DNA from: a virus
DNA length: 64,000 nucleotides
Virus record (IMG/VR): IMGVR_UViG_3300009008_000003
Strand: one strand, 5' to 3'
Shown in pieces: positions 1 through 64,000 of this stretch. The translations under genes were made by a program, and so were the position numbers. The notes beneath the pieces are model-generated. The model was not told where the DNA came from, ran no database searches, and saw nothing but the letters and a program-made list of their open reading frames with translations. Each line of letters begins with the position of its first letter. The stretch's first letter is position 1.

Positions 1-348
1 CAGTTGTAACCGCTGCAGATTATTTGTAGGCAGGATAATACGAAGATTTCCTAACAAATCGGCAGTGGTAGCATCGTTGAAGCGGGCAACAGGTTTCTGC
101 CGTCCTTCCTGAATGAAGTTATGAGTGTAGTTTTTAGGCCACTTATCCTGTATTTCCAGGAAATTCACATAAAATCCAGGTTGGTCATATACTTTCATAT
201 TACCAGTGTACATCTGCTGAGTAACATGATAGGTGCCAGATTCTACGCTGTTAGCACCCTTTACCAGGGCCCAAATGGCCAACAATAGTACCACAGCTAC
301 AAGACCAGTTAAAACCTTTTTCCACAAAGGTTTACTTGTGCTTGACAT
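1..348 (-). CDS. SPFH/Band-7 (prohibitin-like) membrane protein, 3' end truncated by the window edge (not in the ORF track)
   Basis: Manual translation from ATG 348 (SD GGAGG): MSSTSKPLWKKVLTGLVAVVLLLAIWALVKGANSVESGTYHVTQQMYTGNMKVYDQPGFYVNF... One N-terminal TM helix followed by an SPFH-like start; frame stays open to base 1. Confidence 0.65.
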   Translation of the reverse strand, partial: MSSTSKPLWKKVLTGLVAVVLLLAIWALVKGANSVESGTYHVTQQMYTGNMKVYDQPGFYVNFLEIQDKWPKNYTHNFIQEGRQKPVARFNDATTADLLGNLRIILPTNNLQRLQL

Positions 349-604
349 TTTTTTCCTCCAATTTTTCCGTTTGTTTTTCTACCTTTTCCGTTTGTTTGTC
401 GGTGTTGATAATTTTTTCTGTCAGATCAAGTTCTTCTTCAGCATCTTTAAGGTGCTGTTCTTTATCTATCAGATCCTTTCGTTTATCCTTTACTATTTTA
501 TCTTTGGTTTTTCGTGTGGTTGTTTTACGGTTAAACACCCAGTAAAGAAGTAATAAGGCTGCAATTACTATTACTAGCCTTATTATCATAACTGCAACAA
601 TCAT
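332..604 (-). CDS. Small membrane protein with TM helix and charged coiled coil, upstream of the SPFH gene
   Basis: Hydrophobic N-terminus then K/E-rich heptads; overlaps the neighbouring genes. Confidence 0.75.
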   Translation of the reverse strand: MIVAVMIIRLVIVIAALLLLYWVFNRKTTTRKTKDKIVKDKRKDLIDKEQHLKDAEEELDLTEKIINTDKQTEKVEKQTEKLEEKNVKHK

Positions 605-810
605 CTTTTCTCCTGCCTGTTGTTCTTTCTACGTGACGGTTTTAATGAGTAGTTTGGAACAGGGTCAGTAAAATTTTTTATTTTAACCCTGTTAACCTCG
701 GTACCGCTTTGAATAATAGCTCCGCATGTACTACAAATATTGCTCCCGCATACATTGATCATATCCATAATAGCGCAGCATTCTGGGCATACGAACTTAG
801 TTGTTTTCAC
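601..810 (-). CDS. Small zinc-ribbon protein
   Basis: CPEC...CSTC; GTG start after AGGAG. Confidence 0.65.
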   Translation of the reverse strand: MKTTKFVCPECCAIMDMINVCGSNICSTCGAIIQSGTEVNRVKIKNFTDPVPNYSLKPSRRKNNRQEKR

Positions 811-828
811 GTGCGTTCTCCCTGTTAT

Positions 829-853
829 AAAAAAAGCCCGGAATCAACCGAGC
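829..853 (-). terminator. Intrinsic terminator
   Basis: Minus strand GCTCGG-TTGATT-CCGGGC (one G.U pair) followed by T7. Confidence 0.55.
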
Positions 854-883
854 AATAAATGTATTTAGACTTTAAACTATGTA

Positions 884-896
884 TCTTATACCATAA
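884..896 (-). promoter_or_regulatory. Phage promoter-like motif, copy 1 (TTATGGTATAAGA)
   Basis: Intergenic; one of nine near-identical minus-strand copies; resembles an extended -10 (TGn-TATAAG). Confidence 0.65.
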
Positions 897-908
897 TTGA
901 GGAGATAT

Positions 909-1091
909 TTAGTAGGGATTACCTAGCAACTCTACCGTGGGTATTATGAATTTAGACTCAAAAAAGTCGAATTCATCTTTTATGACTTCTAAATCATCTT
1001 TAGCTTTAATCATAAATTCTAATATAGGATCACCTTCTTCTATATTAAAGTCTTCCTCTTCGCTAGCGTCGTATTCTATATATTTACCCAT
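909..1091 (-). CDS. Small acidic hypothetical protein
   Basis: 60-aa D/E-rich ORF in series with the minus-strand genes; no clear SD. Confidence 0.5.
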   Translation of the reverse strand: MGKYIEYDASEEEDFNIEEGDPILEFMIKAKDDLEVIKDEFDFFESKFIIPTVELLGNPY

Positions 1092-1120
1092 AAAAAAGAT
1101 AGCCGGGGATACCCCGGCTA
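1092..1120 (-). terminator. Intrinsic terminator
   Basis: TAGCCGGGG-ata-CCCCGGCTA perfect 9-bp stem with a minus-strand T-tract. Confidence 0.8.
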
Positions 1121-1130
1121 CTTATATTCG

Positions 1131-1355
1131 TTAACCTATTATTTGAGAATTGTCAAATATTAGTAGTTTTTCTGCTATATCGTTCCAATCAATTTCCTCA
1201 TCGAAATCAGCAAGAGTGGGGACGTTGTCGTCAATAAAATCCTTAACTAACGCGGCTAAAAGCGTTGGTTCGAAATCGGATAACATTCGCATGTTATTGA
1301 GATTGTCCGGATAATTTTCTTTTAACTCATCGATCACAACTTGTTCTAATTCCAT
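1131..1355 (-). CDS. Hypothetical protein
   Basis: 74 aa, SD AAGGAG, directly after nrdJ. Confidence 0.7.
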   Translation of the reverse strand: MELEQVVIDELKENYPDNLNNMRMLSDFEPTLLAALVKDFIDDNVPTLADFDEEIDWNDIAEKLLIFDNSQIIG

Positions 1356-1367
1356 TTGTAAACTCCT

Positions 1368-3902
1368 TTAACATAGCGAAAGTCCACAATGTGGGCAAAC
1401 AGCGCATCCTTCTTGTAGTAACATCTGCTCGCCGCAGGACTCGCATGTCTGTTTAATTTTTGTTCCGTTGGGAATGTAAGATTTTAAAAGTTTGTTTAAT
1501 AAAAATATAAATGATCCTGCTGGCAAGCCTGCATCATCAATTGCTTCGCTTATCTCGGTTAAAGGTATATTGTGTCGTAGCAAAAGCCCAAGCATTCTGC
1601 AGATCTTTTCTATATTAGTTTGATGATAACTTTTACCTTCAAGGTCATCTATATACTTTTGAAGAAATTCGTATTTTTTTGAGAATCCTTTCAATAATTC
1701 TAATGTTTCGTTTGTAATTACTGTCTTTTCAACCGAATTAGTATAAGTAAACACAGCTATCGGTTTTACCTTTCTATCACTTTCAAAAGCTAGTATGACA
1801 TACCACTTTTTATTTTCAGACTTAATTAAGTGACCACGTGCAGGAAACTTTTCAGGGAATTTAACGTTGTGTCGTATTTCTAACTCATCGTGTTCTTCTT
1901 CCGTTGTTTCCAAAACAGCGGTCATTGTGCCTGCTCTATAGGTAGTTAACCCCTTAATATTATTAGAGTAGGCAGTTTCGTATACCTCTTTAAACTGTTC
2001 ATAACTATAATCACTAGGAATGTTTATAGTTTTGGATATACCTAAATGTAAGTATCTATAGATAACAATCAAGGGTGCTAAGTGTTCTTCTACGCTAAGT
2101 TCAGCTGCTCCGGCATAGACACCTTCTGAATTTAATTTTTCTCGAACTCTTGGTTCTATTTCGTCTAGCACCCAGCGCCAGCCATAATCTTGTACTAGCT
2201 CGGCTTTAACCATGCCACGATTTTTATCTATCTCATAACGCATTCCATCAAATGTACCTTCTAATACTTCTTCGTCCCCCCTGGCTTTAAAGGTAAATTC
2301 TTTTGTTTCAAACCATTCACCCTTTTTAGGATCAGGAAACCTCATTCCATTGTATTCTAAGTTAGACTTTTCGCCGTCATTTACTATGATCCAACGCGTG
2401 TATTCTTTACTGAATACGGGTTCTGCTCCTCCGGATGTAATATTGGCTAGTACACCAGTATTGCCGGTTGGTGCAATCATTGTAAGATGAGAATTGCGTA
2501 AACCATGCTTACGTATACCTTCTTCTAGTTCAGTTTTCCATATTACTGGAAGTGGCAAATTTTTCCAATATGGAGTATTTAAGTGTTTATCAGCATCGAA
2601 TAGCGAGAAAGCTCCCTTTTCTTTTGCTAATTCTATAGAGGCTTTATAAACAGCATAAGTTATTGTTTTGTATAATTTATCTACGAATTCTAAAAACTTC
2701 TTAGAGCCATAGCGTTCGCCCATCATAAAGCCAATAGAACCTAAGCCCATTATACCGAGGCCTATACGTCTAAACTTTTTTGACTCTATTTCTAATTCTT
2801 TAAGTGGATAATTAGTTGCATCTAATACATTGTCCAGAAAGCGCACCATATGTGGTATGGTTTTTTCTAATCCTTCGAAATCAAAGCCTTTTTTAGAGTT
2901 ACTCCAAAAATATGGTAGATTTATAGATCCTAAATCGCACACTCCTGTAGGCATTGGTACTTCGCCGCAGGGGTTAGTTTGGTGCACTGTTTCACAATAT
3001 GCTGCTGGGTTGTTTTTGTTGACTAGATCTAAAAATATTATGCCGGGTTCATTACGAGTGTAAGATGCGTTCATTATATTTTCGTAAATATCTCTAGCCT
3101 TTACTGTTTTGTATACGATAATTGGTAAATCTAAATTTTTCCAAGTATCAATATCGCCATTCCATTTACTTTTGTATTCTTTACAAGTGGTGTCAGGAAA
3201 AACTAAATCCCAATTGGCATCGGCTTTTACAGCTTCCATGAATCCGGCTGTTACTCCTACCGACGTGTTAAATTTCGTAAGATAATCTTTGCTTTGTTTA
3301 GCGTGTATAAAATCTTCTATATCTGGGTGCCAAACGCTAATAATGCCCATCATGGCACCCTTGCGAATCTTATCCTTTAAATCTTTCCGATCTTTATCTT
3401 TATCGAGAATGGGGACACCGCCGCCTCTTGTTATAACATCTGAAACAGTATTCCATATTTCCATAAAAGCTACGGGTCCTGGGGTGGATACTCTGACGCC
3501 CTCTATAATAGTTCCACGAGGCCTCAAGTAAGAAAAGTTAGTACCATACCCTGACTCGCTCTTTAGGATATGTGCTTGCATTTTTACTTGATTAAAAATG
3601 TTTTCGATACTATCAATATCTTCAATGCCTTCTAAGTCGCCGGGGTGCATTGTAGTACAATTTATAAGTGTTGTATTCTTGTAATCAGTCCCGGCGTTTG
3701 CAATTATTCTACCTCCTGGCATGAAAGGTTTATTACCGGTGAATAATGTGCTTAAAAAGACGTCTTTAAGTGGCCTAGCGCCTTCTGGGTGTGGGTGTTC
3801 TACCCACGCCATATCCCAAGCTACCCTGTCCCAGGTATTGCTAAAGGATTCATTATTATATTTATAATTGGCAGCCCAAACCTCTAGTGGTAATTTACTC
3901 AT
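1368..3902 (-). CDS. nrdJ: Class II (adenosylcobalamin-dependent) ribonucleotide reductase
   Basis: PGGRIIANAG, LINC, TNPCGE catalytic loop, CDLGSINL, RRIGLGIMGL, TMIAPTG, ISKTIN, YRAG; C-terminal CESC/CAVCPHCG zinc-ribbon tail. No small subunit in the window. Confidence 0.93.
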   Translation of the reverse strand: MSKLPLEVWAANYKYNNESFSNTWDRVAWDMAWVEHPHPEGARPLKDVFLSTLFTGNKPFMPGGRIIANAGTDYKNTTLINCTTMHPGDLEGIEDIDSIENIFNQVKMQAHILKSESGYGTNFSYLRPRGTIIEGVRVSTPGPVAFMEIWNTVSDVITRGGGVPILDKDKDRKDLKDKIRKGAMMGIISVWHPDIEDFIHAKQSKDYLTKFNTSVGVTAGFMEAVKADANWDLVFPDTTCKEYKSKWNGDIDTWKNLDLPIIVYKTVKARDIYENIMNASYTRNEPGIIFLDLVNKNNPAAYCETVHQTNPCGEVPMPTGVCDLGSINLPYFWSNSKKGFDFEGLEKTIPHMVRFLDNVLDATNYPLKELEIESKKFRRIGLGIMGLGSIGFMMGERYGSKKFLEFVDKLYKTITYAVYKASIELAKEKGAFSLFDADKHLNTPYWKNLPLPVIWKTELEEGIRKHGLRNSHLTMIAPTGNTGVLANITSGGAEPVFSKEYTRWIIVNDGEKSNLEYNGMRFPDPKKGEWFETKEFTFKARGDEEVLEGTFDGMRYEIDKNRGMVKAELVQDYGWRWVLDEIEPRVREKLNSEGVYAGAAELSVEEHLAPLIVIYRYLHLGISKTINIPSDYSYEQFKEVYETAYSNNIKGLTTYRAGTMTAVLETTEEEHDELEIRHNVKFPEKFPARGHLIKSENKKWYVILAFESDRKVKPIAVFTYTNSVEKTVITNETLELLKGFSKKYEFLQKYIDDLEGKSYHQTNIEKICRMLGLLLRHNIPLTEISEAIDDAGLPAGSFIFLLNKLLKSYIPNGTKIKQTCESCGEQMLLQEGCAVCPHCGLSLC

Positions 3903-3909
3903 GTCTATC

Positions 3910-4104
3910 CTAGTTAAAAGCTGCTAATAGTGCAGCAAGGGGCGTTTTACCAATTCCTACTACTGTGTCTTGTTTGTTATCTATTTCGACTGGTGTAGAT
4001 GATTGTATTCTGCCCTCTATATTATTAAAATTAGTTAAATTTAAAAAAATTTTAAAATCATGATCATAAATGATACCTTCTTGCATATAAGCAAAGGGTC
4101 TCAA
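3910..4104 (-). CDS. Hypothetical protein
   Basis: 64-aa ORF filling the gap between the terminator and nrdJ. Confidence 0.55.
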   Translation of the reverse strand: MRPFAYMQEGIIYDHDFKIFLNLTNFNNIEGRIQSSTPVEIDNKQDTVVGIGKTPLAALLAAFN

Positions 4105-4120
4105 ATATTTATATTCACTG

Positions 4121-4156
4121 AAAAAAAGAGGGAGACACCCACCGGTGTCCCCCTTC
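4121..4156 (-). terminator. Intrinsic terminator
   Basis: GGAGACACC-cacc-GGTGTCCCC hairpin; plus-strand A7 gives a minus-strand T7. Confidence 0.75.
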
Positions 4157-4162
4157 TTGGTA

Positions 4163-4633
4163 TTATCTGAAATCAGCGTCTTCCTCCGTTTCAGCGGGAG
4201 TTTCTTCTGCCACTGGAAATTCTAGATCTCCATCGAAAGCTAAAGTTGCTTTTTCGCTTTCTGGAATAGCTTTATATAAAGACAGCTTGTTTCTATCCTC
4301 GTCTACTTCTACAAAGACATTAGCGGTTAATCCGGGAATGTCTTGAATAATATCATCTATTTCTCTATCGTCTGTTAATAGATCTGAAGCACCAGCAGCC
4401 TCAAATAAGGAAAGAATCTTCCACAGGGCATTGTCGGTGAAAACTAAATTATCGAATAGTTTTCTTCCGTTGTAATCACCCTGGTCACCCACTACGAAAG
4501 TTACGCTAGCCATGTCATTCCCCGGCCCAGATATTCTTTTTTCTGCTTTGATGGCCTTGACATTGTAACGCGATTCAGGTAGTGGAGTAAACTTATTTTG
4601 ATTTTTCTTCGCTTCACTAAATTTATATCCCAT
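4163..4633 (-). CDS. DUF669-like phage single-stranded DNA-binding protein
   Basis: FTPLPESRYNVK..., GRKLFDNL, acidic C-terminal tail ending in aromatic+R; follows a Sak4-like gene. Confidence 0.75.
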   Translation of the reverse strand: MGYKFSEAKKNQNKFTPLPESRYNVKAIKAEKRISGPGNDMASVTFVVGDQGDYNGRKLFDNLVFTDNALWKILSLFEAAGASDLLTDDREIDDIIQDIPGLTANVFVEVDEDRNKLSLYKAIPESEKATLAFDGDLEFPVAEETPAETEEDADFR

Positions 4634-4635
4634 TA

Positions 4636-5607
4636 TTATTTTTCCTCGTCACTTTCACTTTTTGTTACTAATTCTGTATTTAAGTCATTGATGAATAATT
4701 CTGCTTCGTCGTCCTTAAGATCAAGGGCAGAAGAGACAGAATAATCTTCGTTTAATTTTGATGCAAAAGCTGCATCGTCATCTAATAGTTTCTTTAAGTT
4801 TTTAATTTTAATTAAATTATCTCCGGTTACACCGGCAGTTTTAATGGCTTTCCCATTAAATGTTGTGTCAACTGATCTGTTACCAGTTACTTCCAGGCGT
4901 TTTTGTCCTGCGACTTTATCAACATCTCTGTAAATTACGTCTTTTCCAAAATAGTTTTCTAGCTTCTCGAAAGAGTACTCGAAAACATCTGGTAATTTAT
5001 TTGTGCGATCTTTAATAACTCTTGCCATTACAACTTCTTTGCCAACTGCTCCCTCTTTATAGAGTTCTAATACAATGTCAAAGATGAATGGATATTCTTT
5101 TGGACAATCTGGTTTAGTTCCAACAACTTTCATAAAGTCACCAGAACCGCCATCCGAACTATACTCGGTTTTGTCCCTAGCTGTTACTATTACATTAAGA
5201 TCAACTGCTATAAGCTTTGTTGCAAGACTCTTCGAATCAGCCTTGATTGCTTTGTAATCGTGCGGTGCAAGCACATAAGAAGATGAACCTTTTTTTACGC
5301 GCAAACGTTTTAAATGCGATTCTTGTAAGAAATCCCAATATACTGAGCTGGAATCTAACACAATAGTTTTGAATTCCCCAGGATCTATAATAATTTCATC
5401 TACGGCTTTATGTACTGTGGCTACGTCTGTGGTCACTATAGATTCAAAATCGAATTCTTTTGTATAGTGAACAGTGCCTTTTTCCATATCAATTACAGCG
5501 GGCTTTGGAAACTGTAAAGCTGTTCTTGTTTTTAATGTTCCCGTAGCGCCAAAAATTAACATTTTCAACTTAACATTTGTTTGTGGCGGTTTAGAAAATA
5601 AACTCAT
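4636..5607 (-). CDS. Sak4-like / AAA_24 phage NTP-binding recombination protein
   Basis: KMLIFGATGTLKT Walker A, IDMEKG, TIVLDSSS Walker B, FIFDIVL, VIKDRT. Confidence 0.75.
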   Translation of the reverse strand: MSLFSKPPQTNVKLKMLIFGATGTLKTRTALQFPKPAVIDMEKGTVHYTKEFDFESIVTTDVATVHKAVDEIIIDPGEFKTIVLDSSSVYWDFLQESHLKRLRVKKGSSSYVLAPHDYKAIKADSKSLATKLIAVDLNVIVTARDKTEYSSDGGSGDFMKVVGTKPDCPKEYPFIFDIVLELYKEGAVGKEVVMARVIKDRTNKLPDVFEYSFEKLENYFGKDVIYRDVDKVAGQKRLEVTGNRSVDTTFNGKAIKTAGVTGDNLIKIKNLKKLLDDDAAFASKLNEDYSVSSALDLKDDEAELFINDLNTELVTKSESDEEK

Positions 5608-5617
5608 TAATTTGTTC

Positions 5618-6289
5618 CTAATTTTTGTAGTCTAGTAGCCTTTCGGCTATTTTATATGTAGTTATGACATCTTTGATACAGTATTTTCCAATCTCTTGTA
5701 TCTTTCCGTCTTTCCATGCGTCAAACACGTTGCTTGCGCGTACTTCACCTTCTTTGGGTGATTCTAGCCCTAATGAAACTGCGGCTATTTCTAGAGAAGT
5801 TGCTTTTCTGAACTCCCAATCAGCTAAAAGCATTTGCACATCAAAGTGAGGATCAGTTTGATACCGTCGGGTATTTATAAACCTGAAACTGGTCTGCGGT
5901 ACAGAGTGTATCAGTGATCTTATTATAATAAAAGGTACGTCAAAACGCAACCCGTTATATGAGATAAATACATCCTTGAAGATCATTCCATTGATGTATT
6001 TCCAAAAGTTTTGCAGGATATCTTTTTCTGTTCCTTTTATAAACGCAACCTCTTCTGGGCCGCCCTCTTTATTAGGCCTATAACATCCTATACATACGAT
6101 CTGCCCATACCAAGGATCAGTAGACGCTAGTCTATTCCATAACCCTTCTTCGGTTTCTCCTTCTCGCATGTTTTTCTTAAAAATATCTACCCTTTCGTTT
6201 AATTTCTCTATATGTAAATCTGTCATTTTTTGATCTGGTATAGTTTCTATATCGAATACTATAGGATCTTTAAAACTTTTAGATGGCAT
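5618..6289 (-). CDS. Stand-alone 3'-5' exonuclease related to the PolB proofreading domain (DEDDy)
   Basis: Exo I IVFDIET, Exo II YNGLRFDVPFI, Exo III YCIKDV. Confidence 0.85.
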   Translation of the reverse strand: MPSKSFKDPIVFDIETIPDQKMTDLHIEKLNERVDIFKKNMREGETEEGLWNRLASTDPWYGQIVCIGCYRPNKEGGPEEVAFIKGTEKDILQNFWKYINGMIFKDVFISYNGLRFDVPFIIIRSLIHSVPQTSFRFINTRRYQTDPHFDVQMLLADWEFRKATSLEIAAVSLGLESPKEGEVRASNVFDAWKDGKIQEIGKYCIKDVITTYKIAERLLDYKN

Positions 6290-6632
6290 GTGATGTATCC
6301 TTATTGACAGCCAGGTTAGTGAATGCTACAACTCTATCTAAATCACGAAGCACTCTAAGGTTTTTACATTCCCTTATCTCTACTTCTTTATTTATTTTTA
6401 ATAGCATTTCAATCAACAGAGCCAAGTCTTTCTCTAAATATCCCAATTCCACCAAAATTATTGGTTTTCCTTCATTCACACTCTCGCTATAGTCAACTAG
6501 GATTCCGCATTCTGGCACAACATAGCTTTTAACACCTCTACGAGATTGGTAATTTTTTTGTGGTTCTGGAGGCGTAAGCTTACCATTTACTATTGCCCAT
6601 ACCTTTTTTCCGTAAGTTCTATAGAATAACAT
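6279..6632 (-). CDS. Hypothetical protein (start moved to 6632)
   Basis: ATG 6632 has SD GGAG and sits 3 nt after the stop of the MBL gene; the ORF-track start overlaps that gene. Confidence 0.6.
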   Translation of the reverse strand: MLFYRTYGKKVWAIVNGKLTPPEPQKNYQSRRGVKSYVVPECGILVDYSESVNEGKPIILVELGYLEKDLALLIEMLLKINKEVEIRECKNLRVLRDLDRVVAFTNLAVNKDTSHAI

Positions 6633-6634
6633 TT

Positions 6635-7465
6635 TCACTCCAACAGTATAATAGGGTTTTCTATGGGAGCTATTATCGCCTTGATTTCCCATCCATTTCC
6701 TATATTTTTTTCTATCTCCTCTCTTACTTTTTCAGGGGTGTTGGTCCTGGGGCTTAGATGCCCTATGATTAAATTATCTAAAACGTCAATGCCTATTTTA
6801 TTAACAGCTTCCGTCATTTGCTTATTGCTAAGATGCCCAAAATTGCTTTTGATACGATCTTTTAGGAATTCGTCATAATCGTCATAGTTGTTTAAAGATT
6901 CTTCATCATAATCTGCCTCGATAAATAGGGTTTCGACCCCTTCTAATTTTTTGTACATTAATTTAGTCATAGCTCCAGTATCGGTTATATAACCGATTTT
7001 ATATCCGGATGGTTTATGTGTAATAACAAACCCAACGGATGATACGCTATCGTGTTTTGTGCTAAAGGGCTCTATTTCGAAATTTGTTATTCCAATAACA
7101 TTCCCCGCAGCCATGTTAGATGTTCCCACGTAGGTGCCATCCCAAGTTAGTACCGAGGATACCATGTTGACGGGTTTAGGTATTTTGCTAAAGTAATTAG
7201 CTTTTTTCTCCATAGATACCTGATTTACCCATACTTGTGGATGAAATTTATTCCAAATAGCTCCTACACTTTTGATATGATCTGTATGTTCGTGTGTAAT
7301 TAGAACATTAGAAATATCAATAGGGCGCATTTTGAAGTAGTTCTCTAATTTCTTAGTTAGAGCTCTAACCCCCATTCCTGCGTCTATTAAGAACATCATG
7401 TCGTCATCAAATATTAGCGTAGTATTAGCCTCTGACGAAGAAGCTAACGGCCAAATTCCTAACAT
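6635..7465 (-). CDS. Metallo-beta-lactamase-fold hydrolase, YycJ/WalJ-like nuclease
   Basis: LASSSEAN, LIDAG, THEHTDH, KHDS, YITDTG, EADYD...LKDRIKSNFGHLSN, IGHLS. Confidence 0.85.
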   Translation of the reverse strand: MLGIWPLASSSEANTTLIFDDDMMFLIDAGMGVRALTKKLENYFKMRPIDISNVLITHEHTDHIKSVGAIWNKFHPQVWVNQVSMEKKANYFSKIPKPVNMVSSVLTWDGTYVGTSNMAAGNVIGITNFEIEPFSTKHDSVSSVGFVITHKPSGYKIGYITDTGAMTKLMYKKLEGVETLFIEADYDEESLNNYDDYDEFLKDRIKSNFGHLSNKQMTEAVNKIGIDVLDNLIIGHLSPRTNTPEKVREEIEKNIGNGWEIKAIIAPIENPIILLE

Positions 7466-7654
7466 CTATTTTATTAATCCTTCTAATTCTGTTATAGTTA
7501 CTTTCCTTTCCTCTCCGTTATACATATTTAATTCAACATATTCTTCTAGTTCTTCTTCCGGCTCTTCCGGGTCGTACGATATGCCAATTGCATTTATGTA
7601 TGCGGTTTCCCCAGTTTTAAGCTCTATTTTAGACGACACTTTAATCTTCATCAA
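7466..7654 (-). CDS. Small acidic hypothetical protein
   Basis: 62 aa, tightly packed between the primase and the MBL gene. Confidence 0.6.
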   Translation of the reverse strand: MMKIKVSSKIELKTGETAYINAIGISYDPEEPEEELEEYVELNMYNGEERKVTITELEGLIK

Positions 7655-10319
7655 AATTAACCCTCACGACTCTTACCACTTTTCCATTCATCTTTTTTGG
7701 CTCTGTGTCTCTATCGAGAATTTTTCCCTCTTGAAACAATTCGTTATATATGGCTTTCTTACTGTGCCCGAAAGGCCTGCCAACAAGCTGCAAGTATCTG
7801 GTTACTTCAGAGTAAGCTAAATTTACCACTAAGTAAGTTTCGCCAGCGTGATGAAAACCAACACTTGTTACATTCTTTTTTGTTTCGTCGGATACGGATT
7901 GGGATGCTTGGATTTTGAGTCTATCCGATGCTAACATTTCTTGCAATGTTTCCCAAAATATATTTGAAGCCAACTCTTCTGTTGCTCCTTGTAAATTAGC
8001 TAATAATTCTACTTCAAGTTGCTTATGAAAATCTTCGATAAGTTTTTCTGGATCTTTCCATAGGAAAGTAGCTACATAATAGTAACTAGTCATTAGCATA
8101 GCAAAATTTCTAGCTATGCGAACAGAGTTAGGTTGCCCTGATATGGTTTTATTAAAATTTGCAGCGTACTTAGACATTGTTTTTTGGAAAATGGCAGGGT
8201 CTTGTCGTAACACCCATTGAATATATCTCGGGGTAAATCCACTGTATTTGTGCTGCAGCCTGTTACAGATTTCACCTTTTTCCAAGTCGGTTTCATTTTT
8301 AGATTTGTAACGAATAGTTATCATTCTTGCCAGGTTAGAAGCTTCGCCTTCTATATCATGCTCTGCGGTTACAGCCAGGTATCCTCGTATATAATAACTT
8401 TCTTGGAATGTACTATCTGACTTTAGACGTGACCGCCCAGAATCGTCGGCATAACCTTGTAATATAGCAAGTGCTTTTGCCCAGTCGCCTTTAGAAAAAT
8501 TTGCCTTTTTAAAATCATCAACATGAAAGAAAGCATCTTTAAATCTATGGCCCATTTTCTGCAATGAGTAAGGAGTACTTAACCATGATGGAACATTTTT
8601 AAAATTCCCATAAAACATCATCATTTTGTTCAATAGCCAGGACTTTCCTTTTCCTGTGGTGCCCTGCAAATAATAGATAAATCTAGTTTTATCATCTTGC
8701 GTTACAAAGGCTCCAATCACCGGTAACATAGCGTGTGCAAATGTTGCATGTGCTATGAATGGATCCTCCGGAACCGTTAGTAGGGTATCTCTTATATGAT
8801 CACTTATATCGTCGAACTCGTCGTCTGATAGTACAGTAAAATCCAATTGCTCGGCTTTGTCCTCCCCTGTCAGGTCTATTTTAATTTCTGTATTTTTTTC
8901 TATTCCATCAACGCTTACAACATATGAGGGTGTATAGTAAGCGGTTAATTCTGTATTATACCCGAAATTTTTACTTATTTCTAGTTTCCTTGGGTTGCTA
9001 AAGGTTTCTATGGCTATCGCCAAGGGCTTGAATGCTGTAAAGGTAAGGTTACCAAGACCGCCAGCGGTGTATAAGGCCTCCTTGAATTTTGACTCTGTAG
9101 AAAAGTGAACAGGGTCAATATCAAACGGAAAGGAACTACCATCTCTTTTATGTATAATACCTTTAAACATGCGATATTTTTTTATACCATCATCTATTTC
9201 TAGATCTTCGTGAACATCATAAACAAAAGTTGATAATGGAATATCCCCGCTGCCGTCTTTTCCCCTTAGGTAATAACAGTTGTCTGCTGAGTATAAATCC
9301 ATGAGAGGAGAACTATCCGAGGCCCCAATTGGTTCATCATCGCCGCGTGTTCTATAATAGAATGCTATCGGTGACTTGCTTTTTCCTATTATACTACATT
9401 GATGTGGACAAATCTTTTCGAATCTTCTGTCCTGTAAAGTTGTACATAGTATAGGCTTGTATTGTTTTTTAAGTGCCCGATCCACATGGTATTTAACTTT
9501 TTTGGGGTCGTAGTCTGAACATTTGCTTAGGAATTCTTTTTCCAGAAAAACGGAGCCGCCCTCTAAGCCCGCAAAAGTAAGCATCAATGCTACACGTTCC
9601 TGGTCTGTAAGGTGGTTCGATGCTTCTACCTTTTCTTTTAAATTTCGTATAGCGGCACAGTTCTTTACTACCGCCTCTAAGGGGTTTGCGGAATTGAGCA
9701 CTTGGCGATAATTTGCAAACTTTATGTTTTTAAAACAAAATGTAGGGTCTGTAAAATATGATTTTTGTTGTGTTTTTTGATGAATCGCATAAGGACCTTT
9801 TACAAGATTACCCGAATCTGCCCTATCTTGTTTAGGGAAGAGCTCCAAGTGTAATCCTTCGTGTACAGGATCTACTTTTTCAAACATGTTTTCCAGAGAA
9901 TTTTTTACAACTCTAGCGTCCATTGGTTTTTCAAAGAATACCCACACATGATAACCTTTAAAGCCTGACCATTCTACGTAATGGGGCAAATTAAATTTAT
10001 TTAAAACATTCTGTACTTCTTCTACTTGTTTATCTAGGATCTCTTTCCAATCATCAATGTTGAAAGTTGGCTTGTTCCACTCGGTCTTGTTTATATCAAT
10101 GTCTACTACAGCCCATTTAACCGTCCACTTTCCTGGTGGGTCTTCCTTAAGTTGGTAGAACCCAAAAGTGGCCTTACCCTCTAAATGATCTTTTATATCC
10201 TGGAGGCTAATCGGACGGTTAAAAGCCTGGTACTGCCCATCACCTTTTTGTATAGCATACCGAGATTCGGTGTGAACAAAGAGTCTTTTGTACTCTTCTG
10301 CTGTTAGAGGTATGCCCAA
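7641..10319 (-). CDS. AEP primase - Cys-rich (PriL-like) domain - SF3/DUF927-type helicase fusion
   Basis: AEP motifs WAVVDID, WSGFKGYHVW, LFPKQ; Cys cluster NC..KC..LC..ICPHQC; Walker A QGTTGKGKS; Walker B FHVDDFK. Confidence 0.85.
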   Translation of the reverse strand: MGIPLTAEEYKRLFVHTESRYAIQKGDGQYQAFNRPISLQDIKDHLEGKATFGFYQLKEDPPGKWTVKWAVVDIDINKTEWNKPTFNIDDWKEILDKQVEEVQNVLNKFNLPHYVEWSGFKGYHVWVFFEKPMDARVVKNSLENMFEKVDPVHEGLHLELFPKQDRADSGNLVKGPYAIHQKTQQKSYFTDPTFCFKNIKFANYRQVLNSANPLEAVVKNCAAIRNLKEKVEASNHLTDQERVALMLTFAGLEGGSVFLEKEFLSKCSDYDPKKVKYHVDRALKKQYKPILCTTLQDRRFEKICPHQCSIIGKSKSPIAFYYRTRGDDEPIGASDSSPLMDLYSADNCYYLRGKDGSGDIPLSTFVYDVHEDLEIDDGIKKYRMFKGIIHKRDGSSFPFDIDPVHFSTESKFKEALYTAGGLGNLTFTAFKPLAIAIETFSNPRKLEISKNFGYNTELTAYYTPSYVVSVDGIEKNTEIKIDLTGEDKAEQLDFTVLSDDEFDDISDHIRDTLLTVPEDPFIAHATFAHAMLPVIGAFVTQDDKTRFIYYLQGTTGKGKSWLLNKMMMFYGNFKNVPSWLSTPYSLQKMGHRFKDAFFHVDDFKKANFSKGDWAKALAILQGYADDSGRSRLKSDSTFQESYYIRGYLAVTAEHDIEGEASNLARMITIRYKSKNETDLEKGEICNRLQHKYSGFTPRYIQWVLRQDPAIFQKTMSKYAANFNKTISGQPNSVRIARNFAMLMTSYYYVATFLWKDPEKLIEDFHKQLEVELLANLQGATEELASNIFWETLQEMLASDRLKIQASQSVSDETKKNVTSVGFHHAGETYLVVNLAYSEVTRYLQLVGRPFGHSKKAIYNELFQEGKILDRDTEPKKMNGKVVRVVRVNFDED

Positions 10320-10328
10320 TGGTCCTCC

Positions 10329-10721
10329 TTATTCAATTCTAATTTCTTTCCATGTAATGTTTTTATCTTGTATCAACTGTTTAATAGCTCGTTGACCGCT
10401 AGTTAGTTTTGACTTTCCAGATTTAATTTCTACAAAAACTATCTCATCTTTTGCAAAAACTACATAATCTATTGGGTTGCCCAGAAAATGCGCCTGTTTA
10501 GGGTTATAAGGAAAATCTTTTAAAAAGGGGGCAAGCGTTTCGGCTATTTGCCCCGTTCTTATTTCGGAGGATTTTTTTTGAGAAAGCAGCTGGTCGTGCT
10601 GTAATGATTTATCCATAAGCCGTTCTTGGTGAATTCGCACTTTGTAATTTAATCTACGAATTTGTATTAAACCAGCCGCAAGAAACAGGACCAGCGCAGT
10701 AATTATAATGCTTGAAACCAT
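10329..10721 (-). CDS. Holliday-junction-resolvase-like PD-(D/E)xK endonuclease with N-terminal TM helix (start moved to 10721)
   Basis: GQIAETLAPFL, FLGNPIDYVVF, IVFVEIKSGKSKLT..Q..IK; the start follows the upstream stop at 10723. Confidence 0.8.
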   Translation of the reverse strand: MVSSIIITALVLFLAAGLIQIRRLNYKVRIHQERLMDKSLQHDQLLSQKKSSEIRTGQIAETLAPFLKDFPYNPKQAHFLGNPIDYVVFAKDEIVFVEIKSGKSKLTSGQRAIKQLIQDKNITWKEIRIE

Positions 10722-10722
10722 A

Positions 10723-11106
10723 TTAACTTTCCCTCGCGCTTGGTGGTATGTTTGCTTTGTTTGTGTAGCTAAGTATCCTTGCTTTGCTTGCAAATGTATG
10801 CAAATCACAGCACGTAAATAGCATAGTCGGAGGTAATGTTTTTGGGTCTATTTGGTCCCGTTCTTTTTTTGTCTGTGCCCTGTCAGCTACAAACACAGCA
10901 CATAAACCACCAAGAGTGGTCCCGATATTGGCCCTGTAAAAATATTTACAAGTGCCACATACCTTTTTTATAAGGTGGTTAGGAAGTGGACTTTCTCCGT
11001 TTTCGGTTGTGGGTTTAGATACAAATTCATCTTTTTTATCTTTGCCAGTATGCTTTATATCATCTAAGAAATCTCCAAAATCGGAATAATCGTTTCCTAC
11101 CCCCAT
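10723..11106 (-). CDS. Cys-rich hypothetical protein (possible Zn binder)
   Basis: CGTCKYF...LC...CCDLH. Confidence 0.65.
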   Translation of the reverse strand: MGVGNDYSDFGDFLDDIKHTGKDKKDEFVSKPTTENGESPLPNHLIKKVCGTCKYFYRANIGTTLGGLCAVFVADRAQTKKERDQIDPKTLPPTMLFTCCDLHTFASKARILSYTNKANIPPSARES

Positions 11107-11540
11107 CTATTTGCTCTCCTATCTTTGATAGTTAAGCCATTTAGATGATCAACCTCATGCTGTAAGACAAGGGCTTCAAGTTCTTTGGCATTCCTTTGGC
11201 CTCTGATGTCATCAACTATTTTGATTCTTTTGTATCTTTTTGTGTTATATCTTCTGTCTAAGGACAAACATCCTTCGTTTTCAACGACGTATTGGTTTGC
11301 TTTCCTAAGTATTACAGGATTTACTAAAGGATAGTTAATACCACCTGGAAGTCTTATGATGGCTACCTTAAAGGGTAAGCCCACCTGAGGAGCTGCTAAT
11401 CCGTATCCTTTATCTTTTAGTTCCTCTTTTTCCCAATGTTCTTCCAGTAGTGCTATGATTTCTTTTGCCTTTTCTTCGCTGACTTCTTGTATATCTGTCG
11501 TTAGTAAGCCGTGTGGAAGAACTTTGACTGCTTTCATCAA
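11097..11540 (-). CDS. def: Peptide deformylase
   Basis: All three PDF motifs are present: GYGLAAPQVG, EGCLS, QHEVDHLNG; short C-terminus. Confidence 0.93.
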   Translation of the reverse strand: MMKAVKVLPHGLLTTDIQEVSEEKAKEIIALLEEHWEKEELKDKGYGLAAPQVGLPFKVAIIRLPGGINYPLVNPVILRKANQYVVENEGCLSLDRRYNTKRYKRIKIVDDIRGQRNAKELEALVLQHEVDHLNGLTIKDRRANRWG

Positions 11541-13000
11541 TCAGTGCCTTTCAAATTTTTGAGTATTTTTGATCTACGGACAGCTTGTCCCCTTAATAGA
11601 TCTATTCTTCGATCTACAAAATCTATAATAATGGGGTGTTTATCCACTGTAGCGGCCTTACGCATTAAACGGCCTGCAGATTGCCTTATTTTAATGGTAG
11701 ATTTAATAGGCGCGCACAATAATCCAACCTCTAACGTGGGTACATCCAGTCCCGTTGAGAATAATCCGTATGTAGATATTATAATGCGAAGATCCCCTTT
11801 ACGCAAGCGATCTATCACTTTTTTTCGATGTATTTTCGAAGCCTTTGATTTTAATACATCTACACGAACATCTCCCAACGATTTTGCTAATCTTTCTTTT
11901 GTGGCCTTTGGTATTGGGGCTATTAAAACATCCGATCCTGGTATCTTTTCGTGCAGCAGCAGGCATTGTACTATTCTTGAACATAGTAAAACAGTTTGCT
12001 CTTTTGGATAAAAATTTAGTTCTTCTATGATTAAGTCATTTCTTTCTTCGTCCTCTGATAGATCAGTTATCATATCTTGATAATCAGTTGTTGTAGTCAA
12101 CGGATAATAGTAATCCGTATTTATTGATTTATAAGTGGGGTAGAGTAGAACGTCATCTAATTCATCTAGTGGAACTTCATGTATCTTTGGTCCTGTTGCC
12201 CAATTTATTAAATCGCTTAGTCCATCGTCTCGTTTAAGCGTAGCACTAAATCCAAATTTATACTTTGTTTTTAATGTATTCATTACATCAAAGTATGTGG
12301 TGGCAGATACAATATGCACTTCATCTACAATTACCTGGCCGAAAAATTTATTACAGGCATTAATTGTCTTTTTATCAAATCTATGCAGTGTTTGAAAAGT
12401 GGCAATAGATATTGGCCTAAATTCGCATTTACCTTCTGCCATAAGTCCTATGTGCTCATCTGGTATATTTGTAAATTTTTTAATTTGTGCTATAAATTGT
12501 TGCGCTAACTCAATTCTGTTTACTACAACTAAAGTAGCTACTTTTCGTTGTGTTAGCATATTTACCATTACAAGAGTTTTCCCAGAACCTGTCATAGCTT
12601 GAACAACACCCATAGTTCTGTCTCCGATGCTGATCATAGCATCATGTTGGTACTTTCGTAGGGTGCCAGTGAATTTGTACTTGCCTAATGTTTCTTTTGC
12701 TAAATCTATGCCCTCCGCCCTAGCATCTGCAAACACTGGTTTTATATTAGCCATTTTTGTAAGCTCTAACAGGCGTTGAGTATACCCTACTGGTATGGAA
12801 ACTTCTGATGAGCCTAAATGCCACATATATGTTAAATTTTTTTGTATTCCATAGTTAGGAAGATTTAATTTTTGTTTATTTATATATTGTGGATTTGTTA
12901 TAGTTAATTCTTTTTCTAATATGGATATTACCGCTCTTTCTTCTTTGTTTTTACGATCATACTTAATATTAGTAGTTTCTTGTACTATTACGAACATCAT
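11537..13000 (-). CDS. Superfamily 2 DExH helicase (UvsW/type III Res-like)
   Basis: LRKYQ, AMTGSGKT, DEVH, FSATLKR, TGLDVP, QSAGRLMR. Confidence 0.9.
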   Translation of the reverse strand: MMFVIVQETTNIKYDRKNKEERAVISILEKELTITNPQYINKQKLNLPNYGIQKNLTYMWHLGSSEVSIPVGYTQRLLELTKMANIKPVFADARAEGIDLAKETLGKYKFTGTLRKYQHDAMISIGDRTMGVVQAMTGSGKTLVMVNMLTQRKVATLVVVNRIELAQQFIAQIKKFTNIPDEHIGLMAEGKCEFRPISIATFQTLHRFDKKTINACNKFFGQVIVDEVHIVSATTYFDVMNTLKTKYKFGFSATLKRDDGLSDLINWATGPKIHEVPLDELDDVLLYPTYKSINTDYYYPLTTTTDYQDMITDLSEDEERNDLIIEELNFYPKEQTVLLCSRIVQCLLLHEKIPGSDVLIAPIPKATKERLAKSLGDVRVDVLKSKASKIHRKKVIDRLRKGDLRIIISTYGLFSTGLDVPTLEVGLLCAPIKSTIKIRQSAGRLMRKAATVDKHPIIIDFVDRRIDLLRGQAVRRSKILKNLKGTD

Positions 13001-13542
13001 TTCCTTTCTTTTGCTACATAATGCGAGCCTGCCACTATTGGGCTATAATGTGTTTTTATTTTACTAATTGTTTTGTTGTGTGCTATTGCCATAAACGGTA
13101 TTCTCTCAAAGTGTAATCCAGCTGGCTCTATTATTCTTCCTTTTTCCTCATATGCTGAATATATGAGATGTGATCCTGTTGTATATATAGTTGTAAATAA
13201 ATTAAAAATAGTTAGTAATCTATCTTTAGCCATTGTGTCTCTTGGACTTAAATAAGCCACTATTGAAGCCCTTGCTTTTTTTCTAGCAAAGTTTCTCACC
13301 TCTGTTGGGCTAACTCCTCCCGGGTGTTTAAAAGCTAAAAAATCGAAAGGTCTATAAGCTACTACCTTACGCTTCCAGTCTTCTATTTTACTATCTGTTT
13401 GTCCCCTGTCAACCGTGTTCTCATTTATTAAAATTACCTCATACTCAAAGTCACGATAACCTTCCTGGTTAGCTACACTTTCTAAACTTTGGTCCAGGTA
13501 ATTGTAAAAATTAGAACCTATCATAATTACACTGATATCCAT
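12997..13542 (-). CDS. GT2-like glycosyltransferase domain, degenerate DxD (start moved to 13542)
   Basis: MDISVIMIGSN..YLDQSLESVANQ..YEVILIN..RNFARKKARASIVAYLSPRD; SD GGGAG before ATG 13542. Confidence 0.65.
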   Translation of the reverse strand: MDISVIMIGSNFYNYLDQSLESVANQEGYRDFEYEVILINENTVDRGQTDSKIEDWKRKVVAYRPFDFLAFKHPGGVSPTEVRNFARKKARASIVAYLSPRDTMAKDRLLTIFNLFTTIYTTGSHLIYSAYEEKGRIIEPAGLHFERIPFMAIAHNKTISKIKTHYSPIVAGSHYVAKERK

Positions 13543-13584
13543 TTTACTCCCGCTAAAAATCGAAGGTACATTGCCTTGTATAAT

Positions 13585-13597
13585 TCTTATACCACAT
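13585..13597 (-). promoter_or_regulatory. Phage promoter-like motif, copy 2 (TGTGGTATAAGA), heading the replication operon
   Basis: About 45 nt upstream of ATG 13542; back-to-back with a plus-strand sigma70-type promoter. Confidence 0.65.
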
Positions 13598-13598
13598 A

Positions 13599-13627
13599 TT
13601 GACAGAAAATTTGCTCTATCGTATACT
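13599..13627 (+). promoter_or_regulatory. Consensus sigma70/sigmaA-type promoter for the tail operon
   Basis: TTGACA (13599-13604), N17, TATACT (13622-13627). Confidence 0.8.
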
Positions 13628-13662
13628 TTAAAGGACAGTAAAACTTTAATAAAGAGGAAATT

Positions 13663-14079
13663 ATGCCCGACAAAAAAACCGAACAACCAGTAGTTGACCT
13701 AAAACTAACAGACGCACAAATCCAAGAGCATTTGGAAAATCTTGTTTTTAAATTTAGCACTGAGTACAGTTTTGAACTTTTTGATAAAACTTCGGTAAAG
13801 ATATCTAACCTAAACAACAGTAATCAACTTACAGTAGAAGATGAAATGCAGGCAATAAAGGGTTCACCCGCCTTTACCGTGCATAAATACCAAATTAAAA
13901 TACTCAGCCATACTTTAAAATCTTATGGCGAAGAGAAATTTGATACCCCAGAGGCTGCTTTAGAATTTATAACCAAACTTCCAAGCTCTGTGCTAGATAT
14001 AATTATATCATACCAGAATACTTTTGAAAAGGTTATCCATGATGCAGCTAAAGATAAGCATTTTAAAAATTTATCCTAA
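13663..14079 (+). CDS. Tail assembly chaperone (gpG-like)
   Basis: Two genes upstream of the tape measure; SD AGAGGA; ends in a slippery heptamer. Confidence 0.7.
   Translation: MPDKKTEQPVVDLKLTDAQIQEHLENLVFKFSTEYSFELFDKTSVKISNLNNSNQLTVEDEMQAIKGSPAFTVHKYQIKILSHTLKSYGEEKFDTPEAALEFITKLPSSVLDIIISYQNTFEKVIHDAAKDKHFKNLS
14067..14073 (+). other. Programmed -1 frameshift site A-AAT-TTA
   Basis: X-XXY-YYZ in frame with the chaperone. The -1 frame is open from 14067 (ILSPINRLRAE) into ORF 14106..14402. Confidence 0.75.
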
Positions 14080-14402
14080 GCCCTATTAATCGGCTTCGCG
14101 CTGAAATGATGATTAATGGGGCGGATGTAGCTAAGATTATGCGCACCCCAACCGAGCTTGCTCTATTGATGTTTTATGCGTCCAAAGAGAGGCAACATTT
14201 TTTAGAAACAGAACTAAAATATAGATCCGTTTTAATGAACCCTGAAGATGACGAAGCCCGAACTAGTTTTAACCAATTACTAAGCGATTACTGGGATTCT
14301 ATAGATCCCACACGAAAAAAAGAAAGAGTTTCTTTTGCAGACAAGATAAAAGAATTCGACAATAAATTCAAAGATAAACCAATTGTGTTTAAACAAGAAT
14401 AA
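14067..14402 (+). CDS. Tail assembly chaperone extension (gpT-like), probably made as a frameshift fusion
   Basis: ATG 14106 has no SD; the reading frame opens exactly at the slippery site; immediately precedes the tape measure. Confidence 0.7.
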   Translation, partial: KFILSPINRLRAEMMINGADVAKIMRTPTELALLMFYASKERQHFLETELKYRSVLMNPEDDEARTSFNQLLSDYWDSIDPTRKKERVSFADKIKEFDNKFKDKPIVFKQE

Positions 14403-14407
14403 GTACT

Positions 14408-17400
14408 ATGCCTAAATCTCCATTTAATTTTTACGATAATGAATATATTCAATCTGCTATGGGGCAAGAAGCTTCCAGTCCCTTAAATTTCCATATGCAA
14501 GATCGTATACCGCATCATGTGTATTACGCGGAAACCTTTGGCGATAGGACGCGGGAAGCGCCCGGGTATTATGGCGGTATAACAAAAGACTCCATACGTT
14601 ACAATGACGTCTATACCAGCACAGCTGGAGCAACTACTGCATTTGAAGCTGCGTTTGGATCTGCCTTTGGTTTAGCCGGTGCAGGAGTTGGATCATTTTT
14701 AGGACCGGCTACTGGTCCAGGAGCCTTTGTAGCTCCTTTAGTAGGAGCCGGTATAGGAGATACCATAGGGCGTGGTATAGGATCTTTTATAGGCAATACT
14801 ATAGGAGCTGCTCACCAGGATGAGTTAAATAGTATTAATTATATATTCCAAAGCACAAAAGGCATAGCAGGAGGAGGCCTGGATTGGGGGGAATCTACAG
14901 CTGCTGCCAGCAATTTAAGGGGTTGGGCACGTAGTTCTTACGAAACTAGCAGGTTAACCGGAGGGGTTGAAGGTCTTGGCGAGCTAATGGGAGAACTGAC
15001 TAGTGTCGGTGCCTTTAATGATGTTACTTCTGCTGACCAATATGTTCAAAAAGTAAAAGATGAGATAGGAGCACTCAAGCAATTACAATCTAGATTACGT
15101 GCATCTAAGGAAGAGATTCTCGGGTTTATGGGCGAATCATATTCTATGGGCATAAACGCTAGTGATTTAACAGACGGAGCGCTTTCCAGGGGCGTGCTAG
15201 AGGTAGGTGCTGCTATGGGGTTTGAATCTACTCAACTAGCTCAAGCAGGTTTATCAGCTGGCGGCATAATGGCTAACGCAGGAATATCGGCATCCAATGC
15301 TTTTGGTGCTGGTGTAACTTCTATGATTCATAGCCAGGCTTTATATAATAGTTTAGGCTCTGCTGACCAAAGAATAATAGCTATGGGCGGCGGGGTTGAG
15401 GCTATGGCAGCAGGCAATGTTCGCCAAGGTATGAATTTCATGCAAAGTGATATGGGCCAAATGGCTATGGCTGCTATGGTTGCCGGTGGTTTAAATACAA
15501 GCCAAATGGCTAATATGAGTTTTGCGGGAATAATGGAAGCGGGTAGTCCGACATTTACAGATCCTCTGTCCAGAGCAACCTTTACTGGCTTACAGCGCGA
15601 ATTAATAGGAGCTATGAACCCACTAGTTATGGATCAACTAGAAGGTCGCATGAGTGTTGATCGTGCCAGAGAGGATCTTATGTTAGATCAAAATCAGTCG
15701 ATATCCAATGCTGCACTTAGGGGTTGGTTCGTAAATTATGCAGGATATACTTATCAATCGGCTGCAGAGGCTGCTCTAAAAATGGGCATGGATTCTTATG
15801 ATTATGCTGCATCTGCTGATAGAGCTGCTAGATATGCTCCTTCAACTTCGCATAGTAGAACATCTAGATTAGCACTTAATACAGAAAGAGCTACTGGAGC
15901 TGTTGTTGGTTTCCTATCAGATCTTTGGGGAGAAATTGCTGATCCGATTCGTTCAGATTGGGAAGCTGCTGGGGAGGGTATTTTAGCTGATGTTTCTTCT
16001 TTTGTTGGTGGAACTGGAAGAATAAGTAACAGACTTATTGGCAGGGACGAGGCTATACGACTTCCGGACTATGCTCTAGACCAACTTGAAGATTGGGATA
16101 ACGCGGCAGCCGCGGGAGAACTTGCGGATATGCTTTCGACTGTTGGTAGTGTTAGAGGTTCTAGTGATTATGGGTATAGAAAAGATATTTCATGGACATC
16201 CAGCTATCGCCTAAATGCCAGTCAGCGAGAAGTGGCACAGACTCATGCTATGAACAGAAATGCCACAAAATGGATGGGCCGTGCTATTGCCCGCGGGGCT
16301 TTAAGGCATGAGCATTTTGACAGCGCTGAAGCTTATGAATCTCAAATAGATTTATTTGAAGAGGTAGCAGCCGGAGTCCAGCAGGAATATACTGGTGAAA
16401 TGGATTTAGATTTATTAAAACAGATAAGCGGGGCTGGGCTATCTGGCATGACATTTTCCGCTGCCTCCCAAAAGTGGGCTAGAATAAGAGGAAATAATAT
16501 GACGGTGGCAGAAGCAGCAAGCGAACTATATTATGCAGGGGACAACGGAAGTGATACAGCGCGCGGTTTAGCGGGACGCAGAGAATTTACTCCAGACTAT
16601 TGGAGACCTTTAAAAGGTATTGGGAATACTATAGAAGATTATGAAGAAGAATACGAGGGCATAGTAGGCCGGGTAAATGCTGAAGGTAAAAGATTATTTG
16701 GTGGCGGCGGACTCGCCGGCACCTCCGGAGATTGGTCTTGGTTTTCGCAAAGAAAATTCTTTAAAGCAATTGAATCCGTTTATGGGGATAAATATACATT
16801 AAAAGATGTAGAAATGGATAGAATTTTTGAAGAACTTAGAGACACCGAAAACATTAGTGTAGAGGATTGGGATGAAGATTATGGCGAGCTACGCAATAGA
16901 TATACAGCTATGCAAGTAGGAACAATGGAGGACAGGGAAAGAGCTCGCAATAATAATCTTATAATGACTGCCGGCTCAGCGTTATCTAACCTTAGAAAAG
17001 GATCCCTTAGTAGTGGCGTTATGCGAGGGATGGTTAGCTCTTACGATGAACATGTAGGCGGTGTGAATGCGCGGCTTAGAGGTATATTACAAGCTACCGG
17101 CGTGCGAGGCGCTCTAGGAGCTGCCGTAAGTGGGGGAATGGATGAAATGTTAGATCTTACGGGAGCGATATCAAAGGCTTCAGAATTAGCAGATGAAGCT
17201 GGATTAGGCCCACAATTAGGAACATTCCTAGTTAGAGAAGCCGGCGTTATGGCTAATCCTTATCTACGCGAAGGCGTGCGGGCACAAATTTCTACCAGAA
17301 ATAGCGGATATAGCCTTGAAGACCAGGAAGCGGCGGCTAGTCATGCCTTTTCTGCAGCAGCTAGTTCAGAGCAGAGAGAATTGGCGGCAGGGGTAGAGGC

Positions 17401-17617
17401 AGATACCAAAGCATTATATGCCATGATGAATAGTACTTCTACCTTCATACATAATGTAGATCCTAAAATTACTACAGAAGAAGAGATGAAGGAGTATTTG
17501 AGCGAAGGTGATACCCCAAGAAAAACACTAGATTCAAATATTATGCAGCAATTCACTCTACAAAGAATACATGAAGTTTTAAATACCAGATTGCCACATT
17601 ATCCACATTATGAGTAA
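14408..17617 (+). CDS. Tail tape measure protein
   Basis: 1069 aa, Ala/Gly/Met-rich and helical, with glycine-zipper-like hydrophobic segments; follows the G/GT chaperones. Confidence 0.75.
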   Translation: MPKSPFNFYDNEYIQSAMGQEASSPLNFHMQDRIPHHVYYAETFGDRTREAPGYYGGITKDSIRYNDVYTSTAGATTAFEAAFGSAFGLAGAGVGSFLGPATGPGAFVAPLVGAGIGDTIGRGIGSFIGNTIGAAHQDELNSINYIFQSTKGIAGGGLDWGESTAAASNLRGWARSSYETSRLTGGVEGLGELMGELTSVGAFNDVTSADQYVQKVKDEIGALKQLQSRLRASKEEILGFMGESYSMGINASDLTDGALSRGVLEVGAAMGFESTQLAQAGLSAGGIMANAGISASNAFGAGVTSMIHSQALYNSLGSADQRIIAMGGGVEAMAAGNVRQGMNFMQSDMGQMAMAAMVAGGLNTSQMANMSFAGIMEAGSPTFTDPLSRATFTGLQRELIGAMNPLVMDQLEGRMSVDRAREDLMLDQNQSISNAALRGWFVNYAGYTYQSAAEAALKMGMDSYDYAASADRAARYAPSTSHSRTSRLALNTERATGAVVGFLSDLWGEIADPIRSDWEAAGEGILADVSSFVGGTGRISNRLIGRDEAIRLPDYALDQLEDWDNAAAAGELADMLSTVGSVRGSSDYGYRKDISWTSSYRLNASQREVAQTHAMNRNATKWMGRAIARGALRHEHFDSAEAYESQIDLFEEVAAGVQQEYTGEMDLDLLKQISGAGLSGMTFSAASQKWARIRGNNMTVAEAASELYYAGDNGSDTARGLAGRREFTPDYWRPLKGIGNTIEDYEEEYEGIVGRVNAEGKRLFGGGGLAGTSGDWSWFSQRKFFKAIESVYGDKYTLKDVEMDRIFEELRDTENISVEDWDEDYGELRNRYTAMQVGTMEDRERARNNNLIMTAGSALSNLRKGSLSSGVMRGMVSSYDEHVGGVNARLRGILQATGVRGALGAAVSGGMDEMLDLTGAISKASELADEAGLGPQLGTFLVREAGVMANPYLREGVRAQISTRNSGYSLEDQEAAASHAFSAAASSEQRELAAGVEADTKALYAMMNSTSTFIHNVDPKITTEEEMKEYLSEGDTPRKTLDSNIMQQFTLQRIHEVLNTRLPHYPHYE

Positions 17618-19886
17618 ATTAGTAAAAGCAAAAGTTTATTTAGAAGGAATACAAGTTCCTTTTACCAGAGTACAAATAGTAGAAAGAGAAAATGCTCCGC
17701 CTACGTGTTCCATTAACTTTTCAACTAACGATCGTTTTTTAAATTTATTACCTAAAACAGTGTGTCACGTTTTTTATTATCATAACGGTGCTTATAGGCT
17801 AATATATACAGGGGAATTAACTTCTGTAGGTTTTCAAAAAACGACAGGTAGTAGAAGTGTAAACGCTAACTTCGTCGGGTTTACTACAAACTGGAGAGAT
17901 TTTGTAATGGGGGTAGCGGGCTTTGGGGGAGAGAATCGTCGCGAGATGACGGATTTTTATCTAATACGAGGTTTGCCAGAAGTTCCCAGCAGTAAGAACG
18001 AAGATCTATTTTTCCAAAAAGCCGAAGCACAGAATTTAGACAAAGACGAACAACCGCACGGAGGAGAATCCTCAGTTCCGGACTATGTTGCTCAGGGTTG
18101 GCATTTTACTAAACGGGCACAGAAAAATTCATTTTTTGACTTAGTTTATAACAAGCTTTTAGACCTGGCAATAACTAGAGAATATGATTCAGACGGCAAT
18201 GAAATACTAGGACCATACAATTATACAGTTCCAAATTTATTAGAAGCCTTGTTTAGAAATTTAAATGATTTTGTCGTATCTTCTAACCCATACTATAATA
18301 TTTTAAACAAGAGATCTAAATTATGGGAACGAGTCTATACTATAAAAAATAGTAACGCCGATGAAATCTTTACTAGACTGATAACTTTCAATAATAGTCC
18401 ATTCCGAGGACACCTTAGAAGTTTAGCGGGTGTCAATAGTTTTAGCACTGTTTTGCAAGGGATATTAGACTACTTCTTATATAGCATCGCGGAAATAGGT
18501 GCGCCAATTTCATATGAAAATGGAAATAAATTTAAAAATATTATACTAAAACCTGACCTCAGTTATGCACTGCCTATAAAATGCAATGTAATTTATCCGG
18601 ACGATATTTCTACTCTAAGTTTTTCTAGAAATTTTGAAAATGAACCAACTAGAATGTCTGCTACATTGGCTCCACAAATATTAAAACGAGGAACTGACCC
18701 GGCAATAGCTGACTTCATGTTTATGGTTCCAAAGATTTGGGTTGATGAAGAAATAAAACCTAATATATGGCTTGAAGAAGAATATTTCGAATATAAGTCT
18801 ATTGGTGCTTGGGCAGCTCATTTTCCACAGGAAGAATCAAAAACTGTTTCTTACCCTGCAGCAGGTCTTAGTTATAGAGAGCTATTGTCTGGTATGCGCG
18901 CTGTTAAAACCGGGTACCCGTCTTCTGTAGAGCTGGCATTTGTTGGCGCTGTATTTCCTACAGACCCGGAAGGCAACCAAGATGATTTCTTTTTTGTAGA
19001 AGCGGAAGGCGTTCACAGTCCATTTTTAGATAAATTAAATAAAAAAGGCAAAAGTAAAGAAGAATACCATGAGCGTGGCTTACTATCCACAGAAGAAATA
19101 GAAGAATACATGGTAAAGGTTCTAGAGGCTAGATTTTATAATGCAAAATTTAGTGCAAGACGCGCAGCTGTATCCACGAGTTATAATCCTAATAGATTGG
19201 TTGGCTTTCCTTCTCTTGTAATAGGTGAAGAAAAACTATCATCATTGGTGGGACTGGTCACGGGTATTACATCCACAATAGATGCTAATGGAAATGCCAC
19301 GCAAGATTTAACTTTGGATAAAGTTAGAATTATAGACGAGCAAACTGAACTTGACACCACATACGAATCTAGAGCCCTGCGGGATTTATTACCACACTTT
19401 GACTATTTTTATGACTCTAGCTATATGCCAGCTAAAATAGGTACTGAACTATATAATGAAATAATGGCTTATGACGATTCGGACAAAGATGGAAGTATAT
19501 ATGAATTTGCTACTCCTGGCATAACCAATAGTAGTTATCTTGGAGTTTCCAATATAACTTATAGCGCTATTTTACATTTAAAAGCTATTCTAAAGAATAG
19601 TAATGACAGGGAGCGTAGACAATTTATAAATATAAATACATCAAGAAATATACCAAGTGAATCAGAGACGTGGAAGTTTTTAGGGGCTGACAGCGCTGTT
19701 TCCTTAGACCATGAAAACAACACGCACTCTATAAAAGATTTAGCTGGTAAAGAATTCGAAGAGAGTGAGCTATGGGATGCAATAATAGATGACCCCGAAG
19801 GCAAAGGTACCAGGAAACTGTTTGTGAAAGAGCGACAAGAAGTCGTGCAAGAAATAATGATATCTAATAATGTGGAGTTAGGATAA
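17610..19886 (+). CDS. Baseplate hub-like protein (gp27/gpD type)
   Basis: KAKVYLEGIQVPF...PPTCSINF N-terminus, NPNRLVGFPSLVI repeat-2 segment; position after the tape measure. Confidence 0.65.
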   Translation: MSKLVKAKVYLEGIQVPFTRVQIVERENAPPTCSINFSTNDRFLNLLPKTVCHVFYYHNGAYRLIYTGELTSVGFQKTTGSRSVNANFVGFTTNWRDFVMGVAGFGGENRREMTDFYLIRGLPEVPSSKNEDLFFQKAEAQNLDKDEQPHGGESSVPDYVAQGWHFTKRAQKNSFFDLVYNKLLDLAITREYDSDGNEILGPYNYTVPNLLEALFRNLNDFVVSSNPYYNILNKRSKLWERVYTIKNSNADEIFTRLITFNNSPFRGHLRSLAGVNSFSTVLQGILDYFLYSIAEIGAPISYENGNKFKNIILKPDLSYALPIKCNVIYPDDISTLSFSRNFENEPTRMSATLAPQILKRGTDPAIADFMFMVPKIWVDEEIKPNIWLEEEYFEYKSIGAWAAHFPQEESKTVSYPAAGLSYRELLSGMRAVKTGYPSSVELAFVGAVFPTDPEGNQDDFFFVEAEGVHSPFLDKLNKKGKSKEEYHERGLLSTEEIEEYMVKVLEARFYNAKFSARRAAVSTSYNPNRLVGFPSLVIGEEKLSSLVGLVTGITSTIDANGNATQDLTLDKVRIIDEQTELDTTYESRALRDLLPHFDYFYDSSYMPAKIGTELYNEIMAYDDSDKDGSIYEFATPGITNSSYLGVSNITYSAILHLKAILKNSNDRERRQFININTSRNIPSESETWKFLGADSAVSLDHENNTHSIKDLAGKEFEESELWDAIIDDPEGKGTRKLFVKERQEVVQEIMISNNVELG

Positions 19887-20950
19887 TGGCAATTGATTAT
19901 GCTACCGTTATAAATAATACAGGGACAGGCGGCGATATCCTACTTAATGCTCCCAATGCGGTTGCGTATTTAGATTCTGCTGGTAGCCGTGGGGTAACAG
20001 GGCGATCTAATATAGTAAATAAGTACGAAACCAAAAACATTGGTATTGATTTTAAACAACAAAGCGCTATGCTATTAACAACGCCAAACCCAAACGCCGG
20101 AAAAGATGCTATTCCATCTATTTTTGGCACAAATCAGTTTTTATTAACAGCTTTTAGGGAAGTGCGACAAGAGAAAGTACAGATACTGGAAACATTTGGT
20201 GCACCATCTTTGTACTTTTTCGACGAAAAAACAAAGGTATACAATATAACCGGAGTTTTATTAGAGGCAAAACCTGCCAATTTAAAACAGCGTTTTGACT
20301 ATGAAGATAATAGCGATTTCACACAAATGCGAAACCAGAGTAAAGAGTGGGTTGGTGGGTTCAAGGAATTTTGGAATACACATCTTAGAGGAAGTAAACT
20401 TGCGGAAAGTGGCAGAATAGCATTGTTAGTTTTTGGTAATGATATAATGTATGGGTATCCAGTGTCTTTTACTTTAAATAAAAGTAGCGCTACTCCAGCG
20501 CATCGTATTTTTAATATGTCTATGATAATTACAGACCATGTTACTAAGGAATCCTATTCTTATTATTATAAGCCATATCTTAGTGAGGATGTTCTGATGA
20601 TTTTACAGCTTGGAAGCATAATGGAACTTACCAGGTTGGACGAAATTTCTCGTATAACAGACTACACTATAGTTAATACTACTACCATTGATAATTTTAT
20701 TAATATTATAGCTAATCAGTTAATTACATTAAAAGAAGACAGAGATGAACTGCTAGCGGAAATAAGGGGATTAGATATGAACACCCCTACTTATGGCAAC
20801 GATGTATTAGTCAAAAATTCGGAAATAGAAGACATTGATGTAAAAATAACAGAACTAGAGACATTCCGTGCAGAGGTAGAAGTAGAGATATTTAAATTAT
20901 CAAATGATAATAACGGGTTACAAATAAAACTAAACGAACAAAGTACATAA
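19886..20950 (+). CDS. Tail/baseplate-associated protein with C-terminal coiled coil
   Basis: FLLTAFREVRQEKVQILETFG..YFF beta-rich N-terminus; context only. Confidence 0.5.
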   Translation: MAIDYATVINNTGTGGDILLNAPNAVAYLDSAGSRGVTGRSNIVNKYETKNIGIDFKQQSAMLLTTPNPNAGKDAIPSIFGTNQFLLTAFREVRQEKVQILETFGAPSLYFFDEKTKVYNITGVLLEAKPANLKQRFDYEDNSDFTQMRNQSKEWVGGFKEFWNTHLRGSKLAESGRIALLVFGNDIMYGYPVSFTLNKSSATPAHRIFNMSMIITDHVTKESYSYYYKPYLSEDVLMILQLGSIMELTRLDEISRITDYTIVNTTTIDNFINIIANQLITLKEDRDELLAEIRGLDMNTPTYGNDVLVKNSEIEDIDVKITELETFRAEVEVEIFKLSNDNNGLQIKLNEQST

Positions 20951-20951
20951 T

Positions 20952-21683
20952 ATGCCAACATTACAAGAGCGTAAGCAAGAAGAAATGAAAATGTGGGAAG
21001 CTTGGAAAACTGGGGATAATAAAGCACTTCCAAGTTTATTGACCAGTATGGACCCACTAATACAACAACAAGTATCTAAATACTCCACATCGGGCTTACC
21101 TAGGGTTGCCCTGGAAACGCAGGCTCGTAAATTAGCATACGATAGTTTTCATACTTACGACCCCAGTAAGGCTGGTTTAAATACACATGTTGTAAATAAC
21201 ATGAGACATATGCAACGCTTTGTAATTGAATATCAGAACGTTGGCAAGATTCCAGAGCATCGCGGTATTCTGATAACAAAGTACAATAACACCTACAGGC
21301 TCTTAGAAAATAAATTAGGTAGAGAACCTAGCCTAGCTGAGTTATCGGCCGATCTAGGGTGGTCTTTGGCCGAAACAGAGCGTATGCAGATGGAGCTTCG
21401 TAAGGATTTAACCATTGTACAAGAGTCAGGAGAAGAAGATGACTCTTCCGCGTTCTTTGATAGTAAACTTTACGAGACAGATAAGCTAAAAGATTATATT
21501 AGCTTCGTGTATCACAGCGCGTCTATGGAAGATAAAAAAATAATAGAATACTCTTTTGGTATTGGTGGTAGACAGCCACTTAAGGTAAAAGAGATAGCCA
21601 AAAAGCTTAACAAATCAGAATCATATATCAGAAAACGTAGAGCTATTATTGCCGAACAAATACAAGCTCATAGGAAATTTTAA
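20952..21683 (+). CDS. Phage-encoded sigma70-family factor (FliA/SigF-like size, regions 2-4)
   Basis: Region 2 (LIQQQVSKY..YDPSKAGLNTHV), region 3 LGREPSLAELSADLG, region 4 HTH FGIGGRQPLKVKEIAKKLNKSESYIRK. Confidence 0.85.
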   Translation: MPTLQERKQEEMKMWEAWKTGDNKALPSLLTSMDPLIQQQVSKYSTSGLPRVALETQARKLAYDSFHTYDPSKAGLNTHVVNNMRHMQRFVIEYQNVGKIPEHRGILITKYNNTYRLLENKLGREPSLAELSADLGWSLAETERMQMELRKDLTIVQESGEEDDSSAFFDSKLYETDKLKDYISFVYHSASMEDKKIIEYSFGIGGRQPLKVKEIAKKLNKSESYIRKRRAIIAEQIQAHRKF

Positions 21684-23611
21684 TGGGTTGCTTTGACTCT
21701 ATAAGAGATGAAATAGAAAAACAAAAAGAACACCTTGGCGGTGATATAAATTCGTCTAATTTTAGCTCAGTGAACACCAACGCTGGCATTATGAACTTAC
21801 TTAATAATATAGCCATTGGTCCTTTGGCAAACGTTATTCTGGGAGTTACCCAATCTTTGATTCATGTAGTTAGAGATAGAGTAGCAGATGGTCAAGATAT
21901 AATAAACGAAATAGTAGATACAGCTACCACTATAGGACCAGCCATAACTGTCGGGTTTGATTTAGCACTTAAAAAAAGATTGGCACAAACACTTAAAGAT
22001 AACTTAGAAGCAAGAAGAATTGCTACTCGTAATATATACGCAGCCTTAGAAGATATATTTAATATTTTAGAAGGCCTCTTTTATGCTTATGTCTTAGAAG
22101 ATAATTTGGATGATGCATACGCTGCCATAACACAAGCTTTAAAGTATTTAAACGCAGCTACTAATTTACTTGGTCAACCTGAGCCGGGTTATATAGCCAT
22201 ACAAAACAACATAAGCATTGCTCACACTAATGTTGTAGTTGCTTTGAATTACTTGCATTACAATACAGAGGTAGCAGAGCAAGCAGGAGCTATACTTGAT
22301 AATATATTTAGAGATGGTGCCAATTCAGAAGAAATAGAAGACCAGATAAATGATGTTATTGAGAATTATAGAGATACAATAGGCACTATTTTTAAGGTGG
22401 TGGCCGATAGGCTGTTAGCAGATTTACAAATAATTGCAGATAATTTACCAACAACTTTACCAAATTTGCAAATAGATGCCTATACTTTAGATTACGAAGG
22501 CATTGGCGCTATAAACATTATTTCTTTCGAGGGTATTATAGAATCCCTAAAGGTGGGGGTTATACCAACTAGTTTAGCTATAAAAGCAGTTACTACCGCT
22601 TTATTAAATTTTGATACTGACTATTCTAATTTAACTAACTCCTCCCAGCTAGCATTAAACAGATTACTAGATATATATAATAAATTAAGAGCAACGCACA
22701 GTGATATAGGCGGTTATCTAGCCGATGCAGAATTATCGGGAGGCAGTGTTAATGATTTTAGATTGGGGTGGAAAAAAACTGAGTGGATCTGGGATCTGGT
22801 AGATATAGAGACAAAGCTACGAAATGATAGCTCCGTAAATTTACTAATAGACCAAGAACGGGAAGAAGCTTTACAAACCGAAGCTTTTAATGATTTAATA
22901 GCTTGGTTAAGCAGAGTAGATGAGAACGATGACTATATTTATCAAGAATCATTAGAAGGTGTGGCTGGATCTATAGGTCTATTTTGCACAGAAGCTCTGA
23001 GATTAATTACTGGGTTTACAAACAGTAGTAATAGACAAAGATTAAAAGATCTAACTGGCAATATTTTAGTACAATTAAACAATGCTATTATAGAAGATGG
23101 ACGTCTACTTACAAAAACAAATACATTTTTAGAAAGTATACCAGAAGACATCATCAGTGATGCAGAGAATTTCATTCTGCATGTTACAGAATATCTTGAT
23201 AGCATAGACTTTTCTGCATCTTCAAGTATTATAAAAACAGGAATGATGGCCTCTGCTGTAACATCCACTATGAATGCTTCTCTATCGCTGGCTAGTGATG
23301 CTGCATCAATTACCAGCGGGTTGAACATGTTGGTGGCTAGCACTGCTAGTAATGTGATAAACTGTTTTCAAGATAATGGAAGTACAAAAGCTAGCGCAGA
23401 CACTGGTACTTTACCAAGCGCTCTAGAAACAGAAGAACAAGTACAACAAGAAGCTAATGAACGTACTTTGAGGGATAATAAATTCTTTCAACAATTTTAT
23501 GAAATGATTTTAGAATCTCCTCTAAAGGATATATCACCAAACGAAGGCCCTATGCACGATCCTGATGACCCCCCTAAATATGGCGAAGAGGATCATAGGA
23601 GATTAGTATGA
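21683..23611 (+). CDS. Large helical hypothetical virion protein
   Basis: 642 aa, coupled by TAATG to the sigma gene; inside the baseplate cluster; no recognisable motif. Confidence 0.55.
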   Translation: MGCFDSIRDEIEKQKEHLGGDINSSNFSSVNTNAGIMNLLNNIAIGPLANVILGVTQSLIHVVRDRVADGQDIINEIVDTATTIGPAITVGFDLALKKRLAQTLKDNLEARRIATRNIYAALEDIFNILEGLFYAYVLEDNLDDAYAAITQALKYLNAATNLLGQPEPGYIAIQNNISIAHTNVVVALNYLHYNTEVAEQAGAILDNIFRDGANSEEIEDQINDVIENYRDTIGTIFKVVADRLLADLQIIADNLPTTLPNLQIDAYTLDYEGIGAINIISFEGIIESLKVGVIPTSLAIKAVTTALLNFDTDYSNLTNSSQLALNRLLDIYNKLRATHSDIGGYLADAELSGGSVNDFRLGWKKTEWIWDLVDIETKLRNDSSVNLLIDQEREEALQTEAFNDLIAWLSRVDENDDYIYQESLEGVAGSIGLFCTEALRLITGFTNSSNRQRLKDLTGNILVQLNNAIIEDGRLLTKTNTFLESIPEDIISDAENFILHVTEYLDSIDFSASSSIIKTGMMASAVTSTMNASLSLASDAASITSGLNMLVASTASNVINCFQDNGSTKASADTGTLPSALETEEQVQQEANERTLRDNKFFQQFYEMILESPLKDISPNEGPMHDPDDPPKYGEEDHRRLV

Positions 23612-24045
23612 GACAAAGATATAGAGATATAAAGGTAGTAAATATAAATGCATCCACAAATAGAGCCGAATTTAAGTTGGATGAAAATAACGTATCAGCA
23701 TTGACTAATGAGGAAACCTTTTTACAATATATAGTGAAGGTTCTTTTGAATACTAAGGGCACTAATGGCTATAATCCATCAATAGGCACTTATTTAAATT
23801 CTTTTATAAATAAAGGATTTACCTTAGACGGTATAGAGGATAGTAAAACAGATATTGCGGTAGCAGTAAAACAGGCTGTTGAGAGTATTAAAGCAGAACA
23901 GGCTAAAATACCATCATTGCCTACTAGCCAACAACTAAAAAATATTGAAATAATAAAAATAAATTATTCAAAAGAAGCACAAACGTGGCATATTTTTTTA
24001 GCTATAACATCAAAGAATGATTTAAGGTATAGCATAACAATTTGA
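23608..24045 (+). CDS. Baseplate wedge subunit, gp25-like
   Basis: FLQYIVKVLLNTKGTNGYNPSIGTYL pattern and size; precedes baseplate J. Confidence 0.7.
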   Translation: MRQRYRDIKVVNINASTNRAEFKLDENNVSALTNEETFLQYIVKVLLNTKGTNGYNPSIGTYLNSFINKGFTLDGIEDSKTDIAVAVKQAVESIKAEQAKIPSLPTSQQLKNIEIIKINYSKEAQTWHIFLAITSKNDLRYSITI

Positions 24046-24052
24046 GGATTGG

Positions 24053-25270
24053 ATGTCTTATTTATCAACATTAACGCAGCTTACAGAGAAATTAAAACTA
24101 AAGCTTAGACAATTAGACCCTAGCTTAGATTTACGAGATGGATCTGCTATAAACGATCTTGTGGTTTTCCCAATTGCTTCTATGCTAGAACCCTATGAAG
24201 CAGTACATGAAGCTAACATACAAAAAGCAATGATAAATTCTTCTGGGTTATCAGAGGATGACCTGGATATTATAGCTTCAAATTTCTTTATTGAAAGGGA
24301 ATCCGGTACTAAAGCAACCGGTAATGTTAGAATATACTTTTCTAGTAAAAAGAATATAACTATACCAGTTGGAAGCAGGTTTAAATCAAAAAGTGGTTTA
24401 ATATATAAAGCTACAAAAACTCGATATGTAACCGCAGATGCTATGGGGTTGGAAAGATATCCTTATTATAGTTCCAATGATATACCAGTAGAAGCAGAAG
24501 AGATGGGGGATGTTTATAGGGTAGATGCTGGAGAAATAACTGAATGGGTAGACAGGACAACTAGTTATCAAGCTGTAACTAATATTGTAGCCATAACTGG
24601 AGGGGTTGATAAAGAAACAAATGCAGAATTATATGATAGACTATTGGTATCACAAAATGTACAAGCAGCTACTTCTACCGGCGGGATAAATAAAGTTCTA
24701 ATAAATAATTACCCTAATGTGCAGAATGTAGGAATTGTAGGAGCCGGTGATACTCTAATGATACGAGATCTAAATTATGACCGCGGACAATTAGAAAATT
24801 ATAATAAAATAGACTTTAACGGTTGCAAACAGTGGCAGCATTGGGCTCCTTATAATAAGTCAGTGATAATGATGGGAAAGACCGGTAGCGACCCGTATAC
24901 TGTAAGTGGAGTATATGATTTTCCTGTACCTAGTGTCTTTTTACAAGAAGTAACAGATGATATGTATTTAGGAGTCTACGCGGAAGATAGTTATTACTGT
25001 ACGGCCGGGCTACAAGAGCTTTTATACGATAATTTTAACCCATCCGGTGTACATATGTCAGGTCTATCGCCTGTGTGGTTCGCTTCTACCACAGAAAGAG
25101 GCTTAAGCAGCGCAACTAAAGAAATTATATGGGAAGATAATATGGTAAGACTTGGAGTTCAAGAGTATGATGTAAGCTCTGTATATTTATCTGAAGCTAT
25201 TCTTGATGCAGTATTGTCTGGCCTGGAAATGGAATTAGAAAGAGTAGAATTACCGGGAGACATTATATAA
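24053..25270 (+). CDS. Baseplate J-like wedge protein (N-terminal part)
   Basis: LDLRDGSAINDL, LDIIASNFFIERESGTKATGNVR, IPVEAEEMGDVYRVDAGEI, VTNIVAITGGVDKETNAEL. Confidence 0.85.
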   Translation: MSYLSTLTQLTEKLKLKLRQLDPSLDLRDGSAINDLVVFPIASMLEPYEAVHEANIQKAMINSSGLSEDDLDIIASNFFIERESGTKATGNVRIYFSSKKNITIPVGSRFKSKSGLIYKATKTRYVTADAMGLERYPYYSSNDIPVEAEEMGDVYRVDAGEITEWVDRTTSYQAVTNIVAITGGVDKETNAELYDRLLVSQNVQAATSTGGINKVLINNYPNVQNVGIVGAGDTLMIRDLNYDRGQLENYNKIDFNGCKQWQHWAPYNKSVIMMGKTGSDPYTVSGVYDFPVPSVFLQEVTDDMYLGVYAEDSYYCTAGLQELLYDNFNPSGVHMSGLSPVWFASTTERGLSSATKEIIWEDNMVRLGVQEYDVSSVYLSEAILDAVLSGLEMELERVELPGDII

Positions 25271-26943
25271 TGAGCAGAATAGTAGAACATCACGAAAATC
25301 CTTCTGTGCCAATTGAAAGGGTTGATAATGCTTTTGTTGCATTAAACAACTTAGTGCTAGATAGTAAAACTAGAAAATCATATAATGAAAGTCCGGTATT
25401 ACATACTATTTTAACACAGGATAATGGTATAGAAATCACTGGAACTTTTAAAACGAACGACGCTACAACTGACGGACAGTTTTCTTATGTAACCGTACGT
25501 AAACAGCACAATTCCCCCATTGCCTGGGATGGTTTGGGGTTTGCTTGGAGAAAAGGGGATGGTAGTGATTATAATGTGTACATCGTGGATAACAATGCTT
25601 TAGAAGAAGATGTTATTATGATGGGCGAGCAGGTAGTACAAACAGGAGGTATAAATAAGTTTTTAGCTGCTGGTAAATGTACTATAACCGCTAATAGCAC
25701 TTACTATTTCAAAATGACTATTAATGAATATAATAGTGTAGCTGTTTATATAGACGACGCAGATGCAACTACAAAAATAGTAGAGATAGGACCAACTTGG
25801 GATAGTGTGTATACACCAGCGGCCAATGGGACAGATTTTGGCGTGTCTGTGTTGACTTCGCGCGGGTATAGTTGGTGGTACGACACAATACAAATTTCAT
25901 CGACTTTATCAAACTGGTCAAATGTCTTATTAAAATTTTATACCCCAAGTTCCCAAATTTCTGACACTCAACAAGCAAATGTTTATATAAATGCTATAGG
26001 GACTTGGAATATTAATACCTGTAGCGGGTTAACTGCTCTTATATATAATGTAGATAATAGTGCATATGAGTTATTGGAAACCCGTTATGATTCTTTAATG
26101 TCTGAAGGAATAATAGAGGTAACAACGGCCTCCGGCATTAGTTCTTATAGGGATACATCTGATTATGTAAATGTACTGCTAACCACAGTCAGCGGATACG
26201 ATGATGCTACCATTTCCTTAAATTATGCCTATATTGATAATATTCTTTTATCCGGCATACACACTGGTAATTTTGTAGATATTTATGTAAATTCGCCAGA
26301 TGATATAACATTTGATACTGTAGAAGATGTTAGTGTATCTGATGATCAAGTATCACTTACAGCTGATAATTTTACACTGCCGGTAGCTCAGGTAGATGCT
26401 GTAAGACTAAACGCAACCGGCGATGATTTAGAATTTAAAGTAATGCCGAACACTAAATCTTTTTACGGGTCTACAAGCACGGATGCTTATATTCAACTGT
26501 ATAGTGATTATATTGCCGGTACCATTGATATAGATTATAGGTACTTATTAACCGGATCAGGCATGCAAGCTTTAGTTCAAACTTCAGAATTCAGGGGACT
26601 TGGTCAGAGTAATCTTATAAAAACAATGCCCATGATACTTATCAATTTTGATACAGTTTTGTATACCGGTGGACCAGACTTAGAAGTCTTAAAGACAAAA
26701 CTTAAAGATTGGGTAAATGCTTTAGATACGTCATTTGAGGTCACCGATCTAATTGCTTATATGTATCAATTAGGCGTACAATATATTGATCTTACCACTT
26801 TTAAAATAAAGTATACAAAATATAACACTGTGGGAACAAGATTAGTAAACGGTGCCGAATTAGTATCATCCTATACTTTAGATAGTTTAGAAAACTTTTA
26901 CACTGATACCAATGAAATGGCTGGCATAATTCGCACAGCATGA
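25270..26943 (+). CDS. Baseplate wedge-associated protein; C-terminus resembles the end of baseplate J
   Basis: TAATG-coupled; beta-sandwich N-half; C-terminal LKDWVNAL..FEVTDLIAYM..GVQYID. Confidence 0.55.
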   Translation: MSRIVEHHENPSVPIERVDNAFVALNNLVLDSKTRKSYNESPVLHTILTQDNGIEITGTFKTNDATTDGQFSYVTVRKQHNSPIAWDGLGFAWRKGDGSDYNVYIVDNNALEEDVIMMGEQVVQTGGINKFLAAGKCTITANSTYYFKMTINEYNSVAVYIDDADATTKIVEIGPTWDSVYTPAANGTDFGVSVLTSRGYSWWYDTIQISSTLSNWSNVLLKFYTPSSQISDTQQANVYINAIGTWNINTCSGLTALIYNVDNSAYELLETRYDSLMSEGIIEVTTASGISSYRDTSDYVNVLLTTVSGYDDATISLNYAYIDNILLSGIHTGNFVDIYVNSPDDITFDTVEDVSVSDDQVSLTADNFTLPVAQVDAVRLNATGDDLEFKVMPNTKSFYGSTSTDAYIQLYSDYIAGTIDIDYRYLLTGSGMQALVQTSEFRGLGQSNLIKTMPMILINFDTVLYTGGPDLEVLKTKLKDWVNALDTSFEVTDLIAYMYQLGVQYIDLTTFKIKYTKYNTVGTRLVNGAELVSSYTLDSLENFYTDTNEMAGIIRTA

Positions 26944-27019
26944 AAATAAATAATACTTATAAGCGGATTAATAAAAGACGTATCGCCACAATAACACAAT
27001 TACATTATAGGACGTTATA

Positions 27020-29332
27020 ATGAAAAAAAGAATAGTTACACAGGGTACATTAGATAGTTTACCTTCAATTATAAGCGGTGTGCAGCAGTATACTGAGACT
27101 AATTTAGAGAATCTCCTAAAAGTATTTGTGGAGACACCTGGCATTGTATGCCGTTTAAAGGATGGGGGTATAGATGCTAGTGATCATGGTCTAGAACTTT
27201 ATTGCTTAACTACAACTATCGGTCAAGTGCAGCCCGGTTATGTATTAACTCCTGATTATCAATGGTTACAAACTTCTACTGCTACGATACCTGGTTTGGT
27301 AGATGGTGAATATGTAGTATTGAAATATAAAGATGAAAACGTAGCAGGTAGTGTTACTAACGGGTTAGATGGTTTTGTATACCCAAGCGGTGTAGATGCA
27401 TTCTATAAAACAATAGATGCTTCTTACACGGTCACCGGAATCACACCTGCAGATTGGGATAGTAGTACAGAGCTGTTAATAGGAGTTTTTAATTGGGAAG
27501 GATCACCTGGTTATGCAACAGAGGATTTGAGAATAAGCGGTGTTTTACAGTTACGTGATAAAGTAATATCTGAATTATATGCAGCCGCGGATCGTAATGA
27601 CATTAAATTTAGTGGTCTTGTCGGTGCTTCCGGGATTTATATTGGTAATAATGTAAAAATAGTATCCGATGGTACTGAACCAGCGTATACTATAACTGCC
27701 AGTGGTTTTAAAGAAGCTTTAGTTGTCAGTTCGGGGATAGCTTACAACGGAACTTATAACCGTGATGACGGAGAAGGTACTAGAACAGTTGTTGATGAAC
27801 AGCATATTTTACCTGCTCATTCTGCTGGAACTAGTGGTTTAGCTGAATTAGAAGCTTTATTTAGAGATGGTGTTATAGACTATGACGATGGTTGGGGGGT
27901 AAGGGAAGTCCAAGCCTACGCTATCCCTGTACAACCTAATCCTCCTACTGATCTTTCTAAAACTATTTATAGTCATATACCTGATTCTGAGTTTAGGTCT
28001 GACATCGAAGCTGCTGGACTTACTTTTAATGTAGCACAGGCCGAAAGATCAAAAATATTATTAGGTAGAGGCTATGTAACTGATTTACAGAATAAAATTG
28101 TAGATTATATGATTTCAAGTCCAGCCGCCACTGTCAGTGGGTGTTATGTTGACTATAGAGATGGCGGTACTTATTCTGTGGCAGCTTCTGGAATATGGAC
28201 CTCTGTAACAGGAATCGTTACTGGAGGTTATTCTTTTGGTTCTACGTATGATACCATAACTGCCACACAACTAGGGTGGGATGATGCCGGTAATCAAGAC
28301 ACTCGTACATTATCAGACGTAGTTAGTGTTAATAGCCAGTATATAGGACTACTTTTATCAAATGATACCGACGGAAGTATTCAATCGTCTGTTGATCAGA
28401 AGGACGACGAAGTAGAAACAGCGGCCGCTTCTCTCATAAATCAAAATAATAAAACACGTATATTCCCGGATAAAGCACAAAAATCTTTTACCTGCAGACT
28501 AGAATGGGTAGCTCCCACCTTAGTGAATAATCAAAAGATTAAAAACTACGAAGTAAAAGTAATGCAAGTTAAGGGTTCTGGTGCGGAAGATAAGCTTATA
28601 AAAGAGTTATTAGAAACCTACCCAGAACAAGTCAAAGGGGAATATAGACACCACACTACTCCAGATTTTAAGACTAAAGACAAAAATAGCAGATATTTGG
28701 ATGATGAAAGAAATCCTGTTGTGGTCGAAGAAGCAAGTGATTTTCCAAACAAGTTGGTTTTTGTATCTGGTGTTAATACAGCATTTGTAACTGCACAGGA
28801 TAAAATAAAAATAGGCAGTTCCTATAGCCGTGTTAAATCTTTTGACTTTGAAGGTCCTGCAACAGCCTCCTCTGGGTTAGTTACTGTTTATCTTACTATC
28901 TCCGGTGGAACGGACGATGCGGCTGAGTTTATAACAGAGACAACGGATGATGATAGTATCTATGGTGTATATGGTACAACCTATTCATTTGATGTTGTGC
29001 CTGACCATTACTATATGGCTTATGCAAGATCTGTTAATATTTACGACTATGCATCCGCGTGGACGAGTGGGCTTTATATAGACGTTCGTGCGGCTACCCC
29101 AGATAATGAAACTTTAACAATTCAAAACATCGTAGATGCAGAATCTCAAAGATTAGCTAAGGCTCGGGTAATAGAATTAAAAGCTTTAAGCTTAGAAACT
29201 GAAAAGCAATTAACATCTTTAGAACAAGCTATAGCTGCATTGCCTAAGACAGGAGAATACGTTAACCTTGTAACCGCTATTAACCAAATAGCTAATTCTG
29301 GTATAACGGGATTCGTACCATATGGCTCTTAA
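27020..29332 (+). CDS. Tail fibre / baseplate structural protein with FN3-like segments
   Basis: Thr/Ser/Gly-rich and beta-rich; LEWVAP and YYMAYARSVN..SAW FN3-like motifs. Confidence 0.6.
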   Translation: MKKRIVTQGTLDSLPSIISGVQQYTETNLENLLKVFVETPGIVCRLKDGGIDASDHGLELYCLTTTIGQVQPGYVLTPDYQWLQTSTATIPGLVDGEYVVLKYKDENVAGSVTNGLDGFVYPSGVDAFYKTIDASYTVTGITPADWDSSTELLIGVFNWEGSPGYATEDLRISGVLQLRDKVISELYAAADRNDIKFSGLVGASGIYIGNNVKIVSDGTEPAYTITASGFKEALVVSSGIAYNGTYNRDDGEGTRTVVDEQHILPAHSAGTSGLAELEALFRDGVIDYDDGWGVREVQAYAIPVQPNPPTDLSKTIYSHIPDSEFRSDIEAAGLTFNVAQAERSKILLGRGYVTDLQNKIVDYMISSPAATVSGCYVDYRDGGTYSVAASGIWTSVTGIVTGGYSFGSTYDTITATQLGWDDAGNQDTRTLSDVVSVNSQYIGLLLSNDTDGSIQSSVDQKDDEVETAAASLINQNNKTRIFPDKAQKSFTCRLEWVAPTLVNNQKIKNYEVKVMQVKGSGAEDKLIKELLETYPEQVKGEYRHHTTPDFKTKDKNSRYLDDERNPVVVEEASDFPNKLVFVSGVNTAFVTAQDKIKIGSSYSRVKSFDFEGPATASSGLVTVYLTISGGTDDAAEFITETTDDDSIYGVYGTTYSFDVVPDHYYMAYARSVNIYDYASAWTSGLYIDVRAATPDNETLTIQNIVDAESQRLAKARVIELKALSLETEKQLTSLEQAIAALPKTGEYVNLVTAINQIANSGITGFVPYGS

Positions 29333-30884
29333 TCCTCTTTTTTCCTCTGGCATTATTACGGTTAGTGACCCCGCCGCTGAGTTTATGGGCGGGGCTAGCC
29401 AAATTGGGCAAGGAGTAAATACTGATTTTTACTTCCCGTCAAAAGGAACTAATACTCTTGTATTAGAAAACTTGCCAGAAGGTGGAGCTGGATTTTTACT
29501 AGACAACTTGATGCAGCGGAGCGATACAATGGGCTCCTGGAAAGCACAAATTGCTAGTAGTTTCAAAGTAAATGAGACAGGTAACATACAGTTTGAAGAT
29601 TTAAGAGATTCTGTTTACTCTTTAGTTTTTAACAGTTTAGAATATGTAAGATATAACAGATACAACATAAAAGTAGGCGAAGAAAGAAATATTGTTCGTC
29701 TAATGCCAGCGGTTTCTCCTGCTTATGCTGTCATTACCAGCGTTAGTATAGGTTTAGAATCATATAATTATTTAGATGATAGCATACCTAGATTACTTAC
29801 TTACTCTGGAAACTCTACTAACATTTACATTAGTGGGTGCGATAGCGCAGATACATTACTAGCATTGGGTTCCGCAGGGGATGTTTGTAGATATTTGGAC
29901 GATGCTAAAGTAGTCTTCAATGATATATCTAGTATAGATGCTGGCAATTACATAGTAACGCTAGCTACTGAAACTACAGATTTCCCCGTAAATACATACG
30001 TTGATTTTCTAAATGGCAGCGGAATCGGTGGAAGTCCTTATGTAACTTTAAACTGGAGACGAGATTTTACAAACCAGGTTCCACAACATTGGACTATTTT
30101 TTACAAATGGAGCGGAGTAGAGTGGCAATACATAAACCATGTTGAGGGCAGTAGACTTACCGCAACTGTGAATGAGTTGTCCTTTGAAACGGAATATGAA
30201 TTTAGAATAAGAGGTGTTGGGGTTAACTACCAAGGGGGTAGATGGAGCAATGTTGTAACTGTAACAACGCCAGCACAAGAGGGGGTTGCAGCTGAAGTGG
30301 ATACTTCTAGTATAGAGGCAGATGTAGTATGCTTGAAGAAAATGGAAGATCTTAAACGTCAATTTGATCTTGCAGACTGGGCTTCTTATGCTCTTCTTGA
30401 AAACTTCTGTAATAGTGGTTTAAGAAACTACGAGGTAGATGTAGCTAGTCCTCTCGCAATCGTAGACAACGCAGTTACGTTCACGGGGGTATCTAGTAGT
30501 GGTATAGAATATACCTATACTTCAACATTGACGGCTGTAGATGCTGGTGAAGAGATTGATCAATTCATGATACACTTAGAACCAGACGGCATGGATTTAC
30601 TGGATACTAGTCCATATGTTAATACTTCTGTTATTGCTACATTCTCTGGAGAATCCCCAGGTTACCACGAATGCTTAATGTTCTGGTCAAGTGGACTAGT
30701 AGCAGATATATACGAAGTGGGGGAAATATCCGGACTTAGTAATAACTATACTCATTTTGGTTATAAAGTAATAATGGAAGCTCACGTAGATGGTAAAACG
30801 GCATTAGGTTCCATAGATCGTGTCGGTGTATATGTTAATCCCGCACCGACTGAGGGTGATGTGGAAACTCCAGTATTTGATTAA
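29322..30884 (+). CDS. Tail protein with fibronectin type III domain
   Basis: VTLNW...LSFETEYEFRIRGVG..GRWSNVVTVTT. Confidence 0.7.
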   Translation: MALNPLFSSGIITVSDPAAEFMGGASQIGQGVNTDFYFPSKGTNTLVLENLPEGGAGFLLDNLMQRSDTMGSWKAQIASSFKVNETGNIQFEDLRDSVYSLVFNSLEYVRYNRYNIKVGEERNIVRLMPAVSPAYAVITSVSIGLESYNYLDDSIPRLLTYSGNSTNIYISGCDSADTLLALGSAGDVCRYLDDAKVVFNDISSIDAGNYIVTLATETTDFPVNTYVDFLNGSGIGGSPYVTLNWRRDFTNQVPQHWTIFYKWSGVEWQYINHVEGSRLTATVNELSFETEYEFRIRGVGVNYQGGRWSNVVTVTTPAQEGVAAEVDTSSIEADVVCLKKMEDLKRQFDLADWASYALLENFCNSGLRNYEVDVASPLAIVDNAVTFTGVSSSGIEYTYTSTLTAVDAGEEIDQFMIHLEPDGMDLLDTSPYVNTSVIATFSGESPGYHECLMFWSSGLVADIYEVGEISGLSNNYTHFGYKVIMEAHVDGKTALGSIDRVGVYVNPAPTEGDVETPVFD

Positions 30885-30895
30885 AGGTGTAAATT

Positions 30896-31249
30896 ATGGG
30901 TTATTATACTAAAGGTTATTTAAGTGAAAGTACGCTTGGGCAACCTATATTTCCAAGTGATGCAACAGAGACAGATGTGCACATACCTTCTATGGATGGC
31001 GATAGTGATATATTAGATGAGTTATGGCTTTATGCTGGTAATAGCGGAACAATAGATTCTACAGTTACTGTATTCTTTAGTGGCCAGTCCTCGTTCAATG
31101 TAGGTATACCTGCTAGCAATGGACTTGTGTTAGTACTACCAGGCTTACCAGTTGGTCTAGGAACCGACGTTAGTGTTATAGCCTCTGGCACAGAATTGGG
31201 AACTACTTTTTTTACAGGATATGTTAATAACATAGATCAAACACTATGA
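30896..31249 (+). CDS. Small beta-rich tail-associated protein
   Basis: LDELWLYAGN...FFTGYVN; within the fibre cluster. Confidence 0.6.
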   Translation: MGYYTKGYLSESTLGQPIFPSDATETDVHIPSMDGDSDILDELWLYAGNSGTIDSTVTVFFSGQSSFNVGIPASNGLVLVLPGLPVGLGTDVSVIASGTELGTTFFTGYVNNIDQTL

Positions 31250-31860
31250 GCGACCTGCAAATAGAAATAGCGGCTGAGATTCCGCAACACGTGGTACATA
31301 TGTTTCAGGAAAAGTTTGATCCTGGAACAGCGGCTGTTGCTGCATCCGGTATTGGCCCCATGCATATAGGTACTTTTTTTAAACTAGACTATGTCGAGGG
31401 CAGCGAGGAATTAGAATGGAGTACTTCCGATTATTTTGACGATAAAATATCTATAAATAGAGTTGTGATATCAGGGGGGCAAGAAGGAGAAACTACAAAT
31501 ATAGCAAAGCCTATTAGTGATACCGATCAATGTCTTATATACTATTCTCCGCAGGTATATACTGGTGGAAATTATAGGGACTTTAATTTTGCCTTTTGGG
31601 TTACATGTAGTGGAACCGGTGGCGATAAACAGTTGTCTTCTGCTGATAGAGGCACTGCACAGCAAATGGATTATATAATCTTCAGTGTACATTTTAGCGG
31701 TGTTGATTTCGCATGGAATGGGGTAGCAGATGAAACACCGGGTAGTCTTATAGAGGTAAATTCATATACTAGTATTGAAGATAGTAATAGAAATGAAGTA
31801 GAAGGAGACCCAATATATGCTATTACTTTTCCAGGCACCGCAACAGGAACTGTGTTATAA
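31246..31860 (+). CDS. Hypothetical tail-associated protein
   Basis: Overlap-coupled in the fibre cluster. Confidence 0.55.
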   Translation: MSDLQIEIAAEIPQHVVHMFQEKFDPGTAAVAASGIGPMHIGTFFKLDYVEGSEELEWSTSDYFDDKISINRVVISGGQEGETTNIAKPISDTDQCLIYYSPQVYTGGNYRDFNFAFWVTCSGTGGDKQLSSADRGTAQQMDYIIFSVHFSGVDFAWNGVADETPGSLIEVNSYTSIEDSNRNEVEGDPIYAITFPGTATGTVL

Positions 31861-32402
31861 TGGCTGATTTTGTGTACATATATAAATTTCAAGTAGTTCA
31901 AGACCAGTTAAATCTTATAACTAGTTACAATGCCTCTGGAGCCTTTACTTTTTATGCAAGATTGGATCATACTAGCACTATTCGTCCTACGGTTACACAC
32001 CTAGCGGACGGTATAGATGTTTATTTTAGATTTTATGACGAAAGCCTTGCAAACGAGCTTGAGATAAACGCAGGCGGAGTAACCTCCAGTCTATTTAACT
32101 TTGATAACCCTTATGCTAAAGCATGTTCGTATATGGAAGTTTCGCAAGATTTTGATTTCCAAGAACATATAGCCAAAGAAGCGTATGGAGAAGATATACA
32201 AAATTGGATAAGTGGTTTATCCCCCTATGATAAATCTGGAACTAAATTTGTAAATATTGTGCTTAGTGGAACACTGTTCGATGATGAGTCAGAAATGTGG
32301 GAAACCGATGATTCTTATGCATCGTTTAGTGTATATGAAGATATAGATGCAAAAGAAACTGGTGGGTTTTTAGTGGTATATTCAGGAGTAGTACAAGAAT
32401 GA
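31860..32402 (+). CDS. Hypothetical tail-associated protein
   Basis: Overlap-coupled; acidic and aromatic-rich. Confidence 0.55.
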   Translation: MADFVYIYKFQVVQDQLNLITSYNASGAFTFYARLDHTSTIRPTVTHLADGIDVYFRFYDESLANELEINAGGVTSSLFNFDNPYAKACSYMEVSQDFDFQEHIAKEAYGEDIQNWISGLSPYDKSGTKFVNIVLSGTLFDDESEMWETDDSYASFSVYEDIDAKETGGFLVVYSGVVQE

Positions 32403-33232
32403 GACGAACAAGAACCCCGGGGTTAATAGATTCTAACGCACAAGATTACCAAAATAAATATTCATTGTATTTTGATGGTTCTGGCGATAGGGTGTCTACA
32501 GGAGACTGGCATTTAGATCAACCTTTTTCTTTTGCAGTGTGGGCAAAAGCTGACGTTGAACCTCTAAGTACTAGCAGATCCCCAATATCAAAATATAGTA
32601 CAACCGACAACCAACGATGCTGGATGTTATATGCAAGCACTCACGACCCGTCTTTATTTTATTTTTATACCAGCAGTGACGGTGTTTGGAACAGTGAGTA
32701 TGGTTATTCATATTACGCAGACACAGTACACTATTCTAAATATTCATGGGATGTTCCAGGAGATGAGTGGTCACTTTGGAGTATGTCTTTTCATGCAAGT
32801 GGTATAACTATAGGTAGTACACACCATGCAATAGATCTATTTAGAAACGGAAGACTAGAAATGCGGCAAAGTTGGAATGCTGCTTGGGGAGCACACGTGG
32901 TGCTTAATCCTAACAGTGCAGCTGAGGTGTGCATAGGAGGCTCCTCTAATGGAAATTATGCATGGTTGGGTCATATAGCCGAGGCCGCTATATGGAGTGG
33001 TATAGCACTTGAGCCCGAAGACCACTCTAGTATATGGGCAGCAAGGGGACAGGCAAACCTTTTACAATCTTTTGGGGACTATGATAAACAAGACTATTTG
33101 GAAGCCTGGTGGAAGATGGGTGACGGGCCAGAAGCTGCTACCGGAACTACTATCTACGACTGTTCTGGAAAGAATCACCACGGCACAATGGTGGGACCAG
33201 ACGCAACAGATTATACACTGGATCATCCATAA
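32399..33232 (+). CDS. LamG / concanavalin-A-like lectin domain protein (candidate receptor binding)
   Basis: SLYFDGSGD, FSFAVWAK, WLGHIAEAAIW, LEAWWKMGDG..IYDCSGKNHHGT. Confidence 0.85.
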   Translation: MRRTRTPGLIDSNAQDYQNKYSLYFDGSGDRVSTGDWHLDQPFSFAVWAKADVEPLSTSRSPISKYSTTDNQRCWMLYASTHDPSLFYFYTSSDGVWNSEYGYSYYADTVHYSKYSWDVPGDEWSLWSMSFHASGITIGSTHHAIDLFRNGRLEMRQSWNAAWGAHVVLNPNSAAEVCIGGSSNGNYAWLGHIAEAAIWSGIALEPEDHSSIWAARGQANLLQSFGDYDKQDYLEAWWKMGDGPEAATGTTIYDCSGKNHHGTMVGPDATDYTLDHP

Positions 33233-33615
33233 TGCCTATTGCCGCAGCTGATAGACAGCGACCTGTTTATATTTATGTTATAATACCATTTGCGGAACTA
33301 ACACGCGAAATGGTAACTTATTGTAGAATGGATATGGGTAACGTACGACGTACAGTATCTGGTCCTGATCTGGTTCTATTAAAATATGTTATACCACATA
33401 ATATGTTTAGGCCTTATACTAAGTATACACATAGAGAAATATTAGAAATTTTAGATGCCCCAGAATGGGCCGGTACCGATACGCCGGAAGATATTATGGA
33501 CCCAGAAACCGTTTGGGAATTACTGCAACGTTATAATATTACAGATTATAACACATTATCTGGGGTCATAGACCAAAACTTTGATTTGCCCATTGCCACG
33601 TTGGGGAGACCCTAA
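33232..33615 (+). CDS. Small phage protein
   Basis: YVII...VRRTVSG..VLLKY...[15 protein letters not shown], a pattern I associate with small proteins near fibre genes. Confidence 0.55.
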
Positions 33616-35261
33616 TGGCTTACATAGAAAAGAAAAGTACAGGCTATTACAAAAAGATTCTTGGAACAGGGGAAAGCGGTCCTGCGGGGGAACAAGGTCC
33701 AACTGGGCCAGAAGGAAGTACTGGTATTACAGGTCCTACAGGATCGTCCGGGGCAACTGGATCTGCCGGGAATACTGGAATAACTGGACCTACTGGAAAT
33801 ACAGGTGAATCTGGATATACAGGACCACAAGGACAGATAGGACAAACAGGACCTACTGGATCAACAGGACCTTTCGGGCAAATAGGTAAAACTGGACCTA
33901 CTGGTATAACAGGAACAGTTGGACCTACTGGAGATGCCGGTACATCTGGATATACTGGACCACAAGGACAAATAGGGGAAACAGGACCTACGGGAATAAC
34001 TGGAGCTGCAGGTATAACGGGACCTACCGGAGATGCCGGAAATACCGGAGATGCCGGAAATACCGGAGCAACAGGCGCAACCGGAAATACAGGCGCTAAT
34101 GGTGCTACTGGTATAACGGGACCTACTGGAGATGCCGGTACATCTGGATATACTGGACCACAAGGACAAATAGGGGAAACAGGACCTACTGGATCAACGG
34201 GTCCATTCGGGCAAATAGGTGAAACAGGACCTACTGGTATAACAGGATCAGAAGGTACCGCCGGAATAACTGGTTCTGACGGTGTCGATGCTGCGTTGAG
34301 TTCCTGTGTTCTAGATTTAACTTTTGAGAATTTAAGTAATTATGGCGAAGACTCGTCTTTAATGGCAAACGACCTCACGTTAAGCGGAATAGACCCAGAA
34401 AGTGTATATACTATATACGGATCTGGCAGTGCCTTGTTTGACGACACTGACGATAATTGGCTATATGGAACCTTTGCCACCATGAAAAATGCTACTAGGG
34501 ATTCATTGTTAGACCCAATAACTTTAGAAGCCACGATATATAACCCGAACGTAGTAAAAATAACTTCACCTATTATATCATGCAGTCAGTACGAACTTCT
34601 TTATTCTGGGGCAGCTTCTGGAGAATGTATAATTATTTTTAACCTGATAAAAGAAGGCGGAACAGATAACTTCGTAGAAGCTGAAGTTCCCTCTGGCCTT
34701 ATCATGACAGGGGCAAGCGGCATACAGATGCATATTGTTGCATCTCATAGTATTTATAACAGCGATGGGGGTTATAAATCAGGGGTATGGATCAACGGAG
34801 AGCTCATAACAAGTGAAACTAATACCATTGGAATAGCACCCGCTACTGCTGGAGGCGGTCTTTACGTAGCTTGCGATATAAACGATAGGCGCAATGATAA
34901 CTTAGTTTTAGACAATGTAAGAATATATAAATCCAACTGTAGTGATTTACAAGCATTTAATTTATATCAAAATAGTTCGCATTATTTACCTACAAAATTA
35001 CCTATTCTTGCATCTGGTGTGGATATAACTACCACTTTAGCGCAGGATGGGCAGGCATTGTTTTGTACGGAGACTGTATTCAATAATTTATATTTGTACA
35101 TATACGATGGTAATCGAAATAAGTGGTATAGACACGGAACAGGACTTAAACCTGGTAATCCGCCGGGGTGGACAGGAAGTCATGTGGAAGGAAAGGGAGC
35201 AGACCCACCAAGTTATTATGAACAGGTAACTGACGTGCTAATGACACAGATATTTAGCTAA
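33615..35261 (+). CDS. Collagen-like fibre with C-terminal LamG-type head
   Basis: About 69 uninterrupted Gly-X-Y triplets (mostly G-X-T), then [28 protein letters not shown]. Confidence 0.88.
33669..34289 (+). repeat. Collagen G-X-Y coding repeat, including a perfect 71-bp duplication (33921-33991 = 34119-34189)
   Basis: Direct sequence comparison by eye. Confidence 0.9.
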
Positions 35262-35284
35262 TTTTACGCCATAGTCGTAAAAAT

Positions 35285-35313
35285 TTGACAGATTTTAATA
35301 GTAGGTTTATATT
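35285..35313 (+). promoter_or_regulatory. Consensus sigma70-type promoter for the amidase/head operon
   Basis: TTGACA, N17, TATATT; ATG only 8 nt downstream. Confidence 0.75.
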
Positions 35314-35321
35314 TAATTAGA

Positions 35322-35834
35322 ATGAAAAATTTAATAAAAACACTAGCTTGGCATGAAACTAAAAAATGGGCAAAACGTCCTGTTTCTGCTATTGATAAAA
35401 TAGTAGTTCACCAGACTGCCGGAGCTGGAACAATAGAACAGATAAATGATTACCACGTAGGAACTACGAATAATCATATATCGCCAACTGGGTGCCCGCA
35501 TATATGTTATCACTTTGTATTGGATAAGGATGGCAAAATTTGCCAAACAAATAGAATATCTGATTTAGTATGGCATGCTAAGGGCAGCAATTATCATAGT
35601 ATAGGTATCATGGTGTTGGGCGATTTTAAAGGTCCAGACACGCATCTTGGCAATGATTATGTTACTGAAGAACAGTTAAAGGGCTTAGGTGTTTTACTGA
35701 CTATACTTTGTGAAAAGTATGATATAGATAAAAATAATATAAAAGGGCATAACGAGGTTTCTGAAAATAAGCCTGACTGTCCTGGAATTGACATACAAGA
35801 ATACATAAATACTCATTGGAGAAATGATGAATAA
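35322..35834 (+). CDS. N-acetylmuramoyl-L-alanine amidase (Amidase_2, endolysin)
   Basis: IVVHQTA, YHFVLDKDG, WHAKGSNYHSIGI, IKGHNEV..CPG. Confidence 0.92.
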   Translation: MKNLIKTLAWHETKKWAKRPVSAIDKIVVHQTAGAGTIEQINDYHVGTTNNHISPTGCPHICYHFVLDKDGKICQTNRISDLVWHAKGSNYHSIGIMVLGDFKGPDTHLGNDYVTEEQLKGLGVLLTILCEKYDIDKNNIKGHNEVSENKPDCPGIDIQEYINTHWRNDE

Positions 35835-36939
35835 GTTTTTGCATACCCTTTATGATATCACAGATGAAGCAACATCTGGCAATATCCAAAAGTTGGCAGA
35901 ATTTATAGATGGTGTAAGTGTTTCATCGTCAGCGAGGAATGCAAAAATACCATCTATCGAGGAAATGGACGAGTTACCGGCTGATAATTGCGCGCTTACA
36001 CTATTTGTTTCAGGCACGGGTGAAATTAAAAAGTTTGCACATCATAGGCCAGAGCTAGCAGAGTTAAATATAGCCATGCTACTAAAAAATCATGCTCAGC
36101 TTCCTGATGAAATCTGTAAAATAGCTTCGTATAATTTATCTAGAGCTGCCGCAAGGTTTGAATTAGATTTTCCGGAAGAACTAGTTGAAATCACACCGGT
36201 AAACGCTCCTACATCTTTATTGAATGTGGATGATATTAATGAGTTGGATTACATGCGTAAGCTAGCACGATATCGCGATAGTTTAGAATCTAAAAAAGAC
36301 ACTGGATCCTATGCTCTCCCGGGCAAGAAAAAAAGATATCCTCTTCATGACGAAAGTTACATCAAAACAGCCTGTGCTTATTTTGAGAAATATCAACACG
36401 AATTTAAAGCTATAGATAAACTTGCATTCTGTAAAAATACACAAGCGGCCGGCGATAGAGAAGATGTTCAAATAGAAGGCAGCCTGACTAAATTTGCAGA
36501 GCTCGATGAAACCAGGCTCAATCCTAATTTTGTGCTACATATTAAAAATAGGCAAAAATTATTAGCTGGTAACGAAGATGCAGTGCAGGTCTATGACGAA
36601 CTATTAGAAAAATCTGCCGAATTTACTCCAGAAAAAACAGCGGAAGCTTTGGAAGCCGTAGATAAAAAATTCAAAGTACACAAACACTGGGGCGACAGAA
36701 TTGAGGAACCCTTACTATCAACGCTGTCTCCGTTTGTAAAGGAAGCTAGTATATATCACGATGGTGTAAAAATAAGTTCTAGCTCTTTTAGTTCTTTACG
36801 TGGAAGAGATTTGAATGGTATAGTTGATACCTATACTTTAGACGAGTTAACTTCCGGAACACCAGAATCTCTGGATGTTTTTCAATCTCTACCCATGCCA
36901 ATAAAAGACGCTTTGGTGGAGAAACTTTCAGATGAATAA
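35824..36939 (+). CDS. Conserved head-module protein rich in K-x-A motifs
   Basis: YALP..KRYPLHDESYIKTACAYF motif; upstream of the portal. Confidence 0.55.
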   Translation: MMNKFLHTLYDITDEATSGNIQKLAEFIDGVSVSSSARNAKIPSIEEMDELPADNCALTLFVSGTGEIKKFAHHRPELAELNIAMLLKNHAQLPDEICKIASYNLSRAAARFELDFPEELVEITPVNAPTSLLNVDDINELDYMRKLARYRDSLESKKDTGSYALPGKKKRYPLHDESYIKTACAYFEKYQHEFKAIDKLAFCKNTQAAGDREDVQIEGSLTKFAELDETRLNPNFVLHIKNRQKLLAGNEDAVQVYDELLEKSAEFTPEKTAEALEAVDKKFKVHKHWGDRIEEPLLSTLSPFVKEASIYHDGVKISSSSFSSLRGRDLNGIVDTYTLDELTSGTPESLDVFQSLPMPIKDALVEKLSDE

Positions 36940-37255
36940 AAATAAAAAATACGTAGAAAATAGCAGGCCTCTTAGAGATTTAGGTATAGGAGCAACTGCT
37001 GGTGCTATTCAGGCTGGTGTTACCTTACCGTTTGATAAGTACGAGCAGCTTGTTACACGCGAAATTGCAAAAGGTAATAAAGTAAACTCACGAAAACTTC
37101 TAGGAGAAGCCTTCAAAGAAACTTTTGGCAAGCAATTTAAGCAAGAATATCTTAAAAAATATCCAGCACGCGCTGCAAAAAGTGCTTTGGGTATGGGGAC
37201 TGCTTGGATGGTGGCAAGCCAAATAGCGAAAAAATTAGATGCTAAAGACAGATAA
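36932..37255 (+). CDS. Small membrane protein resembling one mitochondrial-carrier (SLC25) repeat; alternatively holin-like
   Basis: GATAGAIQAGVTLPFD helix, amphipathic linker, then YLKKYPARAAKSALGMGTAWMVASQIAKKL. Confidence 0.45.
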   Translation: MNKNKKYVENSRPLRDLGIGATAGAIQAGVTLPFDKYEQLVTREIAKGNKVNSRKLLGEAFKETFGKQFKQEYLKKYPARAAKSALGMGTAWMVASQIAKKLDAKDR

Positions 37256-37700
37256 TTACGAACCAGAGACAATCGATCATCTGTTCCCTGAACTGGACCA
37301 AACAGACAAAGAAAAACTTAATGCTCTTAAAGTTATTAAGAACGTTGACTCTTTCTTTGACGACATGCATATTTTTGAAAAATGCGTGCTAGCCGTAAAT
37401 GATATAATTCCAGATTTTGGGTTTGTGGAAGGATGCCAACCTGAACATATTTGGTATACAGTATCTTTGGCATCAAAGTTACGACCTAAAAAAAGCTATT
37501 CCTGGGAAGTGCAAAAGTACTGTCAATATTTATTTAATGAAAACGGTGTTTATATTTATCCGCCACAATTTACTAAGCTAGATAATAATGTATTTAATAC
37601 TATAATTGCCAAACTGCGCACCGTAATGTCAGGCCATCTAAATATACAGCGTGACAAATACTTAGCTATTCAGTTATATATAGAACGAAAGAATCAATAA
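37239..37700 (+). CDS. Hypothetical head-module protein
   Basis: Overlap-coupled; directly before the portal. Confidence 0.6.
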   Translation: MLKTDNYEPETIDHLFPELDQTDKEKLNALKVIKNVDSFFDDMHIFEKCVLAVNDIIPDFGFVEGCQPEHIWYTVSLASKLRPKKSYSWEVQKYCQYLFNENGVYIYPPQFTKLDNNVFNTIIAKLRTVMSGHLNIQRDKYLAIQLYIERKNQ

Positions 37701-39574
37701 TGCCTACAGTTTCTCAATTAACAGGAACGTCTGGTAGTGTAACTACTACACAAAGACAAAAATATCCTAACCCGTTTTTTGATCTGTCGAAGGATTATAT
37801 TCCGTCTACAATTAAAAAACTGTTTAAGTACTGTAGAAGCTTTTTTTATAAGAACGAGTTTATAAATTCGGTTATCTATAAACTTGCTGAATATCCTATT
37901 ACTGATTTTATCTACGAAAAGATAGAAAAGCAAGAAACCAAAGATCGTTATCGTGAGTTATTTGGGCATCATTTAAAATTAAAATCCTTGCTCATTGAAA
38001 TTGGTCTTGATTACATGACCTTCGGTAACTGTTTTGTTTCTGCTAATATGGATTTTAAGAGATATCTTGGGTGTCACGGATGTGGAGAATGGTTTCCATT
38101 TAGAGAAGTAAAAAAAATAAAATTAAAACAATGGAAATTCCACGGAACATGCCACAAGTGCAATAAAGAGGGATATTTTAAAGTAGATGATAAGGTAGAT
38201 AAACACCCTAATAATCTTAATTTTATTAGATGGGCTCCTGAAAATATAGATGTACTATATGATCCGTTTACAGGAAAATCTAGATACTTTTATAATATAA
38301 CTAAAAGAACCCAAGGCTTAATTCAAAAAAATGAGCGATATACACTTGAGCATACCCCAATGCTGTTCATGAAAGCTCTAAAAGATAAAAAGAAAATTGA
38401 GCTAAATAAAGATAATCTATACCACTTTAAACGCCACACCCTGGCAGAAGAAGATATGGGTTGGGGTAAACCCATGTTATTGCCAGCGCTATCTTTAATT
38501 TGGTACATGCAAACACTTCGTAGAGGAAACGAAGCCATTGCAGTAGAACACATTATTCCTATGCGAGCAATTTACCCAGCGGCGCAAGGAACAATGGATC
38601 CATATTCAGGAATGAATTTAGGAAAGTGGCGCAATAAAATTGAAGCTCAAATACTTAATTGGAGAAAAGACCCAAACCATGTTGGTATCTTCCCTATACC
38701 TATAGGCTATCAATCGCTTGGTGGGGACGCTAGAGCTCTTATGGTGACTCCTGAGCTTAAGTTCCTAGAAGAGAATATTATATCTTCACTAGGCGTACCT
38801 GTTGAATTTGTTAAAGGTGGGGCTAGCTGGACTGGATCATCGATTTCATTAAGGATCGTAGAGAATCATTTCTTATCGTATAGAGAGCAACTTTTAGATT
38901 TTATAAACTATTTTGTAGTGCCAACTGTTAAAAAGTTTCTTGATTATCCAGATGTTGCTATTAAATTCAAACGCTTCAGAATGTCTGACGACAGCGAAAG
39001 CAAGCGTATTATGTTAGAACTTGCGCAACTGAACAAGATTAGCGATAGTAAATTACTAGATGAATTTGGATATGATGTTACAGAAGATCTAGCTCAGCGT
39101 GAATTAGAAATTGTACATAAAAAAGATCTAATGGGTAAAACTACTGAAGCCGAAGCAGAAGTACAACAAAGTGTACAGATATTAACAGCACGTTCTCAGG
39201 CTAGAGCGGAGTGGGCATTTAATGACGAGAAACTTAAAATAGATGAAGAAATGTTCCAGGAAGAGCTAACTAAAGAAGGTTTACCAGAAGAAGCTGAGCC
39301 TTCAAAGCAAATTCATATGTTAGCTCTCAAAATTTTCTCCTTACCAGAAGCGCAACAAATTAAAGTATTGCAAGAGCTGTTAACGCAGAAGCCAATAACC
39401 TTTAGTTTAGTGCGTAAAAGAATGGGTGCTATACAAGAGTTCATGATGGCTTCTATGCCACAAACTGTGGCAGCTGAGCAAGAAGCCGCCGCGCAAGATG
39501 TTAAACGTGAACAGATACAGGCTAAAAAAGTTAAACCGGAAAAACATACAGGCCAAAAAAGAGGTACTCCGTAA
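37700..39574 (+). CDS. Portal protein with zinc-ribbon insertion
   Basis: EIGLDYMTFGNCFVS, WAPENIDV, LYHFK..GWGKP, helical C-terminal crown; insertion CHGC..CHKC. Confidence 0.75.
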   Translation: MPTVSQLTGTSGSVTTTQRQKYPNPFFDLSKDYIPSTIKKLFKYCRSFFYKNEFINSVIYKLAEYPITDFIYEKIEKQETKDRYRELFGHHLKLKSLLIEIGLDYMTFGNCFVSANMDFKRYLGCHGCGEWFPFREVKKIKLKQWKFHGTCHKCNKEGYFKVDDKVDKHPNNLNFIRWAPENIDVLYDPFTGKSRYFYNITKRTQGLIQKNERYTLEHTPMLFMKALKDKKKIELNKDNLYHFKRHTLAEEDMGWGKPMLLPALSLIWYMQTLRRGNEAIAVEHIIPMRAIYPAAQGTMDPYSGMNLGKWRNKIEAQILNWRKDPNHVGIFPIPIGYQSLGGDARALMVTPELKFLEENIISSLGVPVEFVKGGASWTGSSISLRIVENHFLSYREQLLDFINYFVVPTVKKFLDYPDVAIKFKRFRMSDDSESKRIMLELAQLNKISDSKLLDEFGYDVTEDLAQRELEIVHKKDLMGKTTEAEAEVQQSVQILTARSQARAEWAFNDEKLKIDEEMFQEELTKEGLPEEAEPSKQIHMLALKIFSLPEAQQIKVLQELLTQKPITFSLVRKRMGAIQEFMMASMPQTVAAEQEAAAQDVKREQIQAKKVKPEKHTGQKRGTP

Positions 39575-39735
39575 TGGAAAAGTATGGTACTTATAGAGTC
39601 TTTAGGCATAAAGAAACTGGGGAAATTAAAAGATACCCAGAAGCAGAAATGCGAGAAAGGGGTATAGAAAAAACAGCCGAGCTTTCTGAAGGTTGGGAAG
39701 AGTTAGAAGAGGAACCAGAAGATGTACAGAAATAA
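39574..39735 (+). CDS. 53-aa acidic protein below the ORF-track cutoff
   Basis: TAATG overlap with the portal stop; MEKYGTYRVFRHKETGEIKRYPEAEMRERGIEKTAELSEGWEELEEEPEDVQK*. Confidence 0.7.
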   Translation: MEKYGTYRVFRHKETGEIKRYPEAEMRERGIEKTAELSEGWEELEEEPEDVQK

Positions 39736-40759
39736 ACTTTTAATAAGTTTGCTCCTTATTTTCTTTATATCATGTTCTGCTTTTTCTCAAATAACATTCG
39801 AAGATCACATTCCACTAGCGCCCCCTTTACTTGAGACAAGCTGGCATCAGAAAGCGCCTTATAATCAGGCTTGTCCAGCAGACTCTAACGGTTATAGTGG
39901 TCATGTGCCTACGGGTTGCGTACCACTGGCAATAGCGCAGGTAATGAACTATTATAAACTGCCGTTGATGGGTTATGGTACAGCCACTACTAACACCGTA
40001 TACGGCGAACTAACTGCTGAAATAGGGCGTACTCCTATAAGATGGAACGACACAAAGGGTATAGCAACTTTACTCTACCATGTAGGTATAAGTTATGGGG
40101 CTAACTACGGGCACGAGGGAATGGCCGGACATCCCAATCCACGTGTTACTTCGACTAACATAGGATCCGTGCCTACGAATTGTTACACATACTGGAATTA
40201 CCAGTATAATGTTAAGAACATTAACGAGGGGGCATATGATGATAGCACATGGCACGCTATGCTGCAAGAAGAACTCCTTAAAAAGAGGCCAGTTGTATAT
40301 GGTGGCGGTGGTCACTCCTTTATTATAGATGGGTACGATCGCTCCTGGGATGGCACTCCTAAGTACCATGTAGTATGGGGAGCGGGGGGGTCGTGGGATG
40401 GTTGGTATACTCTAGACGACTTGACTCCCGGCCCGTTTGATTTTACCAATAATCAACATATGTTGCAAAACTTTTACCCCAGAGAAAAGTGTCTGCTATA
40501 CCCGCATGATAATATTATAAATGTACCAGATAAAAATACCTTATTTATATGGAGAGATATAGGCGACCGATATACCTTACTGGTAAATGATTACCCAAGT
40601 TTTAGGATGCCTATTCTTAGAGTACAAGATTTAACTACACCCGTATACTTTACCAATTATCTAGAGCCAAATACCATTTACTATTGGAAAGTATATATTT
40701 ACGGCGGGGATAATGAAGGCTGGTCAAGAATGCATACCTTTAAAACGGTGGAGCAATGA
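39722..40759 (+). CDS. Secreted C10-family (streptopain-like) cysteine protease without propeptide
   Basis: Signal peptide; PLLETSWHQ..PYN..CP; TGCVPLAIAQVMNYY (Cys); GGHSFIIDGY (His); YHVVWG..GSWDGWY; C-terminal FN3-like segment. Confidence 0.88.
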   Translation: MYRNKLLISLLLIFFISCSAFSQITFEDHIPLAPPLLETSWHQKAPYNQACPADSNGYSGHVPTGCVPLAIAQVMNYYKLPLMGYGTATTNTVYGELTAEIGRTPIRWNDTKGIATLLYHVGISYGANYGHEGMAGHPNPRVTSTNIGSVPTNCYTYWNYQYNVKNINEGAYDDSTWHAMLQEELLKKRPVVYGGGGHSFIIDGYDRSWDGTPKYHVVWGAGGSWDGWYTLDDLTPGPFDFTNNQHMLQNFYPREKCLLYPHDNIINVPDKNTLFIWRDIGDRYTLLVNDYPSFRMPILRVQDLTTPVYFTNYLEPNTIYYWKVYIYGGDNEGWSRMHTFKTVEQ

Positions 40760-40944
40760 TTGGCGATAATGTTGAAAAGAGGGTTGCATTCTTTAATCTG
40801 TCTAAACCAGAAGATAAAAAAGAATACGAAGAGATACTCAATGACCCCGAATGCGAGGTGGAGAAAGAACAGTTTAAATATTCTACCCCGTCTACTAAAC
40901 AAGCTGAACCTTTGGTCACTGTTTGGTATAGAAAAAATAAATAA
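40756..40944 (+). CDS. Small hypothetical protein
   Basis: 62 aa, ATGA overlap; last gene before the terminator. Confidence 0.65.
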   Translation: MIGDNVEKRVAFFNLSKPEDKKEYEEILNDPECEVEKEQFKYSTPSTKQAEPLVTVWYRKNK

Positions 40945-40971
40945 AAGAAGGAGCCACATGGCTCCTTTTTC
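40943..40971 (+). terminator. Intrinsic terminator ending the plus-strand operon (possibly bidirectional)
   Basis: AAGGAGCC-acat-GGCTCCTT followed by T-tract; A-rich on the other side. Confidence 0.8.
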
Positions 40972-40991
40972 AATACGCGGAATTCCATTTA

Positions 40992-41004
40992 TCTTATACC
41001 CTAT
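40992..41004 (-). promoter_or_regulatory. Phage promoter-like motif, copy 3 (TAGGGTATAAGA)
   Basis: Just downstream of the minus-strand terminator at 41013-41041. Confidence 0.55.
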
Positions 41005-41012
41005 TATAGCGT

Positions 41013-41041
41013 AAAAAAAGAGGGTACACGCGTACCCTCTT
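41013..41041 (-). terminator. Intrinsic terminator ending the retron/GT operon
   Basis: AAGAGGGTAC-N4-GTACCCTCTT with minus-strand T7. Confidence 0.8.
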
Positions 41042-41181
41042 AAATCTTTTTATTATAAAATTCTATCTCAGGACTTCAGTGCAAATGCTGTGGAAACCCT
41101 TTTCTTTCGTCTTAACGACTCTTTTTCTAAATATTATCTTTATAATTTATATTTTGAGATATCATTATATAACGTAACTTA

Positions 41182-41544
41182 TCAATCAATCAAATCTATG
41201 AAAATTACAACTTCTATAAATCTTTCACCTTCTATGTAATTAAGTTCATAACAAGAATTTTTTGGTATTAAAGAATTTTTTGGTATTAAACCTGTTTCTA
41301 TAAGCTCTTCGTACCATTTTATTATAGAATCTTCTGGCATTCCTTTATCTACTTCTACTAAGCCTGCTTTAGCTTTCACCCTAAGGCCTGTTTCGTCATC
41401 AATAAATATACATGCCTTCACTTTACCGATAGCGGGTATAAGTGATAGGTAGCTAGGAGGTATTACGTAATCTGTGCCCTTGTGATTTTTTAGATGGGTG
41501 GACAGCACATCATACATTTTTCTTAAGTCTGCAAATTGGTCCAT
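41182..41544 (-). CDS. Hypothetical protein with an 18-bp tandem duplication (41253-41288; LIPKNS x2)
   Basis: TAATG-coupled to the GT stop. Confidence 0.65.
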   Translation of the reverse strand: MDQFADLRKMYDVLSTHLKNHKGTDYVIPPSYLSLIPAIGKVKACIFIDDETGLRVKAKAGLVEVDKGMPEDSIIKWYEELIETGLIPKNSLIPKNSCYELNYIEGERFIEVVIFIDLID

Positions 41545-42914
41545 TATACATATTTCCTAATTATGGTTAATAACTTATCTCTCTTGTCTTGCCAGTCAAA
41601 ATCTTTTTTCATCCTGTCAAGCGCTGGTTGATTTCTAATTTTCTTTCTACCATTAGCCACCCAAGCTTCATAGTGCTCTGTTAAAGTATCTATTAACTTA
41701 GGCATGCTTACCACAGGTCTCATATGGCCATTATCCATTGCCATTGAGAAAATGCCTGCATTATCTACAAAAGATCCTGGAGGACCCAAGATCTCTCTCA
41801 TAACGGAATTTTTAGGAGCTATTGTGGTTGTAGCTGTAGCCGAAGCTTCACCTAAAGAAAATCCAAACCCTTCACCTATTGCCGTTGTAAGATTGATGTC
41901 AGCCATATTATAAAGCTCATTTAGCTCTTGTTCGCTAAGCGGTTTAGAGTACGGTGATTCTTTTCTTAACAATAGGTTAACCCCTACTTCTGGTTGTAAC
42001 CACCCGGCATTAGAAGCCGATGCAGTTAAAAGACATCCTGGTGGAGGACCCATCATCATTTCATGGTTAGCTGCATGTATGTAAATACCTATGTCAAAAG
42101 TTCCTGGTACTACATCAGCTATATCTTCTGGACCACACCCGTTCAGGGAGCACTTATGTTCATTTATTGGGTAGTAGAACCCACAATTACATTTATTATA
42201 CCCATAAAACAGCATTGAGGTAGCAGTCAACGTTAATAGCATTTGTTTTCTTGGTTGGAATCTATTGTTGTTTATAATCATAAACTTATCATCCCAGCCA
42301 TGTTTTTTGCGTAATTCTTCTACAGTGTTTTCTGGTAGCGGGTGGAAAGCTTTAAAATCTATACCGTGAGCCAACGTATGAATTTCTTTTTGGCCCGATA
42401 CAGGAATAGCTGCTCTTATTTCATCTGCTGCCCAATCTGTATATGTAATTACTTCTTGTACCATATCAAAAATCTGTTCAGATTCTTTTACTTTGCCCTT
42501 TTGAAAAAGAGTGTTCCATGCCTTATTATAAGGATGTCCATCTACAGGAAAATAAGTGATTACTGGTACATTGATATCGTTCTGCCGTACTACTTTTATA
42601 GCATTCTCTATATTAAAAATATCTTGGAATAAGATAATCAGATCTGCTTTAAAGTCTTTCATAATGTGAGGCAGTTTTTTGTACCCGAAAGGATCACCTT
42701 GGTCAATGCCGTAGATAAACCATTTAGTAGTATCGTATCTTTTTAGACCATGTTCGTTTATTCCCAGAAATCCTACTTCATATTTTTTGTGTAGTTCTGA
42801 AAATAGGTTCTTAGATACAATACCAAAGCCGGTGGGTACATTAGGAGAGTCTCCCCAAATTAATACTCGTTTCTTAGTTTTCTGTACTGCTTTCGGTGTT
42901 TTAGTTTTTGCCAT
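41544..42914 (-). CDS. GT-B fold (GT4-like) glycosyltransferase with Cys-rich insertion
   Basis: VLIWGDSPNVPTGFG, HGIDFKAFHP, NNNRFQPRKQ, LNELYNMADINLTTAIGEGFGFSLGEA; insertion CNC..C..GC. Confidence 0.88.
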   Translation of the reverse strand: MAKTKTPKAVQKTKKRVLIWGDSPNVPTGFGIVSKNLFSELHKKYEVGFLGINEHGLKRYDTTKWFIYGIDQGDPFGYKKLPHIMKDFKADLIILFQDIFNIENAIKVVRQNDINVPVITYFPVDGHPYNKAWNTLFQKGKVKESEQIFDMVQEVITYTDWAADEIRAAIPVSGQKEIHTLAHGIDFKAFHPLPENTVEELRKKHGWDDKFMIINNNRFQPRKQMLLTLTATSMLFYGYNKCNCGFYYPINEHKCSLNGCGPEDIADVVPGTFDIGIYIHAANHEMMMGPPPGCLLTASASNAGWLQPEVGVNLLLRKESPYSKPLSEQELNELYNMADINLTTAIGEGFGFSLGEASATATTTIAPKNSVMREILGPPGSFVDNAGIFSMAMDNGHMRPVVSMPKLIDTLTEHYEAWVANGRKKIRNQPALDRMKKDFDWQDKRDKLLTIIRKYV

Positions 42915-43107
42915 CTTCTTCCTTTATATTAAAATATTCATTTATTAATTTTAAATATTCTTTGCTAGTTATTCTCTGTCCTATATTGATTAGTTCATCT
43001 GGCAGATCTAGCATATCATCTCCACTATTAATTGTATAATTAATTAGCTGATTTGTCAATAAGAGCACGCCGTCTATTGAGTCTAAGATGGCGGATAATT
43101 TTGCCAT
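42901..43107 (-). CDS. 68-aa protein immediately downstream of the retron RT (candidate retron partner)
   Basis: SD GAGAGG; starts 8 nt after the RT stop; overlaps the GT start. Confidence 0.7.
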   Translation of the reverse strand: MAKLSAILDSIDGVLLLTNQLINYTINSGDDMLDLPDELINIGQRITSKEYLKLINEYFNIKEEDGKN

Positions 43108-43114
43108 AGGCCTC

Positions 43115-43945
43115 TCATGTGTTAATTTGTATCCCTTCTAATTGCTTCTCTAACTTTTCGCCATGTAATGGATTAAGCTGTTTAATCCAGGCTACTTTTC
43201 CACTTAACACTTGATGTTCTTTTTTACTGATTGTCTTACCTTCTAGATTATGTAGCTGCGCTCTTAAATTTCGTCTTTTTGTACGTGATATGTTGGGCTT
43301 TTCATTTACTACTACGCCCGTGACAGACATTCTTTTATGTTGCCTTTGTACCTTAATTTTCTTTTGGTTTAACTTAAAGCCGTTTAGTTCTAATAGTTTC
43401 TTAATAACTGGGATGATCTTAGGAAGATCCATATTAGTTTTTGACGAGCATACTATATCATCTGCGTATCTCGTTATAACACAATCAAAATCGTGCTGTA
43501 GTTCTTGTAATTTTTTATCCACTCCTAACAGGATTAGATTCCCGATGGCGGGGGAAGTACATGCTCCTTGTGGACAATGCCCTTTGTATGTTACCATTTT
43601 TACTAGATCATCTATATCGTTCTTCGTACTAACCTTCTTGAGTGATAATAGGTATTCAAAAAGTCTTTTTACTTTAGCCTCCGTCAAAGAAGGAAAGAAA
43701 TCTTTAATATCTAATTTTACTAATATTTTTGCGCCCACGTGATACTTCGCGTTGGATAGCGGACTTCTATTTTTAATGAAACCGTGCGCTATGGGGTGGG
43801 CTGAAAATTTGTATAGGAAATTATATAATATATCATATTGCATTTTTGCTGTTTCTTCATCCGGGGCATTAATCTCTCTATGCCCTCCTCTTCGTTTTGG
43901 AATCCGAAACGTTTTATAATTTATAGCGGACAAATCAATCTTCAT
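43115..43945 (-). CDS. ret: Retron-type reverse transcriptase (RT core only, 276 aa)
   Basis: IPKRRGGHREI, HGF, region X NAKYH, LDIKDFFPS, PQGACTSP, TRYADD, region Y VTGVVV; SD AGGAG. Confidence 0.93.
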   Translation of the reverse strand: MKIDLSAINYKTFRIPKRRGGHREINAPDEETAKMQYDILYNFLYKFSAHPIAHGFIKNRSPLSNAKYHVGAKILVKLDIKDFFPSLTEAKVKRLFEYLLSLKKVSTKNDIDDLVKMVTYKGHCPQGACTSPAIGNLILLGVDKKLQELQHDFDCVITRYADDIVCSSKTNMDLPKIIPVIKKLLELNGFKLNQKKIKVQRQHKRMSVTGVVVNEKPNISRTKRRNLRAQLHNLEGKTISKKEHQVLSGKVAWIKQLNPLHGEKLEKQLEGIQINT

Positions 43946-44087
43946 ATTACTCCTAGTTTTACTTGGGGCCGAGTCTTTTTGTTACGGCCCGCGAGCGTAA
44001 ACGTGCCCAGTTGGTGGGCCCGTTTATCAGCTTGTTAACTTTTTAGCCACCCCCTAAGGTAGGCGGCTAACTATTAATTTACTTATT

Positions 44088-44418
44088 AAGACGTTACGTC
44101 TCATCTACTTTGAATTCTAAAACTATCCTTTATACTTGTTGTAAGCACTATATACGTTCATCTACTGATCGCGGAATTGAATCCATACGGAGCGAAGCAC
44201 TCCATTGATTCGCTATAAAGGAGGAGTTGCACTAAATATTTTACTTGTAATTCTTTAGGGAATTAGCACTTGGGGGCCAGGATCCCAGGTAGCTTTACTT
44301 GTGAATGCTAAAAAGTTTAGGTGATAACGCTTTAGCATGAACTAGTTTGTTACCCGGGATCCTGGCTATCGTGCCTTCTTATGTCGTGGACTTTGTGCTA
44401 GAAAAGACGTAACATCTT
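44088..44418 (-). ncRNA. Retron msr-msd-like ncRNA (about 331 nt)
   Basis: Long-range inverted repeat 44418-44399 / 44107-44088 (20 positions: 17 Watson-Crick, 2 G.U, 1 U-U), followed directly by G44398 in UAGC context; internal long hairpin 44276-44366; directly upstream of a retron RT. Confidence 0.75.
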
Positions 44419-44440
44419 TTATGGATGGATTCTAAAATAT

Positions 44441-46027
44441 TTAGTTAAGGGTTTGGAATATGTTTAGCATTACCTCTTTTTCAGTGCCCTTGTCGTTAAT
44501 ATCTGATAGTTTTGTTACCATCCTAGATATTTGATTAAGCGTCTGTGAGGAATAATACCCAGAGTCCATTAGTATTGCTAATACTTGAACTTTTTTCTCT
44601 TTGCACCATTTATTGAATTTGTCTACAAAATCATTGGTCAGCGGGGCTTCGCCGTCTGTGATAAATACAATATCAGCTTTTGAGAATTCTGGCTTGTTAT
44701 CTATATATTCCATTGCTAACTTTAAAGGTGGTTCGAAATTTGTGCCACCATTTATAAACTTTTCTGCCATTGCAATTGTTTTCTCGATATCTGGCGGCGA
44801 GTTTTTTGGAAAATCATGCACCGGCAACTGGCGCGGGCTGTATTCGCCTGAGTAGTGGATCACAAGGAAGTCTCTGTTTTCTCGTTGAGCCGTATCCAAC
44901 AATGCTAATGCTACTGCTTTTGCCCAGTATTCTAACTGCCCACCCATGCTGCCAGATTCATCAATGCAGCATATGATTGGGCCTTTTGATTTTTTAGCAT
45001 GTCCGGATAAGGCATATTGTAATAATTTTCCATCTACTAAATCTGCCTTAAACATTAGTCTACGCAACTTATTACTGCTAGAGAGATTACTTAACTCGGA
45101 AGGAACTATTCTAGATAAATCGCTGCCGCGTTCTACGGAATATACTTCTTCGCTTCCTCGTTTGATTTTTTCTTTTCCTATCTTAGTCGCGATCATTTTT
45201 AAACGACCGGCTATTTTAGCTATTTCTGTTAACTTGTAGCTATTCTTAATTTTGTTCAGCATATTCATTTGCTGTCTATAATTTAAGGACTGGCCACCAT
45301 CTCCGCCACCCAATCCCCACTGGGACAACGTATCCTTGGTATCAGCGGTTATACGAACGGTTTCGTTCATGATTTTATTCATAGCTGGGGTAAGTTTTTT
45401 CTTATCCCAATTTTTTAGGTCTTTGTAGGCATCTTCTAGCTGTTTTCTGGCTTCGTCCATTTTTATCTTGGCGTTAGCTTTTGCAGTGTCGTTGCCTTCT
45501 TCTCCTTCTTCTGATTCATCTTCAGCTTCCGCTGCAGCCTGTGCTTCTTCTTCCGCTTCTTTCATGTCTTTGGCGGCTTGCTCCGCAGCCTCGTTAAACG
45601 CTTTCTGTTGCTCTTTTAGCCCTTTTGCTAGTTCGAGAGCTTTTTCACCAAAAGTTTCTGTTGCCACTGCCGTAGCCAAAGGGTCCATTCTTGTTATTGC
45701 TCTCAGCTCTTTGTATTTAGCTGACTCAGTTATGTGTTCCATAACCATTCTGTTAAGCAAGTACTCATGATCCATTTCGTACTCTGGTCTCAGCTTTGCG
45801 TGGTATCTATACAATGAAGAATATACGTCTTGATATAGCGGTGTGAAGTTTTCATATTCTTGCTGCCCGCGTACTTGTAATTCGTTTATTTTAGGAGCAT
45901 CCGCCTTTAATTGCTCGAAGTTAGATATATCGAATGCGTCGTTGTAGATAGTATGCTTATAATTAAAAAGGGGATCGGTAAATGATCCCCTTTTCTTCGA
46001 TAATATACTATTGTCTACTTTTTTCAT
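44441..46027 (-). CDS. vWA (MIDAS) domain protein, ViaA/YehP-like MoxR partner
   Basis: GPIICCIDESGSMGG (DxSxS), GGTNFEPPL, ADIVFITDGEA; N-terminal coiled coil. Confidence 0.9.
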   Translation of the reverse strand: MKKVDNSILSKKRGSFTDPLFNYKHTIYNDAFDISNFEQLKADAPKINELQVRGQQEYENFTPLYQDVYSSLYRYHAKLRPEYEMDHEYLLNRMVMEHITESAKYKELRAITRMDPLATAVATETFGEKALELAKGLKEQQKAFNEAAEQAAKDMKEAEEEAQAAAEAEDESEEGEEGNDTAKANAKIKMDEARKQLEDAYKDLKNWDKKKLTPAMNKIMNETVRITADTKDTLSQWGLGGGDGGQSLNYRQQMNMLNKIKNSYKLTEIAKIAGRLKMIATKIGKEKIKRGSEEVYSVERGSDLSRIVPSELSNLSSSNKLRRLMFKADLVDGKLLQYALSGHAKKSKGPIICCIDESGSMGGQLEYWAKAVALALLDTAQRENRDFLVIHYSGEYSPRQLPVHDFPKNSPPDIEKTIAMAEKFINGGTNFEPPLKLAMEYIDNKPEFSKADIVFITDGEAPLTNDFVDKFNKWCKEKKVQVLAILMDSGYYSSQTLNQISRMVTKLSDINDKGTEKEVMLNIFQTLN

Positions 46028-47202
46028 AAATTAAGATCTCCGCTTTCGGTAGTAGTGGATACAGACATTCCTGTAACTTCCTTAACTACTTCCTGATTCA
46101 TGCGTTGCAGTTTCTTGCTATATATTTGCAATGAATCTAGATTTTTTCCGCGTTCCCTAAGCTGCTTGAAAGATCCTTCTATCTTTTTGATTGCTGCGCC
46201 TATCTTATCCATAGTGTCGAGACCAAGAGTACTCTTATCCGACTGCTTCTTGCTTGACTCTTTGAATTTTTTATAAACGTCTACAGCCTTTTCGTAAGTG
46301 TCTATGATTCTAGCTTTTTCAGGAAGAGTGACTGTAAGAACGGCTATATGCACGATTCTTTCATCTTCAGGTTTGGACCATAGTACATTCTTTAAGATTT
46401 CGAAATCTTCTTCTGATACGTGATTTCTTCCTCGCAGAAAGGCTTCTGTTTTCATTATATGAACGGCCTTCACCCAGGTTCTGTCGGTTACCACGATTGT
46501 CTTTTGTTCTAGACTTCTTTTGATGTCTATCATAAAGTTAACTATGTTTTCATCGTAAGTAACTTCCTGAATTTGCTTCATACCTTTTTGTATCTCTGCT
46601 TGAGTAATAGTATGAGGAATTTTTAACGAGTAATCGTTTCCTAAAGCTTTTTTAAATTCTGCGGAATCGTTAATATATCCAATTCTGTATTTAAATTGGA
46701 ATCTATCGTACATGGCATCCAGCCCATCGTCCTCTGCCGGTATCTCGTTTGACGCACCAATCATTAACTTTAGTGGTATGTTTGGGTTAGCATCCCTGCC
46801 ATTAGGAAATAGGCGTTCATTCATAATAGTTAGCAGCGAGTTTAGAATACCGCTGTTAGCCTTAAATACTTCATCTATGAACGCGAAATCTGATTCTGGT
46901 AATTTACCCAAAGTAACGCGTCTATAGTCATCTTCCTCCAAGCCCTTGGCTGAAATCGGCCCAAATAGTTCGTCTGGCGTAGAAAATTTTGTTACCAGCC
47001 ACTCAAAATAAGTACCACCAAATGCTTTTGCCCAGCCACGAATCAACGCGCTTTTTGCTGTCCCTGGAGGACCTAACAATAATATATTGCTGTTGGAATA
47101 CAATGCTAAAGGCATTCCATGAATTGCATCTTCTCTTTCTACGTATAAGGAGTTAAGAAATTGTTCGTTTTCTTTTATTTTTTGTTGTACTGTGATTGCC
47201 AT
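46024..47202 (-). CDS. MoxR-family AAA+ ATPase, RavA-like
   Basis: LLLGPPGTAKS, FSTPDELFGP, FIDEVFKANSGILNSLLTIMNER, GASNEIP, AMYDRF. Confidence 0.92.
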   Translation of the reverse strand: MAITVQQKIKENEQFLNSLYVEREDAIHGMPLALYSNSNILLLGPPGTAKSALIRGWAKAFGGTYFEWLVTKFSTPDELFGPISAKGLEEDDYRRVTLGKLPESDFAFIDEVFKANSGILNSLLTIMNERLFPNGRDANPNIPLKLMIGASNEIPAEDDGLDAMYDRFQFKYRIGYINDSAEFKKALGNDYSLKIPHTITQAEIQKGMKQIQEVTYDENIVNFMIDIKRSLEQKTIVVTDRTWVKAVHIMKTEAFLRGRNHVSEEDFEILKNVLWSKPEDERIVHIAVLTVTLPEKARIIDTYEKAVDVYKKFKESSKKQSDKSTLGLDTMDKIGAAIKKIEGSFKQLRERGKNLDSLQIYSKKLQRMNQEVVKEVTGMSVSTTTESGDLNL

Positions 47203-47205
47203 TTT

Positions 47206-47778
47206 CTAGTATTCTCCGTGTGGTGGTCCAAATTGTGATTTGTTAGATCTTCCGAAAAGAACTTCTTCCATAGGCTTAGCTGCGGCAGACCCAAATGTTA
47301 TAAGCCTAATTAGCATGGCTACCCACTCTGTCAGGGTTTCTTGTACTATTTCCACTGCTTCTGGATCTACGACTGCTGGAATTGTAAATGATAGTTGTGC
47401 TTGATTTGGGCCATTATTTTTAGAAGTTATTTTTGTAAACTTAGGCGGTACGCCAGGATCAAACCCAAACTTCTTTAACATCTCTTCTCGTTCTTCGTTG
47501 GTGAAAGATAGTTTATGAGTAGGCACAAATTCTGAATTTGTAGTTTCACTACTAGCCAGTAGTTTCTTAGTTTTCTCTTGCGCAACTACTTTACTTTGTT
47601 TATATGATTCTAATTCTTCCATAGTGCGGCCTAAAGCCTCCGGCGGTGGTATTGACACACGCTGGCCCGTACGTTCTTGCACTGTGGTTGCGTTATCATA
47701 AAGACAAAAATAGCAAAAACCTTTACCTAGCTGCATTTCCTCGTTTGTTAACGGGCGATTGCATACTTCACAGTTCAC
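47206..47778 (-). CDS. Hypothetical protein with N-terminal zinc finger
   Basis: CEVC...CYFC. Confidence 0.65.
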   Translation of the reverse strand: MNCEVCNRPLTNEEMQLGKGFCYFCLYDNATTVQERTGQRVSIPPPEALGRTMEELESYKQSKVVAQEKTKKLLASSETTNSEFVPTHKLSFTNEEREEMLKKFGFDPGVPPKFTKITSKNNGPNQAQLSFTIPAVVDPEAVEIVQETLTEWVAMLIRLITFGSAAAKPMEEVLFGRSNKSQFGPPHGEY

Positions 47779-48068
47779 AGGTTACCCCCCTCAACATCTT
47801 TTAAGAATTTTTTAAGATATTCTTCATTTTCTTTAATAAAAAGTTCAAAGCGTTTTTTTGCCTCCTTATCACCGCCCAACATTCCCACCGTAAGCCTAAC
47901 TCCGGCTATAAATGGAACTAAAGTTTCGTCCTTTAATCCTTTTTTAGCTAAAAAAGCTTTCATGGCTGGAACATCATCAAACAATGATAATAGTTCTCGC
48001 TCTACATTCATACATTCTCCATTATATTTGTTGTAGTTAAAGAAGAGACTTGTCGTCTCTTCATTCAT
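47775..48068 (-). CDS. Hypothetical protein
   Basis: 97 aa, ATGA overlap with the next gene. Confidence 0.6.
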   Translation of the reverse strand: MNEETTSLFFNYNKYNGECMNVERELLSLFDDVPAMKAFLAKKGLKDETLVPFIAGVRLTVGMLGGDKEAKKRFELFIKENEEYLKKFLKDVEGGNL

Positions 48069-48074
48069 AGTTCG

Positions 48075-48224
48075 TCATTTCTTTGAGTTGCCCGACTTTG
48101 AAGATGAGCTTCTCTTTGCTCCAGACCTCTTGGGGGAACTTACGGCGGTAAATTGCTTCAAACCTGAATTAAGATTTGCGCCACCTGTACCCGATCTTCT
48201 GAGTTTTCTTCGTTGCATTACCAT
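48075..48224 (-). CDS. Small basic Ser/Lys/Arg-rich protein (start uncertain; ORF track gives 48284)
   Basis: MVMQRRKLRRSGTGG...SKSGNSKK; ATG 48224 overlaps the stop of a Met-Arg minigene that follows SD AGGAGGT. Confidence 0.5.
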   Translation of the reverse strand: MVMQRRKLRRSGTGGANLNSGLKQFTAVSSPKRSGAKRSSSSKSGNSKK

Positions 48225-48276
48225 TAGCGCATGTCTACCTCCTGACTTGGTGTCTTTGATCATTGTGACCAAAGAG

Positions 48277-48305
48277 TTGACCAATTATATATTTGTATTT
48301 ATAAT
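48277..48305 (+). promoter_or_regulatory. Near-consensus sigma70-type promoter for the RNA polymerase gene
   Basis: TTGACC, N17, TATAAT. Confidence 0.8.
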
Positions 48306-48327
48306 TAAATAGCTTACTACATATTTA

Positions 48328-48357
48328 TCTTATACCATAAAATTACGAAAAGGTCAA
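48328..48357 (-). promoter_or_regulatory. Phage promoter-like motif, copy 4; this copy also has a -35 box
   Basis: Minus strand TTGACC (48357-48352), N17, TATAAG (48334-48329) within TTTTATGGTATAAGATAAA. Confidence 0.75.
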
Positions 48358-48362
48358 TAGCA

Positions 48363-51300
48363 ATGGCGAAGAGAGTTGACTCCTTAAACATCAACGAACA
48401 AGATCTTTTGATGCAGTCGTCGGTAGTTGATGCCCTTTACAAGGAATTTCCTATAAAGGGTAAAAAGAATAGTATACGTATTAAAAATATTATTGCAGAT
48501 GAGACCAAAGCCCCGATCAATGATTTGCCAGCCCAGAAAGAAATTAAGCTAGATGGTAAGTCTTGGGTAATGCCTGTATACGCCGATTTTGATTTAATAG
48601 ATAATGAAACCGGTAAAGTTATTTCTAGAGCTAAGAAAATGAAAATCACCTCTATACCGAGGATGACAAATAGATTTTCAGTTATCATCGAGGGGAATGA
48701 GTACCAGACTCTCAATCAGTTTCGTCTTCGTTCTGGTGTATACACGCGTGAAAAGTCTAATGGCCAGTTTGAAAGTCAGTTTAACCTGGAAAAGGGCTTC
48801 AACTTCAAAATGATGCTGGACCCGAAAAAAGAGGTATTCTTCCTTCAGGCTGGTAATCAAAACTATCCTATATATGCTATTTTACATGCTCTCGGCATGC
48901 CAGATGAACCTATGCGCCGAGCATGGGGTAAAGAGATATTCGAGGCTAATGCTAGGGCTGGAATAAAAGAGCTACATGGATCTATTATAAAATTAGTAGA
49001 TACTTTATTGCATCACAAAACAAATGACTACGCAGAAGCTCTAAGGCTCTTTAAAAAGTATTTAGAAGATACCTCAGTATCCTCAGAAACAACAGAGCTT
49101 ACCCTGGGCCAAGGTTTTAATAAGGTAAATAAAGACTTACTACTAGCAACTTCTTCAAAATTGTTACGCGTAATGCGTAGAGAAGAAAAAGAAGATGAAA
49201 GAGATTCCTTGGTATTCAAAGAGCTGTTCACACCACAAGACCAGCTTAAAGCCTTTCTAGATGCGCGTACTACGAAGATTACAAACAAGATTAAATGGCG
49301 TTTAGATAATAAAGAAACCATCAGAGACATTATTCCTACTAATACTTACGGTGATCCTATTAAGGAGTTCTTCTCAGTTGGTGAACTTAGTAGTCCCCCG
49401 CCGCAGACTAATCCAGCAGCTATTTTAGGCGAATGGAATAAAACAACCGTTATGGGAACTGGTGGAATACAATCCAGGCATGCTGTAACTATGAATGTAC
49501 GAGATGTACATCCTTCTACAGTTGGATTCTTAGATCCGATTAATACACCAGAAACTGGTAAAATTGGTGTTACCTTACCGCTAGCTATAGGTGTTTCTAA
49601 AACAGAAAAAGGACTTGTAACTAAAGTTATAACACCGGCAGGCCGTATAAAAGAATTTACACCAAAAGAAATGTGGGATCGTAAGATAGGGTTTCCTGAC
49701 CAATATAAAGTGGTAGATGGAAAAGTTAAGCCTGTCGGGGCTCTAGTAAAAGGTAACTGGAAGGGCAGATCATTACTTATTGCAGGTAAGGAAATAGATG
49801 GATATATACATAATCCAACCTTTATGTTCTCTTTCCAAAGTAACTTGATTCCATTTTTGGGCACGGTATCTGGTAACCGCGCTATGGTTGCCAGTAAACA
49901 GATTGGGCAGGCTGTTGCAGTATCTAATCCTGATAAGCCGCATGTACGTGTGCTGGGGCCCAACAAGAGACAAACTTTTGGCAAAGCTATCAGTGACACT
50001 GTTAATCCTAAAGTTCCTAATGAGTTAGAAGAGGGTACTGTATCCAAAGTCACAAAAGATTACATATTTATAAAAGACCAAGATAACAAAACACACAAGA
50101 TTGGATTATTCAATGATTTCCCGTTAAACCAAGAAGCTTTCATAAATAGCAAACCCGTAGTAGCTCCTGGTAGTAAAGTATACCCAGGGGATAAACTTGC
50201 AGAGAATAACTTCCAGGATAAGGGCGAACTTGCTTTAGGTGTTAATGCTAAGATAGCATATATGCCTTGGAAGGGCTATAATTTCGAAGATTCGGTTGTC
50301 GTAACTGAGTCATTTGCCAATAGAATGACCTCTGAGAAAATTTTAAAATTCTCTTATACAGCGCCCAAAGAAGGCATGATAGATAAAGCTAAATTATTAG
50401 CTTATTATCCGGACAGCATGACACCAGAAAACTATGCTAAATTAGATGATGAAGGTATTATTAAAAAAGGATCAGAAGTAGATCCTAATGATGTGTTGAT
50501 TGCTGGCCTCGCTCCTAAAGAATACACAGACGAAGAGAAGATTCTAAAAACTATGAATAAGAGTCTATCTGTTCCTTACGCACGAAGTACTTTGGAGTAT
50601 GACGGCCATAACCGAGGTAAAGTATTATATGTGCGTAAACTTACGCGTAGGCGTTACAATGTGCATGTAAAAGTAATTGCCCCTATGGAAATAGGCGATA
50701 AAATTGCTGGTCGTTATGGCAACAAGATGATTGTATCCAAAATCATTAAAGATGATGAGGCTCCTCATACCAAAGATGGCAAAGCAATAGATGTTATAGC
50801 CTCCCCGTTTGGTGTACCGGGTCGTATGAATATTGGCCAGTTATTAGAAACGGCCGCTGGTAAGCTAGCAGAAAAAACAGGCAAAGATTATGAAGTAGCC
50901 AACTTTGATGGAACAGACCATTTAGCTAAATTAAAGAAAGAATTCAAGAAAAATGGGTTAGAGTTTGACGAAGAGCTTACTGATGGGAAAGATGGTAAAT
51001 CTTTTACTAACAAAGTGTTCGTAGGAAACCAGCATATACTTAAACTCATGCATGTTGTAGAACATAAGTTAAAACATAGATCTTATGGCTCTTACAGTAT
51101 GGACGAACAGCCCACTAGAGGAGATGATGGTGGTCAAGCTTTTGATCAGCTTACCACTTACGTAGCCATGGCGCATGGGGCGAAAGCAAACCTGTATGAT
51201 TCTACAGCTATTAAAGGTCAAAAGAACGACGAAATATGGAGAAACATTCAACTAGGATTACCTATACCTCCACCCAATAGAAACTTTGCCTGGGATAAGA

Positions 51301-54300
51301 TGGTTAACTATCTTAAAGCCTCTGGCGTTAATGTCGAGAAAAAGGGAGATTATATACAAGCATCTCCTTTAACAGACAAAGCCGTTACTGAGCTGACCGG
51401 CACGAAATCGGAAATCAAAGATCCTGGGCACATGTTGATTGGTAAGAACCTTGCCAGTATTAAAGGCGGCCTGTTTGATCAAAACATCACAGGCGGAATG
51501 CAAGGAAAGAAGTGGGGATATATTAAACTTGAAGAAAAGATCCCCTCTCCACTCATGCAAAAATCTATTACTTCTATTCTTGGTATCACGCATAGCAAGT
51601 ATATGAAAATAATAAACGAACAAGAAGAGTTAGATGGTAAGACTGGCTTTGCGGCTATAGAAGCTGCCTTAGGCAAGGTTGATATTAACGCAGACTTACG
51701 CAAGACCAAGAAATCTCTACAGACCACAGCTCCACAAAATGTAGATAAATTAAATAAAAAAATAAGATATCTGGAGGCATTGAAAAAGTTTGAGCTGAAG
51801 CCAACTGATTTAATGATATCTAAAGTTCCTGTTTTACCTCCGGTATTTAGACCTGTCTATCCACTTCCTAGTGGGGACTTAATGGTTAATCCTATCAATT
51901 GGTCATACAGAAATTTAGGTTTAGTAAACAACAGTCTTAAACAATACAAGACGATGGGCAGTGTTGCTTATAAGGAATTGGGTGGTAATACTCGCAAAAG
52001 TTTATATGAGGCAGTTAGTGAAGTACAGGGCGTAACAGACCCGGTAGGGTTTGGACAAGAGAAAAGACTTGGAGCACTTGCTCAACTGTCTGGTAAAAAA
52101 GGTACGTCTCCCAAGTATGGCTTTATCCAGAGCAAGCTCTGGAGAAAACGCCAAGACTTAACCGGTAGATCCACAATTACTCTTGAACCTAGCTTAGGTT
52201 TAGATCAGATAGGCATTCCTGAGGTGATGGGGTGGGACATTTATAAACCTTTTGTAATGAAAGAACTTAAAGACCAAGGTTTTCAACCTATACAAGCTAT
52301 GGAGGAAATAGAAAAGAAAACGGATAGAGCTAAAGAAGCTCTAATAGCTGTTATGAAAAAACGTCCAGTAATGGTTAACCGCGCACCTTCTCTTCACAAG
52401 TTTGGTTTGCAGGCATTTAATCCAATTAACGTAGAAGGCAATGCTATCAAGCTTAATCCTTTGGTGACAAAAGGGTTTAATGCAGACTTTGACGGCGACA
52501 CAATGTCTGTACACGTACCGGTTACAGATAAGGCCGTAGAAGAAGCATATGGCATGATGCCCTCTCGTAATGTATTTATGCCGGGCATGCACGGAGCTAA
52601 AACAATGCCTATACAAGGCTTTGGCCAAGATTACCAATTAGGTATATGGTTACTCACCCGAACTGAAAAGAAAAGCACTAAAGAATACGAGTCAATTGCT
52701 GCGGCAACTAAAGCTAAAGTTCCCTTGACTACAGAGATAACAATTAAGGGCAAGGGTAGAACTACCCTTGGAAGAGAGATATTGGTTAAATCCGTACCTA
52801 AAAAGTTCCATAAATTTGTACGCTCTAACGAAATGAATGGAAAGAATGTAAACGAATTAATGACCAGAATAGCTCTTGAATCTGATAAAGACTACGGCCA
52901 AGTTGCAGACTCCCTGAAGAGTCTGGGAGCAGACTCCGCACATCAACACGGGTTTAGTATTTCCCTTAATGATCTAGATATAGATAGATCTTTTAGGGAC
53001 AAAGCAGTAGCGGATACTTGGAGAAAAGTAGGTCCCAAACCTGCCGATACGAAAGTAGTAAATGCTTTCATGGGCATAGACAACAAGATTGCAGTTGGGC
53101 AGGCTAAGGCTGTTAAAGACAAAGAGAAGCTATATAGCAGAGAAAACAACTTACGTATTATGCAGGAGTCTGGCGCTGGAGGTAAAAAAGTAGCTAACTC
53201 TGCTCAGCAAATCTTATCAATGCCGGGTGTTCTTTTAGATGTGCACAATAATCCTATCCCAGTACCTAATGTTAAATCCTGGACAGAGGGACAAGATGTG
53301 GCAGGTTATTGGAACTCTATGTATGGGGCACGTAAAGGGGCTGTAGATAGAGCTATTAATACGCAAGATACTGGGTTTCTCAATAAGTCCTTATTAGCAG
53401 TGACTAGAAATCTTGTTATCACGGAAGAAGATTGTGAAACAACTGACGGCATCGAAATAGCAGTCAATGATAAAAATGCAGTAGATAGATTTTTAGCTGA
53501 AAAAATAGTAGGGGTTGGAAGGAAAGACGAATTAGTTACCACCGAGCTATTACGAAAAGCTAAAGCTAAAAAATTAAAAACTATCAAAGTACGCTCACCC
53601 CTGACCTGTGAGACCGCAAAAGGAGTTTGTATTCAGTGCTATGGTTTAATGGCTAATAATAAGCCTCCTAAAGTCGGAGATAATGTTGGCATCATAGATG
53701 GCCAAACTATGACAGAGCGTAGTACACAATTACAGATGCAGACTTTCCATAGCGGCGGAACGGCTAAAGGTACATCAATGTTGGTTGCGGGGTTCCCTCG
53801 TATTATCCAATTAGTAAAGGTGCCCGCTGTGTTAGGCGGTAAGGCTACCTTGTCTGAAGTTTCTGGCGAGGTTAGTAAAGTAACAGAAAACCCATTAGGG
53901 GGTTATGATGTAACTATAGGGGATATAGCACATAGAATCCCTGCTGGTATGGGGTTAAAAGTAAAAGAAGGAAGCAAAGTAAGCAAGGGAGATTTGTTAT
54001 CAGAAGGCATCATTAAGCCCCAGGAGTTAAGTAAGCTAAAGTCACATCTAGATGCTGAGAAGTATATCGTGGATGAACTGGATGATGTGTTTGATGGCCA
54101 ATTCCATAAGCGTACCTATGAAACAGTAGTTCGTGCTATGGGTTCGCAGGCACGCATCACAGAAGCTCCGGAAGATAGTGATTTAATTAGAGGGGATGTT
54201 GCCGATATATGGCATCTAAAGAAATTAAATACAAAACGAAAAGCTGAGGGTAAAGAATTAATACAGTATGAGCCATACTTTAAATCCATTGACATGTTAC

Positions 54301-54467
54301 CTCATGACCGGGCAGACTGGTTAAGTAGATTAAGCGTAAACAGGTTGCGCGGAACAGTACAAGAAGCCGCAGCTCGTGGACTGGTATCAGATATTCACGG
54401 AGTTGATCCTATACCTGCATACATGTACGGAACTGAGTTTGGTAAAAAAGAAGATGGTAGATACTAA
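48363..54467 (+). CDS. rpoBC: Single-chain multisubunit-type RNA polymerase (beta-beta' fusion)
   Basis: Beta motifs: NRAMVASKQIGQA, YMPWKGYNFEDS, GDKIAGRYGNK, PFGVPGRMNIGQLLE, GGQAF. Beta' motifs: VPVLPPVFRP, KRQDLTGRS, NRAPSLHK, NADFDGD (52479-52499), GARKG, VRSPLTC..GVCIQCYG, QLQMQTFHSGG. Confidence 0.96.
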   Translation: MAKRVDSLNINEQDLLMQSSVVDALYKEFPIKGKKNSIRIKNIIADETKAPINDLPAQKEIKLDGKSWVMPVYADFDLIDNETGKVISRAKKMKITSIPRMTNRFSVIIEGNEYQTLNQFRLRSGVYTREKSNGQFESQFNLEKGFNFKMMLDPKKEVFFLQAGNQNYPIYAILHALGMPDEPMRRAWGKEIFEANARAGIKELHGSIIKLVDTLLHHKTNDYAEALRLFKKYLEDTSVSSETTELTLGQGFNKVNKDLLLATSSKLLRVMRREEKEDERDSLVFKELFTPQDQLKAFLDARTTKITNKIKWRLDNKETIRDIIPTNTYGDPIKEFFSVGELSSPPPQTNPAAILGEWNKTTVMGTGGIQSRHAVTMNVRDVHPSTVGFLDPINTPETGKIGVTLPLAIGVSKTEKGLVTKVITPAGRIKEFTPKEMWDRKIGFPDQYKVVDGKVKPVGALVKGNWKGRSLLIAGKEIDGYIHNPTFMFSFQSNLIPFLGTVSGNRAMVASKQIGQAVAVSNPDKPHVRVLGPNKRQTFGKAISDTVNPKVPNELEEGTVSKVTKDYIFIKDQDNKTHKIGLFNDFPLNQEAFINSKPVVAPGSKVYPGDKLAENNFQDKGELALGVNAKIAYMPWKGYNFEDSVVVTESFANRMTSEKILKFSYTAPKEGMIDKAKLLAYYPDSMTPENYAKLDDEGIIKKGSEVDPNDVLIAGLAPKEYTDEEKILKTMNKSLSVPYARSTLEYDGHNRGKVLYVRKLTRRRYNVHVKVIAPMEIGDKIAGRYGNKMIVSKIIKDDEAPHTKDGKAIDVIASPFGVPGRMNIGQLLETAAGKLAEKTGKDYEVANFDGTDHLAKLKKEFKKNGLEFDEELTDGKDGKSFTNKVFVGNQHILKLMHVVEHKLKHRSYGSYSMDEQPTRGDDGGQAFDQLTTYVAMAHGAKANLYDSTAIKGQKNDEIWRNIQLGLPIPPPNRNFAWDKMVNYLKASGVNVEKKGDYIQASPLTDKAVTELTGTKSEIKDPGHMLIGKNLASIKGGLFDQNITGGMQGKKWGYIKLEEKIPSPLMQKSITSILGITHSKYMKIINEQEELDGKTGFAAIEAALGKVDINADLRKTKKSLQTTAPQNVDKLNKKIRYLEALKKFELKPTDLMISKVPVLPPVFRPVYPLPSGDLMVNPINWSYRNLGLVNNSLKQYKTMGSVAYKELGGNTRKSLYEAVSEVQGVTDPVGFGQEKRLGALAQLSGKKGTSPKYGFIQSKLWRKRQDLTGRSTITLEPSLGLDQIGIPEVMGWDIYKPFVMKELKDQGFQPIQAMEEIEKKTDRAKEALIAVMKKRPVMVNRAPSLHKFGLQAFNPINVEGNAIKLNPLVTKGFNADFDGDTMSVHVPVTDKAVEEAYGMMPSRNVFMPGMHGAKTMPIQGFGQDYQLGIWLLTRTEKKSTKEYESIAAATKAKVPLTTEITIKGKGRTTLGREILVKSVPKKFHKFVRSNEMNGKNVNELMTRIALESDKDYGQVADSLKSLGADSAHQHGFSISLNDLDIDRSFRDKAVADTWRKVGPKPADTKVVNAFMGIDNKIAVGQAKAVKDKEKLYSRENNLRIMQESGAGGKKVANSAQQILSMPGVLLDVHNNPIPVPNVKSWTEGQDVAGYWNSMYGARKGAVDRAINTQDTGFLNKSLLAVTRNLVITEEDCETTDGIEIAVNDKNAVDRFLAEKIVGVGRKDELVTTELLRKAKAKKLKTIKVRSPLTCETAKGVCIQCYGLMANNKPPKVGDNVGIIDGQTMTERSTQLQMQTFHSGGTAKGTSMLVAGFPRIIQLVKVPAVLGGKATLSEVSGEVSKVTENPLGGYDVTIGDIAHRIPAGMGLKVKEGSKVSKGDLLSEGIIKPQELSKLKSHLDAEKYIVDELDDVFDGQFHKRTYETVVRAMGSQARITEAPEDSDLIRGDVADIWHLKKLNTKRKAEGKELIQYEPYFKSIDMLPHDRADWLSRLSVNRLRGTVQEAAARGLVSDIHGVDPIPAYMYGTEFGKKEDGRY

Positions 54468-55669
54468 TGCTACACGGTCCATGTCAACATATACTGGTTG
54501 CATATGATTTTAGAAAACCTTTTAACCAAGACTTCGGTAAATTGCCTGGGTTAATAGGAGTAGCACGTCGTGGCGGTACCATACTATTTGAAAATATAAA
54601 GTACAATGTATTTTGGCAACGATATAAAGATGGAAAGTTGCCTCCATATCTAAAAATATTTACCTTTGATGTGGATAGATATAAACTAGTAAGAGCTCGC
54701 ACGTTAAAGAAAGTAGAATATAAAAAAGAGCTATACGATTTCAAACTGCGTAATAAAGTTATAAGAGGTCATAGTATTTTGGCCTTTGATAAAAATCTTG
54801 GTATAGTAACTAATATATCGGGAGAAGACGCGCTTGGAGCCTGGGTGCCTTTGCCTTTAGAATTAGAGGTCCCAGGCCCAGATCTACCGGGTGGGTTTGA
54901 AGAAGCTTGGGAAATTGGCAACAATATAGCATTAAATAGTGTCAAAAAACGTTCCGTTAATCCTAGCATAACTACCCTAAGAATGAATCTGACTGATGAT
55001 TTTTTAGCGCATAGTTATGACTATAGACTAGGGCTGTTCTCCGGGCTATTTAACAAGTGGGGTAACTTGCCTCTTGGGGGAGACGGAGCAGGTTGGGAAG
55101 GAAAACATGATTCCTTATCTCGCCCAAAATTTAAATGTGTTCAACAAAGGCGAACATTTTGGTTTAACTTCAGACAACTAGTAGCTAGTCTTGGACAAGA
55201 AACTAATGATAAAACTGATTATGGCTACTATAAATATTACGTTACCAGGTTACGCCCCACTTCTTTCTATCCTTTAATAGATAAATTAAAAATAGACAAC
55301 AGTAAACGTCAAAGAGAAGTAGATAGATTCAAAGACGTATACCATTCAAACCAGGAAGGCGGACGTGCGGTTCCGATGGATAGAGCTATCTCTGATACAC
55401 TTTCTTACTATAAAGCTATACTAACTGGAAGCGAAGACGAGCTAACTAGAAAATACGCTACCCGCTTATTAGAGAATGATCTGCATATAGCAGACAAAAA
55501 TTTAACATATATCGACAATTGGCGTAAATATATGGTAAATAATAAAAAAATATATTGGGTAAAAATTGATGGGGTGCAGGCGGTTGAGCCAGAGCAAACC
55601 ACCACCAATTTTTTATTAGACATGTCAATTCCTTTCCTTTCGGCCTACTTGTTGCCTCAGAGTGAATAA
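54467..55669 (+). CDS. 400-aa unknown protein translationally coupled to the RNAP gene
   Basis: TAATG overlap; basic and aromatic-rich; no motif recognised. Confidence 0.75.
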   Translation: MLHGPCQHILVAYDFRKPFNQDFGKLPGLIGVARRGGTILFENIKYNVFWQRYKDGKLPPYLKIFTFDVDRYKLVRARTLKKVEYKKELYDFKLRNKVIRGHSILAFDKNLGIVTNISGEDALGAWVPLPLELEVPGPDLPGGFEEAWEIGNNIALNSVKKRSVNPSITTLRMNLTDDFLAHSYDYRLGLFSGLFNKWGNLPLGGDGAGWEGKHDSLSRPKFKCVQQRRTFWFNFRQLVASLGQETNDKTDYGYYKYYVTRLRPTSFYPLIDKLKIDNSKRQREVDRFKDVYHSNQEGGRAVPMDRAISDTLSYYKAILTGSEDELTRKYATRLLENDLHIADKNLTYIDNWRKYMVNNKKIYWVKIDGVQAVEPEQTTTNFLLDMSIPFLSAYLLPQSE

Positions 55670-55751
55670 AGTAAGACGCGTCCCGTAACTCCAAAAACTA
55701 TGAATGAAGTAAGTAAGCTCATAATACATAGCGTATTAAAGCCTACTTTTA

Positions 55752-55764
55752 TCTTATACCATAA
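55752..55764 (-). promoter_or_regulatory. Phage promoter-like motif, copy 5, pointing antisense into the RNAP operon
   Basis: AATTATGGTATAAGATAAA, an exact match to the consensus core. Confidence 0.55.
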
Positions 55765-55770
55765 TTTGAC

Positions 55771-55799
55771 TTGACTTTTGACTAATTTATTACTAAACT
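55771..55799 (+). promoter_or_regulatory. Sigma70-type promoter, probably leaderless
   Basis: TTGACT, N17, TAAACT; ATG 55807 is 7 nt downstream. Confidence 0.55.
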
Positions 55800-55806
55800 T
55801 AGTTTA

Positions 55807-56298
55807 ATGAAATATAACGAACAATACGAACTATATAAGAAATTATTGTGGTTATCTAAAAGAGGCACGAACACACAAAAAGACTTAGCTGGCCTTGTTC
55901 GTGAATCTATTAAAGATATACCACTGTGGGATGGAACAATAACACTTACTGGGCCTTTCCTATTGGGAGGTGGAGGCTTTGTTCCTTGGGTAGATCTAAG
56001 TATAATAGGCAAACACGGTGAGTTTTTAAAAGATCATATTAATCCACCAAAGGATATTAAAGATCATTTGCTTTGTCCTATAAAGATACACTACCACTAT
56101 GTAGAAGAAGATAATCTATTCGCCCAGGCTCAATGGGCAAGAGACTACCTGGCTGAACATGTTTTGTCTCATGTAGAACTTGCACAGGTTCTAGGAAGAG
56201 TGGCTAAAGGTCATGACATAGGTAAAGCGTTTGCAAATATAGTAAACACCCAAACTATACCTCATTTACAACTAATGGTGGATAAGCAATTATTATGA
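55807..56298 (+). CDS. Hypothetical protein
   Basis: 163 aa, ATGA overlap with the GT gene. Confidence 0.7.
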   Translation: MKYNEQYELYKKLLWLSKRGTNTQKDLAGLVRESIKDIPLWDGTITLTGPFLLGGGGFVPWVDLSIIGKHGEFLKDHINPPKDIKDHLLCPIKIHYHYVEEDNLFAQAQWARDYLAEHVLSHVELAQVLGRVAKGHDIGKAFANIVNTQTIPHLQLMVDKQLL

Positions 56299-58850
56299 AA
56301 GTATCAGCAATAGTAAGAACACATAACTGCGAACGCACAATTGAATCTTCGGTTAAATCAATTGTTGATATAGTAGATGAAATAATAGTAGTTGATAATA
56401 TTTCTACAGATAATACTGTTAATATTATAGAATCGCTCATATCGTCTTTGGATCATAAGGTTAATATTAAATTTTATCGCTATAATCATGCGATATATTG
56501 GCCAGTCACCAGCGAAGCTTCGGTAAACGCTTTTGAGCATGATCCTAGACATATGACAAGTTATCAAAATTTTTGCTTAGAGAAGACATCGTATGATTGG
56601 GTAATGCGTTTAGATGGGGACTGCGTTGTTAGTGGTCTAGATAAATTCAAATTGGATAATATTATCGGGGAAGCCGACCCTAATAATACTTTGTGGGTAT
56701 CAGTAAGTAATGTTATAGGAAAAAATAAGCGACTAAAACCAGATAAGACATATGATATGTTTTTATTCTGCAAGACAAAATATCCTAAATATATAAAGTA
56801 TAAAACTGGTACTGCCTATGTAAAACATATAGGGCTAGAGCCAGAAAGAATTTATAGAAAAGATTTAGATTCGTCTGGAGTATTTCTGTATCACTTTGGT
56901 AGGCAATTATCTAATTACTCTCGCGGAGTAGCCTGGAAAGAACGCGACTGGGAAGAGGTTTATGTAGAAATTAATCCATTTTACGATCAATTTGAAAAGT
57001 ATCTAAATTTCGTAATACCCGTGTACGGTGAACGATTCGAAAAATATGCAGAAAGGCTTGTACGTTCTATAGAAACCTTCTACCCGGAGGCAAACATATT
57101 TTTGTATCATGGGGATCATGACAAAATAACCATAGACAAATTTAAAATAGCTAATGAACTAATTAACAAGGGTGAAATATTTCATGGATCCCTTATCATA
57201 ATGGACGCAGACACAGCTATACTTCGTCCATGTGACGACTTTTTCTATTTCGCAGATACACACAATAATGATTTACACATTACTTATGATACTGGCGGTA
57301 CCATTAGAGATATAGATGACATGTATAAGCTTGGTAAAGTGGGCGGCACTTATGTATCTGATGATTATTGGGAATTATTTGGCAATTCAGCGAGCGCTCA
57401 TTTAGATGAGCACCCGTTTAATGCTGGTGTTATTGTCTTTAACCTTGATAAGTACGGAGTAAAAGATAAAATAAAAGAGCTAGCGGAAATAAGTGATAGA
57501 ATAAAATATAGCACTATTTGGCCTATGGAACAGGGATTATTGACTATTTATATACATCAGAATAATTTGGAATATACTACATTCGGGAGTACTTATAACT
57601 CTACTGGTGGGGAACACAATGACCCGGGGTTAGAGGATAAGATAAAAATTATGCATTATCACGATGACGCGCGGTTTAATGAAAAGTTATATAATAAAAA
57701 AATAAATATAAAAACTGGCAAACATCGTAGGCCCACGTTGCATCTTCTAGGTCTAGGTCATACTATAACAAGAGAAGACTTTTCACACTGTGCTTTTACC
57801 ATGAAGACTCGTAAAATGGCTAAAATGATGGGAGCTATGGGCTATGAAGTACTTCACTATGGGGTTGAGGGTCCAGACGTTGAGCAGTATAAAAATGTAA
57901 AACATATAGATGTAGTTGATAATAATACATGGCAGGCAGAGTACGGTGACTTTGAAAAGGAAAAATATCAATTTAAATATGATACGTACGGTACCTCCTG
58001 GAGAGTTTTCCAAAACAATGCTAAAGATAAGCTTGGCTTATACTATAAATCTGGGGATCTAATACTTAGTTCTTTTGGCCACCCTCATGCCTTTGCCATG
58101 GAATTTGGACCAGTAATAGAAATGGGCATTGGTTATAGCCATAGAGCATGCTTTGCCCCTTATCGTGTGTATGAAAGCTATGCCTGGATGAATGAGTGCA
58201 GAGCTAGAGAAGATAGTGGTAACCCCAAAGCATACCATGTTGTAATACCTAATTATTTTGATCTAAAAGAGTTTGCCTGGGAGAGTTCCGATAAAAAATC
58301 CTATTTCGCATTCTTGGGCAGGATGAATGTTGATAAAGGCATAGAAACCGCCTGTCTCGTAGCAGAGGACCTAGGCATTCCTTTAAAAGCTGCTGGACAA
58401 TTAGGTGGCCCAGATGATAAATTTGTAAAGAAATTAAAAGATCAATACAAGATGTTTGAGCATATAGGAACAGTAGGCATTAAAGAACGTAGCGACTTTT
58501 TAAAAGGATCTATAGCTACCTTTGTTCCCACACATTATCCAGAACCTTTTGGGGGCGTAGCTGTTGAATCTATGTTATGCGGTACGCCAGTAATTACGTC
58601 GGATTGGGGAGCCTTTCCAGAGACTGTGATAGATGGCGTTACTGGATATAGATGCCGAACATTAAAAGATTATATAGATGCAGGTAAAAATATAATTAAA
58701 AAAAGAGAACTAGTCAGTTGGCCCTGCAGAGAACATGGTGAGAAATATTCATTAGAGAATATAGGACTAAAGTATGATAAATACTTTAAAGACGTACAAC
58801 GTGTAATAATGGGCGAAGGTTGGTATGAACTTAGTGCCGATTGGTATTAA
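56295..58850 (+). CDS. Tri-domain glycosyltransferase (GT2-like + GT8-like + GT4-like)
   Basis: N-terminal: IIVVDNISTDNT..WVMRLDGD. Middle: LIIMDADT..FNAGVIVFN..EQGLL..IMHY. C-terminal: FLGRMNVDKG..EPFGGVAVESMLCGTPVITSDWGAFPE. Confidence 0.88.
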   Translation: MKVSAIVRTHNCERTIESSVKSIVDIVDEIIVVDNISTDNTVNIIESLISSLDHKVNIKFYRYNHAIYWPVTSEASVNAFEHDPRHMTSYQNFCLEKTSYDWVMRLDGDCVVSGLDKFKLDNIIGEADPNNTLWVSVSNVIGKNKRLKPDKTYDMFLFCKTKYPKYIKYKTGTAYVKHIGLEPERIYRKDLDSSGVFLYHFGRQLSNYSRGVAWKERDWEEVYVEINPFYDQFEKYLNFVIPVYGERFEKYAERLVRSIETFYPEANIFLYHGDHDKITIDKFKIANELINKGEIFHGSLIIMDADTAILRPCDDFFYFADTHNNDLHITYDTGGTIRDIDDMYKLGKVGGTYVSDDYWELFGNSASAHLDEHPFNAGVIVFNLDKYGVKDKIKELAEISDRIKYSTIWPMEQGLLTIYIHQNNLEYTTFGSTYNSTGGEHNDPGLEDKIKIMHYHDDARFNEKLYNKKINIKTGKHRRPTLHLLGLGHTITREDFSHCAFTMKTRKMAKMMGAMGYEVLHYGVEGPDVEQYKNVKHIDVVDNNTWQAEYGDFEKEKYQFKYDTYGTSWRVFQNNAKDKLGLYYKSGDLILSSFGHPHAFAMEFGPVIEMGIGYSHRACFAPYRVYESYAWMNECRAREDSGNPKAYHVVIPNYFDLKEFAWESSDKKSYFAFLGRMNVDKGIETACLVAEDLGIPLKAAGQLGGPDDKFVKKLKDQYKMFEHIGTVGIKERSDFLKGSIATFVPTHYPEPFGGVAVESMLCGTPVITSDWGAFPETVIDGVTGYRCRTLKDYIDAGKNIIKKRELVSWPCREHGEKYSLENIGLKYDKYFKDVQRVIMGEGWYELSADWY

Positions 58851-58876
58851 AAAAAGGAACGCTAGGTTCCTATTTT
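58849..58876. terminator. Bidirectional terminator between convergent genes
   Basis: A7-GGAAC-gctag-GTTCCT-ATTTT. Confidence 0.65.
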
Positions 58877-59170
58877 CTTTAGTTCTTTCTTCTTTACGTC
58901 CTTGAATTTAGCTAATGTGATATCTCCAGTATCTATAGCATTTAGTATGCTGTTTCGCAGCATTAATTTTTCCACAATACGTGCAAATACAGCCGAAACT
59001 AATTCATCGGTCAGCTGAGATTGATTCTTGAGTTTATGCTTGAGATGATCCTTCAAATGTTTCTTAGGATAACGCATTCTGATATGCCTGAATTCTTCAT
59101 CAAACATTAAAACATAATGGGATCCTCCGTATACCACGAGTATATAATCTGATAATTCATCTACGGTCAT
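58862..59170 (-). CDS. Hypothetical protein
   Basis: 102 aa, SD AAAGGA. Confidence 0.7.
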   Translation of the reverse strand: MTVDELSDYILVVYGGSHYVLMFDEEFRHIRMRYPKKHLKDHLKHKLKNQSQLTDELVSAVFARIVEKLMLRNSILNAIDTGDITLAKFKDVKKKELKKIGT

Positions 59171-59185
59171 TTTGTATTCCTTTGT

Positions 59186-59210
59186 AAAAAAAGGGAGCTA
59201 GAGCTCCCTT
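59186..59210 (-). terminator. Intrinsic terminator
   Basis: AAGGGAGC-N4-GCTCCCTT with minus-strand T7. Confidence 0.75.
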
Positions 59211-59449
59211 TGAAATTTTATGAGTATAATACGAAGAGAGGCGTTTACCACTCTAGGTGTAATGTCTTCTTCGTTAGCAAACAATTCACTAAGATGCTCC
59301 CTTACTTGAGCATCCAGGACCGGCGTTGGTGATTTTATCAATAGCAGATCCATGTAAAGTTTTCGATGTTTCATCCAGATAGTGTTAATCACGTCCGGGA
59401 AGCTCATCATTTTAGTTTCCATTGGCTTGTTTCCATTTTTTTCTAACAC
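59198..59449 (-). CDS. Hypothetical protein (true start may be 59422)
   Basis: In series with its neighbours; the stop lies in the terminator hairpin. Confidence 0.55.
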   Translation of the reverse strand: MLEKNGNKPMETKMMSFPDVINTIWMKHRKLYMDLLLIKSPTPVLDAQVREHLSELFANEEDITPRVVNASLRIILIKFQREL

Positions 59450-59609
59450 CGAACCATGCGGCTATAATGATTGGGGCCGCAATCCATTCCACCCACGTAT
59501 TGAGTGGGTCTCTCATACCGGCCATTGTTAATGGGAAGCGGTATAGCCAAAGAATAGTAGCAATAATAACTGCTACTAGGCTTACCCACTTTTGTGCTCT
59601 GGTACTCAT
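59412..59609 (-). CDS. Small two-TM membrane protein
   Basis: WVSLVAVIIATILWLY...WVEWIAAPIIIAAWFGV followed by a basic tail. Confidence 0.7.
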   Translation of the reverse strand: MSTRAQKWVSLVAVIIATILWLYRFPLTMAGMRDPLNTWVEWIAAPIIIAAWFGVRKKWKQANGN

Positions 59610-60628
59610 GGTACCGGCGGAGAACAGTAGAACCCATCACAATAGACACCGCCCAACCACGGATTGTCCATGAAACTGTTGGTTCCTTCGCCGCCCTCTT
59701 CCTCGGCGTTAGGGTTGCAATATTCGCCTTCATTGAAAACAAAGTTATTGACTTCATCCATTAAACTCCAAGCAGCTACGGCTGCGGCACCGCCGATAAA
59801 GGGGTTACCTCCTGTAGCGGCTCCTACAATCACTCCTGTGACAGTACCAGCTACGAACTGGCTAGTTGCACGAGCGCGTGCTACAGAGTTATGACAGGCT
59901 GCGCAACCATCTTCAGGCCCGTTTTCCAGAAACGGCATGTCTCCAAAGTACGCTGGTACCGCTGAGAGCATTTCATCGCGATACGACAACAGCCACATAA
60001 CTCGATAGTTCGAGTAACGCTTGAGATATGGCTTGCTACAAACTTCCATTACTGCTTCGGATATGCGTTGTCTAGCAGCATCTAGTGTATGCTCATGTCT
60101 GGACAGCAGGTTATTATGACTAGGATCCACTTCGATAGCATGTGTGCCAGGTGGTAAAGGTACCCAATTAGATCTCTCTTCAATAAGCTCTATAAGTTGG
60201 ACTGTGAGATAGTTGGCATCCGGGTAATGTTCCCCGTTGCCATAAGGTGGCCGGTTAGCCATGATCTGCCTGGTCAGCCAAACAAGATAATAGTATTGTT
60301 CTGTAGCGGCTAGGCTGCTATCATAGGTGATACCAGGTTCAAGATATTCCAGACCATGTATCTCCAAAAGATACTGAAGAGTATCTTCGTAAGAAAAGGG
60401 ATTATCCTTATTCTGTACAAAGAAAGAGTAGATCCACTTCTCATTTTCGGTTAGAGAAGAAGTTTCTACAAACCGATCAAGAGCCTGTTGACACTGGATT
60501 GTGTTTTCAGCAACTGACTCAAGCTGGTGGGTAACAAGCATAGTAGGGTTTGGGGCTGTGGGGCTGGAGCGTTCTGAAGCACAATTGGCAAAGAAAAGTA
60601 TTGCCATGAGGGGAATTAAAAGTTTCAT
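59606..60628 (-). CDS. Lipoprotein with C-terminal glycine zipper
   Basis: MKLLIPLMAILFFAN-C lipobox; SD AAAGGAG; FVAGTVTGVIVGAATGGNPFIGGAAAVAAW. Confidence 0.7.
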   Translation of the reverse strand: MKLLIPLMAILFFANCASERSSPTAPNPTMLVTHQLESVAENTIQCQQALDRFVETSSLTENEKWIYSFFVQNKDNPFSYEDTLQYLLEIHGLEYLEPGITYDSSLAATEQYYYLVWLTRQIMANRPPYGNGEHYPDANYLTVQLIELIEERSNWVPLPPGTHAIEVDPSHNNLLSRHEHTLDAARQRISEAVMEVCSKPYLKRYSNYRVMWLLSYRDEMLSAVPAYFGDMPFLENGPEDGCAACHNSVARARATSQFVAGTVTGVIVGAATGGNPFIGGAAAVAAWSLMDEVNNFVFNEGEYCNPNAEEEGGEGTNSFMDNPWLGGVYCDGFYCSPPVP

Positions 60629-60665
60629 GATTTACTCCTTTGTTTGTATTAATACCTCCTATGTT

Positions 60666-60700
60666 TCTTATACCCTAAAAAAAGGGGACAGATGTCCCCT
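60666..60700 (-). promoter_or_regulatory. Terminator + promoter cassette (motif copy 6)
   Basis: AGGGGACA-tc-TGTCCCCT-T-tract running into AGGGTATAAGAAA. Confidence 0.7.
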
Positions 60701-60704
60701 TGGT

Positions 60705-60908
60705 TTACTTACTATCGACGGGTTTGGCAGACCACGCTGTAGGGTTGCCCTTTAATCCATCTTGACGCATTACCTGCTGAATGGCAGCGGTTTCCTGGGC
60801 ATGAATAGCCCGGTGTACACACTGGTCCATAAGCACCGTTTTGCCCGCATGGCGAGCAGTGTGATGACGTTCCATCGGAGCGCCATCGGATCCTGTCGGA
60901 TTAGCCAC
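60705..60908 (-). CDS. 67-aa protein with an HNH-like His/Cys pattern (GTG start at 60908)
   Basis: SD AGGAGG 8 nt upstream; ERHH....GKTV.MDQCVHRAIH. Confidence 0.5.
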   Translation of the reverse strand: MANPTGSDGAPMERHHTARHAGKTVLMDQCVHRAIHAQETAAIQQVMRQDGLKGNPTAWSAKPVDSK

Positions 60909-60960
60909 GATCATCACCTCCTAACACGGCTGTTAAATTGATGCTCTTTTACTAGTGAGC

Positions 60961-60972
60961 CTAGTTTGCCAT
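60961..60972 (-). other. Minigene Met-Ala-Asn-stop behind a perfect SD
   Basis: AGGAGG-N8-ATG GCA AAC TAG. Confidence 0.45.
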
Positions 60973-61023
60973 GATTGGAGCCTCCTATTCCTGCTTGTTA
61001 TAGAAGTAATGATCCTCTATTTA

Positions 61024-61055
61024 TCTTATGCCATAAAAAAGGGCCGAAGCCCTTT
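61024..61055 (-). promoter_or_regulatory. Terminator + promoter cassette (motif copy 7)
   Basis: AAAGGGC-TTCG-GCCCTTTTTT-ATGGCATAAGATAA (C-UUCG-G tetraloop). Confidence 0.75.
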
Positions 61056-61056
61056 G

Positions 61057-62013
61057 TTATTCTACCACCGGCTCGAAGTCCGGAAGGAAGATATTTAGGA
61101 ACGTATCCTCTGAGGCAGCAATCACGTGATATTCCCCGTCATCTGGCAGATCATTTTTCTCAGCTACTATACCAACCAGATTGTAAGCCTGCTTGATTTT
61201 TTCCTGAGATTCTGGACTTAACCGTGCAGCTACGCCAGATTGCATATACCGATCTATAGGTATTATTTCGATCTCTGCATCTGGGGTTTTTTCCTCCTCT
61301 GCAGAGAACTCCACACTGACCGGACTTTCACCTTCCTTAATATTTTCAACAAACTGGGTTTTAAGGTGTTTGTTAAGAGCTTGTGCCCGGGCAGCTCCGC
61401 CTTTGGCTTTTAATTCTTTAACAGATTTGGCCGTGAATTTTAGCAGAAAAGCTGCTTTTTCATATACATCCTTAGGAAGTTCTTTGCATCCCACAGCCCG
61501 GTAACTGTCAAAAGCGACTCTTTCTTCTTCCCTGATATCGAATACCAAGGCAAGTTGCGTAGGTGAAAGATCATATTTTCCAAGTACCCTTTGCAGGGCA
61601 TTCCGGTGTGGGGAGTGTTTTTTCCTCTCTTTACCGTTCTTTTCCTCTGTTGGCTCGGTCTTGTCTTTAGACTTTCTTTCACCGATCATAAGACGCGGTA
61701 TATTGTACGGACCTAACTTCTCTACTAAGTATGCCCATGCCGCAGTTAAGGTCATTCCCTGCATTTCTACACACCGCTCTCCCAGAATGGTCTCTAGGTG
61801 ATTAAGAGCCATTGTAATTTCGGCAGGCATGGTACGTATACCATGTAAACAGTTGTTTACGAATTTCTTTTCTCGATTGCCATAAGGCAGCCCCAGAAGT
61901 CGTACCAATTCAGTTTTGGCGACTTTACCGTCTTTCAGCCCAATGTCATTGTTAAGAATGTTAACTAACTTTTCCCACTGAAAGAATTCAGCTGGTTTTT
62001 CTTTGATAGACAT
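61057..62013 (-). CDS. Hypothetical protein with two HTH-like segments
   Basis: KTELVRLLGLP and LGKYDLSPTQLALVFDI; SD AAAGGAG. Confidence 0.6.
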   Translation of the reverse strand: MSIKEKPAEFFQWEKLVNILNNDIGLKDGKVAKTELVRLLGLPYGNREKKFVNNCLHGIRTMPAEITMALNHLETILGERCVEMQGMTLTAAWAYLVEKLGPYNIPRLMIGERKSKDKTEPTEEKNGKERKKHSPHRNALQRVLGKYDLSPTQLALVFDIREEERVAFDSYRAVGCKELPKDVYEKAAFLLKFTAKSVKELKAKGGAARAQALNKHLKTQFVENIKEGESPVSVEFSAEEEKTPDAEIEIIPIDRYMQSGVAARLSPESQEKIKQAYNLVGIVAEKNDLPDDGEYHVIAASEDTFLNIFLPDFEPVVE

Positions 62014-62056
62014 GTCAGTCTCCTTTGTTGTGATGACGATGTATGCTCCATATAGT

Positions 62057-62093
62057 ACTTATACCATAAAAAAGGGAACCGTTAGGTTCCCTT
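62057..62093 (-). promoter_or_regulatory. Terminator + promoter cassette (motif copy 8)
   Basis: AAGGGAACC-taac-GGTTCCCTTTTTT-ATGGTATAAGTA. Confidence 0.75.
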
Positions 62094-62197
62094 CGATCAT
62101 GATAACACATAGACACACTGGGAGCATAGTAAACACAACATCGGGAGTCAAACCCCAGAAAGCTAGGTACTAATGGAAGTGTGTATAGTTATCCTTA
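62067..62197 (-). ncRNA. Candidate ~130-nt small RNA with a rod-like 93-nt core
   Basis: Bounded by motif copy 9 and the terminator; nested inverted repeats 62101-62106/62188-62193, 62113-62119/62178-62184 and 62125-62131/62168-62175; no SD-led ORF. Confidence 0.5.
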
Positions 62198-62201
62198 TAT
62201 T

Positions 62202-62214
62202 ACTTATGCCATAA
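62202..62214 (-). promoter_or_regulatory. Phage promoter-like motif, copy 9 (TTTATGGCATAAGTAA)
   Basis: Intergenic; same core as the other copies. Confidence 0.6.
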
Positions 62215-62221
62215 AGCAGCT

Positions 62222-62440
62222 CTACTTTTGATCGTACTCTGCTGTTTTATCATCGCCGTGTTCTACCTGTGAACGTAGCACAGCACTTAGTAAATTACTG
62301 CGCCATTCCGTATCTAAATACTGTCTGTATACATACCCCATTACACGAGCTACCATGCCTATAGGTGTATCCGACTGTTCTGCTATCTCTATATTAAAAT
62401 CTGTAAGATCTGGTAATTTTTTCTTCTCTTCTTCACTCAT
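62222..62440 (-). CDS. Hypothetical protein
   Basis: 72 aa, SD AGGA; overlaps the upstream gene. Confidence 0.65.
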   Translation of the reverse strand: MSEEEKKKLPDLTDFNIEIAEQSDTPIGMVARVMGYVYRQYLDTEWRSNLLSAVLRSQVEHGDDKTAEYDQK

Positions 62441-62672
62441 CTTTCAATATTCCTTCTTTAATTAAATGTGCTTTAAACTGCTCTAAGAGTTTAGCTTTGA
62501 CCCGTGTCTTTACGCCCAATATTTGGCGCACCTGCACGCTTGGTGCCTGTCTCCATCTTGGCCCATCCGGGTACTTTACTTCCATTTCTAATTTCTTGTA
62601 TAAAGCTTTAAGCCCGAATGTCTGTATCTGTTCCGGGGTATCCAGAATTGCTACTTTGTCTTTGTCAGTCAT
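62433..62672 (-). CDS. Hypothetical protein (start moved to 62672, MTDKDK...)
   Basis: ATGA overlap with the upstream stop; SD GAAGGAAG. Confidence 0.65.
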   Translation of the reverse strand: MTDKDKVAILDTPEQIQTFGLKALYKKLEMEVKYPDGPRWRQAPSVQVRQILGVKTRVKAKLLEQFKAHLIKEGILKDE

Positions 62673-63415
62673 TTGTCTTCCTTCGGTGTTTGTTTCAAAT
62701 TCTCTGGCAGAGGAGGAGGATGCTCGTTGGCGTCTTGTGGGTGACACCATGTCTGTGTATACGTGCAACTATCGCAAATCCAGCCTTGCTTGGTTGGAAT
62801 AAGCAATTCGCCACATTCGCACGTATATGGGTGTAGATGATCTGCTGCTTGTCTTAATTCAAGGTTTTTTACCTGTTTGTCAGTCCAGGGAGCATAACAC
62901 GATCTTACACTGTCTAAAATATTGGCAATGCGCTGAGCTGCTATTTTACGCTGCTCTTCATTACCATATGTTGCGCAACGACTACATCCCCCAGACATAA
63001 GTGGATTAGCACAAGAACATGCATAGCTGCAAGGTTCCGTAAACAAACATGGACAGCCTGGGTGTGTAGTATGGGTATGATTTTGTTCATAATCATGATC
63101 ATTTCCATCATAAAGTACCAATGCTTCTCGTACTTCTTCGATAGCCGCTCTATAATCACCCGCCACGTGTGGCGACATTAACCCTTCATCGCGTTCCAAC
63201 TCTTTGCTGCCCGCGACTCCATTTAGTACGCTCCACACTCGTTGCTTTGGAAAAGTGTTCTGTTTTTCAACCATCTTATCTGTATTATCGGTAGCAGTGA
63301 TTCGCCTATTAGGAAAAACTGATTTGTTTAACGCGTTTTCAATGATCTCCATAGCAGGTATGCCATCTTCTGATTCTAAGGAAACAATTGCGCGGTCATG
63401 GTGTTTGCTTTTCAT
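62669..63415 (-). CDS. Mosaic hypothetical protein with two Cys-rich (Zn-binding?) segments
   Basis: CPC..PCSYACSC..GGCSRC and HPYTCEC..WICDSC..WCH. Confidence 0.6.
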   Translation of the reverse strand: MKSKHHDRAIVSLESEDGIPAMEIIENALNKSVFPNRRITATDNTDKMVEKQNTFPKQRVWSVLNGVAGSKELERDEGLMSPHVAGDYRAAIEEVREALVLYDGNDHDYEQNHTHTTHPGCPCLFTEPCSYACSCANPLMSGGCSRCATYGNEEQRKIAAQRIANILDSVRSCYAPWTDKQVKNLELRQAADHLHPYTCECGELLIPTKQGWICDSCTYTQTWCHPQDANEHPPPLPENLKQTPKEDK

Positions 63416-63424
63416 GATTCTTTA

Positions 63425-63628
63425 TTATCCTCCTCCGCTTACAGCTTTAGCTACACGCCAATCAAGGCGTCGTATCTCTAGGTCGCCCCACGTATTGGGC
63501 TCGTATCCTATTTCTTTTAAGACTAATTCTTTTGCTTCTTCCTCAGATGAAGCTATAGCAAAAGCAAGCCCATCTGACCAATCTGGAGCAAAGCCTGTCC
63601 AGATGTATAGTTTTAACGATTTTTTCAT
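63425..63628 (-). CDS. Hypothetical protein
   Basis: 67 aa, TAATG overlap. Confidence 0.65.
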   Translation of the reverse strand: MKKSLKLYIWTGFAPDWSDGLAFAIASSEEEAKELVLKEIGYEPNTWGDLEIRRLDWRVAKAVSGGG

Positions 63629-63978
63629 TACTTAAGTTCCTCTAGTTCCGGATACGCTTCATACATTCTTTTTGTGTAGTCTTTGAAGTTTTTGAGTAAC
63701 ACGCCACCGTGGGATGATATCGAGTATAGCCCATATGATAACTCCGGCCCCATTTGCTCAAGTGGAAAATGTTCCAAAAACTTATCGTTCATCATAATAG
63801 CAACTTTGTTATTACTACTAAAACGTTCATCAACTACATCAAATATATAATCCAGAGCATGGTCTATATCACCATGTTTTTTTCGTAGTAGTATTTCATC
63901 TATATCAGCTTGGATGCTTGGAATTATATAACTCATTATACTTTCTTTCGCTTGATTTTCTTTGGTGCTTTTACGCAC
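63628..63978 (-). CDS. Hypothetical protein
   Basis: 116 aa in the minus-strand series. Confidence 0.55.
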   Translation of the reverse strand: MRKSTKENQAKESIMSYIIPSIQADIDEILLRKKHGDIDHALDYIFDVVDERFSSNNKVAIMMNDKFLEHFPLEQMGPELSYGLYSISSHGGVLLKNFKDYTKRMYEAYPELEELK

Positions 63979-64000
63979 TTGACTGCACTCGTATGAGATC

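What the first reader, a model, noticed from the sequence alone, without database searches (positions are those of the whole stretch)
48363..54467. Reduced single-chain beta-beta' RNA polymerase lacking the beta' N-terminal zinc-binding domain
Seen: 2034 aa (about 990 beta + about 1040 beta'; junction near 51345, ..GVNVEKK-GDYIQASP..) versus about 2750 aa for the two E. coli subunits. Between GGLFDQNITG and WGYIKL only about 5 residues remain where bacteria have the four-Cys zinc ribbon. The C-terminal Zn site and NADFDGD are intact. No alpha or omega gene is in the window. Known: beta-beta' fusions exist in Helicobacter and Wolbachia, and a deep-branching clade of Caudovirales with multisubunit RNAP (mReC) has been described from metagenomes. 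Inference: this phage probably belongs to or resembles that group. Loss of the ZBD may alter termination and sigma contacts, which would fit promoters placed next to terminators.
Basis: partly seen in the sequence, partly recalled or inferred. Interest (0 to 1): 0.7.

Follow-up and report, generated by a model that had tools for sequence, protein, structure and literature searches.

The report
Single-chain phage RNA polymerase, zinc-finger-less
A large marine phage encodes both catalytic subunits of a bacterial-type RNA polymerase as one 2034-residue protein that has lost a zinc finger kept by every bacterial enzyme compared; it belongs to a very large, almost unstudied phage family that also carries its own sigma factor and no recognisable alpha or omega subunit.

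Summary
Window 48363-54467 (+) is one 2034-aa ORF. Residues 1-995 are beta and 996-2034 are beta', joined without a linker. NADFDGD and the C-terminal Cys4 zinc site are intact. The N-terminal beta' zinc-binding domain (ZBD) is replaced by five residues, and the protein has only four cysteines.

This is not the published mReC group. A bona fide mReC contig and 11 look-alikes have two genes, in the order beta' then beta, and keep the ZBD. They form a separate clade.

The window enzyme belongs to a third, monophyletic phage lineage:
- at least 577 IMG/VR contigs;
- more than 150 clusters at 50% identity.

The lineage is not nested in the sampled bacteria (27-31% identity). ZBD loss is universal in it (33/33 in the tree set, 83/83 in a second set).

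Its only cultured members, Salmonella phage Arash and Vibrio phages D69, D148 and D181, have beta' split secondarily. In Arash the enzyme and a sigma factor were detected in purified virions.

No alpha or omega homologue was found in six relatives' genomes. A sigma-like gene is conserved. The portal gene lies upstream in 63 of 84 loci.

Best reading: an alpha/omega-independent phage polymerase that uses the phage sigma and is possibly packaged in the virion. The scan flagged like enzymes on two other genomes.

The parts
48363..54467 (+). Single ORF of 2034 aa (P0001): fused beta-beta' RNA polymerase
48363..51347 (+). Beta moiety, residues 1-995 (Rpb2_3, Rpb2_6). The flap-tip-like segment EEKILK is kept. 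The rifampicin-pocket equivalent at residues ~336-368 has S/P/P/E/K/T at E. coli positions 513/514/516/526/529/531
51324..51368 (+). Beta/beta' junction (G988...P1002). The fusion has no linker, and the first ~18 residues of bacterial beta' are absent
   Evidence: modelled with high confidence (10-residue block pLDDT means 85-95)
51348..54464 (+). Beta' moiety, residues 996-2034 (Rpb1 domains 1, 2, 3 and 5)
51465..51521 (+). Site of the missing zinc-binding domain: GGLFDQNITGG-MQGKK-WGY. About 32 residues, including all four Cys, are absent
   Evidence: block pLDDT 95
52479..52499 (+). NADFDGD catalytic Mg2+ motif (residues 1373-1379)
   Evidence: the Asp triad is invariant in 83/83
53433..53639 (+). 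C-terminal zinc site: C1691, C1749, C1756, C1759, the only cysteines in the protein
48277..48305 (+). Sigma-70-like promoter match TTGACC-17-TATAAT (11/12) in the intergenic region upstream of the gene
   Evidence: a consensus match only, function not shown
20952..21683 (+). Sigma-70-family gene (243 aa; regions 3 and 4, with a weak full-length match to RpoS) among tail and baseplate genes; the inferred initiation factor of this polymerase
   Evidence: conserved in 5/5 relatives' genomes
37700..39574 (+). Portal-like gene, the conserved upstream neighbour of the polymerase gene across the family. Here a minus-strand block (41.5-48.3 kb) separates the two

Best explanation
The ORF encodes the catalytic core of the phage's own bacterial-type RNA polymerase as one chain.

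Assembly. Beta is joined through its C-terminus to beta' residue ~19. In bacterial enzymes these two ends lie side by side, so the covalent link can replace the assembly role of the alpha dimer. The enzyme therefore most likely works without alpha and omega.

Initiation. It most likely uses the phage's own sigma-70-family protein (window 20952-21683).

ZBD loss. The zinc-binding domain that lines the RNA-exit channel in bacterial enzymes was lost once, at the base of this phage family. Docking of exit-channel regulators, and hairpin-dependent pausing and termination, should therefore differ from the host enzyme.

Timing. The enzyme is probably made with the virion genes and is at least partly packaged. 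It would then enter the cell with the DNA and transcribe the first phage genes. I put this last step at about 50%.

Shown here:
- the architecture, the intact catalytic and C-terminal zinc sites, and the ZBD loss;
- family membership and monophyly;
- absence of recognisable alpha and omega in relatives;
- a conserved sigma gene;
- portal synteny.

Inferred: activity, alpha independence, pairing with the phage sigma, packaging, and any effect on termination.
For: Architecture and intact active site.

Long-term selection as one chain:
- at least 300 clusters at 90% identity, nearly all about 2000-2050 aa, or longer with inteins;
- the top 150 representatives at 50% identity all belong to the family;
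- at least 577 IMG/VR contigs.

ZBD: absent in 83/83 and 33/33 family members. Present in 20/20 bacteria, including two natural CPR fusions, and in 12/12 mReC-type enzymes.

Monophyly apart from Bacteria and from mReC: FastTree and IQ-TREE, support 99-100.

Alpha and omega: PF01193 and PF01192 have no match at E<=1 in D69, Arash and five IMG/VR relatives, four of them 93-100% complete; PF01000 was searched only in D69, Arash and one 37%-complete contig and gave no match. Controls matched in 14/14 genomes.

Sigma: the homologue is present in 5/5 relatives.

Virion link:
- in Arash, sucrose-gradient-purified particles gave gp206 (the beta-beta'N fusion) as the protein with most spectra, plus gp216 (beta'C) and sigma gp10 (PMC10585845);
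- a portal homologue lies upstream on the same strand in 63/84 family loci;
- the sigma gene sits among tail and baseplate genes.

Precedent for alpha/omega-less phage polymerases: PMC7598289.
Against: - No activity, subunit composition or packaging has been measured for this phage.
- Only 64 kb of the ~189.6-kb genome was readable, so alpha and omega were excluded in relatives, not in this genome. Pfam-level searches would miss a non-homologous assembly factor.
- The Arash proteome listed 116 'virion' proteins, including ribonucleotide reductases and a primase, so carry-over of abundant infection proteins is plausible.
- A near-consensus sigma-70-type promoter precedes the gene. That fits early transcription by the host enzyme and a non-virion role at least as well.
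- The phage sigma could instead redirect the host polymerase.
Confidence: 0.6

Rival explanations
1. The enzyme is the same alpha-independent polymerase but is not packaged. The host polymerase transcribes its gene and the sigma gene from sigma-70-type promoters soon after infection. The phage holoenzyme then takes over, reading phage-specific promoters such as the GGYATAAG motif. This resembles a T7-style or phiKZ nvRNAP-style takeover.
For: The best promoter-like match in the region, TTGACC-17-TATAAT (11/12), lies directly upstream of the gene. The Arash 'virion' list is very inclusive, at 116 proteins. The GGYATAAG motif occurs 11 times in the window, nine of them on the minus strand, which carries replication-type genes such as ribonucleotide reductase, primase and helicase.
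Against: The polymerase was the protein with most spectra in purified Arash particles. The gene keeps its place beside the portal gene in 63/84 loci. The motif count is only modestly above chance: 11 against 5.1 expected, and 4 of 100 shuffles reach 11.
Confidence: 0.3
2. The fused protein still needs host alpha (and omega) to assemble or to respond to regulators, as the naturally fused Helicobacter enzyme does.
For: The enzyme is far more bacterial-like than the phiKZ or AR9 enzymes: E about 1e-106 to solved bacterial beta' chains, and PHROG families of phiKZ-like subunits score much lower. Natural bacterial fusions keep alpha (from established knowledge, not tested here).
Against: The family infects many different hosts, with isolates on Salmonella and Vibrio and contigs from marine and other metagenomes. 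The enzyme is only about 28-31% identical to any bacterial one, which makes a conserved fit to many different host alphas unlikely. phiKZ and AR9 enzymes show that alpha can be dispensed with.
Confidence: 0.12
3. It is a member, or a derived fused branch, of the published mReC clade.
For: Both are tailed-phage lineages with recognisably cellular-type beta and beta'. Only one of the two mReC enzyme size classes could be fetched and tested (the class with beta ~1000 aa and beta' ~900 aa). The class with beta ~1360 aa and beta' ~1005 aa, and the 1400 + 1391 aa pairs in the paper's table, could not be retrieved.
Against: Trees separate the two groups with support 100, and Bacteria branch between them when the tree is rooted on mReC. 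mReC-type loci have the order beta' then beta and keep the ZBD. BLAST scores to P0001 are 175-200 bits (beta') and 95-125 bits (beta), against 330-385 and 220-310 bits for bacteria. PF07068 capsids were not found in relatives.
Confidence: 0.07

Closest known systems
Salmonella phage Arash gp206 + gp216 ('Arashvirus', PMC10585845) and Vibrio phages D69, D148, D181
   Same: They share the same beta-beta' fusion junction and the same clean ZBD deletion. They nest inside the fused family in both trees. The portal gene lies upstream and the sigma homologue is present. No alpha or omega was found.
   Different: Only about 28% identical. Their beta' is split near residue 1461-1466 into beta-beta'N (~1525 aa) and beta'C (~606 aa). 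The gap holds ten genes in Arash, about 640 bp in D69, and a homing endonuclease in D148 and D181. The window enzyme is unsplit. The Arash paper annotates the proteins simply as beta and beta' and does not mention a fusion in its text.
mReC: multisubunit-RNAP-encoding Caudovirales (Weinheimer & Aylward 2020, PMC7481178)
   Same: Uncultured large tailed phages with cellular-like beta and beta' that branch outside Bacteria.
   Different: mReC enzymes are two separate genes, often two sets per genome. In the fetched mReC-type loci the order is beta' then beta and the Cys4 ZBD is kept. They form a separate clade. Their capsid marker is PF07068, which was not found in this family's relatives.
Natural bacterial beta-beta' fusions (Helicobacter and Wolbachia models PRK09603 and PRK14844; CPR bacteria L113 and L124)
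   Same: Same order and the same kind of head-to-tail fusion.
   Different: P0001 scores far below the curated cut-offs of the two models: 522 against 5372 bits and 479 against 4632 bits. The bacterial fusions sampled keep the ZBD and sit inside Bacteria. They are also longer, at 2253-2281 aa.
phiKZ/AR9-type jumbo-phage virion and non-virion multisubunit polymerases (PMC7598289)
   Same: Phage-encoded enzymes of the two-barrel type that lack alpha and omega. One set is packaged in the virion.
   Different: Those enzymes are split into four or five polypeptides, are very divergent, and come with no sigma factor. This one is a single chain, clearly bacterial-like, and comes with a sigma gene. 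PHROG matches to phiKZ-like subunits are weak, E 1e-8 to 1e-26, against 2e-111 for its own family.
Phage N4 and crAss-like virion RNA polymerases (functional analogy only)
   Same: Very large single-chain polymerases packaged in the capsid and injected to transcribe early genes (abstracts; N4 from general knowledge).
   Different: N4 vRNAP is a T7-like single-subunit enzyme. The crAss enzyme is too divergent to align with cellular beta and beta'. Packaging of the present enzyme has not been shown.

Membership tests
Bacterial-type RNA polymerase catalytic core (beta + beta') | Beta domains, including the Rpb2_6 barrel region | tested here: met
   Pfam PF00562 E 8e-65 and PF04565 E 1.8e-8; NCBIfam rpoB models E 1e-104 to 1e-113, though below their curated cut-offs
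Bacterial-type RNA polymerase catalytic core (beta + beta') | Beta' NADFDGD Mg2+ site and Rpb1 domains 2, 3 and 5 | tested here: met
   (Asp triad in 83/83); fold match to bacterial beta'
Bacterial-type RNA polymerase catalytic core (beta + beta') | C-terminal beta' Cys4 zinc site | tested here: met
   C1691, C1749, C1756, C1759; conserved in 81/83
Bacterial-type RNA polymerase catalytic core (beta + beta') | N-terminal beta' zinc-binding domain (E. coli C70, C72, C85, C88) | tested here: not met
   Clean gap; no cysteine outside the C-terminal site
Bacterial-type RNA polymerase catalytic core (beta + beta') | Accompanying alpha dimer and omega | tested here: inconclusive
   No hit in six relatives' genomes, with positive controls, nor among window ORFs of 150 aa or more. 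The rest of this genome was not readable, and use of host subunits cannot be excluded
mReC (PMC7481178) | Separate beta and beta' genes | tested here: not met
   One ORF here. All mReC entries list two proteins
mReC (PMC7481178) | Falls in the mReC clade of the polymerase tree | tested here: not met
   Separate clades with support 100, using L249 (a listed mReC contig) and 11 similar loci. The second mReC size class was not available
mReC (PMC7481178) | T4 gp23-type capsid protein (PF07068) | tested here: inconclusive
   Absent from D69, Arash and a 100%-complete relative, while a positive control (RHph_Y65) matched. This phage's own capsid gene lies outside the window
Helicobacter/Wolbachia-type fused RpoBC | Passes the curated model for fused beta/beta' | tested here: not met
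   PRK09603: 522 bits against a cut-off of 5372. PRK14844: 479 bits against 4632
phiKZ/AR9-type phage multisubunit polymerases | Beta and beta' split into four or five polypeptides, with no sigma factor | tested here: not met
   Single chain. A sigma-like gene is present and conserved. Definition from PMC7598289 and PMC7824862
Arash/D69-like fused, ZBD-less phage polymerase family (not yet named in the literature I could search) | Beta-beta' fusion at the same junction, the same ZBD deletion, and one clade | tested here: met

The most novel reading that the evidence does not exclude
This is a third, independent lineage of phage polymerases of the cellular type: a complete minimal holoenzyme made of one 230-kDa beta-beta' chain plus one phage sigma. 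It needs no alpha or omega. It is packaged in the capsid next to the portal and injected to start infection. Its zinc finger was shed so that host exit-channel factors (Rho, NusA, put-like RNAs) cannot act on it. If so, it would be the simplest known sigma-dependent polymerase of the bacterial type.
Probability: 0.3. Interest if true: 0.85.

Novelty: new variant of a known kind. Interest (0 to 1): 0.65.

Why it matters
1. It defines a very large phage family with only four cultured, barely studied members. The family carries a bacterial-type polymerase in its most compact sigma-linked form seen here: one chain, with no recognisable alpha or omega and no ZBD.
2. It offers natural experiments on two old questions. 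One is whether the alpha platform is needed only for assembly. The other is what the exit-channel zinc finger contributes to pausing, intrinsic termination and factor docking.
3. It corrects the easy assumption that every 'cellular-like' phage polymerase from metagenomes belongs to mReC. At least two separate lineages exist besides the phiKZ type.
4. Arash and D69 are culturable, so the virion-packaging and alpha-independence hypotheses can be tested directly.
5. A single-gene, sigma-programmable polymerase would be a useful tool for cell-free and synthetic-biology expression.

Tried and rejected
I could not read the rest of the 189.6-kb genome or the neighbours of the split variant P0133.
- Metagenome scan with P0063, to catch the mReC contig of near-identical length (70,236 against 70,238 bp): nine loci, none of them that contig.
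- Single-sequence scan of viral contigs with P0133: nothing.
- The listing of cluster members gave no accessions that link to mReC names.
- The first PF07068 search had no positive control. It was repeated with RHph_Y65 as control.
- MAFFT --auto on 84 full-length sequences timed out, so FFT-NS-2 was used instead.
- The downstream 400-aa ORF (54467-55669) was considered as an accessory subunit. I rejected this: it has no family hit and is conserved only in the closest relative.
- The look-up of sequencing runs: no RNA holder is listed, only DNA runs of one marine study.
- Four full-text literature searches, plus one for phage Arash, found no description of a fused, ZBD-less phage beta-beta' family. 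The library is incomplete, so this is not proof that none exists.
- The reading 'recent capture from a bacterium' is rejected.
Full report
**Observation.** Window 48363-54467 (+) is a single 2034-aa ORF. Pfam places beta domains (Rpb2_3, Rpb2_6) at residues 348-920 and beta' domains (Rpb1_1, 2, 3 and 5) at residues 1107-1823. The best solved-structure matches are bacterial beta' chains from Thermus, Clostridia, Bacillus, Pseudomonas, E. coli, Streptomyces and Mycobacterium. They all score alike (290-358 bits), so no phylum stands out.

I aligned the protein with Salmonella beta and beta' (locus L003). The end of beta (...ASGVNVEKKG995) runs straight into D996-YIQASPLTD, which matches beta' from about residue 19. 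The first ~18 residues of bacterial beta' are missing.

**The missing zinc finger.** Bacterial beta' has FGPVKDYECLCGKY...CEKCGVEVT...RRERMGH at this site. The phage protein has GG-MQGKK-WGY. The whole protein contains only four cysteines: 1691, 1749, 1756 and 1759. These are the C-terminal zinc site, so no replacement zinc ribbon exists in cis. The Asp triad of NADFDGD (residues 1373-1379) is intact.

An AlphaFold2 model of residues 921-1470, built on a 34-sequence family alignment, has mean pLDDT 86. Its 10-residue block means are 85-95 across the junction and the shortened loop. The best fold matches are cyanobacterial gamma and E. coli-type beta' chains, E about 1e-30.

**How 'reduced' is it?** Relative to Salmonella, 777 residues are missing. 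About 414 of them lie in the stretches I recall as the lineage-specific insertions of E. coli (beta SI1, beta SI2, beta' SI3). The smallest bacterial pairs among my loci total 2253-2285 aa. The real shrinkage is therefore about 10%. It comprises the ZBD, a stretch after it (beta' 126-150), the N-terminus of beta, parts of the beta lobe, and the beta' C-terminal tail.

**A very large family.**
- A word-indexed search returned at least 300 clusters at 90% identity. Nearly all are 2000-2050 aa, or 2300-3700 aa with intein domains, on contigs of up to 228 kb.
- An exhaustive HMMER search with the beta' half gave 150 top representatives at 50% identity. All are family members (E<=1e-156).
- IMG/VR holds at least 577 contigs.
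- The window protein is found on a 189,633-bp contig. Earlier notes of this scan call that contig a complete marine phage genome.
- In the phage isolate collection only four records cover most of the protein, at about 28% identity: Vibrio phages D69, D148 and D181, and Salmonella phage Arash. In these, the fusion and the ZBD gap are the same, but beta' is cut near residue 1461-1466 into a second gene.

**ZBD loss defines the family.** The ZBD columns are gaps in 83/83 sequences of one alignment and in 33/33 family rows of the tree alignment. All 20 bacterial rows, including two naturally fused CPR enzymes, carry the domain. So do all 12 mReC-type rows, with the four cysteines or, in one row of each group, three. 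The fusion therefore did not cause the loss. The loss is a shared derived character of this phage lineage.

**Relation to mReC.**
- The supplementary tables of Weinheimer & Aylward list only two-protein enzymes. Typical sizes are beta ~1000 + beta' ~900 aa, or beta ~1360 + beta' ~1005 aa, and large contigs often carry both sets.
- Locus L249 (IMG/VR 3300005915, 152,423 bp) matches a listed mReC contig by metagenome id and exact length.
- L249 and 11 similar loci carry a 885-932-aa beta' followed by a 998-1063-aa beta, which is the reverse of the bacterial order. They keep the zinc finger.
- Against P0001 they score 175-200 bits (beta') and 95-125 bits (beta). Bacterial subunits score 330-385 and 220-310 bits.
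- Trees of concatenated beta + beta' give three clean groups. The trees were FastTree with 65 rows and 1932 columns, and IQ-TREE LG+G4 with 45 rows and 1892 columns. The groups are Bacteria (support 100), mReC-type (100), and the fused family with the Arash/D69 split forms nested inside it (99-100).
- The mReC capsid marker PF07068 was not found in D69, Arash or a complete relative, while a positive control matched.
- The enzyme is therefore a separate lineage and not an mReC member. I could not retrieve the second mReC size class, and the trees lack archaeal and eukaryotic outgroups.

**Not a recent capture.** In one genome per prokaryote species, the best 80 loci were one phage-like 204-kb contig binned with a Bacteroidales MAG (41% identity) and 79 bacterial rpoBC loci at 27-33%. 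P0001 is below the curated cut-off of every NCBIfam polymerase model, including the Helicobacter and Wolbachia fused forms.

**Partners.**
- Six-frame searches for the alpha dimerisation domain (PF01193) and omega (PF01192) found nothing at E<=1. They covered D69, Arash and five IMG/VR relatives, four of them 93-100% complete.
- The alpha insert domain (PF01000) was searched only in D69, Arash and one 37%-complete contig, also without a match. All 14 control genomes matched in each of these searches.
- None of the 41 window ORFs of 150 aa or more hit these families.
- A 243-aa sigma-70-family protein is encoded at 20952-21683 among tail and baseplate genes. It has homologues in all five relatives' genomes searched, and the closer relatives carry a second weak paralogue. 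The Arash homologue lies at 11.9-12.3 kb of that genome; I take it to be the annotated 'RpoS' gp10, though I did not check the gene coordinates.
- The ORF just downstream of the polymerase gene is not conserved and is not a candidate subunit.

**Context and timing.**
- A portal-like gene lies upstream on the same strand in 63 of 84 family loci, including D69 and Arash, where gp204 is annotated as portal. The median gap is 2.6 kb.
- In this window a minus-strand block separates the two genes. It holds a glycosyltransferase, a retron-type reverse transcriptase and a VWA-MoxR pair.
- In Arash, LC-MS of sucrose-gradient-purified particles found gp206 with the most spectra, plus gp216 and sigma gp10. 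The same list holds 116 proteins, some clearly metabolic.
- The best sigma-70-like promoter match of the region (TTGACC-17-TATAAT) lies directly upstream of the gene.
- These facts fit either an injected early polymerase or an early-expressed takeover enzyme. The first would be an N4-like programme in which host-type promoters drive late genes. I favour packaging, but only at about even odds.

**What the ZBD loss may mean (inference).** In E. coli the beta' ZBD sits at the mouth of the RNA-exit channel. It is the docking site of the HK022 put antiterminator RNA, and binding there changes pausing (PMC9378689). From memory, which is a lead and not a test, deleting it alters intrinsic termination and antitermination but not elongation-complex stability (King et al. 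2004). It is also one of Rho's contact surfaces. An enzyme without it should read hairpin signals and host factors differently. The rifampicin-pocket positions also differ family-wide (D516 to P or E, H526 to E, S531 to T), which predicts insensitivity to the drug.

**Novelty.** My full-text searches found no paper that describes this fused, ZBD-less phage family. The jumbo-phage reviews do not cover it, and the Arash paper annotates plain beta and beta'. The scan's own notes show that first readers flagged similar 2010-aa single-chain enzymes on two other genomes. I class it as a new variant of a known kind, namely a phage-encoded polymerase of the cellular type.

**Limits.**
- Only 64 kb of the genome was readable.
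- No RNA data were available.
- Bacterial sampling in the trees is biased towards the best hits.
- Function is entirely inferred.

Noticed in passing
L170 (Rhizobium phage RHph_Y65, NC_070967.1) 8752-12135: This cultured 207-kb T4-like phage (it has a PF07068 capsid) encodes a 1127-aa beta' homologue. A six-frame search found no beta (PF00562) anywhere in its genome, so it appears to be a beta'-only phage.
   Followed up: partly
L001 10512-11151 (D69); L002 12506-17277 (Arash); H2 and H3 (D181, D148): The Arash/D69 subgroup splits beta' near residue 1461-1466 of P0001. Model coordinates suggest this is about where cyanobacteria split gamma from beta'. The gap holds about 640 bp in D69, a homing endonuclease in D148 and D181, and ten genes in Arash.
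   Followed up: partly
proteins P0044-P0067, P0309 and others: Many family members carry one to several inteins or LAGLIDADG endonuclease domains (PF14528, PF14890, PF05204) inside the polymerase gene. This raises it to 2300-3700 aa. The window copy has none.
   Followed up: no
L113 9059-15817 and L124 172-7014: Saccharibacteria and Paceibacterota MAG contigs encode naturally fused beta-beta' proteins (2253 and 2281 aa) that keep the ZBD. They are further examples of bacterial fusions beyond Helicobacter and Wolbachia.
   Followed up: partly
window 44441-47202 (-): A VWA-domain protein and a MoxR-type AAA+ ATPase (bpMoxR) form a pair upstream of the polymerase gene. The pair is conserved at that place in 13-14 related loci.
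   Followed up: partly
window 39722-40759 (+): A Peptidase_C10 (streptopain-family) protein, E 5e-35, is encoded just after the portal-like gene. It has no homologue in the 84 related loci.
   Followed up: no
window 33615-35261 (+) and 35322-35834 (+): A collagen-triple-helix-repeat protein, probably a fibre, is followed by an N-acetylmuramoyl-L-alanine amidase within the structural operon.
   Followed up: no
L249 7371-13798 and 11 similar IMG/VR loci (L237-L259): In mReC-type phages the polymerase genes are arranged beta' then beta, the reverse of bacteria. The paper's main text sections that I read do not mention this.
   Followed up: partly
window 7641-10319 (-): An 892-aa protein has an archaeo-eukaryotic primase domain of the 'TOTE conflict system' type (PF22548). 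It lies among replication genes on the minus strand.
   Followed up: no
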